Notes under the pieces: generated by a model
What the model saw: only the letters and a program-made list of their open reading frames with translations
The model's database searches: none
What the model was told of the DNA's origin: nothing
Program-made: the position numbers and the translations under genes
Source of the DNA: Vicinamibacteria bacterium
GTDB lineage: Bacteria > Acidobacteriota > Vicinamibacteria > Vicinamibacterales > JAENWD01
Direction of reading: 5' to 3'
DNA length: 64,000 nt
Assembly (NCBI GenBank): GCA_963787035.1
Contig: CAWBBN010000015.1
Location: forward strand, 430,306-494,305
Shown: positions 1-64,000 of the stretch, piece by piece
Layout of the letters: the number at the start of each line of letters is the position of its first letter
How positions within the stretch are numbered: the stretch's first letter is position 1

Positions 1-999
1 GCCGTTGCGGTAGTGCCCGGTTGCATAGACCAGGCCGTCGATTTGGGACGACCTGCCAATGATGGGTCGGTTGTCTGGCGTGCCTGGCCTGAGGCCAACG
101 CGCACGCCGGCGAACGTCGCCAGCGCGGCTGCGGGCAGCAGGCGCGGCGCCGCGTGGAGCAGCGACGCCACGCCGCCGAGAGTGGCCTGCTCCTCGAAGC
201 CAGCCTCCTCCACCGTCGCGCCGACGAGCAGCGTGCCGTCGTCCCAGGGCACGAGATAACAGCCAGGCCCCCACAGCGCCTGCGCGACCGGCACGGCTGC
301 GAGACCGAGCGACACGAGCTGTCCCCGGACGGGACGCACGGGAAGCGGCGGCACACCAGCCAGATCGATCTGCCCCGCCCAGCATCCCGCGGCGAGAACG
401 ACGTGCGGCGCGTCGAGGGGCCCGTCTGTCGTCTCGACGCGGACAGTGCCGTGACCCGGCGCAATCGCGCGCGCGCGACGCAGTGTCAGTCGCGCGCCTT
501 TGCGCTCGGCCGACAGCCACATCGCCTCGACGAGCTCGGGCACGTTCACCGCGCCGTGCGCGGGAATTTCCAGCGTCGCGATCGCCGGCGCGAGCCCGGG
601 CGTCCGCTCACGCGACTGCTCGCCGTCGCTCAGCGTGTGCGCGATGCCGTCGCGCGTGAGCGCCGCGGACTCCTGCGCCAGCGCGTCGGCCGCGTTCTCG
701 TCGAGCGCGAGCTCGATCGACCCGTTGCGTGAATAGCGGACGCTGTAGCCGTCGGCGCGAAGCCGCGCGACAAGGGCGTCATATCGCGCCAGGCTCCGCG
801 CGCCGAGCTCCTGCAGCACCGGATCATGGCGGCCCTCGGTGTACGGCGAGAGCATGCCGGCCGACGCCTGGCTGGCGCCAAGGCCAACCCCGCGCGGATC
901 CACGACCTCGACCTTCGCGCCCCGCCGCGTCAGCTCCTCGGCCACCGCGCATCCGATGACGCCGGCACCCAGCACGAGGACGTCAGCCACGAACGACAC
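1..999 (-). CDS. FAD-dependent glycine/D-amino-acid oxidase (ThiO-like); C-terminus runs off the window start
   Basis: Reverse-strand translation from a GTG near 999 reads MSFVADVLVLGAGVIGCAVAEEL (GxGxxG Rossmann) and ends near position 1 with ...VYATGHYRNG, the ThiO/DAO C-terminal signature. The full ORF is missing from the track because it uses a GTG start. Confidence 0.65.
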   Translation of the reverse strand, partial: MSFVADVLVLGAGVIGCAVAEELTRRGAKVEVVDPRGVGLGASQASAGMLSPYTEGRHDPVLQELGARSLARYDALVARLRADGYSVRYSRNGSIELALDENAADALAQESAALTRDGIAHTLSDGEQSRERTPGLAPAIATLEIPAHGAVNVPELVEAMWLSAERKGARLTLRRARAIAPGHGTVRVETTDGPLDAPHVVLAAGCWAGQIDLAGVPPLPVRPVRGQLVSLGLAAVPVAQALWGPGCYLVPWDDGTLLVGATVEEAGFEEQATLGGVASLLHAAPRLLPAAALATFAGVRVGLRPGTPDNRPIIGRSSQIDGLVYATGHYRNG

Positions 1000-1226
1000 C
1001 AGCCCGCATATCTCTTTGATTCTGGGCGCACGCTGCAACATTTGGCAACGCGCCGGGTCACCACGGAATGTGCCACCCTGCAGGTACAGCGCCCTGAGGA
1101 CAGGACAACGGCAGGGCTGATTTCGGCGCGGCCGGCTGTCCCGGGTGCGCCGTTCCGCCGAGAAAGTCATGCGAAGGGGCAGGCACGGCCCTTGCTGTTT
1201 CCCTCGTCTGCAAGGAGTCTGAAGGA

Positions 1227-2279
1227 ATGCTCAGCAACAAGGTGGCCGTCGGGTTGATTGCGCTGGTCGCCCTGGGCGGGGCCGCGGGCGCGGGGACGTA
1301 TCTGGCCTCCCGCCAGCCAGTCCCAGCCGGCGAAACCCAGCCGCCGTCACTCCGCCCTCCACCACTCCGTCGGCGAACGGAGCGGTCGAGGCCACCGAAG
1401 CGGTGATGGACGACAAGGACGCGGGGACGAAACCGGCCTCGGCGCCGGCCCCGTCGGCGCCTGCTCCCGCCGTGCCTGCGCAAGCGCCTGCGGTTGCCCC
1501 GCACGCGGCTCCCGCGCCGAAGACCCGGCACCCGGAGTCCGTTCCCGTCGTGCAGGCGAAGCCTGCGACGCCGGTGAAGGCGCCGGCCACGGCGTCGGTC
1601 CCGCCTGTGGCTGAGACACGGACCGCACAGGCGCAGCAGCCGTCCACGGCGCCGACCGCGCCGCCTTCAATCGCAGGCGCATCCGGAACCGGAGTCGACG
1701 TCCGCCCGCGCGGATCGGCCGCAGGTCGAAGACCAGCCGCCTGCGCCGCAGTTCTTCGAGGTCACCGTCCCGTCCGACTCGGTGGTCGGCCTGCAGTTCG
1801 ACACGTCGCTCTCGAGCGAGTCGGCTCGCATCGAAGATCGCGTCGTCGCGCACGTCACGCGCGACGTGCGCGCGGATGGCCGGATCGCGATTCCCGCCGG
1901 CTCGAAAGTGATCGGGGCCGTGAGTCTCGTCGATCGCGGCGGACGCGTGAAGGAGCAGGCCCGGCTTGGCGTCCGCTTCCACACGATCATCCTCGCGGAC
2001 GGGACGGAGCTGCCGCTGCAGACCGAGACGATCTATCGCGAAGGCGAGTCGCCGACCAACGCAAGCGCCGCGAAAGTCGGTGGCGGCGCGATCGGCGGCG
2101 CGATTCTCGGCGCGATCCTCGGCGGCGGCAAGGGCGCGGCGATCGGCGGCGCCATCGGCGCGGCCGGCGGCAGCGCCGCTGTGATGGCCGGTGGCCGCAA
2201 GGCCGCGCAGATCGCGGCAGGCTCTCCGGTGACCGTGAAAGTGCTTTCGCCGGTGACGGTCACGGTCGAGCGCGAATAG
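1227..2279 (+). CDS. Membrane-anchored Pro/Ala-rich protein with a C-terminal glycine-zipper domain; reading frame interrupted (frame 0 → +2 → 0)
   Basis: AAGGAG-like RBS before the ATG at 1227. N-terminal TM segment MLSNKVAVGLIALVALGGAAG. Pro/Ala-rich linker readable in frame +2 (ORF 1403..). C-terminal ORF 1782..2279 carries GGGAIGGAILGAILGGGKGAAIGGAIGAAGG, a glycine zipper. There is an in-frame TGA at 1405. Confidence 0.45.
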
Positions 2280-2334
2280 ATCAGGTCAGGGGCCAGGGGT
2301 CAGGGGCCAGGGCGAGCGCGCTAAGATCGCGCCG

Positions 2335-3780
2335 ATGAGCCAACGGCCCCTCGGCGACATGGACCCCGAGGCCTTCCGCCAGGAAGGCCACCGCATCGTC
2401 GACTGGCTCGCCGACTACCTCGCGGCTCCCGAACAGCATCCCGTCCTCTCGCGATCGAAGCCCGGCGATCTCGTGCGCGCGCTGCCGGCGGCGGCGCCGG
2501 AAGACGGCGAGCCGTTCGAGGCCATCTTCGCGGACTTCGAGCAGCACGTCGTCCCCGGCCTCACACACTGGAACCATCCCGGTTTCTTCGCGTACTTCGC
2601 GATCAGCGCGAGCGGCCCCGGCATCCTCGCGGAGATGCTCAGCGCCGGCCTCAACGTGCAGGCGATGCTGTGGCGGACGTCGCCGGCCGCCACCGAGCTC
2701 GAGCAGGTCACGCTGCGATGGCTGGCGCGGCTGATGGAGCTGCCGTCGACGTTCGAGGGCGTCATCTACGACACCGCCTCGATCTCGACGCTGCACGCGC
2801 TGGCAGCGGCACGCGAAGTGGTCGTGCCCGACGTGCGCGCTCGAGGGATGCTCGCGCGGCCGGACCTCCCCGGCGTCCGCGTCTACTGCACGGAGCATGC
2901 GCACTCGTCCATCGACAAGGCCGTGCTGCTGCTCGGATTGGGGCAGCAGGCCATCCATCGAATTCCCGCGGACCACTATCACGCGATGCGCGCCGACCAC
3001 CTCGCCGAGGCGATCGCCGCCGATCGTCGCGCTGGGTTCCGTCCGCTCGCCGTCATCGCGACGGTCGGCACCACGTCATCCACCGCCGTCGATCCTGTCA
3101 ACGCCATCGCCGAGATCTGCGAGGCCGAAGGCGTCTGGCTGCACGTGGACGCTGCCTACGCCGGCGTGATGGCGATGGTGCCTGCCTGGCGCGAGTCGTT
3201 CGCGGGCATGGAGCGTGCGGACTCGATCGTCGTGAATCCGCACAAGTGGCTCTTCACGCCGTTCGATCTGAGCGTGCTCTTCTGCCGCCGGATGGACGTG
3301 CTGCGGCAGGCGTTCTCGCTTGTCGCGGAGTATCTGCGCACGACGGATCCGTCGGCGGTGAAGAACCTGATGGACACCGGCATCCAGCTCGGACGCCGCT
3401 TCCGCGCTCTGAAACTGTGGATGGTCCTCCGCTACTTCGGCGCTGGAGGCATCCGCGCCCGGCTCGAGGCGCACGTCCATCTCGCTCGGACGTTCGCCTC
3501 GTGGATCGACGACGCCCCTGGCTGGGAGCGCCTCGCGCCGGTGCCGTTCAGCGTCGTCTGCTTCCGCCATCACCCTGCCGGTGTCGACGACGAGGAGACG
3601 CTGGAGCGCGTCAACGCGGCGATTCTGGAGCGCGTGAACCAGTCGGGCGAGGTGTTCCTCTCGCACACGAAGCTTGACGGCCGCTACACGCTGCGGCTTG
3701 CGATCGGCAACATCAAGACCGAGGAACGCCATGTCCGGCGCGCCTGGGAGCTGCTGAGCTCGGCGGCAAGAACCGCGTAA
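2335..3780 (+). CDS. PLP-dependent aromatic-L-amino-acid (group II) decarboxylase
   Basis: 481-aa intact ORF. Contains the NPHKW PLP-lysine motif (…SIVVNPHKWLFTPFDLS…) and overall DOPA/tyrosine-decarboxylase family similarity. Confidence 0.85.
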   Translation: MSQRPLGDMDPEAFRQEGHRIVDWLADYLAAPEQHPVLSRSKPGDLVRALPAAAPEDGEPFEAIFADFEQHVVPGLTHWNHPGFFAYFAISASGPGILAEMLSAGLNVQAMLWRTSPAATELEQVTLRWLARLMELPSTFEGVIYDTASISTLHALAAAREVVVPDVRARGMLARPDLPGVRVYCTEHAHSSIDKAVLLLGLGQQAIHRIPADHYHAMRADHLAEAIAADRRAGFRPLAVIATVGTTSSTAVDPVNAIAEICEAEGVWLHVDAAYAGVMAMVPAWRESFAGMERADSIVVNPHKWLFTPFDLSVLFCRRMDVLRQAFSLVAEYLRTTDPSAVKNLMDTGIQLGRRFRALKLWMVLRYFGAGGIRARLEAHVHLARTFASWIDDAPGWERLAPVPFSVVCFRHHPAGVDDEETLERVNAAILERVNQSGEVFLSHTKLDGRYTLRLAIGNIKTEERHVRRAWELLSSAARTA

Positions 3781-3800
3781 GATTTTCTTCGTGCGTACCG

Positions 3801-3828
3801 CTGAGGCCGGCCCTTCGGCCTCAGTTTG
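3801..3828 (+). terminator. Rho-independent terminator after the decarboxylase gene
   Basis: Hairpin CTGAGGCCGG-CCC-TTCGGCCTCAG followed by TTTG. Confidence 0.55.
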
Positions 3829-3939
3829 CGCCGATTTCGACGGCGTCACCAGTGGCCGGGCCGCGCGGGCGGGCCGCGCGGAATCTGGCACGCGGGTTGA
3901 ACTGACCCGGGCTGGTTCAGTCCTCTCAGGAGACCCCAG

Positions 3940-4494
3940 ATGAGACGACTTGCAGCAGGCGTGATGGTTCTCGGTGCCCTGGTCGCGACGCCTTCGATAG
4001 CGCGCGCCGACGGCTTCATCGCGCCATTCGTCGGCATCAACTTCGGCGGCGACACCACGAAGAACAGCACGCCGTTCGGCGGCAGCCTCGGGTTCATCGG
4101 CCATACGGCCGGCGTCGAGGTGGACTTCGGCTACACGCCCAGCTTCTTCGGCGACACCGCCACAGTTCACGTGGACGACGGCAAGGTCGCGACGGTCATG
4201 GGAAACATCCTGATCGGCGGACGTCACCACGGCGCGTCGCCGTACATCGCGCTCGGCGCCGGGCTGATTCGCACCAACATCGACGCTGTGCAGGATGCCA
4301 TCGACATCCACGAGACGAAGAACAACTGGGGCGGGAACATCGGCGGCGGGGTGTTCATCGGCAGCGGGCCCGTGACGTTCCGCGGCGACATCCGCTACTT
4401 CAAGTCGTTCGACACGTCGGGAGACTTCCCCGAGATCACCGGCGAGAAGCTGGGGTTCTGGCGCGCGACGGTGGGCGTCGGCTTCATGTGGTAG
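3940..4494 (+). CDS. Outer-membrane beta-barrel protein (OmpA-like/OmpW-like porin family)
   Basis: AGGAGA RBS. Signal peptide MRRLAAGVMVLGALVATPSIARA. Alternating hydrophobic beta-strand pattern. C-terminal ...GVGFMW aromatic terminus. Confidence 0.65.
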   Translation: MRRLAAGVMVLGALVATPSIARADGFIAPFVGINFGGDTTKNSTPFGGSLGFIGHTAGVEVDFGYTPSFFGDTATVHVDDGKVATVMGNILIGGRHHGASPYIALGAGLIRTNIDAVQDAIDIHETKNNWGGNIGGGVFIGSGPVTFRGDIRYFKSFDTSGDFPEITGEKLGFWRATVGVGFMW

Positions 4495-4921
4495 CTTCGC
4501 GCCAGCGCTCGACCCACTTTCCATCCACTCGCTCGAGAGCCACGGCGCCGTGCTGCGGAAACGCGGCATCGGCGCCAGTCAGCTCCGTCAGCAATCCCGG
4601 CAGCAACGGATAGTGGCTGACGACCATCAGGTCGTCGGTCTCCGCCCCGAGCACGTCCGCCAGGTTTTCCGGATCGTCATCCGGCTGCAGCCCGCGTTGC
4701 GCGGCAAACGTCGCCGCGGGATTCACGGCGTGCCAGTAGATCTCCGCCGTCTCGCGCGCGCGCAGCTTGCCGCTGTGCCACACCGCGACCGGCCTGACGC
4801 CGTGCGTCGCGACACGCGACGACACCGACGCGGCCTGCTGGCGTCCGAGCTCCGACAGCGGACGCGTGGCATCGACGATGCCGGTGACGGCATCGGCGTG
4901 GTGGACAAGGATGAGTAACAT
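4484..4921 (-). CDS. sixA: Phosphohistidine phosphatase SixA (histidine phosphatase superfamily)
   Basis: N-terminus MLLILVHHADA (RHG-type catalytic His motif). ~145 aa, which is the typical SixA length. Confidence 0.7.
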   Translation of the reverse strand: MLLILVHHADAVTGIVDATRPLSELGRQQAASVSSRVATHGVRPVAVWHSGKLRARETAEIYWHAVNPAATFAAQRGLQPDDDPENLADVLGAETDDLMVVSHYPLLPGLLTELTGADAAFPQHGAVALERVDGKWVERWREATT

Positions 4922-4926
4922 CGCGC

Positions 4927-6230
4927 TTATGACTGCGGCTTGCGGCCGTCGAGCTCCTCGTCGAACAGCCCGCGAATCTCCGGCGCCTGCACCTCGCGCG
5001 TGGCCTTCTCGACGACCTGCACTTCGGGGATGTCGTCCCCGTGCGCAGCGCCGAGCTCACGGAAACGTCGCGCCGTGACGAGGACGCGCGTTTCGAGCGA
5101 GGCGACAGATCGATTGTAGGCCTCTACGGCCTTGTCGAGCCCGCGCTTCACGTCGTCATAGTGGGTCGCCAGCACGAGCAGACGATCGTAGAGCTGCCTG
5201 CCGAGCTCGCTGATTTCCTGCGCGTTGGCCTGGATCCGCTCCTGGCGCCAGCCGTAGGAGACCGCTTTCAGCAGCGCGATGAGCGTGGTCGGGCTGGCCA
5301 GGATGACGCGGTTCGACATCCCGTGCTCGAGCAGCAGCGGGATCCTGCGTGAGGGCGGCGCTGAACAGCGCCTCGCCCGGCAGGAACATGATCACGAACT
5401 CGGGCGTGTCGTCGAACTGGCTCCAGTACGCCTTGCTGCCGAGCCGGGTCAGGTGATCGCGCACCTGCCGCGCGTGGTCGGCGAGCGAGCGCAGCGCGCT
5501 CGGCCTCGTCCTCCGATTCGATCGCGTCGAAGTACGCCGCCAGCGGCGTCTTGGCGTCCACGATGACGCGCTTGTTGCCGGGGAGGCGGACCATGAGATC
5601 GGGCCGCATGCGGACGTCGTCCACCGTGAAGGTTTCCTGCTCGACGAAGTCGGTGTGCTCGACCATCCCGGCCAGCTCGACGACCTGGCGGAGCTGCACC
5701 TCGCCCCAGTGCCCGCGGACGTGCGGCTGGCGCAGCGCCTTCACCAGGCGGCCGGTTTCGCCTTGCAGCGTGGAGAGCCCGGTGCCGAGCGCGCGCAGCT
5801 GCTCGGCCAGCGTCGCGGAGGTCGACACGCGATCCTTCTCGACGTCGATCATCCGGGCGTCGACGGCCTTCAGCGTCTCCGCGATCGGGCGGACCATCTC
5901 CGAGATCGACTGCTCGCGCTGCTTGAGGTCCCCCGTCGCGCGCTCGTGGAACTTCTCGAGCGTTGAGGTCGCGAGGGTGACCACGGATTCCGTGTTCGCC
6001 TGCAGCGCTTCGGCCGCCGTGGACCTGAAGACGTCGCGGAGCTGCTGCTCGGCGCGATCGAGCAGCGTCTGCCTGTCGTTGGCCGCTTCGAGGCGCGCTT
6101 CGGCCGCGGCCGCGCGTGCCGCCGCGGCCGCCGTCGCCTCAGCGACCTTGCGACCTTCCTGCTGCCGGACGACGAGCCAGGTTAGAAACCCGCCGGCCGC
6201 AAACGCGAGCAGCAGCTCGAGAAGTTGCAC
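4927..6230 (-). CDS. rmuC: DNA recombination protein RmuC; at least two apparent frameshifts
   Basis: Three overlapping minus-strand ORFs (5268-6230, 5156-5464, 4927-5319) together read an N-terminal TM plus coiled coil, then ...[17 protein letters not shown]..., ...[28 protein letters not shown]... and ...[23 protein letters not shown].... Each joins RmuC family sequence in a different frame. Confidence 0.7.
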
Positions 6231-6279
6231 GAGAGCGATCTGTACAGGCGCTGCGAGACAGGATGGGACGCAGAACTGT

Positions 6280-6326
6280 CAGTGCTGCGGTGCTGCGGTG
6301 CTGAGTGCTGCGTGCTGAAGTGCGGA
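6280..6326. repeat. (GTGCTGCG)n octamer array
   Basis: CAGTGCTGCGGTGCTGCGGTGCTGAGTGCTGCGTGCTGAAGTGCGG. The reverse-complement array (GCACTGCR)n occurs at 29111-29142. Confidence 0.55.
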
Positions 6327-6405
6327 GCGGAGGCGGGTTGGACAGGTTGGATCCGCCGAAGCGGCGTGAGCCGCGAAAGCGGGCCCAACCTGACCTGAGC
6401 GGCGG

Positions 6406-6762
6406 CTACGAGCCGGCTTTCAGCGACGTGACGTTGATCGTCTTCACGCCGTCCTTCTCGGTGACTTCGCCGGTAGCCTCGACGTTCTTCGCGACGAAGT
6501 CGAGGAGCTTGGCGTTCTTGTCGTTCGTGTAGTCACCGGTGATCGTGTACACGCCGTCCGAGGTCATGATGCCCATTGCCGCGCCGCGCTTGGCACAGCT
6601 CAGCGCGCAGTCAGCGTGACTGGCGCCGACGTTTTCGGCCTTCTTCGTGTGACACATCACGTCGATGACTTCGCCCTTGACCGTCTTGGGCTCGGCACGG
6701 AGGGACACTCCGAGCGCGGCGACCATGGCGACGGCGGAAAGGGTTGCGAGCACCTTGCGCAT
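6406..6762 (-). CDS. Small secreted Cys-motif protein (hypothetical)
   Basis: Signal peptide MRKVLATLSAVAMVAALGVSLRA. Motif C-x13-C-x3-C (CHTKK…HADCALSCAKRG). No family recognised. Confidence 0.45.
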   Translation of the reverse strand: MRKVLATLSAVAMVAALGVSLRAEPKTVKGEVIDVMCHTKKAENVGASHADCALSCAKRGAAMGIMTSDGVYTITGDYTNDKNAKLLDFVAKNVEATGEVTEKDGVKTINVTSLKAGS

Positions 6763-6908
6763 GATTAGGTCCTCCAAACGTTGGGGGAGAGCGGGTCGTG
6801 ATTATACACTTTGGCCCGTTGGCCCGCCCCACCGGTCAACCCCATAAACGTCCGGCGCGCTGGCCTCGGATTCCGGGGCGTCCCGTGCCGGTCCAGGAGC
6901 CGCCGATT

Positions 6909-8272
6909 CATGTTCCGTCGCCTGTCGAGGCCCCTCGAGGCCGCTTTCCTGCTCATCCTGGCCCTGGCGTCGCCGGCGGGGCTGGCCGCCCGGACTGCCT
7001 CCGGCCGGCGAGCCCGTCATCGCCATCACCCACGCCACGATCCTGACGGTCACCAACGGGGTCATCGCCGACGGCACCGTCCTCATCCGTGGCGGACGAA
7101 TCGCCGAGGTGGGCCGGAACGTGACCGTCCCGTCCGGCGCCGAGGTCATCGACGCCACCGGCCGTTTCGTCTCGCCGGGCATCATCGACTGCCACTCGCA
7201 CATCGCCGCCGACTCGATCAACGAGGGCGGCACGACCGTCAGCTCGATGACCGGGATCGAGGACGTCTTCAACCCGACCGACATCGACATCTACCGCGAC
7301 CTCGCCGGCGGCCTGACGACCGCCAACGTGCTGCACGGCAGCGCGAACCCGATCGGCGGGAAGAACTACGTGATCAAGCTGCGCTGGGGCAAGCCGCACG
7401 CCGAGGACTTCAAGTTCGAGGGCGCGATGCCGGGCATCAAGTTCGCCCTCGGCGAGAACCCGAAGGACATGCGGCAGTTCGGCCAGCAGGGGCCGCGGCG
7501 GTACCCGAGCAGCCGGCTCGGCGTCGAGTACGTCATCCGCGACGCGTTCACGCGCGCGAAGGCGTACCAGGCGGCGTGGAAGGCGTACGACGCGAAGAAG
7601 AAGACCGCCGAGGGCGTGCTGCCGCCGCGCCGCGACCTGCAGCTCGAGCCGCTGGTCGAAGTGCTCGAGGGCAAGCGGCTCGTGCACGCGCACTGCTATC
7701 GCTCGGACGAAATCCTGATGCTGCTCCGGCTCGCCGACGAGATGGGCTTCAAGGTGGCGACGCTGCAGCACGCGCTCGAGGCGTATCGCGTCGCGCCGGA
7801 GATCAAGGCGCATGGCGCGGGCGTCTCGACGTTCGCGGACTGGTGGGGCTACAAGGTCGAGGCGAGCGGCGCGACGCCCTGGAATGCGGCCATGTGCCTG
7901 CGCCGCGGCATCGTCGTGTCGATCAACTCCGACAGCGCGGAGCACGCGCGGCGGCTGAACACCGAGGCCGCGAAGATGATCAAGTACGGCGGCCTCACCG
8001 AAGACGAGGCGCTGGCGCTGGTGACGATCAACCCGGCGAAGCAGCTGCGCATCGACAACCGCGTCGGGATCGATCGAGGTCGGCAAGGACGCCGACGTCG
8101 TCATCTGGAATCACCATCCGCTCAGCAGCTACGCGCTGGCGGATCGCGTCTACATCGACGGCACGCTCTACTACGACCGGTCGAAAGAAGACCAGCGCGT
8201 CACGGATCTGAAGACGAAGAAGGACGCGCTGCTGAAGGCGGAGAAGGAGGCGGCGGAGAAGGCGAAGGCTGA
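6909..8272 (+). CDS. Amidohydrolase-family protein A (secreted); frame switches near 7000 and 8065
   Basis: Signal peptide MFRRLSRPLEAAFLLILALASPAGLAA in frame 1. Frame-2 core has GIIDCHSHIA (metal-binding HxH) and ...VHAHCYR.... The C-terminal VIWNHHPLSSYALADRVYIDGTLYYD reads in frame 0. Confidence 0.65.
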
Positions 8273-8388
8273 GAAGGCGGACAAGGGCGACAAGCAAGGG
8301 CCCGAAGGCCCCGCCGGCGAGCGCCAGCGAGCCGGCCCCTGCCGCGGAGCGCAGCGACGCGGCCCCCGCCCGAGCGGAGCGAGGGCCC

Positions 8389-9639
8389 ATGCCGGCGAGC
8401 GCCAGCGAGCCGGCCCCGTTCACATCACCAACGACTGCGCCAGCCATCGCCATCACCAACGCGCGGATCGTGCCCGTGACGTCCCCCGTGATCGAGAAAG
8501 GCACCATCGTCATCAAGGGCGGCCGCATCGTCGCGCTCGGGCCCGATGTGGCGGTGCCCGCAGGCGCCGAGGTCATCGACGCCGCGGGCAGCGAGGTCTA
8601 TCCGGGCTGGATCGAGCCGGCCACGTCGCTCGGGCTCGACGAGCCGGGCCCGCGTGGATTCCAGGACACGTCCGAGCAGACGCCGCTCAACCCGGAGCTG
8701 CGCACGCGCGTCGCGTTCCACGTCGAAAGCGACGGCATCCCCGTCGCGCGATCGAACGGCGTCACGACCGTCGGCGTCGCGCCCGACGGCGGCATCCTCG
8801 GCGGCGAGGTCGCGGTCATGAATCTCGACGGCTGGACCTGGGAGCAGGCCACGCTGCGCAAGTCCGCCGGCATCTCGATGCAGTTCCCGCCGGTGCGCCC
8901 GCCGCGGCGCTTCGGGGCGCCGCCCGCGCGCGACGAGTCCTACGACGACCTGAAGAAGGCGCGCGACAAGAAGCTCGACGACGTCGTCGCGTTGCTGGAG
9001 CGCGCGCGTGCGTACTCGGCAATGCCCCCGGCGTCGCGGCCCACGGATTGGGTGCTGGAATCGCTCGTGCCCGTGATCGACGGCGCCGCGCCGGTCTTCG
9101 TCGGCGCTGATTCCGAGGCCGACATCAAGGACGCGGTCGCGTTCGCGGATCGCGCGAAGATCCGCATCGTCATCGTCGGCGGCGCCGAGTCGCCGCTGGT
9201 CGCGTCGCTGCTGAAACAGAAGAACATCCCGGTCGTCTTCGGCCCGGTGCAGGACCTGCCGACGCGGCCGGATTTCCATCAGGCGGACCGCTACCGCGCC
9301 GCGGCCGCGCTGGCCGACGCGGGCGTGAAGTTCGCGTTCACGATGGGCGGCGACGAGACGTTCGAGCGTGACCTGCCCTATCAGGCGGCCGAATCGATCG
9401 CGTGGGGGCTGAGCCGGGACGCGGCGCTGCGCGCGCTGACCATCGACGCGGCCGCGATTCTGGGCGTCGACAAGGAGGTCGGCAGCCTCGAGCCGGGCAA
9501 GCTCGCGAATCTGTTCATCGCCAGGGGCGATCCCCTCGAGGTCCGCACCGAAGTGACCGAGGTGATCATCGCGGGCCGCCGCGTGGGCGTGGACAACATC
9601 CACCGGCAGTTCTACGAGAAGTGGTCGAAGAGGCCGTGA
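8389..9639 (+). CDS. Amidohydrolase-family protein B (no signal peptide; possibly a second domain fused to A through a Lys/Glu/Ala linker)
   Basis: 416-aa ORF. ...AITNARIVPVTSPVIEKGTIVIKGGRIVALG... parallels the N-terminal beta-sandwich of A and C. C-terminal ...GKLANLFIARGDPL.... Frames stay open between A and B. Confidence 0.6.
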   Translation: MPASASEPAPFTSPTTAPAIAITNARIVPVTSPVIEKGTIVIKGGRIVALGPDVAVPAGAEVIDAAGSEVYPGWIEPATSLGLDEPGPRGFQDTSEQTPLNPELRTRVAFHVESDGIPVARSNGVTTVGVAPDGGILGGEVAVMNLDGWTWEQATLRKSAGISMQFPPVRPPRRFGAPPARDESYDDLKKARDKKLDDVVALLERARAYSAMPPASRPTDWVLESLVPVIDGAAPVFVGADSEADIKDAVAFADRAKIRIVIVGGAESPLVASLLKQKNIPVVFGPVQDLPTRPDFHQADRYRAAAALADAGVKFAFTMGGDETFERDLPYQAAESIAWGLSRDAALRALTIDAAAILGVDKEVGSLEPGKLANLFIARGDPLEVRTEVTEVIIAGRRVGVDNIHRQFYEKWSKRP

Positions 9640-9640
9640 A

Positions 9641-9698
9641 GGTTTATGGGTCATGGGGCCGTGGGTTCATGGGTCGTAGGGCGGGACTCAGTCCCGCC
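9641..9698. repeat. GGGTCATGGG-type tandem repeats plus a terminator-like hairpin after amidohydrolase B
   Basis: GGTTTATGGGTCATGGGGCCGTGGGTTCATGGGTCGTAGGGCGGGACTCAGTCCCGCC. Confidence 0.5.
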
Positions 9699-9729
9699 AT
9701 GTGTGCGGGCCTTCAGGCCTGCCAGCGTC

Positions 9730-11053
9730 ATGAGGTTTCATATGCGTGTGCTCCGTGCGGCGGCCGTGGCCGTCGGCCTTCTGTCGATAGCCATCGCACC
9801 GCGTGTTCTTGCGGTCAGCGTGCCTGGTTACGCGATTCTCGGCGCGAAGATCGTCACCGTGCACGGCGCGACCATCGATCAGGGCACGGTCGTCATCCGC
9901 AACGGCGTCGTCGAGTCCGTGACCGATGGCGTGAAGAGCCCGGGCGGCGTCGAAGAGATCGACGGCAAGGGTCTGGTGGTCTATCCGGGTCTCGTCGATC
10001 TCAACAGCACCGTCGGCCTGGACCAGCCACAGGCCGGAGGCGCCGAAGGACCCCGAGACGCGCGAGGTGAGCGAGCGCTGGCGCCGGCAGCAGCTCGTGC
10101 ACGCGGACCTTTCCGCCGCCGATTTCCTTCGGCCCGAATCTCCAGATCTCGGCAAGCTCGCCGGCATCGGCGTGACGAACGCGCTCGTCGTCCCGAAGGG
10201 CGACGGCATCAGCGGCGAGAGCGCATTCATCGACGTCGCGGGGCCGGAGATCGATCCCCAGTACGGGCGCGTTGCGCTCGATCCGCGCGGCCCGATGATT
10301 CTCAGGACGCCGGTGGCGCTGCACGTGTCGTTCCCGGGCCGCGGTCTCTTCGGCGCGTATCCCGCATCGCTGATGGGCGGCATCGCGTTTACGCGACAGG
10401 CGTTTCTCGACGCCCAGCGCTACAAGCTCGCGGCGTCGAAGGCTGACGCCACCGGCGATCGCCCGGCGTACGATCCGGCGCTTGCCGCGATGGCGAGCGC
10501 CCTGGGCGCGAAGCTTCCGGTGGCGTTCGAGGCGAATTCCGCGCGCGAGATCCGGCGGGTCCTGGCATTCGCGAAGGACTTCTCGCTCGATCCGATCGTC
10601 GTCGGCGGCGTGAGCGCGGGCGAAGTGGCTGCCGATCTGAAGGCCGCAGGCGCGCGGGTGATCATCAGCCTGAACTACCCGGAGCGTCCGAAGACGCTGG
10701 CGCCCGACGCAGACGAGCCGCTCGAAGACGTGCAGGACCGCGCGGACGCCCGCAGGGCGGCCGGGCAGCTCGCGGCGGCCGGCGTGCCGTTCGGCTTCGG
10801 GTCGCACGGCCTCAAGGACGTGAAGGACTTCCTGCCGAACGTGCGAAGCGCCGTCTCAAACGGCCTCAGCGCGGACGCCGCGGTGAAGGCGCTGACGCTC
10901 GACGCGGCGACGATCGCCGGCATGGGATCAAAGCTGGGCGCGATCGAAAAGGGCCGGATGGCAAATCTTGTCGTGACGGACGGCGATCTCCTCGGGGCGA
11001 AGACGAAGGTGAAGTACGTCTTCGTCGAAGGCCGCCGCATCGCGCTGCCATAG
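9730..11053 (+). CDS. Amidohydrolase-family protein C (secreted); frame switch near 10050
   Basis: Signal peptide [50 protein letters not shown]-terminal ...[32 protein letters not shown] in ORF 10067-11053. Confidence 0.65.
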
Positions 11054-11091
11054 GATCGTCGTGGGGCAGGGCTTCAGCCCTGCAAGATCAT

Positions 11092-11485
11092 ATGCAACGA
11101 CAAAACATCTCGTCCGGCGTGAAATGGGAACCGATCGTCGGCTATTCCCGCGCGGTGCGCGTCGGCAACTACGTGCACGTCGCGGGGACGACGGCGACCG
11201 GCGGACGACGGATCGATCGTCGGCGGCACGGACGCGGGCGCGCAAACGCGGCAGGTGCTGAAGAACATCGCCGCCGCGCTCGAGAAAGCTGGCGCCCGCC
11301 TCGAGGACGTCGTGCGCACGCGGATGTTCGTCACCGACATCAGCCAGTGGGAAGCCATCGGGCGCGCGCACGGCGAGGTGTTCGGCGCGATCCGCCCTGC
11401 GACGTCGATGGTGCAGGTGGCCGCGCTCATCTCTCCGGAAATGCTCGTCGAGATCGAGGCCGACGCGATTGTCCCCGAACGCTGA
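11092..11485 (+). CDS. ridA: RidA/YjgF family reactive-intermediate deaminase; one frameshift
   Basis: N-terminal ...[21 protein letters not shown] and C-terminal ...[26 protein letters not shown]...[12 protein letters not shown] sit in two frames. Confidence 0.7.
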
Positions 11486-12243
11486 CCCGCCCGGCGCCGA
11501 CCCGATCACGCAGTTCTCCGCGGTCTCGAAGGACTACGCGAAGTTCCGGCCGCGCTATCCTCGCGCGCTGTTCGAGTGGATCCGATCGATCGTCGACCGC
11601 CACGCGCTCGCGTGGGACTGCGCCACAGGCAGCGGACAGGCTGCCGTAGGGCTCGCCGACGATTTCGCGCACGTCGAAGCGACCGACGCCAATCCCGAGC
11701 AGCTCCGTCACGCGACGCCGCACCCGCGGATCACGTATCGCCAGGCGCTCGCGGATCGCAGCGGGCTGGCGGACGGCACGGTGGATGTCGTCACGCGTCG
11801 CGCAGGCGCTGCACTGGCTGCCGTTCGACGAGTTCTACGACGAGGCGCGGCGCGTGCTGCGTCCGGAGGGCGCGCTCGTCGCGTGGGGCTATCACCTGCC
11901 AGGTGTCGGCATCGCCTCGATCGATCACGCGATGACGCACTTTCACGACGTCGTCGTCGGGCCGTACTGGCGTCCCGAGCGGCAGCTCGTCGTCAACAAG
12001 CTGCGTACGGTGCCGTTTCCATTCCGCGAGATCGAGGCGCCGCCGTTCGAGATCCGCTATCCGATGGCGCTCGCGACGTTCGGCGACTTTCTCCGGACGC
12101 AGTCGGCGACGGAGCGATACCGCCACGTCGTCGGATCCGACCCCGTGCCCGAGTTCGAGTCGTCCGTCGTCGAGGCCTGGGGCGGACGCGACACGGTCCG
12201 CGAGGTCGTCTTCCCGATGTTCGTCCGCGCAGGCAGACCGTAA
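11469..12243 (+). CDS. Class I SAM-dependent methyltransferase; one frameshift
   Basis: [19 protein letters not shown] (motif I GxGxG), then ...[13 protein letters not shown]... (post-I/II) in a second frame. Confidence 0.6.
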
Positions 12244-12332
12244 GCACCTAGTCCACAGCCACTTACAGGCCTACTGACCCTGCTCGTCCCACCGTTCGTC
12301 ACCGCAAATCGGACGTCCGAAGGAACAAAACT

Positions 12333-12370
12333 ACGAAGATCTTCGTTGACTACTACGAAGCTCCTCGTAG
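12333..12370. promoter_or_regulatory. Putative BlaI-type operator: 14-bp perfect palindrome ACGAAGATCTTCGT plus a second TACGAAG-containing dyad, just upstream of blaI
   Basis: 12333-12346 is a perfect palindrome. 12353-12370 CTACGAAGCTCCTCGTAG is an imperfect dyad sharing the TACGAAG half-site. It lies 13 bp before the blaI ATG. Confidence 0.4.
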
Positions 12371-12382
12371 AGAGTAGGTGCC

Positions 12383-12769
12383 ATGACATCGCCGAGACCC
12401 ACCGACGCCGAGCTCGCCATCCTGGGCGTGCTCTGGTCGCGCGGCCCCAGCACGGTGCGCCAGGTGCAGGACGTGCTGAACGAGCAGCGCCCCACCGGCT
12501 ACACGACCGCGCTCAAGCTGCTGCAGATCATGACGGAGAAGCACCTCGTGGCGCGCGACGAGTCGGACCGCACGCACGTCTATCGCGCGCGCTGGACCCA
12601 GACCGAAACGCAGCGGCAGCTGCTCGACGACCTGCTCGAGCGCGCGTTCGGCGGGTCGGCGATGACGCTGGTGATGCAGGCCCTCGCGGGCGACAAGGCG
12701 ACGCCTGAAGAGCTCGCCGAGATTCGACGGCTGCTCGAAGAGAAACAGACGCAGGGAGGCGCGCGATGA
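12383..12769 (+). CDS. BlaI/MecI/CopY-family (penicillinase-repressor type) transcriptional repressor
   Basis: 128 aa. Winged-helix N-terminus ...ELAILGVLWSRGPSTVRQVQDVL...TTALKLLQIMTEKHLVAR.... Stop overlaps the next gene's start (ATGA). Confidence 0.8.
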   Translation: MTSPRPTDAELAILGVLWSRGPSTVRQVQDVLNEQRPTGYTTALKLLQIMTEKHLVARDESDRTHVYRARWTQTETQRQLLDDLLERAFGGSAMTLVMQALAGDKATPEELAEIRRLLEEKQTQGGAR

Positions 12770-15700
12770 CAGGCTTGTCCCCGACGTGGACCTCGGTGCT
12801 CGGCTGGACGCTCGTGCACTTCCTCTGGCAGGGCACGGCGCTCGCCATCGCCCTCGCCATGGCACTGACGGTCGTGCCTCGACGCTTCGCCCGCGTGCGC
12901 TACGCGCTCGGCTGCTCGACCCTGGCGCTGATGCTGGCCGTGCCGACGGCGACGGCATGGCGACTCTCAGATCCGCAGCAGCCGGCCTCGCCGTTGTTCG
13001 AGGCCGCACGCGCGACGAGCTGTCGTGTCCGATACCGGCGCCGGCCGCGACATCGCCGGAACACCTGCGCGCGACCTCGACCGCGTCGCTCGGTCCGAGC
13101 GGTCGGCTGATCCAGCGGCGACCGTGCCGGTGGAACGCATCGATCCGTCCGCGGCCATGCCGTGGGTCGTCGCCGTGTGGATGATGGGCGTGCTGCTCTG
13201 CTCGCTGCGGCTCGCCGGGGGCTGGTGGCACGCCCGCAGGCTCGCGTTCGTCGGCGCGCACGCCGCCGCGCGAGAGTGGCAGGAGGTCGTGGCGCGCCTG
13301 AAGTCTCGGCTGGGCGTCATGCGATCGGTGCGCCTGCTGGAATCGGCGCGCGTCTCGGTGCCGATCGTCGTCGGGTGGATCAAGCCGACGCTGATCGTGC
13401 CGGCCGCCGTCCTGGGCGGACTTGCCCCGAGCGAGCTCGAAGCGGTGCTCGCACACGAGCTCGCGCACATCCGGCGGCACGACTATCTCGTCAACCTGCT
13501 GCAGTCGGCCGTCGAGACGCTGCTCTTCTACCACCCCGGCGTCTGGTGGGCGTCGCACGTCGTCCGCGTCGAGCGCGAGCATTGCTGCGACGATCTCGCG
13601 GTGAAGGCCTGCGGCGACGCGGTGCTCTACGCGCGGGCGCTGACGGCCATCGAGCTGATGCGCCACGATCCCGCCGGCAGCATGGCGATGGCCGTCACCG
13701 GCTCGCCGCTGCTCGCGCGCGTCCGCCGCCTGCTCGGCGTCCGCGAGCCGGCACGGCTCTCGTCCTCGGGATGGGTGGTCGCGATCCTCACGGTGCTGAT
13801 GGTGTCTGGCGCCGGCGTCACCAGCTGGGTCCGCGGGTTCCCGCTGGCCTCGTTCGCCGGCGAGGAGATCGCCGCCTCCGGCTCAGTCGTCCGCGCCGCA
13901 GCCGGCGCCGGCGACGCAATCGACGCCTCCGGTCGATGCCACGAAGGCCGGCCTCGCCCGTCGCCGTCGTCGGTCCTACCGGCCACGGCGTCGCGGCATC
14001 GACGCCGACATCTGACACCTACGACGCGACGATCGCGGCGGTCGACCGCGCGCGGATCGAAGCGGCACGTGCCGCGGATCAGCGTTCGGCGGGAATGACA
14101 CCTCAGGCTGCCGTCGAGCAGACGCTGGCCAACCGCCAGTTCGCGCTAGAGGCGGCGGCGCAAGCGAGAGACGCCGCTGACGCCGCGCGTCTCGTCGCAG
14201 AGATCCAGCGCCAAAGCGGAGCTCAGTCGCGCGTCGTCGCGCAGGAAGCCATGCGTCAGGCGCGCGAGATGCTGCGGAGCACGCACCAGGCGGTGATGTC
14301 AGCGGAGCGCGCGCTGCAGCAGGCCATGCGCGAAGCGCAGCGCGGCGCTCGCAGCCGCTCGTGGTGGGGCGACGAACCTCCGGTTCCTCCGGCGCCCCCT
14401 GCCCCGCCCGCGCAGCCCGCTCCGCCGGCACCTCCGGCACCGCCGGCGCCCCAGGCAGGCACGGTGCCCGCGGTCACCGGCAACGCCAGCGCCGCCGGCG
14501 CCGCCGGCGCCACCCGCCCCGCCAGCGCCTCCCGCGCCGCCGGCCGGCGTCTCGTGGAACTCCCAGGAGGGCGGCACCTGGAACATGGTCGAACAGCCAC
14601 GACGGCGAGACGCTCAAGATCAACGCGCACGGCAGCGTCGAGTTCACCGACGACGAGACCGACGTGCAGAAGGTGTCGCCGGGCGGCTACATCACGATCG
14701 AGAAGTCGAACGGCCGGTGGCTCGCCACTGACAGCCAGAAGTTCGACGCGCGCGACAAGAACGGCACCATCGTGCGGACCTACTACGCGAACGGCAAGGA
14801 GATGAGCGCCGAGGAGGGCCGCGCGTGGCTGAAGACCTTCCTCCCGGAGTTGCTGCGTGAGATGGCGGTCAACGCGGACCGTCGCGTCGCGACGTCAGCT
14901 CGCGAAGGGCGGCCCTGGTCTCGTGCTGGAGGAGATCGGCCGCACGAAGAGCAGCTACGCGAAGGGCGTGTACTTCCGCGAGCTCTTCACTCAGGCGAAA
15001 CTCGACCCGCAGATGCTCTCGCGCAGCCTGCAGCAGGCGCGCCGCGAGGTGCACTCCGACTACGACCTGGCCGAGACCCTGATCGCGGCGGCGAAGCACC
15101 AGGCGATCGACGGCGCGCTCATGGATTTCGTGAACGCCTCGCGCTCGGTGAAGTCGGACTACGACGAAGGCCGTGTCCTGCAGCAGGCGATCACGCGGCC
15201 AGGCGTGACTCCGGCCGTGGCCGCCGCGGTGTTCAGCGCCGCAACGCCCGCCGCCGACAACAGCGGCATCCAGTCCGACTACGATTTGGCGGAGTTGCTC
15301 AGCAGGACGCCGCCCGCGCTGATCGAGCAGTCGGCGTCGGGATGGGCCGCGGCCATCGCGACGCATCGGCTCGTCCTACGACCGCAGCCGCGCCATCGAG
15401 GCCGCGCTGAAGCCCGGCGCAGCGCCTGCGACGGTGCAGGCTGCGCTCGAGGCGGCCTCGGGCATCTCATCGGACTACGACCTGGCCACGCTGCTCACGA
15501 ACGCGGCGTCGGCCGGCGTGCTGAGCGACCGCACGGCGAGCGCGTACCTCGGCGCGACGAGCCACGTGAAGAGCTCGTACGATCGCGGCCGCGTGATGCA
15601 CGAGATCGCGAAATCGTCGCTCGGCGATCAGTCGCTCGCGCAGGCCGTCGGCCTGGCGGCGACGATGTCATCGGACTACGACCGCGCCGAGGCGCTCATC

Positions 15701-15829
15701 GCGTTGAGCCGCGCGCGAGGCATCGGGCCGGCAACGAAGAAGGCGCTCAGCGATTCGGCCTCCGCGATGCATGGCGAGTACGATCGCGGCCGGGTGCTCG
15801 AGGCGCTGTCGTCGGCGGGAATTCGATAG
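12766..15829 (+). CDS. BlaR1-like M56-peptidase transmembrane sensor with a long non-PBP C-terminal repeat domain; several frame switches
   Basis: TM1 LGWTLVHFLWQGTALAIALAMAL. HExxH in HELAHIRRHDY. TM4. Then a coiled coil, a (PPAPPA)n linker, a ~110-aa beta-rich module and ≥8 alternating SDYDLAxxL / SxYDxGRVL repeats down to the TAG at 15827-15829. Confidence 0.6.
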
Positions 15830-15837
15830 CTCGGAAA

Positions 15838-15884
15838 GCAGGCCTGAAGGCCTGCCCCATCAAGTCAGCCTTCAGGCCTGCCCC
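15838..15884. repeat. REP-like hairpin element (family B: GCAGGCCTGAAGGCCTGC and its inverted partner)
   Basis: GCAGGCCTGAAGGCCTGCC…GCCTTCAGGCCTGCC lies immediately after the blaR1-like stop. The same 18-25-mer recurs at 23641-23703 and 46388-46412. Confidence 0.55.
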
Positions 15885-16492
15885 ACCAACCGTCCGTCGC
15901 TCATGACGACAATCTGATCGGCCGCCACGCGAAGATCCGCTTCGTCGTGCGACACGTGGATCGCGGGGATGCCAGCCTCCGCGATCCATGCGCCAAGCGA
16001 CTCCAGAATCCGCCGCCGCAGCGGCACGTCCACCGCCGAGAGCGGCTCGTCCAGCAGCAGCAGCGACGGCGACGATGCGAGCGCGCGTGCGAGCGCGACG
16101 CGCTGGCGCTCGCCGCCGGAGAGGCCGTGGATCGGCCGGTCGATGAGCGGCTCGATCTCCAGCATCCGCAACAGCCCGTCGAGCGGCGCGCTGCCGCCCC
16201 GGTCCGCGCCGTACATGATGTTGCCGCGGACGTCGAGATGCGGGAAGAGCGCGGCGTCCTGCGGCGCGTAGCCGATGCCCCTGTCGCGGACGTGCGTGTG
16301 CGTGCCCGTGGCCGTGTCGGCCAGCACGCGATCGCCGACCACAATCCGCGCGTGACGTGGCCGCCGCAGCCCCGCAATCACCTCGAGCAGCGTCGTCTTG
16401 CCGGACCCTGACGGGCCGAAGAGGCCGAGCAGCCGGCAGTCGCCCTGCCACGAGACGTCGAGCGCGAAGCTCCCCTGGGTGAGCTGCGCCAT
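15872..16492 (-). CDS. modC: Molybdate ABC transporter ATP-binding protein, short form without a TOBE domain
   Basis: Walker A GPSGSGKTT, signature LSGGERQRVALARAL, Walker B LLLLDEP. Last gene of the modABC set. Confidence 0.7.
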   Translation of the reverse strand: MAQLTQGSFALDVSWQGDCRLLGLFGPSGSGKTTLLEVIAGLRRPRHARIVVGDRVLADTATGTHTHVRDRGIGYAPQDAALFPHLDVRGNIMYGADRGGSAPLDGLLRMLEIEPLIDRPIHGLSGGERQRVALARALASSPSLLLLDEPLSAVDVPLRRRILESLGAWIAEAGIPAIHVSHDEADLRVAADQIVVMSDGRLVGQA

Positions 16493-16527
16493 GACGGTCA
16501 GCGGCACGCGCGGCTGATCGAGCATCG

Positions 16528-17193
16528 CTAGGCTCCCTCGCGCACGAGCCGGTTCGAGATCCAGACGGCCACGAAGGCGATCACCAGGGAGGCAACCGCC
16601 AGCGTCGCGGCGTCCTGATCGCGTCCCGTCTCGAGGAAGCCGTACATCGCAAGCGACACCGTGCGTGTCTCGCCGGGAATGCTGCCGGCGATCACCATGG
16701 ACGCGCCGAACTCGCCGAGCGCGCGGGAGAAGCCGAGCAGCGCGCCCGCGAGCACGCTGCGTCGTGCGAGCGGCAGGCTGATCGTCAGGAACACGCGGAG
16801 CGGGCCGGCGCCGAGCGTCTCGGCCATCTGCTCGAAGCGTCGCGTGCCCTGCTCGAAACCTGCGCGGGCGCTGCGGACGACGAGCGGCAGGCCCATCACG
16901 ACCATCGCGATGACGAGCGCCTTCCACGTGAAGATGATGTCGACGCCGGCGCGATCCAGGAGCGCGCCGAACCAGCCGCGGCGGCCGAGCAGCCGCAGCA
17001 GCAGGAATCCGGTCGCGACCGGCGGCAGCACGAGCGGCAGCGTGACGAGCGTCTCGACCGGCGCCTTGAGCCACGACTGGCTGCGCGCCAGCCACCACGC
17101 CAGCGCCACGCCCGGCGGCAACATGACCAGCGTCGCCGCGAGCGCGACGACCACCGTGAGCTGAAGGATGGAGAGGAGCTCGCCCGAGATCAT
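16528..17193 (-). CDS. modB: Molybdate ABC transporter permease
   Basis: 221 aa, intact. EAA-like loop ...SRALGEFGASMVIAG.... Typical ModB length and topology. Confidence 0.8.
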   Translation of the reverse strand: MISGELLSILQLTVVVALAATLVMLPPGVALAWWLARSQSWLKAPVETLVTLPLVLPPVATGFLLLRLLGRRGWFGALLDRAGVDIIFTWKALVIAMVVMGLPLVVRSARAGFEQGTRRFEQMAETLGAGPLRVFLTISLPLARRSVLAGALLGFSRALGEFGASMVIAGSIPGETRTVSLAMYGFLETGRDQDAATLAVASLVIAFVAVWISNRLVREGA

Positions 17194-17970
17194 CGAGCGG
17201 CGGCCGTGTCGGGCGCGAGGAAGCCGCTCGCCGCAAATGTCTCGCGTGACGCGGCGCTCTGCAGGAAGGCGACGAACTTCCGTGCCGCCTCCGGATGCGC
17301 GGCGTGCTTCAACACCGCGCCCGGATAAAGAATCGGCGGCGCGTCAGCGATCGGCACCTCATATGCGACCGTCACCTTCGCGTCGGCTGTCGCGTCGGTG
17401 CGATACACGATGCCGGCGTCGGCGTTGGCGGCCTCGACGGCGACCAGCGCCGCGCGGACGCTCGCCGAGGGCACGATCTTGGGCTCGATGCGGCGCCAGA
17501 GACCGACGCGTTCGAGCCACGTCTTCGCGTACACGCCGGCCGGCACGCCCTGGGGGTCGCCGATCGCCACGCGCTTCACGGCGTTGTCTGCGAGCGAGTC
17601 GGGTGGAGGCCCAGGGAGCGCGCGGCCCGTCGGCACGACGACGACGAGCTGGTTGGTGAACAGGGTGACGCGATCGGCAGTGTCGGCGCTTCCACCAGAG
17701 ATCGACGCGATCCATCTGCGCCTCGTCCGCGCTGATGAAGACGTCGACGGGGGCGCCCTCGAGAATCTGACGGGCGAGCACGTTCGAGGCGGCGAAATTG
17801 AACTCGACGTGTGGGTTGCCCGCGGCGTCCCACCGCTGACCCACTTCGCTCAGGACATCCGTAAGGCTGACCGCGGCTGCGACCCGGAGCGGCCCGCGGG
17901 CGGCACCTCGTGGCGTGACGCCGGTTGCATGCGCCGGCCACGACGCAGACGCCGACAAGTGACGCCGCGT
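17190..17970 (-). CDS. modA: Molybdate-binding periplasmic protein; one frameshift
   Basis: N-terminal ...LRVAAAVSLTDVLSEVGQRWDAAGNPHVEFNFAASNVLARQILEGAPVDVFISADEAQMDRV and C-terminal ...VYAKTWLERVGLW…VAYEVPIADAPPILYPGAVLKHAAHPEAARKFVAFLQS in two frames. Confidence 0.65.
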
Positions 17971-18102
17971 GACAGCGCGCGAAGCCCCGAAGCCCTCAGG
18001 AAACGCATCGAGAACACTCCGCGAGTCTCGCATGAAACGCCAGGCGAGAGCGCCGCTTGACCCTGGAACGATTCCAGCCTGTAGGGTATAACGCGGGAGT
18101 TC

Positions 18103-18576
18103 TTGATGTCACAACTACTCGCGATTCTTGCGGTTGCGTCCATCGGCCTCGCGCCACAGAACGCCGACCCCACGCAGACGCGCGCCGCCATGGCCATGGG
18201 CTTCGATCAGCAGGCGACGACGCACCACTTTCGTCTTTACGAAGACGGCGGCGCCATTGAAGTCACCGTGAACGATCCGGGCGACGTCAAGGATCGGGCT
18301 GCCATTCGTTCGCACCTGCCGCACATCGCTATGATGTTCGGGAACGGCAACTTCGATGCGCCGATGCTCGTGCACGACTCGTCTCACGTTCCAGGAACCG
18401 CGGTGATGGCGGAACGGCGCGATTCGATCCGGTACACGTACGTCGAGACGACGAACGGCGGACGAGTGGAGATCGTCACAAAGGATCCCCAGGCGCTGGC
18501 CGCGGTGCATGCGTTCCTGACCTATCAGATCGCGGAACACAAGACCGGCGACACCGCCACGGTGTCCAAACGATAA
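18103..18576 (+). CDS. Secreted His-rich hypothetical protein
   Basis: Signal peptide MSQLLAILAVASIGLAPQNA. Many His residues (HHFRLYEDGG, HLPHIAMMFG, HDSSH). No family recognised. Confidence 0.45.
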   Translation: MMSQLLAILAVASIGLAPQNADPTQTRAAMAMGFDQQATTHHFRLYEDGGAIEVTVNDPGDVKDRAAIRSHLPHIAMMFGNGNFDAPMLVHDSSHVPGTAVMAERRDSIRYTYVETTNGGRVEIVTKDPQALAAVHAFLTYQIAEHKTGDTATVSKR

Positions 18577-18583
18577 GAGACCT

Positions 18584-19084
18584 ATGCGACCCTCCGCCGC
18601 GGCCCAGGCTACCGGCGTCAGCACGGACACACTCCGGCACTACGAGAAGTTGGGACTCCTCGGGGCGGTGACGCGGTCCGCGAACGGGTATCGCCGGTAC
18701 TCCGAAGACACCATGCGGCGGGTTCTTCTGATTCAGCGCGCCCTGGTGGTGGGATTTTCGCTCGAGGATCTCAAGCGGATTCTGGCGATCCGGGATCGCG
18801 GAGGCGCGCCATGCCAGGGCGTCCGGAGCCTGGTCGCCGAGAGACTGGTCGCGCTCGACGCGCAACTCGTCGAGTTGCAGGACTTGCGCGACGATCTGCG
18901 TCGCCTGCTGAAAACGTGGGATCGCGCCCTGGCCGGGACTCAACCAGGCCAGCCGGCGCACCTGCTGGAATCACTCGGTTCAAGACGTCCGATTGAACGC
19001 GCCCGAAACGCCGCACCGAGCGATCCGCGAAGGGTCCGGAGCGGCGTGGCATTTGACACGTCCCGCGGCCCTACGCTAGCCTGA
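18584..19084 (+). CDS. MerR-family transcriptional regulator
   Basis: N-terminal HTH ...AAQATGVSTDTLRHYEKLGLL...GYRRYSEDTMRRVLLIQRA.... Coiled-coil dimerisation region. Confidence 0.75.
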   Translation: MRPSAAAQATGVSTDTLRHYEKLGLLGAVTRSANGYRRYSEDTMRRVLLIQRALVVGFSLEDLKRILAIRDRGGAPCQGVRSLVAERLVALDAQLVELQDLRDDLRRLLKTWDRALAGTQPGQPAHLLESLGSRRPIERARNAAPSDPRRVRSGVAFDTSRGPTLA

Positions 19085-19213
19085 CGGCAGTCATGGTGCA
19101 GTTCGTCCACCACGCGCACGTCCATCGCCATCTGGCCTCGGGGCCGGACCGGTCGAGCTGCGCGTAGGGCGAACGACATCAACACGACGCCCGATTTCGA
19201 GCAACGCACGCAG

Positions 19214-19241
19214 CCCCGCCGGTCCGGCGGGGTTTTTTTTT
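19214..19241 (+). terminator. Rho-independent terminator
   Basis: CCCCGCCGGTCCGGCGGGG stem followed by T9. Confidence 0.65.
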
Positions 19242-19261
19242 GGCTGGCGCCGGGCCGCGGA

Positions 19262-19440
19262 GGACGCGGAGGGTTTCACAGAGACGCGGAGACTACACAG
19301 AGACACAGAGAAACGCGGGGTTGCCGGGGACCGCCCTGGCCACGGTGGACCGGGCGGCCCCCGGCAACCCCGCGTCCCTCTGTGTCTCCGTGTAGCCTCC
19401 GTGACTCTGTGAAGCTCTCTGCGGTCTCCGGGGCGTTCCT
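19262..19440. repeat. ~180-bp imperfect palindromic element with CACAGAG-rich arms, upstream of hisI
   Basis: Left arm TCACAGAGACGCGGAGACTACACAGAGACACAGAGAAACGCGGGGTTGCCGGGG. The right arm is its near-perfect reverse complement. Related to the element at 59940-60215 (shared CACAGAGMCGCGGAGA). Confidence 0.55.
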
Positions 19441-19458
19441 GGGCCGTAGCGAAGCGAG

Positions 19459-19779
19459 ATGAACGCGATGGACTTCAGCAAGTTTCAGGGCCTCGTGCCG
19501 GCGGTGGTGCAGGACGCCGACTCGAGCGAGGTCCTGATGGTCGGCTTCATGAACGAGGACGCGCTGGCGCGCACGCGCGAGTCCGGTTACGTCACGTTCT
19601 TCAGCCGCACGCGCAACACGCTCTGGACGAAGGGCGAGACGTCGGGCAACCGCCTGCAGGTCGTGGACCTGCTGGTGGACTGCGACGAGGACACGCTGCT
19701 CGTCAAGGCGAAGCGGCTCGGCGACGGCAACGTGTGCCACACCGGCCAGCGCACCTGCTTCAACACGAGGCTCGAGTAG
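19459..19779 (+). CDS. hisI: Phosphoribosyl-AMP cyclohydrolase
   Basis: ...[25 protein letters not shown]...[16 protein letters not shown]...CDEDTLL...GDGNVCHTG. Confidence 0.85.
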
Positions 19780-19781
19780 TC

Positions 19782-20673
19782 ATGGCCACGCTGCGACTGG
19801 GAATTCCGAAGGGCTCACTGCAGGACGCGACGGTACAGCTGTTCGCGCGCGCCGGCTTCACGCTGAACGTCAACAGCCGGTCGTACTTCCCCACCGTGGA
19901 CGATCCCGAGCTCGAGTGCATGCTGATCCGCGCGCAGGAGATGGCCCGCTACGTCGCCGACGGCGTGCTCGACGCGGGCCTCACCGGCCAGGACTGGATT
20001 CGCGAGCACGAGGTCGGCCATCCGGAAGAAGCGCCGCTCGTCTCCATCTGCGACCTCATTTACGCGAAGCAGAGTTTCGGCAAGGTGCGTTGGGTGCTCG
20101 CCGTGCCCGAGGACTCGCCCTTTCAGCGCGCCGAGGATCTGGCCGGCAAGACGATCGCCACCGAGCTGGTCCGGGTGACGAAGGCGTACTTCGACGCCCG
20201 CAAGGTCGACGTCGACGTCGAGTTCTCGTGGGGCGCAACGGAAGTGAAGCCGCCGGTGCTCGCCGACGCGATCGTCGAGGCGACGGAAACCGGCTCGACG
20301 CTGCGCGCGAACCGGCTCCGCATCATCGACACGCTGATGGAGTCGAACACGCAGCTCATCGCCAACGAGAAGACCCTGGCCGACCCGTGGAAGAGGACAA
20401 AGCTCGACAACATCGCGCTGCTGCTCAAGGCGGCGATCGAGGCCCACGGCCGCGTCGGCCTGATGCTGAACGTCCGGCGCGCCGATCTGAGCGCGGTGCT
20501 GTCGCTCCTGCCCGCGCTGCAGCGGCCCACGATCTCTCCGCTGAGCGACGACGGAATGGGTCGCGGTCAACACGATCATCGAGGAAAAGACGGTGCGCGA
20601 TCTGATCCCGCGCCTGAAGCTCGCGGGCGGGCAGGGGATCGTGGAGTATCCGTTGAACAAGATCGTGGTCTGA
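19782..20673 (+). CDS. hisG: ATP phosphoribosyltransferase (long form); apparent frameshift near 20560
   Basis: [14 protein letters not shown]…. The C-terminal regulatory domain …[38 protein letters not shown] is in a different frame from the body. Confidence 0.8.
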
Positions 20674-20674
20674 G

Positions 20675-20728
20675 CGGTTCAGGGGTTCAGATCGGTTCAA
20701 GGTCGGTTCAGCCGGTTCTGAACCGAGT
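20675..20728. repeat. Tandem (C)GGTTCA hexamer array plus a small hairpin
   Basis: GCGGTTCAGGGGTTCAGATCGGTTCAAGGTCGGTTCAGCCGGTTCTGAACCGAG sits right after the hisG stop. Confidence 0.6.
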
Positions 20729-20784
20729 CAGACGTCGTAGCCGAACCTGCAGTATCGGCCGAACCGAGAACGCAGCTATGGGAC

Positions 20785-22026
20785 ATGTCCATTCGAATCG
20801 TTGATGCTTCGGACACGCGCGAGGTCGACGCGCTGCTGTCGCCGCGCCGCGCGGACGACCGCGCCGTGATGCGCCGCGTCAGCCGCATCGTCGACGCCGT
20901 GCGCGCGGAGGGCGACGCCGCGGTTCGACGGTTCGCGGCGCAGTTCGATGGCTTCGACGGGCCGTTCGAGATTCCCAGAGCCGCCTGGAAGGCCGACGCG
21001 CGCAAGGCGCCTCGCGACGTGCGGGCCGCGCTGAAAGTCGCCGCCGCCAACATCGCGCGCGTTGCAGAGGCACAGCGGCCGCTGTCGCGTCGCGTGCGTG
21101 TCGCGCCGGGCGTCACGGTCGAACAGCGGGTTCGTCCGCTCGATCGCGTCGGCTGTTACGTGCCCGGCGGACGCTATCCGCTGCCGTCGACGCTGCTGAT
21201 GACGGCAATTCCGGCGCGTGTCGCCGGAGTGCCGGAAATCGTCGCGGTCTGTCCGCGGCCCGAGCCGATCGTGCTCGCGGCGGCCGAAGCCGCGGGCGTC
21301 ACGCGGCTGTTCCGCCTCGGCGGCGCCCACGCCATTGCCGCTCTCGCTTTTGGCACGACGTCGATCCCGCGCGTGGATCGCATCGTCGGCCCGGGCAACA
21401 AGTACGTCGCCGCCGCGAAGAACTACGTCTCGAGCGAGGTCGGCATCGACATGCAGGCCGGTCCCAGCGAGATCCTGATCCTGTCCGACAGCGGTGACCC
21501 GGCGTGGCTCGCGGCCGACCTGATCGCGCAGGCGGAGCACGACCCGGACGCCCGCGCGCTGCTCATCACGACGAAGCGGCGTCTGGCCGCGGCAGTCGCG
21601 CGCGAAGTCGATCGACGCGTCCCTGACGAAGGGCCCGCGCGGGCATCGCTCGCGGCCAACGGCGGCATCATCGTCGCCAGGACCCGCGCGGAGATGATCG
21701 CGCTGGCGAATCGCATGGCGCCCGAGCATCTCGTGGTGGACGACGAGGCGACGGCGGCGGCCGTGAGCCGGGCGGGCGCCATCTTCGTCGGCGCGCACAC
21801 CGCGCAAGTCGCCGGCGACTACGCGATCGGGTCGAATCACGTGCTTCCCACCGGTGGGGCGGCCCGGTTTCGCGGCGGCCTCAGCACGGCTGATTTCGTG
21901 CGGGTCGTGTCGGTCCAGCGAGTGACGCGGGCGGGCCTGAGGCGCCTGGCGCCCACCGTCCGGACGCTCGCGCGCGCCGAAGGTCTCGTCTCGCACGAGG
22001 CATCCATCCGAGTGAGGGTTCCGTGA
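20785..22026 (+). CDS. hisD: Histidinol dehydrogenase
   Basis: 413-aa intact ORF. ...[27 protein letters not shown]...[13 protein letters not shown]...AQAEHDP.... Confidence 0.9.
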
Positions 22027-23074
22027 GCGAAGGCTATAGCCGCCCCGCGCCGACGGGTGACGGGCTGCGACTGCACCTCAACGAAAACACCGCGGGCTGC
22101 TCGCCGAAGGTGCTCGAGGCGCTGGCCGCGCTCAGCGCCTCCGATGTCGCGTGCTATCCCGACTACGACGTCGTCTACCGCGAGACCGCGGCGTACCTGG
22201 GTGTGCCCGAGGAACGCCTGCTGCTCGTCAACGGGCTCGACGAAGGCATCCTGATGGCCACGCTGGTCGCGCTGCGCGGCCAGACGATGGACGGGAGGTC
22301 GGCGGAGTTCGTGGTGGTGACGCCGGCCTTCGACATGTATGCGATCACGGCGCGCGCGTGCGGCGGCGCCGTCGTGAACGCGGCGCCACGCGACGATTTC
22401 GAGTTCCCGCTCGAGAACGTCCTGAAGGCGATCACGCCCGCGCACCCGCCTCGTATTCGTGACGAGCCCGAACAACCCGACCGGCGTGCGGGTCACGAAC
22501 CGCGACATCGAGGCCGTCGCTCAGCGCTGTTCCTGCCGGCGCGCTCGTGTTCGTGGACGAGTGCTACCACGACTTCTGCGGCGACACCGCGCTGCCGCTC
22601 ATCGACGCGCATCCGAACATCATCGTCGGCCGGACGTTCGCGAAGTCGCAGGGGCTCGCGGCGCTTCGTGCCGGCGCGCTGATCGCCACGCCAGAGGCGC
22701 TCGGGCCGTTCAAGGCAGTGACCCCGCCCTACAGCCTGAACGTCGCCGCTGCCGTCGCGCTCCGCGCGGCGATCGCCGACGGCGCCCGGTTGCGCTGGTA
22801 CGTCGATCAGGTCGTGCGCTCTCGAGAGCTGATGTACGAATTCTGCGCGCGCCACGGCTTCGAGACCTGGCAGAGCGGCGCGAACTTCGTGCTCGCGCGC
22901 GTCGGCCCGCAGTCGGCCGCGATCACGGCGGCACTGAAAGCGCGCGGCATCTTCATCCGCGACAAGACGGGCGACCCGGGATGCGACGGCTGCATCCGGG
23001 TCACCACCGGCGTCGTCGCGGACACGGAACGCTGTCTCAACGCGATGGAGGACTTCCTGTGCGGCGCGCGGTAA
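22023..23074 (+). CDS. hisC: Histidinol-phosphate aminotransferase; two apparent frameshifts
   Basis: [12 protein letters not shown]… (frame 0), …[12 protein letters not shown]… (frame 1), then …[13 protein letters not shown]…[17 protein letters not shown]… (frame 2). The internal PLP Lys sits in the KSQGLA context. Confidence 0.75.
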
Positions 23075-23652
23075 TCGATCGGCGGACGACCGAGACGCAG
23101 ATTCTGCTGAAGCTGACGATCGAGGGGAAGGGCCGGTACGCGATCTCGACCGGCATCCGATTCCTCGATCACATGCTCGAGCTGTTCACGCGGCATGGCG
23201 CATTCGACTTGACGGTGAAGGCGACCGGCGATCTCGACGTCGATCAGCACCACACCGTCGAGGACCTCGGCATCGCGCTCGGCGAGGCCGTGAGCGCGGC
23301 GCTCGGCAATCGCCGCGGCATCAACCGCGCCGGCTATTTCGTCATGCCGATGGACGAGACGCTCGCGGTGGTCGCGCTCGATCTTGGCGGCCGACCGCAC
23401 GCGTCAGTGGACCTGAAGCTGAAGGTCGCGCGCGTCGGCGACCTGCAGGCGGAGCTGATTCACGATTTCTTCGAGGGCTTCGCCATCGGCGCGCGCGCCA
23501 ACGTCCACGCGAAGGTGCTCTACGGGCGCTCGAGCCATCATCACGTGGAGGCGGTCTTCAAGGCCTTCGCGCGAGCGTTGCGCGTCGCGTGCTCGAAGGA
23601 CAGGCAGCTGGCGAAGGCGCTGCCCAGTACCAAAGGACTCTGTAGCGCAGAC
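23059..23652 (+). CDS. hisB: Imidazoleglycerol-phosphate dehydratase; its 3' end reads in-frame through a REP hairpin into hisH
   Basis: GTG start overlaps the hisC end. ...[10 protein letters not shown]...[16 protein letters not shown]...[14 protein letters not shown]...[15 protein letters not shown].... No in-frame stop before the hisH ATG. Confidence 0.7.
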
Positions 23653-23703
23653 CTTCAGGTCTGCCCTTGGCACAGCGAAGCAGGCCTGAAGGCCTGCGCT
23701 ACA
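23641..23703. repeat. REP-like inverted repeat (family B) between hisB and hisH
   Basis: TGTAGCGCAGACCTTCAGGTCTGC…GCAGGCCTGAAGGCCTGCGCTACA. The left 25-mer is nearly identical to 46388-46412. Confidence 0.6.
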
Positions 23704-23709
23704 CACGAT

Positions 23710-24339
23710 ATGACCATTGCTCTTGTGGACTACGGCGCCGGGAATCTGACTTCAGTGAAGAAGGCATTCCTGCATCTCGGCGCCACGCTCGATGTGCCGG
23801 CGACGCCGGCCGATCTCGAGCGCGCTGCCGCGGTCGTCGTCCCTGGCGTCGGCCACTTCTCGGCGACGCGGACGCTCACGCCGGAATGGCACGCGGCCAT
23901 CCGCCGCAGCCTGGACGCCGGCCGTCCGCTGCTTGGCATCTGCGTCGGCATGCAGTGGCTTTATCAGGGAAGCACCGAAGCGCCCGACTGCCCGGGCCTC
24001 GGAGTGATCCCCGGAACCTGCGCGAGGCTGACCGGCGGCGTCGATCGCCTGAAAGTGCCGCACGTCGGCTGGAACACGCTGCGATTCCCCAGGGCGACGT
24101 CCCTGCTCGACGGCCTCGAACAGGACTCGAGCGTCTATTTCACGCACTCGTTTGCCGGCCCGGTGAACGGCGCGACCGCCGCCGTAGCCGAGTACGGCGA
24201 GCCGTTCGCGGCCGCGGTCGAGGACGGCCTCGTGATGGGCGTGCAGTTCCACCCGGAGAAGTCCGGCGACACGGGCCTCCAGATCCTGTCCAACTTCCTG
24301 CGGCGCGTCGCCGACGGCGTCGCCATGGCGCGAGGCTGA
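23710..24339 (+). CDS. hisH: Imidazole glycerol phosphate synthase, glutamine amidotransferase subunit
   Basis: [13 protein letters not shown]...GICVGMQWL (catalytic Cys)...VQFHPEKSG. Confidence 0.85.
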
Positions 24340-24340
24340 C

Positions 24341-25111
24341 ATGCTGGCGCGGCGCATCATCGCCTGCCTCGACGTGCGCGACGGACAGGTCGTGAAGGGC
24401 GTGAAGTTCGAGGGCCTGCGCTCGGCCGGAGAGCCGGCGGCGCTGGCTCGCCGGTACAACGAAGAAGGCATCGACGAGCTCGTGATTCTCGACGTCACCG
24501 CGACAATCGAGAAGCGTCGCGCGCTGGCCGCGACGGTTGGCGCTGTCGCGCGCGAGCTGTTCATCCCGCTGTCGGTCGGCGGCGGGATCAAGGACGAGGG
24601 CGACGCGGCCGCCGCGATCGAGGCCGGCGCCGACAAAGTCAGCCTCAACACCGCGCCGCTGGCCGATCCGGACCTGATCACGCGGCTCGCGAACAGGTAC
24701 GGCAGCCAGGCGGTGATTGTGGCCATCGACGCGAAGCGCGCGGGCAGCGGCTACGCGGTCTACTCGCGCAGCGGGACGACCGCCGCCGCGCGCGACGCGG
24801 TCGAGTGGGCGCGCGAGGCCGAATCGCGCGGCGCCGGCGAAATCCTGCTCACGTCGATCGATCGCGACGGCACGAAGGCCGGGTTCGACTGCGAGATGAC
24901 TGCCGCGGTCTCGGCCGCAGTGAACATCCCGGTGATCGCCTCAGGGGGCGCCGGCACCTTCGATCACTTCGTAGACGTCTTCACCGCCGGCCGCGCGGAC
25001 GCCGCGCTGGCGGCGTCGATCTTTCACTACTCGGAACACGCCGTCGCGGACTTGAAGTCGCATCTCCAGGCGCGCGGCATCCCGATGCGTCTGACGGGAA
25101 AGCCCGGTTAG
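24341..25111 (+). CDS. hisF: Imidazole glycerol phosphate synthase, cyclase subunit
   Basis: 256 aa, intact. [16 protein letters not shown]...PLSVGGGI...IASGGAG. Confidence 0.9.
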
Positions 25112-25190
25112 TCGGTTCGCCGGTTTGACCGGTTCTTCCGGTTCGACCGACAACCGACAAACCGATCAACCGTCGAACCGTCCAACCGAT
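25112..25190. repeat. CCGGTT / AACCG imperfect palindromic repeat array between hisF and hisA
   Basis: GGTTCGCCGGTTTGACCGGTTCTTCCGGTTCGACCGACAACCGACAAACCGATCAACCGTCGAACCGTCCAACCGA. Confidence 0.55.
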
Positions 25191-25194
25191 TCCC

Positions 25195-25869
25195 ATGCTC
25201 ATCCCCTCCATCGACCTCCGCGGCGGCAAAGTGGTTCAGCTCGTCCAGGGCGAGCGTCTCGCCCTCGAAGACGCCGACCTCGACGCGTGGATCCGCCGCT
25301 TCGCGTCGTTCCCGAAGCTGCAGCTGATCGACCTCGACGCCGCGATTGGCACCGGAAGCAACGACGCGCTCGTTCGGCACGTCTGCGCGGCAAGACCGTG
25401 TCGGGTCGGCGGCGGCATCCGCACGCTCGGGCGCGCACTGGACGTCCTGGCGGCCGGAGCGACGCATGTCATCGTCGGCTCGTCGCTGTTTCGCGACGGG
25501 CAGCCGGATCTCGAGTTCGCCGACATGCTCGCGCGTGAGCTGGGCGCCGAACGCGTGATCGCCGCCATCGACGCCAAGGGCGGCCGAGTCGCCGTGAAGG
25601 GCTGGCGCGAGACGGTCCCGCTGTCAGCGGCCGACGCCGCCCGCGCGCTCGAGCCGTACTGCTCGGAGTTCCTCTACACGCACGTGGACAAGGAAGGCCT
25701 CATGCAGGGCACCGACATGGGGGCCATTCGAACCGTCCGCGACGCCACCAGCCGGCGCGTCGTCGCCGCCGGCGGGATCACGACGCAGGAAGAGATCGAC
25801 GAGCTCGAGGGGATGGGCGTCGACGCCGTCGTGGGGATGGCGATTTATACAGGTCGGTTGAAGATCTGA
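25195..25869 (+). CDS. hisA: ProFAR isomerase
   Basis: 224 aa, intact. MLIPSIDLRGGKVVQLVQG...VGGGIRT...AAGGITT. Confidence 0.9.
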   Translation: MLIPSIDLRGGKVVQLVQGERLALEDADLDAWIRRFASFPKLQLIDLDAAIGTGSNDALVRHVCAARPCRVGGGIRTLGRALDVLAAGATHVIVGSSLFRDGQPDLEFADMLARELGAERVIAAIDAKGGRVAVKGWRETVPLSAADAARALEPYCSEFLYTHVDKEGLMQGTDMGAIRTVRDATSRRVVAAGGITTQEEIDELEGMGVDAVVGMAIYTGRLKI

Positions 25870-25967
25870 AGTTCAGGGTGCAGCGGGTGCAGGGCGTGCA
25901 GCAGCACGTAGGCGCGCGACTGCAGTCGCGCACTGCGGCGAACTGCAGTTCAGCCCTAGCGCACCGT

Positions 25968-28605
25968 CTAGTCCGCGCGCAGCGCCTCGACCGGATTCGT
26001 CTTCGTCGCGCTGAGCGCTGGGCCGAGCGCCGCGAGGACGGTCAGCACGAGCATCGCCCCGCCTGCGACAGCAAACGTCCACCCATCGCGCGGTGACACG
26101 CCGAAGAGCAGCGTCTCCAGCACGCGCGACGAGGCGAGCGCGACGAGCAGGCCGCCGACAAGGCCCACTCCGGCGAACCACAAGCCTTGTCGCACGACGA
26201 GTCCCAGCACCTGCCCGCGCGCGGCGCCGAGCGCGACGCGGATCCCGAGCTCGCGCGATCGCTGGCGGACGCTCCACGTGAGCACGCCGTAGGCGCCGAC
26301 GAGCGCGAGCACGGTCGCGGCGCCGGCAAAGAGCAGGATCATCGCCAGGATGAATCGCCGCTGGCCATTCGCCGCTGACGCGATCTCGTCGAGCGTGCGC
26401 ACTTCGGCAAGCGGCAGTTCCGCATCGAGCGACCGCAGCAGCCGCCGCACGTCAGCCGTCATCGCGGACGGATCGCCCGCTGTTCGCACGACGAGCGCCA
26501 TCTCCGAGAACGGAATCTGCGAGTGCGGGAACCAGAATGCGGGCACGGCGGACGCGTCGGCCGGCGAGTCCTTGATGTCGTTGACGACGCCGACGATCGT
26601 CCGCTTCTCGCCCCAGAGATCGGCCTGATGGCCAAGAGGATCGACCTTTCCGAAGAACTTCGTCGCGAGCGCGTGATTGACGACGAGCACTTTCGGCGCA
26701 TCGCTGCGGTCGCGCTCGTCGAACACGCGACCTTCGATGGCCGAGACGCCCAGCGCTGTGAAGTACCCGGGCGTCGCGACGTGATACCTGGCCGAATTGT
26801 CGTTCGGGGTCCTTCAGATCGACGAGCGTGAAGTCGCTGTTCTCGTCGTAGCCGGTCCACGGCAGGTCGCTGCCCGCGCCGGCCGCGGTGACCCCGGGCA
26901 GTGTCGCCATCGTCCTGACGAGCGACGAGTAGAACTCGGCACGGCGATCGTTGTCCTTGTATCGCGGCGAGATCGTGGCGAGCCTCGCGGTGAGGGCGCC
27001 CTGCGGCCTGAAGCCCGCCGGCGCGTGCTGCAGCGCCATGAAACTGCGCGCGAGCAGCCCCGCGGTGATGAGCAGCGCCGAGGCCAGGGCAATCTCGCCG
27101 ACGACCAGTGCATTCCTCAGCCGCGCCGTTCGTCGGCCGCCGCTCGTCCGGGTGCCTCCGTCATGCAGCGCCGGCCGCACGTCATCCGTGGCTTCATGCC
27201 ACGCGGGCAGCAGACCGAAGAGCGCCGCCGACGCGCAGGCGACGAGCGCCGAGAACGCCAGGACGGTCCAATCCACGTGCACGTTGTGCAGTCGCGGAAA
27301 GTCCGCCGGCAGCACCGCGCGCAGGAAGCGGACGCCGCCAATCGTCAGCGCGAAGCCGCACGCCGTCCCCGGAAGCGCGAGCAGGAGGGACTCGGCCAGC
27401 GATTGCCTGACGAGACGTCCCCGTCCAGCGCCGAGCGCGAAGCGGACGGCCCGCTCGCCACGACGGCCGGCGCCCTTCGCCAGCAGCAGGCTCGACACGT
27501 TGGCGCACGTGATCAGCATCACGAGCGCGCTGGCGAACATCAGCAGGCGGATGCCGTCGGACGAGGCCCCGACGACGTCGGTGAGGAGCGGCACGGCGCG
27601 AATGCCCCAGATGTTCTCGTTGGCCGCGGCCGCGCGCTTCGAGAGCCCCGCCAGGTCGGCTCTCGGCCTGTGCCGCGGTGACGCCGGGCTTCAGCCGCGC
27701 GATGGCGTTCGTGTAGTGCGCGTTGCGCTCGTTGGGCGAGCTGGCGTCCTCGAGAGGCAGGGGCCACCAGACGTCGACGCTTTCGTCCCTGCGGGAAGCT
27801 GCGGTAGCTGCCGCCGACGTGCTCGAATCGCTCAGGCACGACCCCGACGACGGTGAATGGCCGCCCGCTCAGGCGGACTTGCCGGCCAAGCACCGTGGGG
27901 TCGGCATCGAAGCGGCGCCGCCACAGCGCGTCGCTGATGACGACGACGCCGGCGTCGCTGCGCTCTTCGGCCCAGGTGAACCCGCGGCCGAGCGCCGGGC
28001 CCATGCCCAGCACGGTGAAGTAGTTCGCCGAGACCTGCAGGCCGCGCAGCGCTTCAGGGCGATCCTCGAGCGAGAGCTGCAAATCCGCGCGCGTGAAGCC
28101 GGCGATGCCGTCCAGGGTGCGGTTGTCGTGGCGATACGAGAGCAGCGTGTGCTTGCGCACCGGGAACGTGGGGACTTCCGGCAGCGACTCGTAGATTCGG
28201 ACGAGGCGATCCGGCGCCGGGTACGGCAAGGGCGACAGCAGAACACCGTCGAGGAGGCTGAAGATCGTGGCTGTGGCGCTGATACCGATCGCCAGCGTCA
28301 GCAGCGCCACGGCCGTGAAGCCTGGATCGCGGCGAAGCATGCGCGCGGCATACACCGGTGTCCTGCCGCAACTGGTCGACCCACGGCAGTCCCCGCTGGT
28401 CGCGCACCGACTCGGTGACCTGATCGGCGCCGCCCAGTCTCATCGCTGCCCGGCGGCGCGCGTCTTCCGGGGCCGCGCCGCGCCGGCGTTCGAGCTGCTC
28501 CTGCATGTCGAGGTGAAACGCCAGCTCGTCGCGCATCTCGTCGTCGCGACGGCCGCCGCCAATCGATCCGATGAGTCGCGAGAACCACGCGATCAGTCGG
28601 CGCAT
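25968..28605 (-). CDS. ADOP-type ABC permease (MacB_PCD + FtsX duplicated); multiple frame switches
   Basis: N-terminus MRRLIAWFSRLIGSIGGGRRDDEMRDELAFHLDMQEQLE (the canonical ADOP start) lies immediately after the padR stop. FtsX-like TM segments appear in ORFs 27540-28355, 26452-27594 and 25968-26726. Confidence 0.65.
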
Positions 28606-28607
28606 GG

Positions 28608-28943
28608 CTACTCCTCCGATCCCAGCAGGCGGTTGATGACGCCGGCGACGAGCGTCCACTGCTGGCGCTCCTCGGCGAGCTGCCGGCGGCCGGCCGGCGT
28701 GATGCTGTAGAACCGCGCGCGCCGGTTGTTCTCGGAGGTGCCGAGCTTCGACTTGATGAGCCGGCGCTGCTCGAGCCGGAGGAGCGCCGGGTAGAGCGTC
28801 CCCTGGTTGATGCGCAGGACGTCTTCGGAGACCTGCTCGAGCCGCTGGGCGATGCCCCAGCCGTGCATGGGCCCGAGCGTATCGAGCGTGCGGAGCACCA
28901 TCAGGTCGAGCGTGCCCTGGATCACATCGGCGCGTGGGGACAT
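28608..28943 (-). CDS. PadR-family transcriptional regulator
   Basis: 111 aa. ...GTLDLMVLRTL...HGWGIAQRL...INQGTLYPALLRLEQRRLI.... Confidence 0.8.
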   Translation of the reverse strand: MSPRADVIQGTLDLMVLRTLDTLGPMHGWGIAQRLEQVSEDVLRINQGTLYPALLRLEQRRLIKSKLGTSENNRRARFYSITPAGRRQLAEERQQWTLVAGVINRLLGSEE

Positions 28944-29152
28944 GGATCGACTCCTGTTGAGCGTCTAGAGGACTATACGAGAGTCTCCTCTGGATGTTCA
29001 ACAGGAGGGCGGTGCTGCAGGGCCGGCTCAGCTGCCGTTGTTCGCGGCGAGGCCCGGTCTTCGACTGGCGGGGGCCACGGCGCTTCGCTCGTGGCGGGGC
29101 CGCGGCTTCGCGCGGCACGGCGGCACTGCAGCACTGCGGCACTGCAGCACTG

Positions 29153-30475
29153 TTAGCGTCTCCTGCTCAGCCTCCTCACCATGGCCCTGACGGTCCCGCC
29201 GGGGTCCCGTGCGGCGCCTCGACCCACCTGGCCGAGCAGGCGCGCGGCCGCGGCGGCGTTGCCGCCGGCCGCCTTCAGGGCCTCGTCCAGCGCCGTCCGC
29301 TCGAGCGACTCGATTTCCTCGCGCAGGTTCAGCGTGCCCTGGCGGACGCGACGGGCGATCTCGGAGTCGGCGGCGGCGCCACGGCCGGCCGATCGTTTCA
29401 GCACGCGCGCCGGAAGATCGGCGAGCAGGATCTCCGTGCCGGCACGCTTGTACACGAGGGTTTCGTAGATCACGTTCCTCAGCTCGCGGATGTTGCCGGG
29501 CCACGCGTACGCCTGGAGCGCGCGAACGACCTGCGGACCCAGCGTCATCGGCCCGCTCCGCTGCTGCTCGCGGACGAACCGCGCGGCGAACTGCAGCGCG
29601 AGCTCCTCGACGTCCTCGGGACGCTCGCGGAGCGGCGGCAGCCGGATCGTCACGATCGCCAGGCGGGCGTAGAGGTCTTCGCCGAAGAGACCCTGCGCGG
29701 CGAGCGCCGCGAGATCGCGATTCGTGGCCGCCAGCAGGCGGAAGTCCACTTCGTGCCACTCGTTCTGTCCGAGACGGCTGACCACGCGGTCTTCGAGGAC
29801 CCGGAGGAGCTTGACCTGCGTCTCGAGCGGCGTGTCGTCGATCTCGTCGAGAAAGACCGTGCCGCCCTGCGCGGCCATCAGCTGGCCGTCGTACTGCTGC
29901 ACGGCGCCGGAGAACGCCCCGCGCGCGTAGCCGAACAGCTCGGCCTCCATCAAGTCGTTCGGGATGGCGCCGCAGTTGATCGGAATGAACGGCTTCGGCC
30001 GACGCGCGGACCACGCGTGAATCGTGCGCGCCATGATCTCCTTGCCCGTGCCTGTCTCTCCGAGGAGCAGCACCGGCATCGACGTGGCGGCGACGCGCGC
30101 CACCTGCGCCACCAGCGTCCGCGAGACGGCGCTGCGCGTGACGAGCACGTCGTTCTCCGGTGGCGCCGGCAGCGGCGACTGAAGCTCCGTCAGCCGTCGG
30201 AGCAGGCGTGCAACGGCGCCTGGCTCGCGGAGCGCGATGGCGTCGTAGGCGCCGCGCGAGGCGGCCTCGATGGCCGCCGCGTCGCCGATGCGGCCCGATG
30301 TCACCCAGAGCCACGGGAGACCGCCGGCCGGCGCCCGCGGCACGCGTCGCGCCTCCGCGCTCGCCACGACGATCGCGTCGGCGTCCGGGAGGGATCGCGC
30401 GAGACGGATGTCTGCCGCTTCCAGGACGCGGCGCAGCGCGCGGTCAGGCCGCGGGCCATGCCAGGCGATCTTCAT
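29153..30475 (-). CDS. Sigma-54-dependent transcriptional activator (bEBP, NtrC/Fis family)
   Basis: 440 aa, intact. Walker A GETGTGKE. GAFSGA variant of the GAFTGA sigma-54 contact loop. C-terminal Fis-type HTH. The N-terminal domain is receiver-like but degenerate. Confidence 0.85.
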   Translation of the reverse strand: MKIAWHGPRPDRALRRVLEAADIRLARSLPDADAIVVASAEARRVPRAPAGGLPWLWVTSGRIGDAAAIEAASRGAYDAIALREPGAVARLLRRLTELQSPLPAPPENDVLVTRSAVSRTLVAQVARVAATSMPVLLLGETGTGKEIMARTIHAWSARRPKPFIPINCGAIPNDLMEAELFGYARGAFSGAVQQYDGQLMAAQGGTVFLDEIDDTPLETQVKLLRVLEDRVVSRLGQNEWHEVDFRLLAATNRDLAALAAQGLFGEDLYARLAIVTIRLPPLRERPEDVEELALQFAARFVREQQRSGPMTLGPQVVRALQAYAWPGNIRELRNVIYETLVYKRAGTEILLADLPARVLKRSAGRGAAADSEIARRVRQGTLNLREEIESLERTALDEALKAAGGNAAAAARLLGQVGRGAARDPGGTVRAMVRRLSRRR

Positions 30476-30566
30476 AACGTCATTTTATTCGTGTTATTAC
30501 ATCATTTTGATCGCTATTTGCTGCGAGCGCGGCCTAAATCGCTCGGAAAACGGCGCGGCTTTCGCC

Positions 30567-30582
30567 TGGCCCACGCGATGCA
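30567..30582 (+). promoter_or_regulatory. Candidate sigma-54 (-24/-12) promoter TGGCCCACGCGATGCA upstream of the flotillin gene
   Basis: GG-N10-GC spacing matches the TGGCAC-N5-TTGCW consensus at 6 of the key positions. It is ~65 bp upstream of the ATG at 30649, in the divergent region next to the bEBP gene. An AT-rich tract (30476-30530) precedes it. Confidence 0.35.
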
Positions 30583-30648
30583 CCTGGTCTGTGCTGCTCG
30601 CCGGCCGCGGAATCGGTCCCGGCCGTCACTCGGAAAGGCAGATGTCAG

Positions 30649-32500
30649 ATGACTGTTTTTGCGCTGTCCCTCGGCTGGCTCTGGGCGCTCCCGGCGCTGG
30701 TCCTCCTCCTGGCCATCGCGCTGTTTGTCACGGTGGTCGGCGGCTGGATCATCCGGGCCGACCAGTCAGGGCTGGTGATCAAGAAGTTCGGAGCCCCCCT
30801 CCCGACGGGCCGCATCATCGCCCTCGACGGCGAGGCGGGCTATCAGGCGCGGCTCCTGTCGCCGGGCTGGTACTTCGGCTACTGGCGCTGGCGCTATCGC
30901 ATCATCCGCGTGCCGGTGACGATCGTCGAGCCGGGCCAGATCGCGCTCGTCGTCGCCGCCGACGGCGCGGCGATTCCGTCCGAGCGGGTGCTCGGACGCG
31001 CGGTGGCGTGCGACAACTTCCAGGACGCGGAGGCGTTCCTGCGCGGCGGCGGCGAACGCGGGCGGCAGCTCGGGTTCCTGACCGCCGGCACGTATCGCAT
31101 CAACCCGGCGCTCTTCGACGTCGTCAAGGGAGAGAGCGCCGAGCAGTACTCGATGGTCCCTGAGGACCTGCGCGTCTACCAGATGGCGACCGATCGCATC
31201 GGCATCGTGACCGTCCTGGACGGCCAGCCCGATTCCGGCGGGCGATCTCGCGGGCCCGATCGTCGCGGGCCACGACAGCTTCCAGCGCGGCCAGGCGTTC
31301 ATCGAGGCCGGCGGCTGCCGCGGCCTGCAGGAGGAGGTGCTGCTCTCGGGCTCGTGGAACCTGAACCCGTGGTTCGTGCGCGTGGAGATGGTGCCGCTGA
31401 CGGAGATCCCGATCGGCTATGTCGGCGTGGTCGTGAGCTACGTCGGCAACGAGCACCTGGATGTCTCGGGCGACACGTTCACGCACGGCGACCTGGTCGA
31501 AAAGGGCCGCAAGGGCGTGTGGGTGGAGCCGCTGCTTCCGGGCAAGCACCCGGTCAACACGCGCGTGATGAAGGTCGAGCTCGTGCCGACGACCAACATC
31601 GTGCTGAACTGGGCGCAGCGAACCGAAGCGCACCAGTACGACCAGCGGCTGTCGTCGATCCTCGTGCGGTCGAAGGACGGCTTCTCGTTCAGCCTCGACG
31701 TGGCGCAGATCATCCACATCGGGATGAAGAACGCGCCGCGCGTGATTTCGCGCGTCGGGTCGATGCAGAACCTGGTGGATCACGTCCTGCAGCCGACCGT
31801 CGGCAACTACTTCAGGAACTCCGCGCAGGAGGTGACGGTGCTCGAGTTCCTGTCGGCGCGGACGCTGCGCCAGAAGGAGGCGTTCGACAACATCAAGAAG
31901 GCGGTCGAAGCCTACGACGTCGAGTGCATCGACACGCTGATCGGCGACATCGTGCCGCCGGCCGAGCTGATGAAGACGCAGACCGACCGGAAGATCGCCG
32001 AGGAGCTGGAGCGCACCTACGAGGTACAGCGCGAGGCGCAGGTCCAGCGCCAGGCGCTCGAGCGGGAGACGGCCGTCGCCAACATGCAGAACGAGGTCGT
32101 TCGCTCGGAGCAGACCGTGCGGATCTCGCAGCAGACGGCGCTCTCGGCGGCCGAATCAGCGCGCGGTGAAGGCAACGCGGCGCGGCTGCGCGCGGAAGGC
32201 CACGCGGCGGCCGTGCGGTTGAACGGCGAGGCCGAAGCGGCGGCGGTTCGCGCGGTGGGTGCGGCCAAGGCCGACGCCTACAAGCAGGGCATGGACGCCG
32301 TCGGCGGCGCCGGCTACACCGCCATCCAGCTGGCGACGATCCTGGGCGAGCACAACGTGAAGCTCGTCCCGGAGATCGCAGTCAGCGGCGACGGCAGCGG
32401 CGGCCTCATCAACGCGATGGTCGCGAAGATGCTGGCCGGGAACGGAGGACTGAGGCAGAAGGGCCGGCGCTTCGCTGCAGGGCGGGGGCCCTTCGGGCAC
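30649..32500 (+). CDS. SPFH/band-7 (flotillin-like) membrane protein; frameshift near 31240; 3' end uncertain
   Basis: N-terminal TM ALPALVLLLAIALFVTVV. SPFH core …IGYVGVVVSYVGNEH…. Long Ala/Glu/Gln-rich coiled coil (…ERETAVANMQNEV…). The C-terminal tail merges into a GC-rich repeat element. Confidence 0.6.
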
Positions 32501-32643
32501 GGGTCCGGAGGGCCTTCGCCGGCGAGCGAAAGCTGCGCCGGCCCTGCCGCGGAGCGAAGCGACGCGGCCCTCGCCGGGCGAAGCCCGGCCCCGTCCCAGG
32601 CAACTCCCCCGCCACGACCTCCGTCTATGTTCTCCGGAGGCCC

Positions 32644-33414
32644 TTGTCCATGCGTCCTGCCCTGACCCGCCTGTCCCGTTCGGCTGCCGTCGCCCTGCTC
32701 CTCCTCGGCGTCCCCGCGCTGTCCTCGGCCGCGTCCAAGGAAACCGAGCGTGTCGAGAAGACCGTGACGTTTTCGCCAGGCGGCACGCTGAAACTCAAGA
32801 ACTTCTCGGGCAACGTCGAGATCACCGGCGAAGATCGGGCCGACATCTCGCTCGTCGCGGTCCGTACCGCCACCCGCGATCGCCTCGATCACGTCAAGCT
32901 CGACATCCAGACCTCCGGAGATACGGTCACCATCGACGCCAACAAGCGCGACGGCGACTGGGAGCACCACGACGACAACGTGGTCGACACGGCGTTCACG
33001 ATCAGGGTGCCGAAGAACGCGAACCTCGACGTCGACGTGTTCAGCAGCGCCGTGAGCGTGGCTGGCGTGTCGGGACGCCATCACGTGCACGGCTTCTCGT
33101 CCGAGCTGAGCGTGACCGGCAGCACCGGGCCGGTTGACGCCGAGACCTTCAGCGGCGCCATCCATGTGGCGCCGGCGTCGTGGCAGAAGGATCAGACGCT
33201 GCGGGCGAAGACGTTCAGCGGCGACATCGAGGTGACGCTGCCGGCCGCCGCGACCGGCTCAGTGGAGTTCGATTCGTTCAGCGGCGACATGAGCTCGTCG
33301 GTGCCGATGCTGTTCCAGAGCAAGAGCAAGCGCTCGCTGCACGCGCAGCTCGCGTCGGGGCCGAACGGGTCGTTGTCGTTCCACACCTTCAGCGGAGATG
33401 TGCGGCTGAAGTAG
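32644..33414 (+). CDS. DUF4097-type all-beta repeat protein (LiaF-like), secreted
   Basis: Signal peptide …LSRSAAVALLLLGVPALSSAAS. Repeated FSGN/FSGD beta-strand motifs (NFSGNVEITGED, FSGAIHV, FSGDIEVTL, FSGDMSS, FSGDVRLK). Confidence 0.6.
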   Translation: MSMRPALTRLSRSAAVALLLLGVPALSSAASKETERVEKTVTFSPGGTLKLKNFSGNVEITGEDRADISLVAVRTATRDRLDHVKLDIQTSGDTVTIDANKRDGDWEHHDDNVVDTAFTIRVPKNANLDVDVFSSAVSVAGVSGRHHVHGFSSELSVTGSTGPVDAETFSGAIHVAPASWQKDQTLRAKTFSGDIEVTLPAAATGSVEFDSFSGDMSSSVPMLFQSKSKRSLHAQLASGPNGSLSFHTFSGDVRLK

Positions 33415-33420
33415 GGGCCG

Positions 33421-33580
33421 GCCTTCGGCCGGCGAAGGCCGCTGCGCGGCGGGCCCTCGCTTCGCTCGGGCTGGGGCCACGTCGCTTCGCTCCGTGGCGG
33501 GGCAAAGGCGCTTTCCCTGCCGCGGGCGAAGCCGAGCGGCCCTCGCCGCGAGCGAAGCGAGCGGCCTACTTCCTGAACCC
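33421..33580. repeat. GC-rich REP-like element cluster (family A: GGCCGGCCTTCGGCCGGC hairpin + CGAGCGAAGCGAGSGGCC module)
   Basis: GGCCGGCCTTCGGCCGGCGAAGGCCGC…GGCCCTCGCTTCGCTCGGG…CCGCGAGCGAAGCGAGCGGCC. Related copies lie at 8340-8390, 29040-29105, 32526-32585, 37015-37075, 38040-38130, 48723-48800 and 57775-57860. Confidence 0.55.
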
Positions 33581-34430
33581 CCGCACCGCCTCGAGCTTCT
33601 TCGCGAGCGCGTCCGGGTCGGCCGTCCCTGCCGGATAGAACGTTCTCTCCCAGGATCCGTAGACCGGATTGGGAAGGACGAACCACCGTTCTTCCCAGTA
33701 CCCGCTGAAACGATCGACGAGCGCCTCGCGCGCGGCGCGATCCAGGCGCTTGCCACCGTCCGCGATCGCCACGAAGTCTCCGAGATCGTCGCCGGCCAGC
33801 AGCAGCACGCGGTGGTTCGACGCCACGAACTGCCGGCGGCCCGACTTGTCGCCCGGATCTTCCGGCTTCCCGTGCTCGCCGTAGCAGAGCACATGGTCTT
33901 CGGCGATCGGAATGCCGTCCTTTCGGAGGGTCTCGATCGTCTCGTCGCGCCAGTCGGGGTCTCGATTCGTCACGAGGAAGATCTCCACATCGCGGGCGGC
34001 GGCGTATTTCAGAAACTCCGCGGCGCCGGGCACCGTGCCGGCTTCCGTCTTCGCGGCCCACAGGCGAAACAGGTCGGGCGCATAGGCCACGCGGTCGCGC
34101 ACCCGCTGACCCTCTTCGGGCGAGTTGTCGAGGACGGTCTCGTCCACATCGAGGATGACGGCCGGCTTCAGGAGCGCCAGGTCGGCCCGGCCGGCCTGCT
34201 CGGGAATGGCGGTCCAGCGCGGCTCCTGCAGCGCGCGGTCGAGCTGGACCGCGGCCAGACGGTAGAGGCCGCGCGTGATGGCCTGGTATTCCGCGGCCGT
34301 CTGCATCCACAGCACGCCGTGGAGGTTCTCGTGGGTGTCACGCAGCGCCGGCGCCGCCGCCGTCTGCCCGCGGACCACCGGCGCCTGCCAGGGCGGCCAC
34401 GATCGCCAGCCCCGCCCAGTCCCTCCACCG
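33566..34430 (-). CDS. HAD-superfamily class B acid phosphatase / 5'-nucleotidase lipoprotein e(P4) family; 5' end frameshifted
   Basis: DVDETVLDNS (HAD motif I), …IFLVTNRD…, …LLAGDDLGDF…. A probable signal peptide MRWRDWAGLAIVAALAGAG lies in an adjacent frame near 34430. Confidence 0.6.
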
Positions 34431-34525
34431 CATGTGCCCTCCCCGCGCCCGGCTGGATCCGCCGGAGCCGCCGTTACGTTAAACTACGTAGCCATTACGC
34501 CGAATCGCGTAACGGAGCCGCTGCC

Positions 34526-35673
34526 ATGGAGAACCCGTTCGTCTACGGCGAGGTCGTGCCCGCCGGCGCCTTCGTCGACCGCCACGACGAGTTGAAGCGC
34601 CTGGCGGCCGACCTGGTGGCCGGCCAGAAGGTGTTTCTCATCTCGCCGCGCCGCTACGGCAAGTCGTCGCTCATCTCGCGCGCGCTCGCCAGCGCCGCGC
34701 GCCGCGGGCTGCTCACGGTCGAGGTCACCGTCAGCAGCTACAGCTCGTACCTCTCGTTCCTCGAAGGCTACGCCCGTGCCGTGCTCGCCGCCGAGACGCG
34801 CTGGTCGAAGGCCGTGGCCTGGCTGCGCGACGCCATCGGCGCCACGCGACCCGAGATTCGTCTCGAGACCGACCCGCACGGATCGGCCGGCGTCGCCGTC
34901 TCCTTCCCCGCCGTCCGCTACCGCGCGCGACGTCGCGCGCCTCGCGCCCGAAGTCTTCGCGCTCCCCGCCCGTCTCGCCGACGCGCGGCACCGGCGCGTC
35001 GTCGTGGCCCTCGACGAGTTCCAGGCGATCGGCAGCTTCAACGGCGGCAGCGTCGAGGAAGCGTTGCGCGCGGCGGTGCAGCACCAGCGCCAGGTCGGCT
35101 ACGTCTTCGCCGGATCGGAACCGTCGCTGATGGAGGCGATGCTCGGGCCGCGGCGGCCATTCTACAAGGCCGGGCCGGTGATGCGGCTGCAGAAGATCCC
35201 GGCCGAGCCGTTCGCCGTCGTTCATCGAGCAGCGTTTCGCGAAGACAGGGATCCGTCCCGAGGACGGCTTCGGGATGGCCGTCCTCGATCTCGCCGGTCA
35301 CCTGCCGTACGACGTCCAGCGCCTCGCGCACGAAACGTGGGACGATGCCCGGGCGGTGGGCGCGAAGCGGGTTGGCCTCGAGCACCTCCACATCACGCTG
35401 CGACGGCTGCTCGCCGAGCAGGCCGTGTTCTTCGAGGCGACCTGGCAGCGGCTCACGCTCCCGCAGCGCGCGGCCCTCCGCGCGCTCGTGCTCGAAGACG
35501 GCGTCGGCCTCCTCGGCGCCGACGTGCGCGCGCGGTATCGCCTCGGCGGCGCGTCGTCCGTGCAGGCGGCGCTGGCAGCGCTGCAGCGCCAGGACGTCGT
35601 GACGCGCGAGGACGATCGCTGGGTGGTGGTGGACTCGCTGATGCGCGAGTGGATCGCGCGGAGGACGTACTGA
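34526..35673 (+). CDS. ATP-binding protein (archaeal-type AAA ATPase, PF01637-like, + DUF234-like C-terminus); two frame switches
   Basis: [22 protein letters not shown]…[14 protein letters not shown] (Walker A). …[11 protein letters not shown]… (Walker B) in a second frame. …[13 protein letters not shown]… in a third. TGA overlaps the next ATG. Confidence 0.5.
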
Positions 35674-37008
35674 TGGCGGGCGGCTGGCTGGCGCGCCTCG
35701 GGCTGCGCACTCGGGAGCAGCGCGCGTGGGCCATGTACGACTGGGCCAACTCCGCGTTCCAGTGCACGATCATCACCGCCGTTTTCCCGATCTACTTCGC
35801 GAAGGTCGCCGCCGAAGGGATGCCCGACGCGCTGGCCACGGCGCGCTTTGCGCATGGCGACGACGGTGGCCCTCACGGTGACCGCGATTCTGGCGCCGGT
35901 GCTTGGCGCCTACGCGGACTACGCCGGCGTGAAGAAGCGCCTGCTCGGCGTCTTCCTCGGCCTCGGCGTCATCGCGACCGCCGCGATGTATCTCATCGGG
36001 CCCGGGGACTGGAAGCTCGCCGCGTGGCTGTTCATCGCGTCGAACATCTGCATCTCGGCGAGCTTCGTCTTCTACGACTCGCTGCTGCCCCACATCGCCG
36101 ACGGCGAGGAGATGGATCGCGTCTCGAGCGCGGGGTACGCGCTCGGCTATCTGGGCGGCGGCCTGCTGCTGGCGATCAACCTGGCGTGGATCCTCAAGCC
36201 GCAGATGTTCGGCCTCCGCGATTCCGGCGTGGCGTCGCGCGTGTCGTTCGTCAGCGTCGCGGTCTGGTGGCTGCTCTTCTCGATTCCGCTGTTCCGCCGC
36301 GTGCCCGAGCCGTCGGTGCGGCCCTCGGATCTGCCTCCGGGCATCGGCCCGGTGCGCGCGTCGTTCCAGCAACTCGGCGCGACGATCCGGGAGCTGCGGC
36401 GGTTCCGCGAAGCATTCCTGATGCTCGTGGCCTTCCTGATCTACAACGACGGCATCGGCACGATCATCCGCATGGCAGGCCCGTACGGCCAGGAGATCGG
36501 GCTGCCGGAGAACGCCCTCATCAGCGCGTTCGTGATGGTCCAGTTCGTCGGCATCCCGTTCGCCTTCGCGTTCGGCGCACTGGCCGATCGCATCGGCGCC
36601 AAGCGAGCGATCTTTCTCGCCCTCATCGTCTACGTCGGCATCAGCGTCGTCGGCTACTTCATGACGTCCGCGTGGCAGTTCTGGCTGCTGTCGTTCATGG
36701 TCGCGATGGTGCAGGGCGGAAGCCAGGCGCTCTCGCGGTCGCTCTTCGCGAGCATGATCCCCAAGGAGAAGTCGTCGGAGTTCTTCGGCTTCTTCGGCGT
36801 CTTCGAGAAGTTCGCGGGGATCTTCGGGCCTGCGCTTTTCGCGATCACGGTGCAGCTCACCGGATCGAGCCGCCACGCGATCCTCTCGGTGATCGGGTTC
36901 TTCGTCGTGGGAGCCGTGCTCCTCGCGCGGGTGGACGTCGCGAAGGGGCAAGCCGCGGCGCGGGAATGGACCGCGCGGCATGCGGAACTCGCCGCGCGGC
37001 CGAACTAG
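35673..37008 (+). CDS. MFS transporter (UMF1/Atg22-like family); frameshift near 35850
   Basis: …[25 protein letters not shown]… then a 12-TM body in ORF 35848-37008. Confidence 0.65.
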
Positions 37009-37077
37009 GGCAACCGCAGGCCCTCGCTGCGCTCGGGCGGGCCGGCTTCGCCGGCAAGGCCGCGCCTTGCGCGGCGG

Positions 37078-37990
37078 CTAGCGCCGGATCCGTTCGCGCG
37101 CCTCGGGCCTCGCGAACGCGTTCTGCAGCGAGTGCCCGTTGAACGTCAACACGGTGCGCCAGAACTCCTGCGCCTTCGTGTGATCGCCGGTCTTCTCCGC
37201 GGCCCTCGCCTCGAGCATCACGACGAACGGATCCTGCTGATCGGCGCCGGAGAGCGCCGCGAGCGCGGCGTGCGCGTCGCCGGCGTAGAGCTCCACATAG
37301 CCGGTGAGATACGCGAGGGCCGTGGCCTGATCCTGCAGCGCCGGTGATTTCGCGACGAGCGCCTGCGCCTCGGCCAGCTTCGTGCGCGCGTCGCGACGAT
37401 GGCCGTCACGCGCCGCAATGCGGGCCTGCGCGTGCAGCCAGCGGAACTGCCAGAGAGCGAGCTGCGATGCCGGCTCGTCGCGTTGCCGGCGCGCGGTCTC
37501 GTAGCCGGTCTCGTACCAACGCCGCGCCTGCTTCGTGTTGCCGGACTCCAGGTAGAGGCGCCCGAGGGCGTTGGCTGCTTCAGCCGCCGACGCCGGGCGC
37601 TCGGCCGACTCGAGGTCGTACGCCTGCCGGTAGAACTCGGCGCCCTGGTCTGCCTTCCGCTCGAACGCGTACGACACGGCCATCGCGTTCAGCGCCGTGA
37701 CCTTGCTCTCAGGAGGCGCGAGGGCAATGGCGCGCGTGAGATGCCCGCGCGCGTCGGCATAGCGCCCCTCGAGATCGAGCGCGATCCCCATCGCGAGATG
37801 GCCCTCGAAGAGATTCGGATCGATCGCCAGCGCCTGCTCGTAGAGCTTGATGGCTTCAGGCTGCTTCCCGGCAGCGTTGAGGCGACTGGCCCTGAGTCAC
37901 GAGCTTCAGCGGATCCGCGGCTTCCTGCGCGGCTGCGAGATTCGCGACGAGAAGCAGAACGAGCGTGAAGGCGGATGTGGTACGCAAGCC
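37078..37990 (-). CDS. Secreted TPR-repeat protein; frameshift near 37880
   Basis: TPR-like helices (…[11 protein letters not shown]…, …[11 protein letters not shown]…). Signal-like …[19 protein letters not shown] in an adjacent frame. Confidence 0.55.
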
Positions 37991-38129
37991 CTTAGCGTAG
38001 CCCGTGCGCGCGTGGCCGAACTGACGCTCCGCCAACTGCGACAGCCGCAGGCGCCCGCGACGCCGGAAGCGAAGCCACGGCCCCCGCCCGAGGCGAAGCG
38101 AGGGCCCTGTCGAGGCGAAGCCGGCCCGT

Positions 38130-39952
38130 CTACTTCGCCACGTAGAGCGTGAGCCGCGGGAACGCAAACGTCCCCGCCACGTCGTCGATGACATTGACCT
38201 GGCACAGGTAGCGGCCCGGCTTCAGCGTCGAGGCCGGCAGATCGAACCTGAACACCGCGGCCTTCCGCGACGGCTCGGTGACGGACGTGGCTTCCGTGAC
38301 CGGCGTCTCGTAGACGCGGACGCCGTTCCGGAAGAACACCAGACTCGTCAGCAGCCGAATCGCTCCGGGCGCCACCGCCTGCGCCGGCTCGTACACCTCG
38401 TAGTCGACGTAGAGGTGCTGCGCCTGCGAGACGACGCCCAGTGGCATTCGGCACGAGCGCGCTCCCGTCCTGCACGAGCGGGTTGTCGCCCTTCACGCCC
38501 GGCTGCATCTGCGTGCCGACGACCACGGTGCTCATCTTCAGCGCGGCCTTGCGAACGTCAGGCACGGTGAACGCCGACTCGAAGGCGCCCATCGGCCGTC
38601 TTCGTTCTCGCGCACCGCCACTTTGACGCGGTAGCTGCCCGGCGGAAGCTCGAACGACGTCTGGTACTGAATCGTCTTCCGGCGGACTTCCGTCGTGCCT
38701 TCGACCTTCAGCTTCACGGTATCGCGGATGCGGCCGACCGGCCGGCGCGCTTCGTCCAGCACGAGGCCGAGGATGTCGAGCGTCGCGCGATCTTCGGTGG
38801 TGGCATGCGTGAACGGCACGTCCGATCCGGGCACGACCACCGACAGCGGCACGTAGAACCGCGTGTCAGCCAGCCGGAAGTAGGCCGGCGACACGAACAC
38901 GTGCAGGTCGGTGGGTGGCAGGTCCGTCTGCAGCGCGTCCATCAACTGCTGCTCGCGGTCGTCGTGCGTCGAGTGCTTGAAGTCGCGCGGCGCGTAGTAG
39001 CCGGATCTGTACTCGAGCGTCACACCAGGCCGCGTCGTCTTCACGGTGATGCGCCGGTACTTGCCGTCGCGCGCCGCGTTCGTGCTGCTGTAGCCGAGGA
39101 TGTAGTACGACGACGTGTCTTCGATGACGCGATCGAAGACCTTGCCGAGATCGTTGCTGTCGAGGAAGGCGCGTCCGCCCGTGTCCTCTGACAACGTGAC
39201 CAGCGTGTCCTGGGAACCGGCGAGGCTGCTGAACTGATTCTGCATCGACGCGCCGGTGAACGCGGCGTTGCCGCGCACGCTGGCGGTCTGAGCCTCGCCG
39301 CCAGGAACGACGGCCTGCAGCCCGCGCGCGTCGGCGGCGTAGATCGCGACGTTCGCGCGGACGGCATGGTCGATGACCGCGCGGATCTGGACGCGGTTCT
39401 CGAGGCCGGTCTGGCTCATGCCGCCGCTGAAGTACACGATCGACTTTTTCTGGTCGGTGCCGCCCAGCGCGTCGGCAAGCGTGCGCAGCGCCTCGAGCCG
39501 GCGGTCGGTGTTCATGACGTTGATCTCGGTCTCATCCGCCGTGAACGCCCCGGTGTCGCGCCGGGCGCCACGGCTGCAGTCGTCGTTGCCGGCGCTGACG
39601 CGCGCGCCACGCGCGACGCGAGCGTGAGCGTCAGGTCCAGATGCTGCTGGCAACTGGCCGGATCCAACGTGACGGCCTCTGTCACAGGTGCGAACGCGGC
39701 CAGCTCGGCCTGCAGCTGGTACGCGCCGGCAGCCGCCACGCGGATCCGATATGTGCCGTCGATGTCGGTGGACGTCGCGGCGACGACGGCGTCGCCACTT
39801 CTGAGTGTCAGCGCGACCCCTGGCAGCGGGGTGGCGCCCGAGCGCACGGTTCCGGCGATCGCACAGGCCGGGGTCGCGGGCGTCTGGCCCGTGGCCGACT
39901 GCGATGCCAGCAGCACGCTCAGGAGGAGCACGGCCTCGGACACGGCGTCCAC
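38130..39952 (-). CDS. CarboxypepD_reg-like domain + VWA domain protein with a conserved C-terminal domain (VWFA-related acidobacterial type); frame switches
   Basis: N-terminal …IAGTVRSGATPLPGVALTLRSGDAVVAATSTDIDGTYRI…. VWA-type core …IVYFSGGMS…IYAADARGL… (MIDAS-motif residues not seen). C-terminal …VDYEVYEPAQAV…GRYLCQVNVIDDVAGTFAFPRLTLYVAK. Confidence 0.65.
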
Positions 39953-40050
39953 ACCTCGATCTGACTTGCTGCCTGTGACAAATCCACGGCAGCCTCATGA
40001 AAAATCAGATCGATCGTACCCAGCCGCCCCGCGGGAGCTTGTAAAGTTGT

Positions 40051-41487
40051 GTGTCGATGCCCACCCCCGACGAGCTGGACCGGCCCACGGCGCTTCCGCG
40101 GTGGGTCACGGCAGTCGACGTCCTCACCGTCACGATCGCGCTGGCCTCCTTTGCGGCGGCGGTCGGAGGCGGCTTCAAGCTCGGCGGCGGCGTCCTGCAG
40201 CTGTCCGTCAAGACGCCGTGGCCGCCATTCTTCATCGCCGTCGTGCTCGCGACGCTGCGTCACGTCCGTTGTCCGAGACCACATGTCCTGGCACGAATGC
40301 TGGCGCCGCTCCGGCGATTCGTCGCGCGGGACGGGTTCAAGGCCGCGTGGCGGCCGTTTGTCGCGACCAGGATCGCCGTGCTCGCGATCGGGCTCCTCGC
40401 CGTCTACACGTTCGGCATGCCGACCGAAGCGAAGAGGCTGGGCATCTCCGACAGCCAGCTCGTGAACCTGCCGCTGCGATTCGACGCCGGGTGGTACCTG
40501 AGCGTCGCGCGCGTCGGCTACCTGTGGGCCCCGGGTGATCGCGAGCGGGGCCGCCAGCAGAACATCGTCTTCTTCCCGGCGCTGCCGATGGGCATGCGCG
40601 TGCTCGGCTACCTGTTCGGTCGGAGCGGCGTCGGGTTCCTGTACGCCGGCGTGCTCATCTCGCACGTCGCCTTTCTCGCCGCGCTGGTGCTGCTCTTCGA
40701 GCTCGCGCGTGACGATCTCGGCGACGACGCCGCCGCGGGAGCGGCGGTGGTGCTGTTGTGCACGTACCCGTTCTCGCTGTTTCACGGCGCCGTCTATACC
40801 GAATCGCTGTACCTGCTCGGCGTCGTCGGGGCAGTCCTCGCGTGCAGGCGCGAACGATGGACGCAGGCGATGGCGTGGGGCGCGCTCGTCGGATTGACGC
40901 GGCCCAACGGATTCGTCCTCTCGGCGACGCTTGGGGTCCTGCTGTTCGAGACGATGCTGCGGAAGAGATCCGCATCGGGTCGCATGAGCATGCCATCGCT
41001 GCCCGCCGCGATCGCGATCGTCGCGCCAATCGCGGGCGCCGCCATCTACTGGCTGTTCATCTGGCACCTCACCGGCAATCCGTTTCAGTGGTCGGAGCAG
41101 CAGGTGGCCTGGGGCCGCAGCTTCAGCGGGTTTTCGCCCTTGCGCGGTGCGGCCGAGTTCGCGGCGGAGAACGGTCTGGAGTCGTACGTCGAGGGGCTTC
41201 CCTACGATTTCATCAACGCCGTGCCGGCGATCGCGGCCCTCGCCCTGGCGATCCCGATCGGACGTCGTCTGAGCTGGGCCTACGCGGTGTTCATCGTGAC
41301 GAACCTGGTGCCTCCGCTGCTGCTCGGCGGAGTCATGTCCACGGGACGGTTCACGGCGACGCTCTTTCCGCTCTTCATCTGGCTCGGCCTGAAGACGCGC
41401 TCCGCGACGCCGTCGATCGCGCTCGGGTTTGCGATGCTGCAGAGCCTGGCCGCGGCGCTTTTCTACACCTGGCGTCCGCTGTTCTAG
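40051..41487 (+). CDS. Polytopic membrane protein, GT-C-like glycosyltransferase (DUF2029/mannosyltransferase-like)
   Basis: 478 aa, intact, ~10 predicted TM helices. …FFPALPMGMR…FHGAVYTESLYLLG…. Confidence 0.5.
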   Translation: MSMPTPDELDRPTALPRWVTAVDVLTVTIALASFAAAVGGGFKLGGGVLQLSVKTPWPPFFIAVVLATLRHVRCPRPHVLARMLAPLRRFVARDGFKAAWRPFVATRIAVLAIGLLAVYTFGMPTEAKRLGISDSQLVNLPLRFDAGWYLSVARVGYLWAPGDRERGRQQNIVFFPALPMGMRVLGYLFGRSGVGFLYAGVLISHVAFLAALVLLFELARDDLGDDAAAGAAVVLLCTYPFSLFHGAVYTESLYLLGVVGAVLACRRERWTQAMAWGALVGLTRPNGFVLSATLGVLLFETMLRKRSASGRMSMPSLPAAIAIVAPIAGAAIYWLFIWHLTGNPFQWSEQQVAWGRSFSGFSPLRGAAEFAAENGLESYVEGLPYDFINAVPAIAALALAIPIGRRLSWAYAVFIVTNLVPPLLLGGVMSTGRFTATLFPLFIWLGLKTRSATPSIALGFAMLQSLAAALFYTWRPLF

Positions 41488-41536
41488 GGCCTCGGTACCT
41501 ATCGTTCGACGAATCCCTCGTGCTACCGTCGCACCA

Positions 41537-43150
41537 ATGAGGCGGCGTGCGCTGGTGGTGACGTTCTTCGTCGCCATGGCGCTGATCAACACGTATCCGC
41601 TGATCCTGCACCCCGCCAGCACGATTGGTGAACACGGCGACGCGTATTTTTCGGTGTGGCGGCTCGCGTGGGTCGCGCACCAGTTGCGCGCCGATCCGTG
41701 GCATCTGTTCGACGCGAACATCTACTACCCGCATCACGACACGCTGGCGTACTCGGATGCGATGATCCTGCCCGGCGTTGCGCTGGCGCCTCTTCACTGG
41801 GTAGGGCTCGACGCCCTGCTGATCTACAACCTGACGTTGATTGCCGCGTTTGCCGCCAGCGGGGTTTGTGCGTACGTGCTGGTGCGCGAGCTGACGGGAT
41901 CGACGGCGGCAGGCATGCTCGGCGGGGTGCTGTTTGCGTTTTCGGCGCACCGGCTCGAGCACTTCAATCACCTGGAGCTCGAGTTCGCGTTCTGGATTCC
42001 GCTCGCAGTCCTCACCTGGCAGCGCGCCGTGACGAATGGGCGCGGCTACGTGAAGGTTGGCCTGTTGGTGGCCGCGCAGATCCTGTGCTGCATCTACCAC
42101 GGGGTGTTTCTGCTGACGTGGCTCGCCGTGGTCACCGCAGTGTGGTTCTTCCGGGCGCCCGTGCGCGGATTGCGCGCCGGAGCGGCGATGCTGCTGCCGC
42201 CGATGCTGGTGCTGGCGATCTACTCGGTCCCCTACATGCGCAGCCGTAGCGAGGTCGGCGACCGGCCGGTAGACGAGCTGTCGACCTACAGCGCGAAGCC
42301 CGGCGACTTCGTCGCCGCACCGGCCAGCAGCCTGCTCTATGGATGGACGGAACCGTTCGCCTCGAACGAGCGCCATCTCTTTCCCGGCTTCGTGGCGATC
42401 GTTCTGTTGATTGTCGGGCTCTGGCCGCCGTTCGACCGCGTGCGGATCGTCCACGCCGTCGGCCTGGCGCTCGCCGTCGACCTGACGCTCGGATTCAACG
42501 GCGGCCTCTATCGCCTGCTGTACGACTGGGTGCTGCCGTTCCGCGGCCTCCGGGTTCCCGCGCGTGCCGACATCCTCGTCCTGCTGGGGACCGCCGTGTT
42601 CGCCGGCTACGGGTTGACCCGGTTGATGACGGAGCTGACCCGTCCGGCCGTCCGGGCCGCGCTCGCCGCGGGCGCCATCGGCCTGGCGTCGGTCGAATGT
42701 CTCGCCCGTCCGGTGCTGGTGCCGGTCGAAACGGATTCGGCCGTGCTCTACTCCTGGCTCAAGGCATCGCCCGACGCGGTGCTCTTCGAATGGCCCGTCA
42801 CGGTTCCCTGGCGACTCTGGGACATGGTCGACGTGCGCTACATGTACCGCTCGACACTGCACTGGCGTCCGCTGCTGAACGGGTACAGCGGCTTCTATCC
42901 CTCGTCGTACTTGTCGCTGCTGAACCACATGCGCGGGTTCCCGGATACGGCGACGATCGCGGAGCTCCAGCGCCGCGGCGCCACGGTCCTCGTCGTGCAC
43001 GAAGTGCAGCATTCGCGGCCTTCGTACGTGGACGCGGTCGCGCGCCTGATGCGGGACCCAAGCGTGCGCGTGATTGCCGAGGAGAAGGAAGGCGACAGCC
43101 GCGTGGCCTTCTTCAAGCTGCTCCCGCCGCGCGCCGCGACCGTCAATTGA
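41537..43150 (+). CDS. Polytopic membrane protein with a C-terminal soluble domain (second GT-C-like / YfhO-like candidate)
   Basis: Probable start MRRRALVVTFFVAMALINTYPL. ~11 TM segments, then a ~150-aa soluble tail. Intact. Confidence 0.45.
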   Translation: MRRRALVVTFFVAMALINTYPLILHPASTIGEHGDAYFSVWRLAWVAHQLRADPWHLFDANIYYPHHDTLAYSDAMILPGVALAPLHWVGLDALLIYNLTLIAAFAASGVCAYVLVRELTGSTAAGMLGGVLFAFSAHRLEHFNHLELEFAFWIPLAVLTWQRAVTNGRGYVKVGLLVAAQILCCIYHGVFLLTWLAVVTAVWFFRAPVRGLRAGAAMLLPPMLVLAIYSVPYMRSRSEVGDRPVDELSTYSAKPGDFVAAPASSLLYGWTEPFASNERHLFPGFVAIVLLIVGLWPPFDRVRIVHAVGLALAVDLTLGFNGGLYRLLYDWVLPFRGLRVPARADILVLLGTAVFAGYGLTRLMTELTRPAVRAALAAGAIGLASVECLARPVLVPVETDSAVLYSWLKASPDAVLFEWPVTVPWRLWDMVDVRYMYRSTLHWRPLLNGYSGFYPSSYLSLLNHMRGFPDTATIAELQRRGATVLVVHEVQHSRPSYVDAVARLMRDPSVRVIAEEKEGDSRVAFFKLLPPRAATVN

Positions 43151-44270
43151 GCGTCTTTCGCGACCGGGCGACCGCCAGGCCGACGATCACCAGCCCCCAC
43201 GTCAGCAGCGCCGCAATCTGCGGCCACAGCACGCTCCAGCCGATCCCCTTCAGGAAGATCCCGCGCACGATGACGATGAAGTAGCGCAGCGGGATGAGAT
43301 ACGTGAACGGCTGAATCACCGCCGGCATGTTCTCGATCGGGAAGATGAATCCCGACAGGTACAGCATCGGCGTGAGGAAGAAGAACGTCCCGGTCATCAT
43401 CGCCTGCTGCTGCGTGTCCGAGATCGTCGAGATGAAGAGCCCCAATCCCAGCGTCGTCAACAGATAGATGCCGCTCGTGACGAAGAGCAGCACGGGACTG
43501 CCGAGCAGCGGAATCCGGAACCACAGGAGCGCGACGGCAATGACGAGGACGACGTCGACGATGCCAATGACCGCGTAAGGCAGCAGCTTGCCGACGATGA
43601 GCTGCCAGCGGGTGATCGGCGTGACGTTCAGCTGCTCGAGCGTGCCGAGCTCCTTCTCGCGAACCACCGCCATCGACGACAGGTTCGTCGTGATCACGAG
43701 CAGCAGCAGCGCGACGATGCCCGGGATCATGAAGTAGCGGCTCTCCAGCTCCGGGTTGAACCACACGCGGATGCGCGCGTCGATAGCGGTCGGCGGCGCG
43801 TCCTGCCCGGCCGCGAGCAGACGCTGCCTGGCCAGCTCCTGGTTGTAGGCGTTCACGAGCGACGCCGCGTAACCCATGGCGATCCCGGTGGAGCTCGAGT
43901 CGGTCCCATCCGCGATGATCTGCAGCGTCGCCGGTCGGCCGCCGTCAATGGCCTCGTGGTAGTCGGCGGGAATCGTCAGCGCCAGCCACGCCTTGCCGCG
44001 CTCGAGCCACGGCTCGACGTCGTTCACGTTGCCGACGGTTCCCGCGATGCTGAAGTACGGCGACGCGTCGAAGCGCGAAATCAGCTGGCGGCTCGCCGGT
44101 GAGCGATCCTGGTCCACGACGACCAGCGGAACATCTTTGACGTCGGTCGTCGCGGCATAGCCGAGCAGCGTCAGCTGGATGACCGGCGCGAGGAAGATGA
44201 TGCTGAAGAGGCGCGGATCCTGCCGCAGCTCGAGCAGCTCCTTCCACATCACGTACCAGAGCCGGCGCAT
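43143..44270 (-). CDS. ABC-2 type transporter permease (YbhR/YbhS-like)
   Basis: 375 aa, intact. N-terminal TM, large periplasmic loop, 5 C-terminal TMs. Confidence 0.85.
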   Translation of the reverse strand: MRRLWYVMWKELLELRQDPRLFSIIFLAPVIQLTLLGYAATTDVKDVPLVVVDQDRSPASRQLISRFDASPYFSIAGTVGNVNDVEPWLERGKAWLALTIPADYHEAIDGGRPATLQIIADGTDSSSTGIAMGYAASLVNAYNQELARQRLLAAGQDAPPTAIDARIRVWFNPELESRYFMIPGIVALLLLVITTNLSSMAVVREKELGTLEQLNVTPITRWQLIVGKLLPYAVIGIVDVVLVIAVALLWFRIPLLGSPVLLFVTSGIYLLTTLGLGLFISTISDTQQQAMMTGTFFFLTPMLYLSGFIFPIENMPAVIQPFTYLIPLRYFIVIVRGIFLKGIGWSVLWPQIAALLTWGLVIVGLAVARSRKTLN

Positions 44271-44271
44271 G

Positions 44272-45393
44272 TCAGGCCCACTCCTGCTTCAGCTTCCGCG
44301 CGGCCAGCAGCATGACCAGGGTGGCGAAGATGGCCAGCGCGCCGAGCTGCGGGGCAATCACGGCGAACCCGACGCCTTTCAGGAGCACGCCGCGAAGCGC
44401 AACGAGGAAGTACCGCGCCGGGACGATGTACGTGATCACCTGAAGCGCGATCGGCATGCTGGAGATCGGATAGATGAAGCCCGAGAGCATGATCGTCGGC
44501 AGGAACGACGACAGCAGCGCCATCTGGAAGGCGACCTGCTGGCTCTCGGCAATCGCCGAGATGAGCAGGCCCATCCCGAGCGCGCCGGAAAGGAACAACC
44601 CGAGCGATAGCAGCAGCAGCCCGACCGATCCGCGAACGGGGAGATCGAACAGCACCATCGACGCGACGATCACGGCGATGGCCGCGACGAACGAGATCAC
44701 GAAATACGGCAGGCTCTTGCCGACGATGAAGGGCAGCGTGCCGATCGGCGCCATGCGCACCTGCTCGACGGTGCCGCGCTCCTTCTCGCGCACAACCGCC
44801 AGGGCCGTCGAGACGACCGCGGTGATCATCGCGATGTAGGCGAGAAGACCTGGCACCAGGAACAGCGTGCTCTTGAGGTCCGGGTTGTACCAGACCCGCG
44901 GCTCGAGCTGGACCACCGTCATGCCGCCCGGCATCCGCACCCGCCAGCGCATCTCGTACCGCGCCGATTCGCTGGCGATGATCGTCTGCGCGTAGCCGAG
45001 AACTGTCGCAGCCGTCGTCGAGTTCTCCCCGTTGATGAGCACCTCGACGGACGTCGGAACGCCGCGGGCGAGGTCGCGGCCGAGGCCCTGCGGGATGATC
45101 AGGGCGGCGCGGATCGCGTCCCGATCCATGAGGTCGTTCACCTCGGCGTCGGCAGTCACGGAAGCGACCTGGTCGAAGTACGTCGAATTCACGAACGCCG
45201 ACACGAGGCGCCGGCTCTCCGGCGTGTAGTCGCGGTCTTCGACGGCCAGCCGTACGTGCTTGATGTCGAAGTTCAGCGCGTAGCCGTAAAGCAGCAGGAA
45301 GAACACCGGGATGAACAGCAGAATCATCAGCGTCCGCCTGTCGCGGCGAATCTGACGGAACTCCTTGATCCCGACGGCCAGCGCCTTCCTCAT
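44272..45393 (-). CDS. ABC-2 type transporter permease (paralog)
   Basis: 373 aa, intact. Same architecture as the previous gene. Confidence 0.85.
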   Translation of the reverse strand: MRKALAVGIKEFRQIRRDRRTLMILLFIPVFFLLLYGYALNFDIKHVRLAVEDRDYTPESRRLVSAFVNSTYFDQVASVTADAEVNDLMDRDAIRAALIIPQGLGRDLARGVPTSVEVLINGENSTTAATVLGYAQTIIASESARYEMRWRVRMPGGMTVVQLEPRVWYNPDLKSTLFLVPGLLAYIAMITAVVSTALAVVREKERGTVEQVRMAPIGTLPFIVGKSLPYFVISFVAAIAVIVASMVLFDLPVRGSVGLLLLSLGLFLSGALGMGLLISAIAESQQVAFQMALLSSFLPTIMLSGFIYPISSMPIALQVITYIVPARYFLVALRGVLLKGVGFAVIAPQLGALAIFATLVMLLAARKLKQEWA

Positions 45394-46322
45394 GACGCCG
45401 TCCTTTCCACGACGTCCAGGAAGACGTCCTCGAGCGACGGCTCGACCTGCTCGGCGTGCGTGACGTTGACGCCCCTGGCCTCGAGCTCTGCCTTCAGCGC
45501 CTCCGGCGTCAGCCCTCGTCGCCGCGCGACGGCGTGCACGGCGGTTCCGAAGAGGCTCGTCTTCTCGATGTCGGGCATCCCATCCAGCACTCGCATCGCG
45601 TCCACGGCGTTCGGGGCCTGGATCTCGACGATGGGCCGCTCGGCGAAGACGCCTTTCAGCTCCGTCGTCGTGCCAATCGCGGCGAGCTTGCCCACGTTCA
45701 TCACGGCAATCCGGTGGCAGTGCTCGGCCTCGTCCAGGTAGTGCGTGGTCACCAGCACCGTCGTGCCCGATTGCGAGAGCTGGTCGATCAGACGCCAGAA
45801 CTGGCGGCGTGACACCGGATCGACGCCGCCGGTCGGCTCGTCGAGGAACACGATCGGCGGCTGGTGAAGAATCGCGCAGCCCAGCGCGAGGCGCTGGCGC
45901 CAGCCGCCGGCCAGGTCGCGGGTGAGCGTCGACTCGCGGCCGACGAGCCCGGCCATGTCGAGCGCGAAGCGGCGGCGTTCCTCGAAGCGCGCGCCCTCGA
46001 GGCCGTAGATGCCGCCGAAGAAGCGGATGTTCTGATCGACCGTCAGCGCCTCGTAGAGCGAGAACTTCTGCGACATGTAGCCGATGCGCAGCTTCACGGC
46101 CTCGGGATCCTTGGAGACGTCGATCCCGCCGACGATCGCGGTGCCGCTCGTCGGGCGCAGCAGGCCGCAGAGCATGCGGATCGTCGTCGACTTGCCGGCG
46201 CCGTTGGCGCCGAGGAAGCCGAAGATCTCGCCCTGCCGCACGTCGAAGCTCACGTCGTCGACGGCGACGAAGTCGCCGAAGCGGCGGGAGAGGTGTTCGA
46301 CGATGATTGCGGCGTTCGCCAT
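45390..46322 (-). CDS. ABC transporter ATP-binding protein
   Basis: GANGAGKST, LSGGWRQRLALGCAI, VFLDEPTGGVD. Confidence 0.9.
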   Translation of the reverse strand: MANAAIIVEHLSRRFGDFVAVDDVSFDVRQGEIFGFLGANGAGKSTTIRMLCGLLRPTSGTAIVGGIDVSKDPEAVKLRIGYMSQKFSLYEALTVDQNIRFFGGIYGLEGARFEERRRFALDMAGLVGRESTLTRDLAGGWRQRLALGCAILHQPPIVFLDEPTGGVDPVSRRQFWRLIDQLSQSGTTVLVTTHYLDEAEHCHRIAVMNVGKLAAIGTTTELKGVFAERPIVEIQAPNAVDAMRVLDGMPDIEKTSLFGTAVHAVARRRGLTPEALKAELEARGVNVTHAEQVEPSLEDVFLDVVERTAS

Positions 46323-46419
46323 GGTTCTCGTGCTTCCGAATGCCGGGGCTGAAGCCCCGGCCTACTGTTCTCGCGATGCCTACGATGTGTAGCGCAGGCC
46401 TTCAGGCCTGCCTGGATCT

Positions 46420-47777
46420 CGCGCCCTACTGTCCCAGACGCGCGGGCCAGGCGCGCTTCGGCGAGTTTCACGTTGGCCAATGCGCGCGTGCGCACGAGCT
46501 CGGCTTCGAGCTGATCCTGCTGAGCGTCGAGCAGGTCCGAGCTCGTCGCCACACCGGCTCCGAATCGCTCCTGCACGACACGACGCGCCTCGGTCGCGCT
46601 GGTGACGGCATCCGCGGCCGGCTTCACCGCGGCGATGGCCGACGCGAGATCGAGCTGACGCTGCCGCACTTCGAGCGCGATCTGCGTGTCGAGCTCGGCG
46701 AGCCGCTCGCGGACCGCGGTCGAGAGGCTGCGCGCCTCGGCCACTTCGGCCGAGGTGCGTCCGCCGTTGAACAGCGTCCAGCCGACGTTGAAGCCAAGCT
46801 GCAACGACGGCTTCCACGCGTCCTGCCGCGGGAAGATGTTGGGGTTCGGGCGTGCGTAGTCGTAGCCGGCAGCCACGGCGACCTGCGGCCTGGATCCGGC
46901 CCGCGCAGCGTCAATCCGCTCGTCGGCGGCCTGCGTCCTGAAGAGCAGCGCCTGCCGATCGGCGCGTCCTGATTTCGCCTGTTCCGCCAGCGCCCGGGTC
47001 GTCGTCGACGCGGGTTCGCCGGCCGGCACGTCCAGCGTCGCATCGGGATCGAACGTCGCGTCGATGGGGGCGCCGATGAGCCGCGCCAGCGTCGCCCTCG
47101 CGCCGTCGCGCTGGTTCTCGGCGTCGATGAGCAGGCTGTGCTCTCGGGCGACACGAGTCTCGACCGTGAGCACGTCGTTTGGCGGGAGAAACCCGGCGTC
47201 AAAGCGCGCCTTCACGTCGTGCAGCTGCCCTTCGACCCGCGTGACCGATTCGCTGACGACACGCACGGATTCGGTGGCCGTCACGAGCGCCCAGAAGGCG
47301 CGCGTGGTTTCGAGCGTGAGATCCGAGCGCGCCGCAGTCAGATCCTTGCCGCTCGCCTGACGCTCCGCGTCGGCGGCCTTCTCGAGCGCCTGGGCGCGTC
47401 CGCCGGTGTAGATGGGCCACTGCATGTCGAGCCGCGTGCGCCAGTTGTCGGGGACGTCCGGGTAGATGACCCGAAAGAGCCCATCCGTCGCCGGTGAACC
47501 CGAACACCGACACGTGATTGGTCCGGGTGTACCCGCCCTCGGCAGTGAGCACCGGCATGTCGGCCGCCTGGCTCTGCGCATGGACGGCTTCGCTCGCCTG
47601 CTCGCGCGCTTTCAGCTCTCCGAGCACGTGACTGGTCTCGGTGGCGCGCGCCAGCGCTTCGGCAAGCGTGAGCCGTTGAGGCGCCGGGCGATCGAGCACC
47701 GCCTGCGGCGCCTGCGCCGCGAGCGGCGAGACGCCGACGAGCGCGGCGAGGAGTGTCGTGGTGATGGCAACGCGCAT
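46420..47777 (-). CDS. TolC-family outer-membrane efflux protein; frameshift near 47500; 3' end uncertain
   Basis: Signal MRVAITTTLLAALVGVSPLAAQA. Two TolC repeats (…LTLAEALARA…, …QLDLASAIAAVK…) in ORFs 47199-47777 and 46250-47581. Confidence 0.65.
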
Positions 47778-47782
47778 GGGCC

Positions 47783-48718
47783 TTACCGTCCTTGATCCGC
47801 GGCCTCGAGCCGCGCGATGAACACGTCCTCGAGCGACGCCGGCACAACCCGCCCGCCGTGCACCGACAGCCCACGCTCGGCAACGGGACGCGTGACGAGC
47901 TCCACGGGATCACCGGACGCTCCGGGCCCGAGCCGCACGTGCACGCGCTCGCCGAAGACGTGGACGTCGACGACGTTGGGCAGCGTCGACAGGATCGGGA
48001 CGACGCGAGCCTGATCGCCCGTGATGATTTCGACCATCGTCCCGGGCAGCTGCCGGCGCAGATTGTCCGGCGTGTCGAGGGCGATGACTTCGCCTTCGTG
48101 CAGCAGCGCGATCCGGTGGCAACGCTCGGCTTCGTCCAGGTACGGCGTGCTGACGAGAATCGTGATGCCCTGCTGCAGGAACTCCGCGAGGAGCTTCCAG
48201 AACTCGCGGCGCGACACCGGATCGACGCCCGTCGTCGGCTCGTCGAGCAGGATGACGCGCGGCTCGTGGATCAGCGTGCACGCGAGCGCCAGCTTCTGCT
48301 TCATGCCCCCCGACAGCCGGTCCGCAAGCCGGGACCGGAACTTCACGAGCTGCGTCAGCTCGAGCAGCCGCGTGCGGCGGTCGTCGTACTTCGAGAGGCC
48401 GTGGATCTCGGCAAAGAACGCGATGTTCTCGTCGATGCTCAGATCGCCGTAGAGGCTGAACCGCTGCGAGAGGTAGCCGACCGACTCGGTCACCTGCCGG
48501 TGCTGGGCGACTGGATCCAGGCCGAGCACCTTCACGCTGCCGCCATCGGGATGCAGCAGCCCGCAGAGCAGCCGGATCGTCGTCGTCTTGCCGGCGCCGT
48601 CGGGGCCGATGAGGCCGAACATCTCGCCCGGCTGGACGTCGAACGACACGCCGCGAAGCGCGTTGACCGCGCCGTAGCGCTTCACGACGTTGACGAGTGA
48701 GAGTGCTGGTTCAGCCAT
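47783..48718 (-). CDS. ABC transporter ATP-binding protein (second)
   Basis: GPDGAGKTT, LSGGMKQKLALACTL, ILLDEPTTGVD. Intact. Confidence 0.9.
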   Translation of the reverse strand: MAEPALSLVNVVKRYGAVNALRGVSFDVQPGEMFGLIGPDGAGKTTTIRLLCGLLHPDGGSVKVLGLDPVAQHRQVTESVGYLSQRFSLYGDLSIDENIAFFAEIHGLSKYDDRRTRLLELTQLVKFRSRLADRLSGGMKQKLALACTLIHEPRVILLDEPTTGVDPVSRREFWKLLAEFLQQGITILVSTPYLDEAERCHRIALLHEGEVIALDTPDNLRRQLPGTMVEIITGDQARVVPILSTLPNVVDVHVFGERVHVRLGPGASGDPVELVTRPVAERGLSVHGGRVVPASLEDVFIARLEAADQGR

Positions 48719-48793
48719 CTGTCTTTCCTGCCCGAGCGAAGCGAGGGCCCCGCCGGCCGAAGGCCGGCCCCGCCGCGAGCGAAGCGAGCGGCC

Positions 48794-49838
48794 CTACTTG
48801 AGTGGCAACTCCGCTTCCACCGGCATCCCCGGCTTCAGCACGCCGTTCCTGTTGTCCGCGCTCACCTTGATCCGGTACACGAGCTTCGATCGCTCCTCCG
48901 CCGTCTGCACGTTCCTCGGCGTGAACTCCGCGCGCGGTGAGATGTAGGTGACCTTGCCCTGAATGCCGGCGCCACCCGCATCGGTGTAGAGCGTGGCCGA
49001 CTGTCCCAGGGTCAGCCGCGGCACCGTCGGCTCATCCACGAACACTTCGCCCCACGCGTCGTCCAGGTCGGTGACGACGACGAGCGGCGAGCGCGGCGCG
49101 ACGAGCTCGCCTTCGTTCACCAGCTTTTCGGTGACGATCCCGCCGACCGGCGACGTGACGGTGGCATCGTGCTGCGCCTTCTGCAGCGTCGCGATCTGCG
49201 CGTCCACGGCGGCGAGCCGCGCTTTCGCGGCGTCGATCTCTTCGCGGCGCGCGCCGGCGCGAACGCGAGCGGCCGTTTCCCTGGCGCTGCGCGCGCGCTC
49301 TTTCGCGGCGTTCACATGCTGCTCGGCGACGTCGCGGCGCGCCTTGGCGTCGTCACGGGCTTTCTGGGAGCCCGCATTGGCGCGCAGCAGCGACTCGTAG
49401 CGTTCGAGATCGGTCTGCGCGTTGGCAGAGATCCGCGGTCGCGGCGGCGACATCGGCGTCCGAGGCCTGAGCCTGGGCGTCGGCCTGACGGATGTCCTCC
49501 GGACGCGACCCGGCGAGGAGAAGCCGCACCTGGGCGTCGGCCTGGGCGCGATCGGCCTGGGCGCGCTGCAGTGAGAGCTCGGTGTCGCGCGTGTCGAGCT
49601 GCGCGACGAGATCGCCCTTGTTGACGCGGTCCCCCTCCTTCACCTTCAGCTCGAGGATGCGTCCGCCCACTTCCGGGGCGACCTGCACGTCGTCTGCCTC
49701 GACGTGACCTGAGACGCGCGTGCGGTCCGTCGGTCCAGCCTTGCGGCAGCTCGTCAACGCGAGCGACGACGCGACCGCGAGCGGCAGCACGAGGGCGAGG
49801 ACCGCGCGGGCCGGGCGGTCAGCGGTGCGAATGAGCAT
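48794..49838 (-). CDS. HlyD-family membrane-fusion protein; frameshift near 49420
   Basis: Signal/TM, then …VSGHVEADDVQVAPEVGGRILELKVKEGDRV…, a coiled coil, and …VTSPVGGIVTEKLVNEGELV…GMPVEAELPLK. Confidence 0.75.
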
Positions 49839-50466
49839 GTTCGGGGTCCTTGCGCAGGGAGCGAAGCGCGAATTCGCGCAGGTGACGCACGAAGGGCGCG
49901 ATCTCGAGCGGCGGCTGTGCGAAGCCGAGTTGACGGATGCGCCTGCGGATCGGCGCGTTGGTCGTGAAGATCATCGTCGAGCCGAGCAGCACGAAGTGCA
50001 GCGCGATCGGATCGACCTCGACGAACGTGCCCTCGCTGGTGCCCTGGCGCACGATGCGCAGCACGAGCGGGAGGATGCTCGTGAGATCGCGGAGGGTCTC
50101 GTTGTCGAGATGGATGCCGCCGTCGGCGAGCTCGCGCAGCATGATGCGCGGCAGCATCGGCTGTTCGGAGAAGTGGGCCGCGAGCCCGTCGATCCAGGCG
50201 CCGAGCTTCTCCTCGGCGGAACCGGGGCCTTCGACCACGGCGTGCATGCGGGCGGCGAACTCGGCGACGCCCTGGCGCACGACCTCGCGGTACAGCCCGA
50301 GCTTGCTGCCGAAGTAGTAGTAGATGAGGGCTTTGTTGACGCGCGCCCGGCGAGCCAGGGTCTCGACGCGGGCGGCGGCGAAGCCGCGCGTGGCGAACTC
50401 CTCGCGGGCTATTCGCAGGATGGTCTCGCGGGGGTCCGCGCCGGCGCGCCGGGGGCGTCTGGCCAC
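49819..50466 (-). CDS. TetR/AcrR-family transcriptional regulator
   Basis: …ILRIAREEFATRGFAAARVETLARRARVNKALIYYYFGSK… HTH. Intact. Confidence 0.85.
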   Translation of the reverse strand: MARRPRRAGADPRETILRIAREEFATRGFAAARVETLARRARVNKALIYYYFGSKLGLYREVVRQGVAEFAARMHAVVEGPGSAEEKLGAWIDGLAAHFSEQPMLPRIMLRELADGGIHLDNETLRDLTSILPLVLRIVRQGTSEGTFVEVDPIALHFVLLGSTMIFTTNAPIRRRIRQLGFAQPPLEIAPFVRHLREFALRSLRKDPEHAHSHR

Positions 50467-50492
50467 TTAATTAACCAACCGTTTAGTTAAAA
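50466..50492. promoter_or_regulatory. AT-rich imperfect inverted repeat TTAACCAACCGTTTAGTTAA upstream of tetR (candidate TetR operator)
   Basis: Half-sites TTAACCAACC and TTAACTAAAC(rc) match 8/10. It is the only AT-rich tract in the divergent region. Confidence 0.35.
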
Positions 50493-50523
50493 TACAGGAC
50501 GCGGCTCCGGACATGTCAAGACA

Positions 50524-50625
50524 GGTTCCGGGGTTCCTGGGTTCCCGGTTCCTGGGTTCCCGGCTCCGGGTTCTGCACCCTGCACCCTGCACCCTGCCCC
50601 TTGCACCCTGCACCCTGCACAGAGC
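50524..50625. repeat. Tandem arrays (GGGTTCC)n followed by (CACCCTG)n
   Basis: GGTTCCGGGGTTCCTGGGTTCCCGGTTCCTGGGTTCCCGG… then CACCCTGCACCCTGCACCCTGCCCCTTGCACCCTGCACCCTGCACAGAGCACCCTG. Confidence 0.6.
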
Positions 50626-50635
50626 ACCCTGACGC

Positions 50636-51541
50636 ATGCGCATCGTCCTTGCCGGCGCCACGGGGTTCCTCGGCGGCTTGCTCCGGCAGCGGCTCGGCAC
50701 GACGCACGAGCTCGTGCTGCTGACGCGGCGGCCGCGCGGCACGAGCGGCGTGACGGAGGTGGCGTGGCACCCCGACGGCACCGCGGGGCCCTGGGCGCAC
50801 GCGATCGACGGCGCCGACGCCGTCGTCAACCTCGCCGGCGAGCCGCTCGTCGGCCAGCGCTGGTCGCCGTCGCGCAAGGCGGCGCTCGTCGCGAGCCGAA
50901 TCGAGCCAACGCGAAGCCTCGTCGCCGCCATCGATCAGGCCTCAGCGCGTCCACGCGTGCTGATTTCAGCGTCCGCGGTGGGCTACTACGGGCCGCATGG
51001 CGACGAGGTGCTGACCGAGGACACGCCTGCCGGCCATGATTTCCTCGCGTCGCTCTGCGTGGAGTGGGAGAACGCCGCGCTTGCCGCCGAAGCGCTCGGC
51101 ACGCGCGTGGTCACGATCAGGACGGGGCTCGTGCTGTCGGAGAAGGGAGGCGCGCTGAAGCCGATGCTGCTGCCGTTCAGGCTCGGGCTTGGCGGGCCGA
51201 TCGGATCCGGCAGCGCAGGTACTGGCCGTGGATTCACGCCGACGACTGGTCCGCCATCGTCGAGTTCCTGCTCGATCAGCCGACAGTGTCCGGCGCGGTG
51301 AATCTGACAGCGCCAACCCCCGTGACGAACGCGGCGTTCGCGAAGACCCTCGGCGCGCGTGCTGCGCCGGCCGGCGATCCTCCCGGCGCCGCGGTTCGCG
51401 CTTCGGGCGCTGCTGGGCGAAGTTGCCGACGCGCTGCTCCTGAGCGGACAGCGCGCGGAGCCCAGGCGCGCGATCGCGCTCGGCTACCGGTTCGCGTACG
51501 AGGATCTCGAGACCGCGCTCCGTCAGATCCTGCGCGGTTGA
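50636..51541 (+). CDS. TIGR01777/YfcH-family NAD-dependent epimerase (SDR + DUF1731); two frame switches
   Basis: MRIVLAGATGFLGG…. …QQYWPWIHADDW… and …LGYRFAYEDLETALRQIL sit in other frames. Confidence 0.7.
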
Positions 51542-51545
51542 GGGG

Positions 51546-52366
51546 TCAGACGAGACCGACGAGGACTTTCGGGCCGGTGGGCGCGGGCACACCGCCTGCG
51601 GGCTCGAGCGTGACGGCCACGGCAATCGGCTGCGCGATCGTCGCCGGCGTCGCGAACACGGCGTTGACGCGGCCCTGCGCGTCGGGCTCGACCAGTCCGG
51701 CGCTCAGCGGCGCCGGATCCTTCGTCACGACCCACACCTGATAGGTGCGGCCGGGCGGCGGGGCCGGCAACGACGTCGCCGAGAACACCATGCCTCGCGC
51801 GCGGCTCCAGAACGCGCGAGCCGCTCGCCGAGGGCGCCTGTCCCGGCTGTCCTGCGAGATCGATGCGCGCGACGTCCGGCGCGACGAGCACGGCGAACGC
51901 CGACTCGCTGCGATCCGACGCCTGCTGAAGCGACGCCAGACGAACGCCGGTCGCGGCCGCTTCGGCGCGCGCCGCCTGCAGCTCGGCGCGCACGGTGTCG
52001 AGCTCGCCGCCGAACGCGCAGGCTGTCCATTCCGAAGTACGCGGCCAGCAGCAGCGACGCCGCCGCGACGAGCCACGGCGTCCACGAGACGCTACGCATC
52101 GTCGCGCGGGCGGTCGGCTTCGACGGCAGTGCCGCGACAACCGCTCGACCTGCCGTTCGCGCGATGATCTGCGAGCGCACCGCGTCCGACGGCGCGTCCA
52201 GCGGTCCGGAGGCGGCCAGCGAGAGCGCGACGTCGGCCAGGCCGGCCGCCTCGGCGCGGCACATGGCGCAGCTCGCGAGGTGACTCTCCACCTCGCGGCT
52301 CTCGTTGGCGCGCAACGCGCCAATCGCCCACGCCGGCAGGCTCTCCTGCAGATCTTCGTGTGTCAC
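51546..52366 (-). CDS. Anti-sigma factor (zinc-finger N-terminus, RskA-like C-terminal domain); frameshift
   Basis: …HLASCAMCRAE…, a TM segment, then …TYQVWVVTKDPAPLSAGLV…. Confidence 0.55.
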
Positions 52367-52462
52367 GGCTGAATCAACGCCCTGCTCATACTACGCGAGG
52401 CCGCCCCCGCCAGATTCCGGGCGTGCCGGACCGTGAAATCCTGGGACGAATGACGGGGCTAC

Positions 52463-55142
52463 TGGGCCGTCGCGGTCTTCTCGGTCGCGCCGAGCGCCAG
52501 CAGGTTCGCGAGCAGCTCGTACGCCCCTTCGGTCCCGGCCAGGCAGCTGCCGCCACAGGTTCAGGCCCGACGTAAATCCATCGGCCGCTGCCCGCGTGCG
52601 CTTCGACGAGCGCGCCGCGCTTCGCTCCGGCGTTGTACGGGAACGGGTCGGCGGTCTCGACGAGATCGACGTATTTCGGATCGCGCTCGCCGAGGAAGTA
52701 CAGCCCGCGCTCCTGCACCCAGTGCTCCCACGTCCGCTGGTCGATGCGATTGGGCCGCGTGAAGACCGGATGGTCCGGGACGAGGACTGTCACCGGCGCC
52801 GACTCGTCGGTGACGCGGTTGTTGCTGACCTTGGCCGGATACGGACCGTACTGCGCCTGGTTGAACTCGAACTTGTTGTACTGAACGATCAGCGTGCCGC
52901 CGCCTTCGACGTACTCGATCAGCCGGTGGTTGTACGCACGCAGATCCTTCCGTCGCTCGTAGGCGCGGACGCCGGTGACGATCACGTCGTACCGCGCGAG
53001 ATCGCCTGACGCGAGATCCTGCTCGGTCAGCTGACGGACGCTCGCGCCAAGCTGCTCGATCGCATCAGGCACCTTGTCGCCGACGCCCATCACGTATCCG
53101 ACCTTGAGCCCGGCCGGCACGCGCACGTCGAGCGCCTTGATGGTCACATTCGCGTCCGCGTAGATGTGCTGCCGTCGCGTGTGCGGGTACTCGATCACCT
53201 GGTAGCCGCGCGTCCAGTCCTTGCCGTCGAACGCCACGCGCGCGGGCACGGCGAACGTCCCCGGCTTCAATCCCGCTGGCGGCTCGACGGTGAACCTGAC
53301 GCTTGCCGCTTCACCGGATCGCCCGAGCGACACCTTTGACTGCGCGGGATCGATGCGCCATCCCGCGGGCACGTCGAGCGAGACGACGGCGTCAGCCGCC
53401 GCGCTGGTGTTGTTCGTGACGGTGACCGTCACCTGCCGCGCACGCTCGCTCGGGCCCTTCGCTGCCGTGTGCACCGGCCCCGGCGCGGCCGTCGGGACGA
53501 TCGCGATGTCGGGCGTCACGCTGACGGTCAGCGCGGGAACCACGAGCAGCTCCATGCGCTTCTCGCCGCTGAAGATGTTGCCCTCGTAGCGGTTCACGAC
53601 CGGCAGATCGACCGACACGGGCGCGCCCGCAATCGTGAACGCGAAGTGCGCGCGGAACGGCGTCGGACGATACGGCAGACCGAACGGCGCGTCCGGTGCA
53701 AAGACATAGCGGCCAGCCTCGCCCGGTCGCGTCCAGTAGGGCTCGGTCACGCGCGAATCCGCCGGAATCGTCGTCTGGGCCTCGCACTGCGAGATGCCGC
53801 CGCCGGCGACGGGCTCCGCCTTGCACGGCGTCGAGCTCGACGTGAACCCTTCGAGCGTGGGACTCGACGCCTCGACGGCCTCACGTCCGCGATTCGCGGC
53901 AATCAGCGTCACCTTCACGGGCTGGCCCCCGGTGACGACGCCGGTGCTGGCAAGCGCTTCGAGCCGGAGGCCCTGCGCGAGGACGAGCGCCGACTCGAAC
54001 TTCGCGATGGTCTGCGCAAGCCGGAAGTCGATCTCGTAGACAGCGTCAGGCGCGATGCGGAGCGACGCGAGGCTCTCGCGCAGCTTTCGGGCGGCCACCA
54101 GACCGGCCGCCAGCGGCGCCTCGGCGCTCTCGGGGCCCGCGTTGCGCACGCGTTCGTCCGCGCTCTTCACGGCCGCCGCAATCGACGCGAGACCATTGGT
54201 GAGCGCTCCCGGAGGCGTCGCGCCGGCGAAGCGCGCGAGCCCGGGGACGCTCGTGTCGATCCCTTCGAACAGCGACGCTTCGTCCTTGCCCTTCTGCGCG
54301 TCGAGCGTGGTGTCCACCAGCCGGTATTTCACGACCCACGGGCCTGGCAGCGCGAGCAGCTGGCCGAAGCCCTGGCACTTGTGCATGGCGCGCGCCTCGC
54401 TGCCGATCTCGGCGTAGGTCTTGCCGAGCAGCGGGTCGTACACGTTCGCATCTGCCGTCGCGAACGGCCCGGGCGGCGGCTGATCGTTCTGGAACATGCC
54501 GTAGTACGCGGCCTGGTAGACCTTCGCGGGCTGCCATGGACGGAGGCCATCCTTCGATTGCTCGGGATACAGCGCCGGATCGCCCGCGGCGCGGAACGCC
54601 TCGGTGCCGAGCCGCGCGGACGCCTGATGGTGCTGTCCGCCGCCGGCGCCATCCGGCCGCATCGTCACGAGCACGTCGGGCCGCGTGAGCCGAATCAGCC
54701 GGACGTAGTCGCCGAGGATCTCGCTCTTGCCCCACTTGTCGAACGTCTCGTCGACGCTGAACGAGAAGCCGAAATCGACCGCTCGCGCGAAGAACTGCTC
54801 CGCCCCATCGTAGTGATGCGCCGCCAGCAGCTCTTCGGTGCGCAGCACGCCGAGCGCCTCGAAGATCTCCGGGCCAATCTCGTTCTGTCCGCCGTTGCCG
54901 CGCGTGGCCGTCGCGAGCACCACGCGCATGCCCTCGCCGTGACTCTCCATCGCCATCAGCGCGCTGTTCTCGTCGTCCGGATGCGCGGTGATGTGCATCA
55001 CCGTGGCCACGGTCGCGAGCTTGCGCAGCATCAGGCGAAGCGCGACATCGCCGCGCAGGTCGGTGATGCCCGTGGCGGCGCTCGGACGCGACGGCGCGAC
55101 GAGGATCAGGGCGAGGACGACGGACAGGAGGACAGGGACCAT
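52463..55142 (-). CDS. PIG-L/LmbE-family deacetylase with a large C-terminal extension; frame switches near the 3' end
   Basis: …MHITAHPDDENSALMAMESHG… (HPDDE motif). ~890 aa. The true C-terminus …GLNLWRQLPAGTEGAYELLANLLALGATEKTATAQ* is reachable only after a frame switch. Confidence 0.65.
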
Positions 55143-55232
55143 CCGCCCGCGGAGACGGGGACGCTGGACGCGGACCATGAGGATCACTTTATCAGGCGCA
55201 ACGGCTCCCGTCGCGCCGGCGCCTGTGCACGG

Positions 55233-56468
55233 CTACCGCCGCGCGGCGAGGCGGCCGAAGCCGAAATACGCATCCGACCGCTCAGGTTGATCGAGACAGG
55301 CGCGGACGAGGATCCGGCTCGCAAGGAAGGCGGCCGACAGGTTCGCGCCGAGGCCGAGCGCGAACAGGTGATTCGGGTAATTCCGGTGCGGCCCGATGAA
55401 CGGCAGGTCGTCCACCGCGCGGCTCCACGGCGCGTGCCAGCCGTAGTCGGGCAGGACGCCGGAGATCGCCGGCAGCGCGAGCGACAGCTCGTACATCAAC
55501 TGTCCGGTCCGCTGCACCAGCGTCGTCTTGCGAAGTCTGTCGGGCACGCTCGGTTGATCGGCGCCGGTCCAGAGGATGCGGTCGTCGGCCGTCCAGCAGA
55601 GCCGATGTGGAGGCATCGACCGGTCGATCACGATCGCCTCTCGCGAGCCGGCGCTGCGGCGCACGTCGGCGCCGAGCGACGGCGTCAGCACCGAATAGGA
55701 CTCCGACTCCACGAAATGCCGCGACAGCGCGCTGAACAGGGGCGCCGCAGTCCCGGTGGCGAGGATCACCTGATTCGCCGCGATCTCATGTCGTCCGGAT
55801 ATCAGCTGGACGCCGGTGCGCGTGTGGCGGACCTTGTCGATCGTCGCGTGCTCGTAGACGGCGGCGCCGCGCACGGCCGCCGCGCGCGCGAAGCCGATCG
55901 CCGCGCGATACGGATCGAGCGAGGCATGCCCGGACGTCTTCACGCCGCCGGCGCCGTCGATGCCGGTCGCGGCCAGCAGCGCCTTCTGCGTGATCCACGC
56001 GCCCTCGAGCCCCGCGTCCTTCAACGCCGCGAGCTCGCGCTTCAGCAGCTTCGCCTCGGCGTCGGTGCGCGCCGCGACGATGGCGTCGGCCGGCTGGAGG
56101 CTGCACTTGATGTCGAGCCGGCGGAGGGTCGCCTGGGCGTCGAGCGCGGAGCGCCGGGTGTCCTGCCACAGCGCGCGGGCGACCTTGCGGCCATGGGCTT
56201 TCTCCAGGGTCAGGTAGTCGGCGCCGGGCATGGCCAGCAGCAGGCCGGCGGCCTGCGACGTCGCGCCGCCGCCGATCTGGCCGGCTTCAAAGATCGCGAC
56301 CCGCAGCCCGGCTGCCGCCAGACCGTAGGCCGTCGCGCATCCCGCCAGTCCGCCGCCGACGACGGCGATTGGGATTTCGACCGAACTGCTGAGCTTCGGA
56401 TAGGCCGGGCGCCTGGTTTTCGGGAACGATTCCAGCCATGGGGACTGGCCGTACTTGATCGCGGGCAT
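55233..56468 (-). CDS. FAD-dependent oxidoreductase (DadA-like)
   Basis: …IAVVGGGLAGCATAYGLAAAG… Rossmann motif. 411 aa, intact. Confidence 0.75.
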   Translation of the reverse strand: MPAIKYGQSPWLESFPKTRRPAYPKLSSSVEIPIAVVGGGLAGCATAYGLAAAGLRVAIFEAGQIGGGATSQAAGLLLAMPGADYLTLEKAHGRKVARALWQDTRRSALDAQATLRRLDIKCSLQPADAIVAARTDAEAKLLKRELAALKDAGLEGAWITQKALLAATGIDGAGGVKTSGHASLDPYRAAIGFARAAAVRGAAVYEHATIDKVRHTRTGVQLISGRHEIAANQVILATGTAAPLFSALSRHFVESESYSVLTPSLGADVRRSAGSREAIVIDRSMPPHRLCWTADDRILWTGADQPSVPDRLRKTTLVQRTGQLMYELSLALPAISGVLPDYGWHAPWSRAVDDLPFIGPHRNYPNHLFALGLGANLSAAFLASRILVRACLDQPERSDAYFGFGRLAARR

Positions 56469-56481
56469 CGCGCGCCATCTT

Positions 56482-57708
56482 TTACGAGGGGGAGGCGCGG
56501 GTCAAGCGGATTGCGGGTGAGGCGGGCGGCGGAAGCCGGAAGGTCGGATCAGGTCGGGCGGGTCTGGCAGGTCGATTTCGGTGCCTGCGCGAGCCGGCGT
56601 CCAGCTGAACGCCGGCCCGTGCCAGCTTACCGCGATAACTGCCCTCGCGTTCGAGCAACCGGGCCTTCCGCTCGGCGCCCCAGCGGTAGCCGCCGACGCC
56701 GCCGGCGGCCGGCACAACGCGGTGGCACGGGACGACCAGCGCAATCGGGTTGGTCGCGCAGGCGCGCGCCACGGCGCGGGTGGCCGTCGGTCGCCCGATC
56801 GCGCGAGCGACGTCGGCGTAGGTCCGTGTGCCGCCGCGCGGGATCTGACGAAGCGCCTTCCACACGAGCTGCTGGAACACGGTGCCGCGGACGTCCGTGG
56901 GTAACTCGCGCGCGGCACGGCCGTCGGCCATATCGACCACGGCCTTCGTCGTCTGCTGCAGTCCCTTGTCGTCACGCACGACGTGCGCGGCAGGGAACTC
57001 GTCGCCGAGGATCGCCGTGAGCTCGTCGTCGGTCTCCGCGATGGCGACACGGCACAGGCCCCGCGGCGTCGACGCCACGAGAACGCGGCCGAGACTGGAC
57101 GACCCGATGGCGTAGCGGATCTCGGCGCTCTTGCCGCCGCTTCGATACGTGCGCGGCGTCATGCCGAGTGCGCCTGCAGCAGCCTCATAGGCGCGGCTCG
57201 GCAATCCGTAGCCCGCCTCGTACACGGCGTCGGCGGACTTCGCGCCCGACTTGAGCGACGTCTTCAGGCGCTCGACTCGTCGCGCCGCCGCGTACTCGCG
57301 CGGGCTGACGCCGTAGAGCTTCGCGAAGCTGCGCTGCAAGTGCCACGGAGTGATGCCCGCGACCTTCGAGAGCGTCGCCAGCGTGGGAACCTCGTCGGCG
57401 TGCGCGTCGATCCACCGGCGCGCGCGCTCGACACGCGCGACGGCCGGCGACACGGGCTCGTCCGGACGGCATCGCCGGCACGCGCGATAGCCCGCGCGCG
57501 CGGCCTCGCTGCCGGCGTCGAAGAACAACACGTGCTGGCGGAGCGGCCGCCGGCTCGGGCACGTCGGCCGGCAGTAGACACCGGTCGTCGTCACGGCGTA
57601 CACGAACCGGCCGTCGGCGGAGAGATCGCGCGAGAGGACCGCCTGCCAGCGCGCGTTCGAGTGGGTGGGAACGGACGAAGAAGCCACGGAGAGCGTCTCG
57701 GTGATCAT
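56482..57708 (-). CDS. ada: Bifunctional Ada: methylphosphotriester-DNA methyltransferase / AraC-type activator / O6-methylguanine-DNA methyltransferase; 3' end probably frameshifted
   Basis: N-terminal Zn site …VYCRPTCPSRRP…CRRCRP…. AraC HTH. …LVVPCHRVV… (Ogt active-site PCHR). Confidence 0.75.
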   Translation of the reverse strand: MITETLSVASSSVPTHSNARWQAVLSRDLSADGRFVYAVTTTGVYCRPTCPSRRPLRQHVLFFDAGSEAARAGYRACRRCRPDEPVSPAVARVERARRWIDAHADEVPTLATLSKVAGITPWHLQRSFAKLYGVSPREYAAARRVERLKTSLKSGAKSADAVYEAGYGLPSRAYEAAAGALGMTPRTYRSGGKSAEIRYAIGSSSLGRVLVASTPRGLCRVAIAETDDELTAILGDEFPAAHVVRDDKGLQQTTKAVVDMADGRAARELPTDVRGTVFQQLVWKALRQIPRGGTRTYADVARAIGRPTATRAVARACATNPIALVVPCHRVVPAAGGVGGYRWGAERKARLLEREGSYRGKLARAGVQLDAGSRRHRNRPARPARPDPTFRLPPPASPAIRLTRASPS

Positions 57709-57852
57709 GCGCTCATTTCACCGCGGAGGCCACGGCGCGGTCGATCCGGGGCTTGCGGTCAAACTCAGGGCCGGCTTCGCCGGGCAGGGCCGGCCTTCGG
57801 CCGGCAGGGGCCCTCGCTGCGCTCGGGCGGGGCCGCTTCGCGGCGGGGCAGC

Positions 57853-58281
57853 TCAGCGCTTCTCACAGCGAGCCTTCAGCCCGTTGGCTTCCATCGCGAG
57901 ATAGCGCTCGTTGATGTCCTTCGTCATCCAGGCGACGAGCTTCGCGAGGAGCCCCTCGTAGCGAATCGACAGCGTCACGCGCGAGCCGCCGGCGCGAGGG
58001 TCGATCGAGTGGTGCGCGGTGACGAGGATGCCCGGGCCTTTCGAGATCCAGGTGAAGCTGCGTCCCGGTTCGATCGCGCTGACGGTCCAGAGCGCGGGCG
58101 GGAGTTTCGGCTGGCGGATGCGGGCGCGGCTGCCGATCGCGAACGGGCCGGAATCGAGGCGCGTGATGCTGGTCACCGAGGGCGTCCACTCGGGCCACCG
58201 TTCGACATCCGACATGACGGCCAGCACCGCGTCGGGCGCGGCGTTGATGTCGACCGACTTCGAGAAGCTGAGCGGAGTCAC
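57853..58281 (-). CDS. SRPBCC (polyketide_cyc2/START-like) protein
   Basis: 142 aa. …VMSDVERWPEWTPSV…. Confidence 0.65.
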   Translation of the reverse strand: MTPLSFSKSVDINAAPDAVLAVMSDVERWPEWTPSVTSITRLDSGPFAIGSRARIRQPKLPPALWTVSAIEPGRSFTWISKGPGILVTAHHSIDPRAGGSRVTLSIRYEGLLAKLVAWMTKDINERYLAMEANGLKARCEKR

Positions 58282-58305
58282 CGTGCCGGCCCTCCTGACA
58301 GGCGA

Positions 58306-59448
58306 TCAGCTGCGGACGAGCGCCTCGCGCGCGGCGACGGCGAGCCTGCGCGCGGATCTGGTGTCGGCCGCCAGCGCCGTGAGATGCCCCATCTTCCGCC
58401 CGGCGCGGGGCTCCGCCTTGCCGTAGAGATGCAGGTGGACGCCCGGCATCGCGCAGGCCGCCGCCCAGTCCGGCTCGCCCTGCGCCCACAGGTCGCCGAG
58501 AAGGTTCGCCATGGCCGACGGGCGAAGCGGCTCGATCGATCCCGGCGGCAGCCCGCAGATCGCGCGCACGTGCTGCTCGAACTGGCTCGTCATGCACGCG
58601 TCGATCGTCAGGTGCCCGGAGTTGTGCGGCCGCGGCGCCAGCTCGTTGATGAGCAGCTCGCCGTCGGGCGTCAGGAAGAACTCGATGCAGAGCAGCCCCG
58701 TCAGATCGAGCGCCTCGACGACGCCACGCGCGATCTCGGCGGCGCGGGCCTCGACGGCCGGCGGCACGCTGGCGGGGTGCACCGAGACGTCGAGGATGTG
58801 GTTCGCGTGCGAGTTCTCGATCAGGCCGTAGCTCGCGATCCACCCGGTCACGCCGCGCGCCACGATCGTCGAGACCTCGCGCTCGAACGGGATGAACTTC
58901 TCGAGGATGGCCTCGCGCTTGCCCAATGCCGTCCACGCCGCGCGAGCGGCGTCAGCGCTCGAGACTTTGGACTGGCCCTTGCCGTCGTAGCCGAAGCTCG
59001 CGGTCTTCAGCACGGCAGGCGTCCCGATCGTCGAGAGCGCGGCGTCGAGATCCGCGTCCGTTCGGATGTGCGCGAACGGCGTCACCGGGAAGCCGCGCTC
59101 GGCGAGGTAGCTCTTCTCGCGGACCCGTTGCTGCGCGACGTGCAGCGCCACCCCGCTCGGCCGGACGGGCGCGAAGGCGGCCGCCGCTTCGGCCGTGGCC
59201 GCCGGAATGTTCTCGAACTCGAACGTCACGACGTCCACGCCGCCGCCGAACATGGCGACGGCCTCCAGGTCGTCGTACGAGGCCACGACCTCGAGGTCCG
59301 CAACCTGACCGGCAGGCGTGTCGCGCTCGGGCGAGAAGATGTGGATGCGATAGCCGAGCCGGCGCGCGGCCAGCGCGAACATGCGGCCCAGCTGACCGCT
59401 GCCGAGCACTCCGATTGTCGCGCCCGGCAGGATGGGCGCGGCGCTCAT
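58306..59448 (-). CDS. purK: N5-carboxyaminoimidazole ribonucleotide synthase
   Basis: 380 aa, intact. ATP-grasp …[14 protein letters not shown]…. Confidence 0.9.
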
Positions 59449-59954
59449 TCGAGCGTGTCCTGCTTGACGCGCGCGGTCTGGTCGGCGCGGAACGTCGCGA
59501 GCTTGGTCCGGAGGCCGGGGTCCGACGTCGCGAGGATGGCGATCGCGAGCAGCGCCGCGTTGGTCGCGCCGGCCTTGCCGATCGCCAGCGTCCCCACGGG
59601 CACTCCTGCGGGCATCTGCACGATCGAGAGCAGCGAGTCGAGGCCCTTGAGCGCGTGGCTTTCCACCGGCACGCCGAGCACCGGCAGCGTCGTCTGGGAC
59701 GCAATCATGCCTGGAAGATGGGCGGCGCCGCCCGCGCCCGCGATGATGACCTTCAGCCCGCGGCCTTCGGCCTCACGGGCGTAGTCGGCCATCTCGTTCG
59801 GCGTGCGATGCGCGGAGACGATCCGGCACTCGTGCGGGACACCGAACTCGGTCAGGACCTGGTCGGCGTGCTTCAGCGTCTCCCAGTCCGACTTGCTGCC
59901 CATGACGACGCCCACCACCGGTGGTTGCTCGCTCACGCTAGGCATCATAGCCAC
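59445..59954 (-). CDS. purE: N5-CAIR mutase
   Basis: …[15 protein letters not shown]…[12 protein letters not shown]…. Confidence 0.9.
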
Positions 59955-60215
59955 AGAGCCGCGGAGAACGCTACCGAGGTCCCGGAGGGATCAGCCACAG
60001 AGGCACAGAGAGCACAGAGGACGTTCTGGAGCGCGCGCCACAGAGGCACAGAGAACTCAGTGGTGCGTTCGCGGCCAATCTCCGTACTCGTCCGCGCCTC
60101 TGTGGCCGCGCCCAAATTGAATTCCTCTGTGCTCTCTGTGCCTCTGTGGCGGCCCGTTCTCGGCGTCGCTCAGTGGCCACTCTGATGACTCTGTGGCGGG
60201 CGAAGCAGCGACCAG
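59940..60215. repeat. Composite CACAGAG-rich palindromic element upstream of purE, overlapping the terC 3' end
   Basis: CCACAGAGGCACAGAGAGCACAGAGGA … TCCTCTGTGCTCTCTGTGCCTCTGTGG inverted arms ~110 bp apart. CACAGAGCCGCGGAGA shares 15/16 with the element at 19262. Confidence 0.55.
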
Positions 60216-61109
60216 GCAATAGCGACAGCGAGAATCGCCGCGATGACGAGAAGCGAGATGCCAGGCGGCACGTGGTAGAACTCGATCGCGAGCATCTTGA
60301 ATCCCACGTAGGCGAGGATGACGGCCAGCCCGGTCTTCAGGTACGCGAACTTGTCCATGACGCCGGCCAGCAGAAAGAACATCGCCCGCAGGCCCAGAAT
60401 GGCGAAGACGTTCGACGTGTAGACGAGAAACGGATCTCGCGTGACCGCGAAAATCGCGGGAATCGAGTCCACGGCGAACATCAGGTCGCTCGATTCGATC
60501 ACGACCAGCACCGCCATCAGCGGCGTCGCCAGCGTCCGCCCGCCCTGGCGGACGAAGAAGGCGTCTCCCTGCATAGGAATCGGTCATCGGCACGAACCGT
60601 CGAAACAGTCGATACGCCGCGAGCTTCTCCGGCGGCGCGTCGTCGTGACCCGAGCGCAGCATCCGGTAGCCCGTGTAGACGAGCAGCGCGCCGAAGACGT
60701 ACATGATCCACTCGAAGCGCGCGATCATCGCCGCGCCGAGGAAGATGAACGCCGCGCGCATGACGAGCGCGCCGAAAATCCCCCAGAAGAGCACGCGGTG
60801 CTGCAGCCGTGGCGGCACCTTGAAGAACGAGAACACGACGAGGAACACGAAGACGTTGTCCACCGACAGCGCCTTCTCGATCAGGTAGCCGGTGACGAAC
60901 TGCACCGCGTACTCGTGCCCGGCCCAGTAATACAGTCCGGTCGCAAAGGCCAGCGACAGCGCCACCCAGACGAGACTCCAGGCGGCGGCTTCCTTGACGC
61001 TGACCTCGTGCGCGTCCCTGTGCAGCACGCCCAGGTCGAGCGCCAGCATCGCGACGATGAACGCCGTGAAGCCGGCCCAGAGCATGGGCGATCCGATCGT
61101 TTCAGGCAT
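60170..61109 (-). CDS. TerC-family integral membrane protein; frameshift near 60570
   Basis: …[12 protein letters not shown]… and …[36 protein letters not shown]… in two frames. Confidence 0.7.
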
Positions 61110-62813
61110 GAGGCTCCAACTTCCGCGCGGGGCCGTCGAAGGCGCTCACGGCCATCCCGACCAGCACGACGGCCGTCGCCCCGATGACGTTGTACCAGAG
61201 GAACGAGATCGACGGCATCCGCACGGCGACCCAGGCGACCGTGGACATCCCCGCAATGAGGCCGACGAAGGCGCCCGTGCCGGTCGCGCGCTTCGTGCCA
61301 ATCGCGAGCATGAAGACTCCCAGCAGCGAGCCGTAGAAGAACGACCCGAAGCGGTTGACGACTTCGATGAGCGACCCGAGTCGCGCGGCGTAGAGCGCGA
61401 CCGTGCAGGCCACCAGCGCCCAGCATCCCGTCGCGGTCCGCGACACGAGCAGGTAGTGCCGGTCGGTGGCGTCCTGGATTCAACCAGCGCTTGTAGACGT
61501 CGATCAGGCTCGCGGTCGCCAGCGCGTTGAGCTCGGCGCCAATCGCGGACATCGCCGCGGCGAAGATGGCGGCGATCATCAGGCCGACGAGCCCCATCGG
61601 CATGGTCGTCGTGATGAACGTCGGAAAGACGTAGTTGACGTCGGTGTAGCTCGCGTCGCCGGACGCGCGCTTCACCAGGTCGACAGCGTCCTTGCGGAGA
61701 GAGAGCATGCGGCCGTCCGCCGCGAGGAACCGCGCGCGGGCCGCCTCGAATGGCCGAGGCGTCGCCGGCGCCATGCGCGGATGCGAGCGCCGTTGCGGCG
61801 TCGCGCCGCTGCTGGAACGCCTGACCGAATTCCGTGTCGAGCGAGGCGAGGTGCGCAGCCTCCGTGGTCCCCTGCACGGCGCGGTCGTGCATCGGGTTGA
61901 AGAGCATCGGCGGACGCACGAACAGGTAGTGCGTGAACACCAGCACGCCGGTCAGCAGAATCAACGCCTGGAGCGGGATCTTCACGTAGGCGCTCACGAA
62001 GAGCGACTGGCGTCCCGCCTCCACCGACTTCGCCGTCAGGTAGCGCTGCACCTGGCTCTGATCGCAGCCGAAGTACGACAGCATCAGGAACAGCCCGCCG
62101 ATGAGCCCGGACCAGAACGTGTAGGTGTTGTTCGGATCGAAGCTGAAGTCGATCGCCGTGAGGCGCCCGGTTGCGCCGGCGACGTGCAGCGCCTCGCCCA
62201 GCGACACGTTCGATGGAAGCCCGATGACGAGCGTGGCGACCGCCGCACAGACGGCGGCGACGATCACGACCATCTGCTTCACGTCGGTCCATGTGACCGC
62301 CTGCACGCCGCCGAGCATCGTGTAGACCGCCGTCGGCAGGCCGATCGCCAGGACGGTCAGCGGCAGGCTCCAGCCCATCACGACCGAGAGAATCACCGAC
62401 GGCGCCGCGATGATCACGCCGCACTGCAGGCCGCGCGACAGCAGGAACAGCGCGCTCGTCAGCGCGCGCGTTTTCGCGTCGAATCGCCGCTCGAGATATT
62501 CGTACGCGGTGTAGACGCCCGCGCGATAGAAGAACGGCACCGCGGTGACCGAGAGGATGATCATCGCGAGCGGCAGGCCGAAGTAGAACTGCACGAACCT
62601 GAGGCCGTCGCGGTAGCCCTGCCCCGTCGTGCCGACGAGCGTGATCGCGCTGAGCTGCGTGGCCATCACCGACAGGCCTACGGCCCACCACGGATTGCTC
62701 CGATTCCCCAGGATGAAGCCGTCGACCTTGTCGCTGTTCTTCGTCCGGCGCAGGCCGTCCCAGACGATGAAGGTGAGATAGCCGCCGACGATGAGCCAAT
62801 CGAGCCAGCGCAT
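61102..62813 (-). CDS. Sodium:solute symporter (SSS family); two frame switches
   Basis: …[22 protein letters not shown]… (SSS signature region). C-terminal TMs in ORFs 60881-61774 and 61102-61446. Confidence 0.7.
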
Positions 62814-62929
62814 GCCGTCAGGCCGAGAACCAGCGCCCGGCGAGCCAGAGCGCGATCAGCACCAGCGTCTCGACGAGAAGGATGCGGAGGGCCGTGCGGC
62901 GAAAGGCGCGATCCGAGCCTGTCATCGGC

Positions 62930-64000
62930 TCACAGGGCCGCCGCGCGTTCACGGCGCCGGGTCTCGGCCGACGCCAGGGCGTCGCGGCGTGCTGTCAGCC
63001 ACGCGTGATCGCGATCCATCAGCCCTTGAGACGCCGCGAGCGCGCGGGCGGTCTCCTCGGGCGCAGGCCCGCCCAGCGTGCGGCGCACTTCCACGAAATA
63101 CCGCGGGCTGAGGATCCGCCGCAGGTCCTCCTTCGTGTACGGCAACGGACGCCCGAGCGTCTGGAAGCACACGGCCGCGAGCACCGATGCCAGTTCGGCC
63201 TGCGGGTTCTCCGCCTGCGACTTGAGCGCCTTCACGGCGATGGTGTGCGCCGTCTTGAACGGCACGTCGTGCTCGCGCGCCAGCGTGTCGGCAAGCTCGG
63301 TGGACGTCGTGCCGCCTTCACCCGCGCGCGCCTCGAGCCGCTCGGCATCGAACTCTGCCGTCTGGATCGCGGCCGCGACCAGCCGGAACGCGCGCACCGC
63401 GTCGCGGAACATCGACGACACGAGCGGCTGCAGGTCGTCCTCCGTGTCGACGATGTCGCCGAAGGGCGTGTTGTGGACGGCCGTGACAATCGCCTGCGCC
63501 TGGCCAAGCGCCTTGCTGCCGATCGCGCGCGCGTGCTCGATCGCGACGGGGTTGCGCTTCTGCGGCATGATGCTGCTCGCCTGCACGAAGCCGTCGCCGA
63601 AGCGCACATAGCCGAACTCCTGCATGCCCCAGAGCAGCAGGTCCTGCACGAAGCGTCCGAGGCCCGTGAGCGCGACGATCGTCGCCGACACGCTCTCGAG
63701 CAGGTAATCCACCGTCGCGATGCTGCCGTAGGTGTTGCCGCTCGGGCCGTCGAACCCGAGCAGGTCGCTCGTCAGCTGCCGGTCGATCGGAAAGCCGGTG
63801 CCGGTGATCGCGCACGCGCCCAGCGGATTCCGGTTCGTCGTCTCGTAGGCCGCCGCCAGGCGCCCCGCGTCGCGCTCGAGCTGCTCGATCACCGCGAGCA
63901 GGTAGTGCGCGACCGTCGTCGGCTGCGCCGGCTGCGTGTGCGTGTGCACCGCCATCACCGTCTCGCGATGCTTCTCCGCGAGATCGAGCAGGCCGTCGCG
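62930..64000 (-). CDS. argH: Argininosuccinate lyase (C-terminal ~345 aa; N-terminus beyond the window end)
   Basis: …GSSIMPQKRNP… fumarate-lyase signature. The ORF is open to 64000. Confidence 0.85.
   Translation of the reverse strand, partial: RDGLLDLAEKHRETVMAVHTHTQPAQPTTVAHYLLAVIEQLERDAGRLAAAYETTNRNPLGACAITGTGFPIDRQLTSDLLGFDGPSGNTYGSIATVDYLLESVSATIVALTGLGRFVQDLLLWGMQEFGYVRFGDGFVQASSIMPQKRNPVAIEHARAIGSKALGQAQAIVTAVHNTPFGDIVDTEDDLQPLVSSMFRDAVRAFRLVAAAIQTAEFDAERLEARAGEGGTTSTELADTLAREHDVPFKTAHTIAVKALKSQAENPQAELASVLAAVCFQTLGRPLPYTKEDLRRILSPRYFVEVRRTLGGPAPEETARALAASQGLMDRDHAWLTARRDALASAETRRRERAAAL

Follow-up and report, generated by a model that had tools for sequence, protein, structure and literature searches.

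A probable mosaic array of REP/BIME-like stem-loops within the translated linker of a double-amidohydrolase gene of Vicinamibacteria

We examined a 64,000-nt stretch of a Vicinamibacteria (Acidobacteriota) genome, here referred to as the window, in which a perfect 27-bp direct repeat had been noticed at a supposed junction of two amidohydrolase genes, A and B. It is likely that positions 8298–8417 form a mosaic array of REP/BIME-like stem-loops, lineage-restricted and located inside the linker of a single translated gene. Read from the sequence, the 27-bp "direct repeats" would then simply be two copies of one hairpin unit, here denoted unit a. Such hairpin repeats are normally intergenic, and here they are tolerated as coding sequence, not as a gene boundary. 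The novelty lies in the repeat family, REP/BIME-like and limited to one lineage, of which one copy sits in frame within a gene. The gene, its linker and the units are as follows.

6910–9639, + strand: gene for a secreted double amidohydrolase of ~908 aa, split over frames 1, 2, 0 and 1 in the window
8168–8297, + strand: first, Lys/Glu-rich part of the linker, DRSKEDQRVTDLKTKKDALLKAEKEAAEKAKAEKADKGDK, as translated in frame 0
8298–8312, + strand: imperfect mini-hairpin GGGCCCGAAGGCCCC
8313–8339, + strand: unit a1, GCCGGC-GAGCGCCAGCGA-GCCGGC-CCC, with a 6-bp stem and a core holding the GCGNNAGC mini-hairpin; peptide PASASEPAP in the frame used by orthologues
8340–8366, + strand: unit b, T-GCCGCG-GAGCGCAGCGA-CGCGGC-CCC; peptide AAERSDAAP in the orthologue frame
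8367–8390, + strand: unit c, C-GCCC-GAGCGGAGCGA-GGGC-CCAT; peptide ARAERGP
8391–8417, + strand: unit a2, 100% identical to a1
8418–8472, + strand: last part of the linker with the first strand of domain B; VHITND lies in frame 0, APAIAITNARIV in frame 1

The 27-mer GCCGGCGAGCGCCAGCGAGCCGGCCCC was located at 8313–8339 and, as a perfect match, at 8391–8417, just where the initial annotation had placed it, and the 51 nt between the two copies agree with the letters quoted there. By our own arithmetic, about 5e-6 perfect 27-nt pairs are expected by chance in 64 kb (a per-base match probability of 0.287 raised to the 27th power and multiplied by 2e9 position pairs, at a window GC of 0.692). The start-to-start spacing of 78 nt is a multiple of 3, as had been noted; as a period, however, 78 bp did not hold, Tandem Repeats Finder giving 28 with 4.3 copies. 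The duplicated peptide was recovered too, with frame 1 translating to PASASEPAP...MPASASEPAP. The 105 nt consist of four successive hairpin units (27 + 27 + 24 + 27 nt) in the head-to-tail order a-b-c-a. They are preceded, at 8298–8312, by a fifth, imperfect mini-hairpin, in place of which orthologues carry either the perfect CCCGAAGGG (PEGP) or the reverse complement GGCCCTTCGGGC (GPSG). An ATG at 8389–8391 spans the c/a2 boundary, its A and T closing unit c and its G opening unit a2, and every orthologue seen has ATG, GTG or TTG at this place. All four hairpins are visible in the predicted fold of 8296–8420.

The units share one layout, at which a variable stem of 4–6 bp closes a GA/GA-flanked mini-hairpin, GCG(N or NN)AGC, and is followed by a CCC spacer. 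The core GAGCG(N/NN)AGCGA is invariant in every unit and holds the mini-hairpin motif, as GCGNAGC in units b and c and as GCGNNAGC in unit a. In the window, 11 copies of the core GAGCGNAGCGA were counted where 1.1 would be expected; none of 100 shuffles reached 11. Perfect 4–6-bp stems flank 12 of the 13 motif matches, namely 10 of the 11 GAGCGNAGCGA cores and both a units with their 12-nt core. In 11 units compared, pairing at the four inner positions of the stem was 100%, and 17 double-sided stem changes were counted against 6.4 ± 1.7 in shuffled data (0 of 500 shuffles reached the observed value). Stems, covariation and predicted folds thus agree with the short, GC-rich imperfect palindrome, able to fold, that characterises a REP. 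A generic census of clustered GC-rich stems of at least 5 bp showed no excess (15 arrays, 13–26 in shuffles) and was replaced by a family-specific hairpin census of the window, which gave 36 against 11–24. No Rfam family matched anywhere in the window at gathering thresholds. For Vicinamibacteria, this adds an apparently undescribed REP/BIME-like family, apparently confined to one of their lineages, with a conserved GCGNAGC/GCGNNAGC mini-hairpin and covarying stems.

The unit census covered the 64-kb window and about 60 kb of relatives. In the window the perfect-stem units (~21) group in six arrays, five of which lie between ORFs, so that within 64 kb the dispersed copies are mainly outside genes, as expected of REPs. 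The five arrays are listed below.

32490–32592, + strand: array after the flotillin gene, with a-like, b and d-like units
33415–33565, no single strand: array in the spacer of two convergent genes, with at least five units in both orientations
37005–37077, − strand: intergenic array beginning directly after the stop codon of the ORF at 37078–37791
48729–48793, + strand: intergenic array of three units, c, d and f
57771–57862, − strand: intergenic array of four to five units, c and d among them

The likeness to an element at the 3′ end of the flotillin gene, already pointed out in the initial annotation, was confirmed by alignment of 8311–8389 with 32516–32592 (65 of 75 positions identical, local score 49; mean of random 110-nt windows, 14.5). 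The intergenic unit at 32544–32570 is nearly identical to linker unit b, and the stem and core of unit c are shared with the intergenic units at 33453–33471, 37020–37038, 48730–48748 and 57810–57828. In relatives, flotillin ends upstream of the array position. One relative, L167, carries after its flotillin gene an array in the order a-b-c-d that is identical to the linker array at 81 of 92 positions (88%; local score 62, null mean 14.5). The linker order a-b-c-(a/d) therefore recurs as the a-b-c-d of L167, the kind of composite arrangement of REP types that is typical of BIMEs, and the c-d adjacency is seen twice more, in the 48.7-kb and 57.8-kb arrays. Among the 168 fetched loci searched, the c-type core was found five times in 20 kb of L167 and otherwise only as the linker's own c unit in L002, L005, L085, L087 and L091; it was absent from the other 162. 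Core enrichment, stems, covariation and alignment together bear out the REP-like nature of the linker element and its membership, with the flotillin 3′ element, in one family.

The family resembles the REPs and BIMEs of Enterobacteria, Pseudomonas and Stenotrophomonas (Di Nocera et al. 2013, PMC3733652) in its 20–30-nt GC-rich imperfect palindromes, in its clustered arrays in intergenic spacers, mostly just past stop codons, in its lineage-specific repertoire, at which the unit content of one site varies among close relatives, and in its recurring composite orders (here a-b-c-d and c-d). REPs inside genes were also reported there. In REP units one end is marked by a conserved tetranucleotide, GTAG or else CGTC (PMC3733652), whereas in our alignment of 11 units with their flanks neither was conserved: CGTC occurs in none, and GTAG adjoins only 2 of the 11, on the opposite strand, both times as the AAG TAG stop codon of a neighbouring gene. 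Three array-adjoining AAGTAGG contexts were considered as REP tags and rejected as conserved Lys-stop gene ends, since the same ends occur in relatives bearing different arrays. As for a transposase or mobiliser, neither a Y1 family nor a RAYT (IS200/IS605-type tyrosine transposase) gene, which REP units are known to flank, was seen in the Pfam lists for the called genes of L001, L165, L167 and L168 (~60 kb syntenic with the window). Given that the family lacks both tags, REP-type (RAYT) mobilisation is at most a candidate mechanism. Unlike in REPs, moreover, conservation falls on the loop, i.e. the mini-hairpin, and the stem varies freely. Unlike in BIMEs, successive units of the linker do not alternate but run in one direction, with the core of 4 of 4 on the + strand; mixed orientation was found only in the 33.4-kb array.

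A different explanation is that selection maintains the hairpins of the ORF for their nucleic-acid structure, for example as an mRNA roadblock at which ribosomes pause between the two domains, or as a structured internal start from which domain B is made on its own; they would then be more than tolerated. We consider this unlikely. A candidate internal start can indeed be drawn, with GGAG/GAGG in unit c followed by ATG, GTG or TTG, and a start-type codon stands at the c/a2 boundary of every orthologue seen; but an NTG at this place is already given by the unit consensus, ...CCC-N-TGCCGGC. In the b-c arrays of six orthologues, pairing of the canonical stems is ~94–97%, with 5 double-sided cells against 2.5 ± 1.0 in shuffled data (6 of 500 shuffles reached the observed value), in a comparison of only six distinct sequences. 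Two pairs in L002 and L087 show double-sided changes, one from GC to CG, the other from GC to AT by way of two synonymous substitutions; as these are close relatives, the two compensations may represent one lineage event. Unit c of L086 and L001 has G-C/C-G or G.T/C-G in place of G.A/A.G, but both changes are synonymous (CGA to CGC or CGT), in the direction favoured by GC3 bias. Template-switch repair in quasi-palindromes could also produce compensations without selection. The linker periods are all multiples of 3 (27, 27, 24, 27), whereas those of the L167 flotillin copy are 27, 26 and 22. On the other hand, stem pairing is disrupted in unit a of L001 and L002, in b of L004 and L005 and in c of L003 and L004, relatives of 85–91% identity have no units at all, and the fold z-scores of the array are modest (RNA only −2.2, DNA −0.7).

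Slightly less likely still, perhaps, is that the array is a selected module, a series of very stable mini-hairpins set precisely between the domains. It would set the pace of translation so that the domains fold co-translationally, or offer a structured internal start from which the non-catalytic B is expressed separately. The peptide frame might then vary by strain (AGERQRAGP... in the window genome, PASASEPAP... in relatives), because the nucleic-acid structure, not the peptide, would matter. A mainly tolerated repeat array is the reading we prefer, yet the compensatory changes that keep stems paired within coding copies give a hint of something beyond passive tolerance.

The site itself, taken in the initial annotation as the junction of genes A and B, turned out to be the interdomain linker of one gene, which encodes a signal peptide, a catalytic domain A with an HxH motif, the linker and an amidohydrolase-like domain B without HxH. 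The fused conceptual protein matches single proteins of 895–922 aa with 85–95% identity and 100% coverage. All of the 120 protein matches listed are single fused proteins (819–944 aa, with 84–100% of the fused query aligned), and the 160 related loci from two DNA scans (best match in one of the scans, 89% identical) all match across the A/B junction. The proposal that A and B are one fused protein of ~900 aa was therefore upheld, and it also survived a search for a stop codon between them, as no forward frame has a stop inside the array.

It is very unlikely that these are two real genes, or a true pseudogene of the fused gene, with the array between genes as the deposited annotation implies. 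The deposited record does call a 416-aa ORF for B that starts at ATG 8389, and at least three frame breaks interrupt the gene in the window sequence, the ORF being continuous only after removal of three single bases: deletion of T6996, A8069 and either T8436 or C8295 yields a 908-codon ORF with no internal stop. However, the A frame has no stop codon before or inside the array, all relatives have the fused form, and dN/dS of the gene outside the linker is 0.07–0.12. In addition, single-base insertions, about one per 0.7–0.9 kb, also hit RmuC, the third amidohydrolase and many other neighbours, which is implausible as biology. Window-wide, 27 frameshifting insertions and 2 deletions were counted against the clean syntenic contig L165. 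From this we infer that the frame breaks of the window are sequence errors, and other genes of the deposited record are probably hit by the same single-base insertions. Homopolymer deletion errors were also considered as the cause of the junction frameshifts and dropped, because of the insertion-dominated profile, in favour of two single-insertion solutions. Either T8436, the extra base that separates VHITND (frame 0) from APAIAITNARIV (frame 1), could be spurious, and the array would then read AGERQRAGP..., or C8295 could be, and the array would read PASASEPAP... as in the orthologues. For annotation, the consequence is that the record breaks up one ~900-aa enzyme and starts B at a Met codon on a repeat-unit boundary.

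In orthologues, the units are part of the protein. Close relatives (83–95% identity) translate them in frame as PASxSEPAP / AAERSxAAP / ARAERGP, and since intact orthologues of 897–913 aa from independent assemblies do so, the suggestion that the reading frame of the linker is preserved also held. In the AlphaFold2 model of the orthologue P0001, residues 423–457, equivalent to the Lys/Glu-rich part, form one long helix, and for the array-bearing residues 459–499 the pLDDT falls below 50 and no secondary structure is modelled. The array is thus predicted to sit in a structurally permissive, disordered linker between two well-modelled domains.

The linker is hypervariable, and presence and absence of units differ from assembly to assembly. 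Unit orders in orthologue DNA include a-b-c-remnant, a-c-a, b-c-a, a-c-d, b-c-d and a-b-c-a with a 5′-truncated last unit. Among the proteins, P0250 shows the full a-b-c-a and P0246 the same order with its last unit shortened (the arrays of P0003 and P0250 are known from protein alone), while units are missing from the linkers of P0004, P0006 and P0007. Unit a may be present in one copy or two, truncated or missing in close orthologues: a2 is retained in L003, L004, P0250 and P0246, has lost its 5′ half in L005 and its loop with one arm in L002, L085, L087 and L091, and is swapped for a d-type unit in L001 and L086. These are natural population data on repeats turned protein sequence, with in-frame gain and loss of units in a predicted disordered linker.

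As a second a unit occurs in orthologues down to 83% identity (L003, L004, L005, P0246 and P0250), the a-b-c-a layout is old, and a simple recent 78-bp duplication, of the in-frame tandem kind considered in the initial annotation, is not needed. A plain in-frame duplication of coding linker, unrelated to dispersed repeats, is highly improbable. The 78-nt spacing divisible by 3 would suit it, as would the 100% identity of a1 and a2 in the window genome, unlike the two slightly different a units of L003. But recent conversion between two old copies could explain this identity equally well, the period found is ~28 rather than 78, and all three unit types return at five intergenic sites with the same core and covarying stems. 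There is next to no chance that a REP-type element (the 51-bp core) was inserted with a 27-bp target-site duplication: formally a direct repeat does flank a repeat-family core, but the 27-mer consists of the stem and core typical of the family (GCCGGC stem, core GAGCGCCAGCGA, stem) and so is a complete unit of the element, not a target, no empty site (a lone 27-mer with no b-c) was found among about 15 close relatives, and orders such as a-c-a, b-c-a and a-c-d are unreachable by a single such insertion.

Regarding the origin of the mosaic array, it would have entered a pre-existing linker by insertion or recombination, and it may have persisted there as a Pro/Ala/Ser/Glu-rich spacer harmless in a linker. 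Gain, loss and truncation of units go in multiples of 3 nt, probably through slippage or through recombination of the repeated stems; because GCCGGC equals its reverse complement, the arms of unit a form a direct repeat as well. The transfer may have gone either way, from spacer to gene or from gene to spacer.

The two mini-hairpin forms, GCGNAGC and GCGNNAGC, are described as exceptionally stable single-strand DNA mini-hairpins (review PMC13037366), and exactly these two are held by units b/c and unit a, respectively. That literature is biophysical, and unlike the present case it describes no dispersed bacterial repeat family or translated copies. A closer parallel is found in the Rickettsia palindromic elements (RPEs), in-frame palindromic repeats within protein genes (Ogata et al. 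2000, as summarised in PMC3184786 and PMC3733652). As far as these summaries go, RPEs likewise leave the gene functional, place their peptide in a structurally permissive region and have a similar total length, here about 105–120 nt. In the amidohydrolase orthologues, too, the repeat lies in the ORF, the frame is kept and the protein is intact, with the dN/dS given above. According to the same summaries, an RPE is one element of 100–150 nt, whereas here separable units of ~25 nt are gained and lost singly; the phylum also differs, neither a CGTC tag nor, at Rfam gathering thresholds, any sequence likeness was seen, and the host site here was already a low-complexity linker. On a small scale, the linker array shows cleanly how selfish-type DNA can feed the evolution of a linker, in parallel to RPEs.

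Another comparison is offered by the MIRU-type intercistronic repeats of mycobacteria, which, as the linker units, are short, frame-respecting and variable in copy number between strains. They differ in that they lie between operon genes and overlap stop and start codons, and are not hairpins within one ORF.

The perfect 27-mer GCCGGCGAGCGCCAGCGAGCCGGCCCC (GCGGCGAGCGCCAGCGAGCCGGCCCC with its first G in front), placed by the initial annotation as direct repeats around a REP-like core at the junction of the two amidohydrolase domains, A and B, of gene 6910..9639 (+), was found at both 8313-8339 and 8391-8417. The 51 nt separating the copies read as quoted there, and the duplicated peptide PASASEPAPAAERSDAAPARAERGPMPASASEPAP is read in frame 1 of the window. 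By our own arithmetic, about 5e-6 perfect 27-nt pairs are expected by chance in 64 kb (window GC content 0.692). The picture of a core with two flanking repeats had to be abandoned, as the 105 nt are four head-to-tail hairpin units instead:

Unit a (first; 8313-8339): GCCGGC-GAGCGCCAGCGA-GCCGGC-CCC
Unit b: GCCGCG-GAGCGCAGCGA-CGCGGC-CCC
Unit c: GCCC-GAGCGGAGCGA-GGGC-CCAT
Unit a (fourth position; 8391-8417): repeat of the first a unit

Directly ahead of them lies an imperfect CCCGAAGG mini-hairpin. Tandem Repeats Finder called 4.3 copies of a 28-nt period at 8307-8418, and ViennaRNA folded 8296-8420 into exactly the four hairpins, at -72.1 kcal/mol and z = -2.2 for RNA; the DNA fold (z = -0.7) is unremarkable at such GC richness. 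Within the invariant core, units b and c contain GCGNAGC, and unit a contains GCGNNAGC. Both motifs are known as "mini-hairpin DNA", a hairpin of exceptional stability that comes in these two forms (PMC13037366), and inside the units this motif has GA...GA on its flanks.

The units belong to a dispersed family, with 11 copies of GAGCGNAGCGA in the window vs 1.1 expected (0/100 shuffles reached 11). Perfect 4-6-bp stems, differing in sequence, flank all but one of these matches as well as two a units with a 12-nt core. Alignment of 11 units shows no variation in the core and unbroken pairing at the four inner stem positions (11/11), with 17 double-sided stem changes vs 6.4 +/- 1.7 in shuffles (0/500); slid controls of the alignment collapse. 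Simpler C-GAA-G hairpins, such as GCCGGCCGAAGGCCGGC, join the units in making six arrays, the last four of which lie between ORFs and have a stop codon at their start or immediately before it:

Array 1: linker of the amidohydrolase gene (+)
Array 2: 32490-32592 (+), after the flotillin stop codon in relatives; stop absent in the window
Array 3: 33415-33565
Array 4: 37005-37077
Array 5: 48729-48793
Array 6: 57771-57862

Units c and d are neighbours again at 48.7 and 57.8 kb of the window. No Rfam family matched the units. The c-type core has five copies in 20 kb of L167, which is one and the same 88-kb contig as L001; every further match is the c unit of the linker itself, in L002, L005, L085, L087 and L091, all close relatives, and 162 of the 168 loci examined have none. 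The family looks restricted to one lineage.

In L167, the spacer after flotillin reads a-b-c-d, with the unit order of the linker, and is identical to the linker array at 81/92 positions (local score 62 vs null mean 14.5). The likeness noticed between the linker core and the flotillin-end element was borne out in the window's own two arrays (65/75 identical). Judged from these alignments, the linker array can be taken as a copy of a composite element. Unit content differs greatly among the orthologous spacers of the window, L167 and L168, which hold 151, ~215 and 54 bp, respectively; the family is therefore dynamic. In L168, the spacer that corresponds to the window's array after flotillin (4800-5000) carries tandem 8-mers, (GTGCGGAA)n, and then their complement, which make one long hairpin, an element that differs from the window's. 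The flotillin (Band_7) gene of relatives ends with ...MLAGKALQK or ...GNGGNSK before its stop; the window gene has no stop, with ~8 nt, TAGGGGAT, missing relative to L167, and ORF 31337-32665 (region 32440-32665) runs on through the array in the PAAERSDAA frame to 32665. Either a second array is translated here, or the sequence has one more defect.

The linker DNA of close relatives has the same hairpin units, in frame:

L002, L085, L091, L087: a-b-c and a remnant of a (GCCGGCCGCC)
L005: a-b-c-a, last unit without its 5' half
L003: a-c-a
L004: b-c-a
L001: a-c-d
L086: b-c-d

At the protein level, P0250 (912 aa) shows the window's layout (PASESEPAP-AAERSDAVP-ARAERVP-MPASASEPA) and P0246 shows a-b-c, then a shortened a. 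What the L002 group has lost of the last a unit (a2) is the loop together with one arm, an alignment gap of 17 nt. GCCGGC is self-reverse-complementary, so that the arms of unit a are also direct repeats and slippage between them is possible; we infer that the loss of a2 is its expected outcome. Relatives at 85-91% identity have unrelated linkers (P0004/L165, P0006/L088 and P0007/L166), some with GGCCCTTCGGGC mini-hairpins translated as GPSG. As the window's CCCGAAGGG at 8301-8309 is the reverse complement of GGCCCTTCGGGC, this palindrome is translated in both orientations, depending on the strain. KGPSGK/EGPSGE linker repeats encoded by GGCCCTTCGGGC were also seen in L004 (7340-7370), L005, L086 (2400-2470) and L166 (4730-4790).

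On whether A and B form one fused ~900-aa protein, the point raised by the initial annotation, a search with the conceptual A+linker+B protein (908 aa) as query supported fusion. All 120 matches listed have 819-944 aa, with 84-100% of the query aligned, including P0001 (904 aa) and P0002 (897 aa), single proteins 95% identical. The loci listed from two DNA scans, 80 in species-representative genomes (most of them bearing a Vicinamibacterales label or that of another Acidobacteriota group) and 80 in metagenomes, align across the junction. Thus, the fusion is old and general. No stop codon lies inside the array in any forward frame of the window. The linker is the most variable stretch of the alignment, and the AlphaFold2 model of P0001 has two confident domains, a long helix predicted at the Lys/Glu-rich residues 423-457, and disorder (pLDDT below 50) at the array-encoded residues 459-499. 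Outside the linker, dN/dS is 0.07-0.12 vs three relatives, which favours a functional gene over an old pseudogene. Domain A has the HxH metal-binding motif (PGIIDCHSHIA); domain B (8590-8640, YPGWIEPATSLGL) and the downstream third amidohydrolase, C (9950-10000), are without it, and are probably catalytically inactive amidohydrolase-like domains, partnered with one that is active.

Compared with the clean syntenic contig L165 (RmuC 433 aa, AB 895 aa, C 436 aa), the window has 29 frameshifting differences within coding regions, 27 extra bases and 2 deletions, which disrupt all three of these genes. Outside the divergent linker, the extra bases are single, ~1 per 0.7-0.9 kb of coding sequence, and not in homopolymers (for example 5268-6230 in RmuC, 6996, 8069, 10032-10034, 11198, 11794 and 13019). 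Public protein data include the 416-aa "B" ORF, whose source is a contig of 530,891 bp, and therefore the frame breaks belong to the deposited record, in which annotation is probably fragmented throughout, with many genes split. Deleting T6996, A8069 and one further base restores a 908-codon ORF, with two equally economical choices for the third. Without T8436, the array in frame 0 reads AGERQRAGPCRGAQRRGPRPSGARAHAGERQRAGP, then the conserved VHITND; without C8295, it reads PASASEPAPAAERSDAAPARAERGPMPASASEPAP as orthologues do, then FTSPTT in place of VHITND. The protein is fused under either solution.

We consider it quite probable that a REP/BIME-like composite entered a disordered, low-complexity linker already present, where it would be tolerated as a Pro/Ala/Ser/Glu-rich spacer, its units being gained and lost in multiples of three. 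That the hairpins are instead selected as nucleic acid, perhaps as a translational pause or internal start, seems unlikely: compensatory double changes affect two unit b stem pairs (L002 and L087), canonical stems are ~94-97% paired across orthologues (6/500 shuffles for compensation) and in L086 and L001 Watson-Crick or wobble pairs replace the G.A/A.G of unit c, but only six sequences were sampled, several changes are synonymous in the direction favoured by GC3 bias, other orthologues have broken stems and some relatives lack units wholly. A 78-bp tandem duplication is contradicted by the period of 28, the dispersal of the units and the mixed layouts of orthologues. Neither is the 27-mer a target-site duplication, being itself a repeat unit that is single, double, truncated or absent among orthologues. 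Two separate genes for A and B are contradicted by the fused homologues and by frame breaks across neighbouring genes.

The known kinds nearest to such a composite are REP/BIME elements and, secondly, palindromic repeats that genes carry in frame, namely Rickettsia RPEs and the intragenic REPs of Di Nocera et al. (PMC3733652, PMC3184786). Like REPs, the units form hairpins and are dispersed, mostly outside genes; like BIMEs, they stand in mosaic arrays, and like RPEs and intragenic REPs, an in-frame copy occupies a permissive site. Unlike REPs, however, the window's units have no GTAG or CGTC tag (11-unit alignment), and unlike BIMEs, the linker units do not alternate in orientation. No RAYT was seen in the precomputed Pfam lists of the syntenic loci (L001, L165, L167 and L168). 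Three array-adjoining genes end in AAG TAG, and the first hairpin then opens with GG(G)CC (33409-33416, 33566-33573 and 48794-48801); the resemblance of this GTAG to the REP tag is probably coincidental, since relatives with other arrays keep the Lys-stop end.

Elsewhere in the window, 19254-19434 is a 181-nt near-perfect palindrome, absent at the orthologous position of L001. With two 90-nt arms, 83% complementary and 1 nt apart, it resembles a hairpin element inserted separately, perhaps of the MITE type.

Follow-up and report, generated by a model that had tools for sequence, protein, structure and literature searches.

A probable BlaIR-type proteolytic switch with an undescribed, putatively extracytoplasmic sensor in a Vicinamibacteria-type soil acidobacterium

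The 64,000-nt stretch of DNA analyzed here (the window), whose host is a Vicinamibacteria-type soil acidobacterium, carries a genuine proteolytic switch of the BlaIR family, whose sensor module, predicted to lie outside the cytoplasm, has not been described before. The reading we favor, at a probability of roughly 0.65, is an autoregulated two-gene BlaI/BlaR (BlaIR) switch in which the penicillin-binding sensor has been replaced by a different extracytoplasmic receptor. Both genes, the two dyads and the promoter hexamers described below lie on the forward (+) strand.

The first gene, blaI (12383–12769), encodes a 128-aa BlaI/MecI-type winged-helix repressor that matches the Pfam Penicillinase_R profile (PF03965) with an E-value of 2.9e-25 (89.3 bits, cut-off 22.6). 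The alignment is full-length, spanning profile positions 2–115 of 115, and thereby takes in both the N-terminal winged helix and the C-terminal dimerization helices. Its nearest solved structure is M. tuberculosis BlaI (2G9W, E 2.9e-11), and the next match is S. aureus BlaI (1SD4, E 2.6e-4). The CopY subtype of this family is marked by a C-terminal Cys-rich metal-binding motif. A CopY-type identity was rejected for the window protein because it contains no cysteines among its 128 residues and scores 46.5 bits against the CopY_TcrY profile (TIGR02698), below the cut-off of 122; the repressor is therefore BlaI-type rather than CopY-type. As the initial annotation had proposed, blaI overlaps the start of a BlaR1-like gene, with the TGA of blaI (12767–12769) and the ATG of the downstream gene (12766–12768) sharing a 4-nt ATGA. 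An M56 gene within a few genes of a blaI homologue, usually with blaI upstream, is BlaIR pairing in the broad sense. The blaI-M56 adjacency is also seen in nearly all related loci, and 96% of M56 proteins are reported to have a BlaI within 5 genes (PMC13081940, a 2026 preprint).

In the window, seven +1 frame shifts, considered further below, interrupt the downstream gene (12766–15829); the gene's frame-corrected ORF of 1,018 aa comprises an M56 protease, a tether, a beta module and a solenoid. The Peptidase_M56 profile (PF05569) matches it with an E-value of 4.6e-31 (108.5 bits, cut-off 31), placing the gluzincin protease domain at 13154–13741. The sequence HELAH at 13454–13468 supplies H230, E231 and H234 (the longer motif HELAHIRRHD begins at 13454), and E271...D275 of the same domain lies at 13577–13591. 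The gluzincin HEXXH...E(...D) zinc site is complete in the window, and the motif is kept in all full-length relatives. Its spacings, 41 residues from H230 to E271 and 4 residues from E271 to D275, equal those of H201, E242 and D246 in S. aureus BlaR1, whose zinc-site residues H201/H205/E242/D246 have been described (PMC9834060). With profile matches for both products and intact catalytic residues, the proposed pairing of a BlaI-type repressor with an M56 protease holds.

Kyte-Doolittle hydropathy defines an N-terminal membrane region (12811–13207) containing TM1 (12811–12876), a weaker TM2 (12904–12960) and TM3 (13151–13207), with a predicted outside loop of ~63 aa between TM2 and TM3 (12961–13150). 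The final membrane helix, TM4, follows the protease domain at 13757–13831 with a hydropathy peak of 2.01, so that the TM1, zinc-peptidase motif and late TM4 reported earlier were all recovered. TM1, TM3 and TM4 are clear, TM2 is weak, and the order of helices is that of BlaR1, by analogy with which (PMC9834060) we infer the same membrane topology; all residues beyond TM4 are predicted to be extracytoplasmic. The protein is a member of the wider M56/BlaIR family and not a BlaR1 equivalog: the blaR1_generic profile (NF000326) reached 95.1 bits against a cut-off of 400 and aligned over profile positions 91–308 of 585 only, and the MecR1 equivalog (NF033109) reached 39.1 bits against a cut-off of 1,200.

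Beyond TM4 the protein continues for ~660 aa, made up of ~240 aa of tether, ~70 aa of beta module and ~340 aa of repeats. The initial annotation had described a ~600-aa repeat-based domain; the repeats are present, but they account for only ~340 aa. By composition, the tether (13832–14551) consists of an S/T/P/A-rich segment (13832–14025), an A/R/Q-rich segment (14026–14376; A 27%, R 13%, Q 11%) that is presumed helical, and a PPAPPA-type proline-rich segment (14380–14551), and it is long and probably flexible. The same three parts are found in the related loci L007–L012. The composition agrees with the Q/A-rich stretch earlier termed a coiled coil, and the PPAPPA linker is also present, but the range given for it (~14380–14460) covers the first of two tracts. 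The peptide quoted as part of a beta-rich module was located at 14588–14798, a seven-strand antiparallel meander of ~70 aa that contains a near-invariant FTDDxTDV motif.

The remainder (14811–15823) is a HEAT-like alpha-solenoid of 22 helices with nine S-D-Y-D-type motifs, starting at 14950, 15055, 15154, 15274, 15371, 15470, 15572, 15671 and 15773 (residues 727, 762, 795, 835, 867, 900, 934, 967 and 1001; spacing 32–40 aa). The motifs are by turns of type A (SDYDLAELL) and of type B (SDYDRGRVL), and the first unit is degenerate, in keeping with the at least eight alternating units counted previously. In the predicted model of the module (pLDDT 94.2, pTM 0.87), stacked antiparallel two-helix repeats form a superhelix, the arrangement that, with repeats of ~30–45 aa, defines HEAT/ARM proteins and that had been guessed for these repeats, and each of the nine motifs caps one helix. 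The conserved SDYD is a helix N-capping box, with a role in the scaffold rather than in binding. Pfam-A and NCBIfam profile scans of the C-terminal region matched no family, and structure searches with the module returned only generic solenoids, with no PBP fold and no relative in the PDB. The claims that no PBP or beta-lactamase fold follows TM4 and that the A/B repeat corresponds to no named domain both withstood these searches; a C-terminal penicillin-binding sensor of the transpeptidase or class D beta-lactamase-like type (PF00905) is absent.

At 50% identity the module's family falls into about 4,900 clusters, most of them M56 fusions, and it is confined to diderm phyla. Stand-alone homologues (L030, L047, L048 and L055), and likewise P0045/P0061, carry a signal peptide or a membrane anchor, which supports the predicted placement of the module outside the cytoplasm. 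In two Cyclobacteriaceae genomes, the genes next after a stand-alone module, in the same orientation, encode two LytS-type histidine kinases and a LytTR regulator, a neighborhood that may be counted in favor of a sensor role.

The region immediately upstream of blaI contains two candidate operators. Dyad 1, TACGAAGATCTTCGTT (12332–12347), was identified by inspection of the sequence, a pattern scan and phylogenetic footprinting. It contains the perfect 14-bp palindrome ACGAAGATCTTCGT (12333–12346) noted at the outset, and its right arm extends into a −35-like hexamer, TTGACT (12346–12351), recognized in a by-eye alignment of 39 upstream regions and present as TTGACA in most relatives. Dyad 2, TACGAAGCTCCTCGTA (12354–12369), occupies the spacer between this hexamer and a −10-like hexamer, GAGAGT (12370–12375), which was assigned by position and conservation and reads GATAGT or CATAGT in relatives. 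The −10-like hexamer is separated from the −35 by 18 nt and from the blaI ATG by 7 nt, a geometry that suggests a leaderless or near-leaderless blaI transcript. A strict sigma-70 scan found no full promoter upstream of blaI because the −10 is weak.

Scanning the full 64 kb with the pattern TACGAA-N4-TTCGTW, allowing up to 1 mismatch, returned the two dyad sites only, with 0.05 expected by chance. Both dyads are kept ahead of blaI in 39 sequences (the window plus 38 related loci), where their geometry is fixed relative to TTGACA while the flanks diverge; the arms TACGAAG/(C/T)TCGTA are conserved and the central 4 nt differ between loci. Across 731 kb of related loci, 78 operator sites fall at blaI, against just 3 in other places. 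In Terriglobia loci, where BlaI identity drops to 33%, a different dyad takes the same position. The footprinting evidence for the operator is strong, and the two predicted dyads would form a palindromic operator over the repressor's own promoter. Within the 64-kb window there is no operator-bearing target beyond the operon itself, and neither the window nor the flanks of the related loci hold a further operator copy that would place a linked beta-lactamase or PBP2a target under the same control.

The adjacent genes are a methyltransferase and modCBA. A strong hairpin (15838–15881; 14-bp perfect arms GCAGGCCTGAAGGC/GCCTTCAGGCCTGC, RNA fold −32.5 kcal/mol, z −5.3) lies between the convergent BlaR-like and modC genes and is probably a terminator or a REP-like element. 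Six copies of its core, AGGCCTGAAGGCCTG, lie in the window, where 0.09 would be expected.

In the mechanism we propose for the autoregulated switch, a BlaI dimer would sit on both dyads in the resting state and block RNA polymerase. The tethered solenoid would then bind, or lose, a partner in the periplasm or outer envelope, for which a small molecule would be less likely than a protein or a polymer, the usual partners of solenoids. The change would be relayed over the membrane to the M56 domain, which would cut BlaI (direct cleavage of BlaI by BlaR1 is known; PMC9834060), so that the concentration of BlaI dimer would fall and blaI-blaR would be derepressed, along with whatever other promoters in the genome may bear the operator. 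Since the helical-repeat domain matches no family in Pfam-A or NCBIfam, the sensing of something other than penicillins is most likely; with no penicillin-binding domain and an exported module, the trigger is most likely not a beta-lactam and is possibly derived from the envelope. A transpeptidase domain is reported for only about 6% of M56 proteins (PMC13081940), and BlaR-like sensors for ligands other than penicillins are accordingly less unusual than the initial annotation assumed. More tentatively, and with the odds against it, the beta-meander and SDYD-capped solenoid might together constitute an extracytoplasmic sensor domain, not described before and widespread among soil diderms, that serves at least two output machineries and that, on a periplasm-spanning tether in the window's clade, reports the state of an outer-envelope partner. 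If so, the outputs would be M56/BlaI in Acidobacteriota and Gemmatimonadota and LytS/LytTR in Cyclobacteriaceae, and the system would represent a trans-envelope signaling route in Acidobacteria without a characterized counterpart.

The tether also invites a mechanical or structural account of envelope sensing in place of ligand binding, which we consider unlikely. Here a TonB/TolA-like tether would span the periplasm and dock the solenoid on an outer-membrane or peptidoglycan-associated partner, and the contact would break, activating the protease, when the envelope is damaged or the width of the periplasm changes. A helical-type segment of ~115 aa followed by ~57 aa of PPAPPA repeats does resemble TonB's proline-rich spacer, the second commonest M56 architecture pairs the protease with TonB_C (PMC13081940), the module family is restricted to diderms, and solenoids typically bind proteins. 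The Pfam scans gave no TonB_C match for the window protein itself, in which the proline-rich spacer alone recalls TonB. Against the mechanical account, the same module sits in other clades on much shorter or serine-rich linkers (P0037, P0038, L018 and L044), and a fixed tether span is therefore not a conserved feature. Nor is any partner gene conserved next to the operon among related loci.

The sensing models above take the protease and module to be one protein, and the frame shifts bear directly on this point. Three-frame translation and indel comparison with the 95.7%-identical contig L001 placed the seven single-base insertions at 13018, 13883, 13952, about 14478, 14592, 14890 and 15362; removal of the seven bases restores the 1,018-aa ORF with no in-frame stop. 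The initial annotation had anticipated that these frame switches needed repair and had named a stop after the M56 domain as its refutation; the corrected ORF contains none. A search for the same fusion in relatives found the M56 domain and C-terminal module in one uninterrupted ORF in 43 of 57 related species-representative genomes, and the close relatives L008–L012 have single ORFs of 1,009–1,048 aa. The module is under purifying selection at a dN/dS of about 0.1 (0.079 for the window versus L001, 0.096 versus L002; overall 0.08–0.11). Given the single ORFs in 43 of 57 genomes and this selection, the breaks are best explained as sequencing or assembly errors, not as a split gene or pseudogene, and indels are scattered across all neighboring genes in both the window and L001.

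It is nonetheless conceivable, if very unlikely, that the M56 protein ends after the tether and that the beta module and solenoid form a separate ~413-aa protein whose first residue is the Met of TWNM (14585). Such a start is suggested by the public gene calls for P0001, P0002, P0013 and P0018, and many database entries are proteins of 410–419 aa beginning at this Met. In addition, the shift near 14478, in the PPAPPA-coding tract, is common to the window and L001 and for that reason is not simply an independent random error, and the short-read scaffold L003 also switches frame just upstream of the Met. The separate-protein calls, however, sit on contigs that end, or are frame-shifted, within the PPAPPA tract. 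The frame upstream of the Met is open and proline-rich, the residues preceding it (W-x-S-x-x-G-x-TWNM) are conserved, and L004 reads from the last part of the helical segment through the linker into the module without a change of frame. A single ORF is present not only in the 43 genomes but in six close relatives, and P0222, which shares a 90% cluster with the 419-aa calls, is fused as one ORF of 894 aa. A 413-aa product would also have no signal peptide, whereas true stand-alone homologues have one.

That the gene is dead and accumulating real frame shifts is less probable still. Seven shifts in 3.06 kb is a density somewhat above that of the flanking genes, but all seven are single-base insertions that are absent or different in L001, which has indels of its own; similar indels occur in the amidohydrolase, methyltransferase, modA and his genes; and neither the low dN/dS of the module nor the lack of in-frame stops after correction fits decay. 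Finally, a sensor of beta-lactams or other cell-wall antibiotics with a new fold is barely credible: founding family members do respond to beta-lactams and relatives are publicly annotated as 'bla regulator protein blaR1', but Pfam and NCBIfam detect no transpeptidase or class D beta-lactamase-like domain, the blaR1_generic score is far below its cut-off (95 bits against 400), the fold is an all-helical solenoid plus beta-meander, the window lacks an operator-bearing target, and penicillin-binding M56 proteins are the small minority cited above.

The fused, presumably autoregulated switch is of the same kind as staphylococcal BlaI/BlaR1, the repressor and membrane-protease switch for penicillin resistance. 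In the BlaI/BlaR1 and MecI/MecR1 systems of S. aureus and B. licheniformis, a PF03965 repressor and a membrane-bound M56 zinc protease are likewise encoded together, the HEXXH...E...D spacing is identical to that in the window, and the protease loop precedes the last membrane helix with the sensor after it, as is also predicted for the window protein. Two dyad operators over the promoter are likewise shared with BlaI/BlaR1 systems, consistent with autoregulation. The gene order in S. aureus is blaR1-blaI, and the window differs in placing blaI before blaR in one transcription unit with an ATGA overlap. It also differs in its diderm acidobacterial host, in lacking a penicillin-binding sensor and a linked operator-bearing target, and in the ~240-aa tether between membrane and sensor; the BlaR1 mechanism, in which a loop is docked in the sensor active site, cannot be carried over as it stands. 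By analogy with BlaR1 (PMC9834060), the protease would be expected to cut the repressor directly. The phmmer alignment with 1SD4 sets S. aureus 'LVLNFAKNE' opposite 'LVMQALAGD' of the window BlaI, so that the S. aureus cleavage site N101-F102 is aligned with Q-A; cleavage at the equivalent position is therefore not assured, and the site may differ. The operator half-site, TACGAAG within a 16-bp dyad, is distinct from the 10-bp TACANNTGTA box used by the CopR-CopY relatives of BlaI (PMC7253601).

A further comparison is offered by non-canonical BlaIR systems that lack a transpeptidase domain, namely CenIR of Clostridioides difficile and BlaI/BlaR (Rv1846c/Rv1845c) of M. tuberculosis, and the window BlaI is closest to the mycobacterial 2G9W. 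The commonest architecture is an M56 domain followed by a C-terminal region without an identifiable domain, and the C-terminal tails of the CenIR and M. tuberculosis type are short and mostly predicted to be unstructured (PMC13081940). The window protein, in contrast, ends in a large 410-aa module that is predicted with confidence to be folded and that has a large family of its own, including exported stand-alone forms. In M56-TonB_C fusions of Bacteroidota and other diderms, the protease likewise leads through a proline-rich spacer in the periplasm to a globular domain at the C-terminus, and a blaI homologue usually adjoins the gene, but the terminal domain of the window protein has no Pfam match, and its beta-meander and solenoid are about four times larger than TonB_C.

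As to fold, alphaRep, TOG domains, the PP2A A subunit, AlkC/AlkD and CpcE/F are solenoids with 5–16% identity to the module and no family-level match. The module is set apart from such HEAT/ARM-like solenoids, which are cytoplasmic, by its predicted periplasmic location, its strictly alternating A/B repeats, its S-D-Y-D capping box and its N-terminal beta-meander cap. A periplasmic regulator built from helical repeats is known in the Sel1-repeat protein ExoR, which acts on ExoS/ChvI. The pairing of an exported helical-repeat protein with a membrane signal transducer may offer a parallel, particularly for the stand-alone module beside LytS/LytTR, although the repeat family is different (not Sel1/TPR by Pfam) and the window module is covalently fused to its transducer.

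The reading frame of the BlaR-like gene (12766-15829) switches seven times in the window, as the initial annotation had suspected, and removal of seven inserted bases (13018, 13883, 13952, ~14478, 14592, 14890 and 15362) yields a single ORF of 1,018 aa with no internal stop. A syntenic ENA metagenome contig (L001), 95.7% identical to the window, lacks six of the seven extra bases and carries a distinct set of indels, and in both assemblies similar indels are present in the adjoining genes (amidohydrolase, methyltransferase, mod and his). Single-base indels relative to L001 were found in every gene between 8600 and 23000 (examples in the window are 8621, 9804, 10032, 11198, 11795, 12282, 16525, 17704, 17850, 20552, 22440 and 22521), with L001 again carrying its own set; the methyltransferase gene (11469-12251) and modA (17190-18033) are each visibly split over two frames. 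The window is an error-prone assembly, and ORF-based readings elsewhere in it therefore need frame correction. Related loci were collected by a profile scan of genomes with one genome per species, for which a narrower alignment (A2) was used, a broader one (A1) being too diverse. The M56 protease and the C-terminal module share one uninterrupted ORF in 43 of the 57 related loci, and the closest complete relatives (L008-L012, all Vicinamibacteria) encode proteins of 1,009-1,048 aa with identical architecture throughout. Three pairwise comparisons of the module gave dN/dS values of 0.079, 0.096 and 0.107, indicative of purifying selection. Because the indels extend over neighbouring genes, relatives contain a single ORF and the module is under purifying selection, the frame shifts in the BlaR-like gene are best read, from these sequence comparisons, as assembly errors.

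One of the shifts, near 14478, is common to the window (14440-14480) and the independent contig L001 (5840-5900). It sits between two PPAPPA tracts, after 'QAGTVPAVT', and L001 carries an extra 4-base insertion immediately before it. We assume that a GC-rich repeat caused a systematic error here; the shared shift may alternatively be real and specific to the lineage. A separate gene for the repeat region, the outcome against which the initial annotation had set its own reading, is what the top database matches to the C-terminal region would indicate, as they are 'proteins' of 410-419 aa, yet these calls were traced to broken contigs. Two of the contigs (L002 and L003) start inside the PPAPPA tract, where their frame is open as far as the edge of the contig, and two (L001 and L004) are frame-shifted within the PPAPPA-coding tract. 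The clean relatives with one ORF contradict a separate gene, as does the database homologue P0222, whose single 894-aa ORF runs from TM3 through M56 and the tether to the module and which shares a 90%-identity cluster with the 419-aa calls. A pseudogene was rejected given the dN/dS values and the window-wide spread of indels. The first 150 nt of L003, a short-read scaffold, read in another frame as PLPEEAGVVYEEDGTLEGYTEFEPEPEKLLEKL..., which resembles nothing in the tethers of relatives in any frame; the contig may have been joined chimerically at this 5' end, within the PPAPPA repeat, and the first ~150 nt were excluded from use.

The ATG of the BlaR-like gene at 12766 overlaps the stop codon of blaI (ATGA). 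Its product matches Peptidase_M56 in Pfam (E 4.6e-31, 108.5 bits, cut-off 31) and contains the zinc-peptidase motif HELAHIRRHD, which starts at 13454, with E271 and D275 at exactly the zinc-site spacing of S. aureus BlaR1, whose residues are H201/H205/E242/D246 (PMC9834060). Hydropathy places TM1 at residues 16-37, TM3 at 129-147 and TM4 at 331-355, with a weak TM2. Against the NCBIfam BlaR1 equivalog the protein reaches 95 of the 400 bits required and matches only positions 91-308 of 585, which cover the membrane and protease part and leave out the penicillin sensor. A phmmer search of the PDB with the M56 region as a single sequence gave no match, so kinship with BlaR1 is visible only through the Pfam profile. 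The repressor gene, blaI (12383-12769), encodes 128 aa that match the full Penicillinase_R profile (Pfam, E 2.9e-25), and its nearest solved structures by PDB phmmer are M. tuberculosis BlaI (2G9W, E 2.9e-11) and, second, S. aureus BlaI (1SD4, E 2.6e-4). The protein is BlaI-type and not CopY-type, because it contains no cysteines and scores far short of the NCBIfam CopY equivalog cut-off. No well-spaced Shine-Dalgarno sequence precedes blaI (12370-12385).

Beyond TM4, the BlaR-like protein continues through a tether made up, by composition, of an S/T/P/A-rich segment (residues 356-419), an A/R/Q-rich segment (420-536; A 27%, R 13%, Q 11%) that is presumably helical, and a PPAPPA-type proline-rich segment (538-594), and ends in a beta module (607-676) and a repeat region (681-1017). 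An AlphaFold2 model was made on P0001, a database homologue 96% identical to the window module, with a 54-sequence alignment (pLDDT 94.2, pTM 0.87). The model contains seven beta strands and then 22 helices, and the alpha-solenoid that the initial annotation had predicted for the repeats appears in it as a HEAT-like solenoid. Nine S-D-Y-D-type motifs, 32-40 aa apart, lie between residues 727 and 1001, and the serine of each falls directly before a helix start in the model (in P0001 numbering, S157 before H158-171 and S190 before H191-202). Their S-x-x-D/E pattern fits the classical helix N-capping box. In other clades the equivalent motif is SDFE, SSDGDK or SSYEQS. As the serine precedes helices, fits the N-capping box and belongs to a motif that varies among clades, the SDYD motif appears from the model to be structural and to hold little information on any ligand. 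Foldseek searches with the module returned only weak TPR/ARM/PUF matches (top TM-scores ~0.2), and the family profile HMM found nothing below E 0.01 among PDB sequences. No Pfam-A or NCBIfam model matched the module in the window fragments, nor did any Pfam model match it among 54 homologues and 10 distant representatives. No resemblance of the module to a transpeptidase or beta-lactamase fold was found, and the Pfam, NCBIfam, Foldseek and PDB profile searches agree with the earlier claim that the C-terminal region is not a penicillin-binding domain and has no named domain.

When 1.84 billion cluster representatives were searched with a profile, 4,920 proteins were recovered at E <=1e-3 and 2,160 at E <=1e-30. 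An M56 domain is present in 115 of the 147 best new representatives (Pfam-confirmed on a sample); the others are either fragments or 450-580 aa long and begin with a signal peptide. Most of the genome loci come from Vicinamibacteria and other Acidobacteriota, including Terriglobia, with some from Gemmatimonadales and two from Cyclobacteriaceae; the nearest species representative to the window is an Acidobacteriota MAG (L006, 92% identity). The M56 partner is missing in four loci (L030, L047, L048 and L055), where the module has a signal peptide (L047 and L055, both Cyclobacteriaceae, and L048) or is membrane-anchored (L030). In the Cyclobacteriaceae loci (L047 5845-10302; L055 5869-10266) genes for two LytS-type histidine kinases (PF06580) and one LytTR response regulator lie downstream of the stand-alone module and on its strand, a neighbourhood that may represent a second signalling context. 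Together, the signal peptides, the membrane anchor and the LytS/LytTR neighbours point to a module that would work outside the cytoplasm as a sensory or accessory unit usable by different signal transducers.

The initial annotation had also proposed an operator directly upstream of blaI, and both of its predicted binding sites proved unique in the window and conserved beyond it. The 14-bp palindrome (12333-12346) lies inside a 16-bp site, dyad 1 (12332-12347), and dyad 2 follows at 12354-12369; these are the only matches in the window to TACGAA-N4-TTCGTW with one mismatch or fewer, against 0.05 expected by chance. The arrangement CTACGAAG-NN-CTTCGTTGACA, 1-3 nt, TACGAAG-N4-(T/C)TCGTA, then GAnAGT or CATAGT, is kept upstream of blaI in the window and in 38 Vicinamibacteria-type loci (39 sequences in all), while the flanks of this block diverge; for one more locus, L026, the extracted stretch includes the second dyad only. 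Across 731 kb of related loci, 78 dyad sites occur at blaI and 3 elsewhere. The right arm of dyad 1 enters a TTGACA-type -35 hexamer, and dyad 2 occupies the 17-18-nt spacer before a weak -10, so a bound repressor would occlude the blaI promoter. A strict sigma-70 scan found no promoter, and the assignment comes from conservation only. Just 7 nt separate the end of the -10-like hexamer from the blaI ATG, and this spacing is equally tight in many related loci, which suggests that blaI mRNAs are leaderless in the window's clade. In nine Terriglobia loci, where BlaI is only ~33% identical, a different AT-rich dyad of AACTA-N5-TAGTT type takes the same place relative to TTGACA, a switch of operator that repressor-operator co-evolution would produce. 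In these loci (L046, L049-L052, L054, L056, L057 and L059), AACTATTAATTnnTTAATTGACA is found ~130 nt upstream of blaI, a second dyad, AACTA-N5-TAGTT, sits after a TATAAA box, and the repeat motif is SSDGDK/SSDGDH, not SDYD.

All-vs-all ORF clustering of 61 loci, in which antisense shadow ORFs and paralogous kinases and amidases acted as confounders, found no gene conserved beside the blaI-blaR pair across clades. In 23 loci (L017-L062) of one Vicinamibacterales clade, a divergent Ser/Thr protein kinase gene (~500 aa) lies about 1.3 kb (~1.2-1.5 kb) upstream of blaI; it is not present in the window's own clade. Several loci of the kinase-bearing clade have hybrid histidine kinases or amidases directly downstream, and in L030 (2761-5668), with its membrane-anchored module and no M56 or blaI, the kinase is followed by genes for an ECF sigma factor and a cyclophilin. 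In the window (8600-23000) and its closest contigs (L001-L004) the order is amidohydrolase, RidA-like, methyltransferase, blaI, blaR-like, modCBA (opposite strand) and hisI/hisG/hisD/hisC, and these neighbours have no obvious functional tie to the signalling pair. A palindromic element, AGGCCTGAAGGCCTG, occurs at six places in the window (9706-9720, 11067-11081, 15840-15854, 23648-23662, 23682-23696 and 46395-46409), against 0.09 expected. Two copies form a hairpin with a 14-bp stem (15838-15881; -32.5 kcal/mol, z -5.3) in the gap where the BlaR-like gene and modC converge. The element resembles either an intergenic repeat of REP type or a terminator acting in both directions, and a motif resembling it lies upstream of blaI in L022.

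Sequence, models and comparison provide the parts of a possible switch: domain identities, intact catalytic residues, a single ORF, a folded module, exported stand-alone forms and conserved operator geometry. If BlaR1, a protease that acts on BlaI directly (PMC9834060), is taken as the analogue, BlaI dimers would bind DNA and repress the blaI-blaR promoter; the tethered solenoid would then detect an extracytoplasmic partner, a protein or polymer being likelier than a small molecule, and the signal would pass over the 240-aa tether to switch on the cytoplasm-facing M56 site. Cleavage of BlaI would derepress the operon and any distant genes bearing the operator. The analogy is weakened by the S. 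aureus BlaI cleavage site, N-F, which is Q-A in the aligned window BlaI, and the S. aureus relay, a loop docked in the sensor active site, cannot hold literally for the window protein. That the tether instead spans the periplasm, with lost contact to an outer-envelope partner as the signal, seems unlikely; against this variant, the linkers that bear the module in other clades are much shorter.

BlaI/BlaR pairs are the textbook example of a switch for antibiotic resistance. According to recent work, most members of the family probably sense other signals, almost none of which are known, and the locus gives such an orphan class concrete form in a confidently folded module of ~410 aa with defined boundaries and repeat logic. 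The family is large, mostly from hard-to-culture soil Acidobacteriota, and its operator and promoter architecture is conserved tightly enough for the direct design of reporter and EMSA experiments. Should a partner of the module be found, it would reveal what is being monitored in the envelope of a major soil phylum and would justify a new domain-family entry for thousands of proteins now 'hypothetical' or mislabelled 'beta-lactamase regulating signal transducer'; should the trigger prove mundane, the result would be a useful annotation correction and not a new principle.

Combining a PF03965 repressor with an adjacent M56 gluzincin, the pair falls within the BlaIR family in its broad sense. 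It is not a BlaR1/MecR1 equivalog, as it has no penicillin-binding domain, its NCBIfam equivalog score is too low, and no linked resistance gene sharing its operator, a mark of BlaR1/MecR1 systems, was found in the window. A survey of ~15,000 M56 proteins in 254 architectures found that the commonest has a C-terminal region without an identifiable domain, with TonB_C second and transpeptidase domains in only ~6% (Kurtz et al., bioRxiv 2026, PMC13081940); BlaR-like proteins without a penicillin sensor are thus an established concept. The novelty lies in defining one large orphan class, with its beta-meander and capped HEAT-like solenoid, tether and operator, together with stand-alone exported relatives of the module linked to two-component systems.

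Follow-up and report, generated by a model that had tools for sequence, protein, structure and literature searches.

The closest described counterparts of the palindromes analyzed here include the REP and REPIN elements with their RAYT transposase (PMC3116915, PMC3337134), which share with our CRCRGAG heptad-stem / GxxExxY cassette family (as it is defined in this analysis) short, intergenic, extragenic palindromes able to fold into long hairpins, a protein-coding gene enclosed by these repeats in inverted orientation, many gene-less copies and an absence of target-site duplications. REPIN-RAYT systems are described as lineage-specific and mostly vertically inherited, whereas the heptad unit is common to many phyla and to viral contigs. 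The two systems differ further in their protein, a HUH/Y1 transposase in REPIN-RAYT and a PD-(D/E)XK-type GxxExxY protein (PF13366, not Y1_Tnp) in the heptad family, and in their repeats, REP consisting of one imperfect palindrome headed by GTAG and the heptad arms being arrays of an 8–9-nt repeat. Unlike REPIN-RAYT, the heptad-associated GxxExxY gene occurs in more than one copy and inside operons.

The Correia elements of Neisseria and the enterobacterial ERIC sequences are small non-coding inverted-repeat MITEs that lie near genes, are co-transcribed and have RNase-cut stems. They resemble heptad stems in being polymorphic between close relatives, but the heptad stems showed no target-site duplication, no related transposase and no sequence similarity to them, and the interiors of the two copies in the window (the whole 64-kb stretch of DNA that was analyzed) are not conserved. 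In the 23S rRNA intervening sequences of Leptospira and Coxiella, a small ORF of unknown function is enclosed by a long stem that its flanks form and that allows excision from the host transcript; heptad cassettes occupy protein-coding operons and intergenic spacers instead of rRNA helices and carry a different protein family. Integron attC cassettes and heptad cassettes both combine one promoter-less gene with an imperfect palindrome, often with an AAC...GTT foot, oriented with transcription. However, heptad arms flank the gene on both sides where an integron cassette has one attC at its 3′ end, heptad stems are near-perfect and repeat-built where attC has extrahelical bases, and no integrase or cassette array was noticed in the loci that were read. 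Finally, the PeSL ‘mobile regulatory cassettes’ of T4-type phages are repeated stem-loops that flank small ORFan genes, include an early promoter and are confined to a single phage group. They resemble the viral-contig cases described below, but no promoter is evident in the heptad stems, which are common to bacterial chromosomes too.

In the window, CACAGAG occurs 17 times, against 7.1 ± 2.7 expected, and 16 of these 17 occurrences fall within two loci, upstream of hisI and of purE, which are also the only matches to a relaxed two-unit pattern. Both elements are inverted arrays of CRCRGAG units with an 8–9 nt period (6 forward and 5 reverse units in the his element, 7 forward and 5 reverse in the purE element), with arms of at least two units, the forward array preceding the reverse array and terminal inverted repeats present (Table 1). 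They have their units in common and their interiors are dissimilar, and a 22-mer from the interior of the his element had no exact match in the metagenome collection, so these data give no sign of copy-and-paste of whole elements; the REP-type density of the window is two dissimilar copies in 64 kb. No GxxExxY gene was detected in the window by tblastn, and both copies are gene-less.

Table 1. Coordinates of the features at the his and purE loci of the window
Feature	Position	Strand	Description and basis
Putative his promoter	19053–19082	+	TTGACA 19053–19058, 18-nt spacer, TAGCCT 19077–19082; read from sequence
his leader-peptide ORF	19093–19167	+	MVQFVHHAHVHRHLASGPDRSSCA*, His at codons 6, 7, 9, 11, 13; translation
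Attenuator terminator	19212–19242	+	10-bp GC-rich stem then T9; terminator scan, RNA fold, conserved in relatives
his palindrome, left arm	19254–19343		6 CRCRGAG units, then inner GC-rich stem
Left-arm CRCRGAG unit starts	19256, 19265, 19277, 19285, 19296, 19304		
his palindrome, right arm	19345–19434		5 CTCYGYG units
Right-arm CTCYGYG unit starts	19378, 19386, 19397, 19405, 19417		
hisI (PRA-CH)	19459–19779	+	Pfam PF01502, 105 bits; relatives start at the ATG matching 19468
purE	59445–59948	-	167-aa form, ATG 59948–59946 adjoining outer arm; alignment
purE-locus element, purE-side arm	59949–60021		outer units 59952, 59960; three-unit array 59996–60019
purE-locus element, nested inner hairpin	60036–60112		units 60039, 60047 facing unit 60098
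purE-locus element, terC-side arm	60123–60195		three-unit array 60125–60148; outer unit 60189–60195
terC	60170–61109	-	C-terminal tail (ten residues) encoded by outer arm

The first-pass annotation described a ~180-bp palindrome at 19262–19440. This palindrome is real, and its arm sequence was quoted correctly; the inverted repeat spans 19254–19434 and consists of two 90-nt arms that are 83% complementary and separated by 1 nt. The hairpin itself stands, but its supposed ~30-nt loop does not, as those ~30 nt are mostly paired and leave a loop of a few bases at ~19343–19345. Similarly, the distance to hisI, given as 20 bp, measures 25 nt to the first ATG (19459) and 34 nt to the ATG conserved in relatives (19468). 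The predicted RNA fold of 19240–19460 has a free energy of −174.5 kcal/mol against a shuffle mean of −101.6 (z = −14.5), with 0 of 200 shuffled sequences folding as stably. The palindrome does not have the form of an intrinsic terminator, its 3′ arm being followed by GGGGCGTTCCTGGG with no U-run, and the sole terminator-like call of a terminator scan at the locus is the attenuator upstream. The his palindrome is known from one single, indel-prone assembly, in which hisG, hisC and terC carry frameshifts; an assembly artefact was considered as the source of the palindromes and dropped, given the imperfect arms and the occurrence of the family in isolates and in finished records.

The terminator that had been noted upstream of the palindrome is indeed present, but it belongs to the his leader as its attenuator, which places the palindrome within the 5′ leader transcript of his and not ahead of the operon. 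At 19093–19242 a His-rich leader peptide precedes an intrinsic terminator, the arrangement of the leader-peptide attenuators of his operons. The leader peptide MVQFVHHAHVHRHLASGPDRSSCA is nearly invariant in five relatives, and the block 19051–19242 is 95–99% identical to its counterparts, compared with 92–95% for the neighboring genes. The putative promoter block is conserved in relatives as well, with a tentative −10 assignment, although a consensus promoter scan made no call there. None of the features of a His leader (a run of His codons, alternative hairpins, a terminator) was found in the palindrome; they are found upstream, at 19093–19242. An Rfam scan of the whole window, which included the His leader and ZTP/pfl models, gave no matches at the gathering score, and a relaxed scan (E ≤ 10) of both loci returned sub-threshold generic miRNA-hairpin matches only. 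As the Rfam His_leader model gave the attenuator no score, we take it to be a lineage-specific version of the his leader. The true his regulator is this leader-peptide attenuator, an element separate from the palindrome and located just upstream of it, and the annotation of the source genome is corrected to that extent: a conserved leader-peptide attenuator governs his expression.

Comparison with relatives (92–95% nucleotide identity overall) revealed that the his palindrome is missing from every spacer that could be read. Five relatives (L001, L002, L123, L125 and L128) keep the his leader and carry CGTAGGGCCGGGCTTCAGCCCGGCC-type hairpins where the window has the palindrome, and the partial his spacer of L126 contains a hairpin of the same type. 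Alignments of the whole window to relatives by BLAST break exactly at 19242/19249 to 19468, with no target-site duplication at the palindrome junctions. The spacer that separates the conserved attenuator from hisI is hypervariable, and the his palindrome is an insertion there.

The related element that had been reported upstream of purE, at 59940–60215, is likewise real and was placed at 59949–60195, on the minus strand, flanked by terC and purE. It comprises a perfect 28/28 inverted repeat (59994–60021 / 60123–60150) plus nested arms, and its RNA fold has a z score of −10.6. The adjoining purE has the same length as its homologues (P0121–P0133, 167 aa), and on the other side the outermost unit of the element falls within the coding tail of terC, a gene whose reading frame shifts near 60570 and whose orthologues have Pfam PF03741 recorded. 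Relatives match the window in the 5′ array of heptads and in the outer units, and they differ in the 3′ arm; the nested inner hairpin is mostly missing from them, and the perfect arm of the window contrasts with a degenerate arm in L129. At this locus an older heptad seed, common to relatives, has probably been elaborated into a nested, partly perfect palindrome.

Across the family, an arm is an array of 2–6 CRCRGAG units with an 8–9 nt period, in which positions C1, C3, G5, A6 and G7 are invariant and the R positions are free. In most copies the arms end in a short foot, which reads TTNAC at one arm and GTNAA at the opposite one; a minority type of foot, ...AGC / GC..., is found in the purE copy, as in L063, L067, L070 and L085, and the his copy, the outermost units of which are CGCGGAG, has no recognizable foot. 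Scanning species-representative genomes with CACAGAGRCACAGAGA returned at least 120 loci. Among the genome loci listed, 76 of 88 array pairs are ordered forward-then-reverse and 12 are in the opposite order, the pairs span at least eight phyla with isolates included, roughly one third of the loci are single arrays without a partner, and most copies are gene-less, as are both copies in the window. Stems were found in Acidobacteriota, Gemmatimonadota, Planctomycetota, Verrucomicrobiota, Proteobacteria, Spirochaetes and Bacillota, and also in one archaeal MAG, in viral contigs and in cultured strains, with several stems per 8 kb in some genomes (for example, the Gemmatimonadota loci L118 and L120). 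Loops differ between family copies, yet the loop ATGAAGTCGT is common to Longimicrobium and Gemmatimonadales copies, and whole elements are near-identical within lineages. In viral contigs the pattern matched at least 120 stretches, with hairpins in 42 of the 120 loci listed, compared with 34 stretches and no inverted pairs for a scrambled control pattern of the same composition; the reversed pattern AGAGACACRGAGACAC was discarded as a control, being a cyclic permutation of the same array, and the scrambled unit was used instead.

The two arms of a stem co-vary. The outermost unit is of identical type in both arms in 94 of 108 hairpins, compared with 57 expected, and complementarity between the arms continues for ~5 nt past the units before falling to ~33%. 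Target-site duplications, raised in the first-pass annotation as the mark of a MITE, were found at no family stem, where the flanks are complementary, not direct, and for only ~5 nt. Rfam returned no match in 10 family loci, and in a literature search we found no paper describing the heptad-stem family or a link between stems and GxxExxY. Several resemblances were considered and dropped: likeness of the foot to a DnaA box (7 of 9 positions agree, and key positions do not), similarity of the unit to the RSS heptamer CACAGTG, and triplex formation by a mirror repeat, the arms not being homopurine.

The only gene linked to the arms is GxxExxY (TIGR04256 / PF13366), a small gene for a protein of roughly 125 aa in the PD-(D/E)XK nuclease superfamily, and no transposase was seen between family arms. 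The protein scores 137.6 bits with PF13366 and 140.8 bits with TIGR04256, and its D...ExK catalytic motif is invariant; the family is abundant, with at least 8000 candidates in the search. Retrieval from metagenomes by protein pattern gave 80 GxxExxY loci, which are the closest relatives (53–70% identity) of a query that was itself found via the heptads; in 44 of them each side of the gene carries two or more units within 160 nt, and in ~12 more one side does. Arrays enclose the gene in L016 and L095, the arms around it are degenerate or partial in L076 and L105, and the bracketed layout recurs in one example with called genes and in finished records of Gemmatirosa kalamazoonensis, Bernardetia sp. 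and Sphingomonas parapaucimobilis. It is co-oriented with both neighbors in 18 of 27 resolved cases, is located within operons (fabD-fabG, for example) and probably depends on host transcription. An HMM search detected no GxxExxY remnants in ~80 solo loops; either gene loss from cassettes or gene insertion into hairpins may link the two forms. Unit variant and GxxExxY protein similarity were not significantly associated (0.617 versus 0.610, p about 0.10), which gives no support for specific protein–repeat co-evolution. In viral contigs the arms bracket other single small ORFan genes, for which no informative Pfam or PHROGs matches were obtained, and no GxxExxY gene was seen between them; the nuclease may be cargo rather than driver. 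An AlphaFold2 model of the GxxExxY protein from a shallow alignment (pLDDT 47) was too poor for a fold search, and sequence and profile searches of the PDB found no relative.

Together, these results suggest that the palindromes of the window are probably gene-less, REP/MITE-like members of a cross-phylum family of heptad-stem inverted repeats. The earlier proposal of a MITE/REP family came close to this finding but was incomplete, in that no transposase is present and the full-length form brackets a GxxExxY nuclease gene. In what appears to be the full form of the family, two arms tightly bracket the small GxxExxY gene, and the cassette usually sits between two host genes, co-oriented with both. 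The arms would be maintained at the DNA level, via mobilization or recognition by the GxxExxY nuclease in a manner analogous to REPIN-RAYT, and may grow and become perfect by slippage or template switching. Within the his and purE mRNAs, the sole direct consequence would be a very stable stem-loop, which could serve as an RNase III-type processing or stabilizing site. On our best reading, both copies in the window act like selfish or structural DNA and have no regulatory role.

It is extremely unlikely that the expression of his and purEK is coupled by a cis-regulatory leader or sRNA common to both, as the first-pass annotation offered. Both copies do lie 5′ of biosynthetic genes, with which they would be co-transcribed, and both fold very stably; the proposal is contradicted by the attenuator upstream, which is conserved while the his copy is missing from every readable close relative, by the lack of any Rfam match or strand asymmetry, and by the outer arm of the purE copy, which is terC coding sequence. 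The same CRCRGAG stems flank unrelated genes in many phyla, so the link of his and purE through AICAR is most likely a coincidence. It is also rather unlikely that the stems are an RNA-level module, a transcribed duplex of 23–90 bp acting as a processing or stabilizing structure, an explanation that overlaps partly with the preferred one. Such a duplex might provide a site for RNase III-type cleavage or form a ‘panhandle’ that protects or excises the enclosed message; its effect on the his and purE mRNAs would be to uncouple or stabilize the downstream genes. A stem of 23 or more perfect pairs has the length that RNase III needs, the his copy undoubtedly lies in a transcribed leader, the arms lie close to the enclosed ORF on both sides and bracket single small genes in viral contigs, and the co-orientation of GxxExxY genes with their neighbors and their position inside operons are as this explanation would have them. 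The strands nevertheless carry no RNA-specific signature: the sense strand has no excess of G·U over A·C mismatches (23 versus 24 in the cassettes, 5 versus 5 in the his palindrome), and the his palindrome folds equally well on either strand. Of 59 solo hairpins classified by a rough ORF heuristic, 12 lie between divergent genes and 10 between convergent genes.

A purely local origin, through slippage of the 8-nt unit and template switching between arms, would make the stems neither mobile nor protein-linked. It would account for the lack of target-site duplications, for complementarity that reaches slightly into variable flanks, for unit numbers from 2 to 6 and variable loops, for the stepwise differences among the purE relatives, including the contrast between the 28/28 arm of the window and that of L129, and for the CGGAG-rich sequence already present in the his spacers of close relatives. 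We nonetheless regard it as improbable, for it leaves unexplained why the same unit, foot and orientation recur in many phyla, in one archaeal MAG and in viral contigs, why GxxExxY genes are so tightly bracketed and why lineages contain near-identical whole elements, such as those with the loop ATGAAGTCGT, and the scrambled control yielded no such hairpins. Very little credence attaches to the stems being iteron-like arrays of duplex binding sites for a DNA-binding protein of the host or element, with the hairpin as a by-product of convergent sites. The invariant unit positions resemble a recognition word, partnerless single arrays are common and the forward-then-reverse order is dominant, but the 8–9 bp period mismatches the DNA helical repeat, and the only candidate binding protein linked to the arrays is GxxExxY. 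Furthermore, the arms co-vary, and the foot varies in sequence yet stays complementary, both of which indicate pairing or arm-to-arm copying.

Through the association with GxxExxY, a protein family that is abundant and functionally uncharacterized becomes tied to one specific palindrome, which is built of repeats and occurs in many phyla and in viral contigs. By analogy with REPIN-RAYT, it is conceivable, if on balance doubtful, that CRCRGAG stems and the GxxExxY protein form an unrecognized selfish cassette system that crosses phyla, in which a nuclease of a different superfamily recognizes or cuts the stems. The substrate would then be the stem as a DNA hairpin, a cruciform or an RNA duplex, and the nuclease would spread or maintain both the operon cassettes and gene-less stems like the two in the window. 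If the nuclease does act on the stems, the family would represent a second, independent solution to the REP-type lifestyle and offer a clue to small promoter-less genes within conserved operons such as fabD-fabG. The question is made testable by the cultured carriers, which include Gemmatirosa kalamazoonensis KBS708, Bernardetia sp. Wsw4-3y2, Magnetospirillum sulfuroxidans J10 and Pelomonas caseinilytica P7.

An inverted repeat is present at 19262–19440, where the first-pass annotation had claimed one, with the arms delimited as in the table below. Folded as RNA, the region 19240–19460 reaches −174.5 kcal/mol, compared with −101.6 ± 5.0 kcal/mol for dinucleotide shuffles (z = −14.5). The element is built from six forward and five reverse heptad units (written CRCRGAG; reverse, CTCYGYG). 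CACAGAG occurs 17 times in the whole window against 7.1 ± 2.7 expected, with 16 of the 17 lying within the his and purE loci, and a window-wide scan with a two-unit pattern, tolerating one mismatch, gave no match outside these two loci.

Features of the his leader and of the two heptad elements (window coordinates)
Feature	Position	Description	Source
TTGACA 5′ of the leader	19053–19058	conserved
his leader ORF	19093–19167	24 codons, encodes MVQFVHHAHVHRHLASGPDRSSCA, 5 His within 8 codons	translation
Attenuator terminator	19212–19242	10-bp GC-rich stem, then T9
his palindrome arms	19254–19343 and 19345–19434	90 nt each, 83% complementary, 1 nt gap	repeat finder
purE-element perfect arms	59994–60021 / 60123–60150	28/28 inverted repeat, plus further nested arms

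To the 3′ side of the palindrome lie hisI, hisG, hisD and hisC, and the relatives of HisD assign the window to Vicinamibacteria (phylum Acidobacteriota). The block directly 5′ of it is a classical his attenuator, for which we infer the position of the −10 element of the putative promoter. Orthologous his loci were obtained from relatives at 92–95% nucleotide identity (L001, L002, L123–L128 and L422), and the spacer is fully readable in five of them (L001, L002, L123, L125 and L128); these five show hardly any change in the promoter block, the leader ORF or the terminator. Identity across 19051–19242 is 95–99%, above that of the flanking genes (92–95%), and the alignments between the window and its relatives end at 19242/19249 and restart only at 19468. 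The hairpin and T-run that had been noted as a terminator before the palindrome are therefore the his attenuator. The spacer from the T-run to the hisI start is hypervariable among the five fully read relatives: none of the five contains CACAGAG units, and in its place they have a different hairpin type, CGTAGGGCCGGGCTTCAGCCCGGCC, once or twice; the partial L126 spacer shows this type too. Judged from these alignments, the his palindrome was inserted into the 5′ leader, or replaced part of it, in this lineage specifically and has also remodelled the ribosome-binding region of hisI; the comparison shows that it came recently to a spacer prone to acquiring palindromic elements.

The attenuator at 19053–19242 is complete (TTGACA, the 24-codon peptide with its five His, and the T9 terminator), and the Rfam His_leader model misses it. 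Three short-read metagenome contigs of relatives (L126, L127 and L422) start at, inside or no more than ~20 nt from the hisI start, as expected if assemblies break at repeated spacer hairpins. In the window and in L001, a MerR-family regulator gene and a small hypothetical gene (18103–19084) separate the ABC-transporter genes from the his promoter; L002, L123, L124 and L125 do not have this pair, and their his leader follows straight after the binding-protein gene. Relative to orthologues, the reading frame shifts in hisG (~20549–20554), hisC (~22440–22526) and terC (~60570), with hisC broken across three frames and both hisG and terC across two. These shifts in conserved genes are either long-read assembly indel errors or pseudogenes, and they caution that homopolymer lengths within the palindrome may be inexact.

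The second element, which had been placed upstream of purE, is likewise real, combining a perfect inverted repeat and nested arms with a fold of z = −10.6. It contains seven forward and five reverse CRCRGAG units and lies between terC and purE on the minus strand; the purE start (of the 167-aa form, as in relatives) adjoins one outer unit and the other outer arm encodes the final TerC residues. The element is partly common to relatives (L129–L137), all of which have the outer units as well as the GCCACAGAGGCACAGAGAGCACAGAG array on the 5′ side. The L130 group has no reverse units facing the GCCACAGAGGCACAGAGAGCACAGAG array, the 3′ arm of L129 is degenerate, and the full inner hairpin (~48 extra nt) and perfect arms occur, in this comparison, in the window only. 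The shared 5′ array, together with the differing 3′ arm and inner hairpin, shows that the locus holds an older heptad seed, built up in different ways among close relatives. The enlarging and perfecting of the arms at purE is probably due to slippage of the 8-nt unit in place and to template switching from one arm to the other; these processes cannot explain the identity of the unit across phyla.

That identity emerged when species-representative genomes were scanned with CACAGAGRCACAGAGA, returning at least 120 stretches. The genome matches listed contain 76 forward-then-reverse array pairs (2–4 units, a loop of 6–130 nt, sometimes ~500 nt, and 2–4 complementary units). The reverse-then-forward order is found in 12 pairs among the matches listed, those inspected being from Pyrinomonadaceae and unclassified Acidobacteriota MAGs. 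Opposite-order arrays (L006, L015, L034, L062, L086 and L089) run from CTCTGTG units through a loop with feet, the short flanks beyond the outermost units (GTGA ... TTAAC), to CACAGAG, and look permuted, or as if two elements meet there. The hosts among the matches listed are in the majority Acidobacteriota, with Gemmatimonadota, Planctomycetota, Verrucomicrobiota, Alpha-, Beta-, Gamma- and Deltaproteobacteria, Spirochaetes, Bacillota, Chloroflexota and one Methanotrichaceae MAG; isolates with stems include Pelomonas caseinilytica P7, Magnetospirillum sulfuroxidans J10 and Verrucomicrobium sp. BvORR034. Gemmatimonadota DNA can hold three or four hairpins per 8 kb, often right after stop codons and with loops, such as ATGAAGTCGT, that are shared by different genera. 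In viral contigs, hairpins were found in 42 of 120 among the matches listed (at least 120 stretches), with at most five per contig, compared with 34 stretches and no inverted pairs for a scrambled unit of equal composition; the reversed unit is invalid as a control, being a cyclic permutation of the unit itself.

Across 108 hairpins, the first unit is preceded by the consensus TTNAC and the last is followed by GTNAA. Complementarity continues outward beyond the units at 80, 85, 60, 56 and 56% over five positions before falling to ~33%, so that the ends are inverted rather than direct. The same unit variant (CACAGAG, CGCAGAG, CACGGAG or CGCGGAG) occupies both arms in 94 of the 108, against 57 expected.

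A gene lies within some of these stems. The 468-nt "loop" of one genome locus (L095) contains a 137-aa ORF matching TIGR04256, "GxxExxY protein" (140.8 bits), and Pfam PF13366, PDDEXK_3 (137.6 bits). A tblastn search over the 120 genome loci listed gave three further GxxExxY genes, one cleanly bracketed by forward and reverse units (L016) and two with one degenerate arm each (L076 and L105). As an independent test, a protein pattern was used to retrieve 80 GxxExxY loci from metagenomes. Of these, 44 carry two or more forward units in the 160 nt upstream of the gene and two or more reverse units in the 160 nt downstream of it, a proportion (55%) valid for that subfamily only, the loci being the nearest relatives of a query itself found via the heptads; about 12 more have units on a single side. 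Estimated from how often the unit occurs, two units would fall in a 170-nt stretch by chance with a probability of <0.1%. The cassettes consistently run from a host stop codon through a foot, ~3 units and 0–70 nt to the ATG of a ~125-codon gene, and from its stop through 0–90 nt, ~3 complementary units and a foot to the next host gene. Of 27 cases resolved by an open-frame heuristic, 18 have GxxExxY co-oriented with its two neighbours (opposite in 3, with neighbours divergent in 4 and convergent in 2). At a locus with called genes, CarboxypepD_reg, four units, GxxExxY, four units and an LVIVD-repeat gene follow one another on one strand throughout. The layout recurs in finished records: CGCAGAG hairpins surround a GxxExxY gene on plasmid 1 of Gemmatirosa kalamazoonensis KBS708, and in Bernardetia sp. 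the gene lies between ade and a mannose-1-phosphate guanylyltransferase gene. In Sphingomonas parapaucimobilis YK209 (NZ_CP155749.1, 482837–483265), a co-oriented copy within the fab operon, between fabD and fabG, has degenerate units on its 5′ side (CGCGAAG and CGCGAGG) and a stop 2 nt before the fabG start.

The D...ExK motif is invariant in GxxExxY alignments, and the family is very large (at least 8000 candidates in the search); in a survey of the superfamily (PMC3424549), the function of PF13366 is given as unknown, and the family is recorded as having been transferred several times between bacterial divisions and archaea. The predicted structure was too poor for use (pLDDT 47), and sequence search gave no relative of solved structure. 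Unit variant does not track GxxExxY protein similarity. No GxxExxY gene was found in the 64-kb window. In solo loops (those of hairpins with no gene inside) no GxxExxY fragments were detectable, so that the gene is either lost without a trace or inserted into hairpins already in place. GxxExxY was not found between arms in viral contigs, where the arms enclose other small ORFs without family matches. In L221/L239, L253/L291, L308, L334 and L273 these are single ORFs of 60–112 aa that belong to no Pfam or PHROG family; some viral contigs have identical cassettes in common, and several hairpins per contig share loops and flanks.

From their units and architecture, the his and purE elements are gene-less members of this heptad-stem family. 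The proposed MITE/REP reading holds insofar as these are REP- or MITE-like palindromes with an associated protein gene, but no target-site duplication was found at the ends of the 108 hairpins. For the origin of both elements, which we infer, the closest analogy is REPIN–RAYT, in which a protein gene is flanked by inverted repeats that are also scattered as gene-less hairpins (PMC3116915, PMC3337134); the heptad-stem protein, in contrast, would be a PD-(D/E)XK-type nuclease. The alternative of a shared regulatory leader is not borne out as a conserved function, as CACAGAG is absent from the five relatives' his spacers while the attenuator is kept. No Rfam family matched the window at the gathering score, and relaxed scans of the two loci returned sub-threshold miRNA-precursor matches alone, that is, generic long hairpins. 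Both strands fold alike (−161.9 and −161.1 kcal/mol at his, −162.3 and −166.5 kcal/mol at purE). A transcript selected for pairing should favour G·U on its own strand, yet G·T and A·C oppositions number five each in the his arms; the equal numbers in the cassette arms (23 G·U and 24 A·C on the sense strand) argue against strong RNA-level selection. An RNA-level effect, through a stable stem or through processing of the RNase III type, is nevertheless plausible, because the his copy lies in a transcribed leader and the cassettes are sense-oriented inside operons. In the full-text literature searched, largely outside the subscription journals, we found no description of heptad stems and no link from such stems to GxxExxY, TIGR04256 or PF13366; an earlier description of either may exist. 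The importance of these observations lies mainly at the level of the family.

Read backwards, CACAGAGA (e.g. 19296–19311) is its own cyclic permutation, making A-spaced arrays mirror repeats, which may or may not have structural meaning. A second GC-rich hairpin is often present inside solo loops or cassette spacers (L012 4222–4339, L161, L199 and L273 11513–11678); that of L012 looks like an alphaproteobacterial GTCATTCCCGCGAAAGCGGGAATG-type repeat, and such inner hairpins suggest nesting of different palindrome families. In the window, the hisB–hisH spacer (23641–23703) contains unrelated GTAG/CTAC-headed hairpins (TGTAGCGCAGACCTTCAGGTCTGC ... GCAGGCCTGAAGGCCTGCGCTACA), paired here in inverted orientation much like a classical REPIN, and the alignments to relatives also break there (23637–23696). 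The same GTAG/CTAC family is found at L002 8690–8725 and in the his spacers of L123 and L125, the relatives having CGTAGGGCCGGGCTTCAGCCCGGCC at that spacer.
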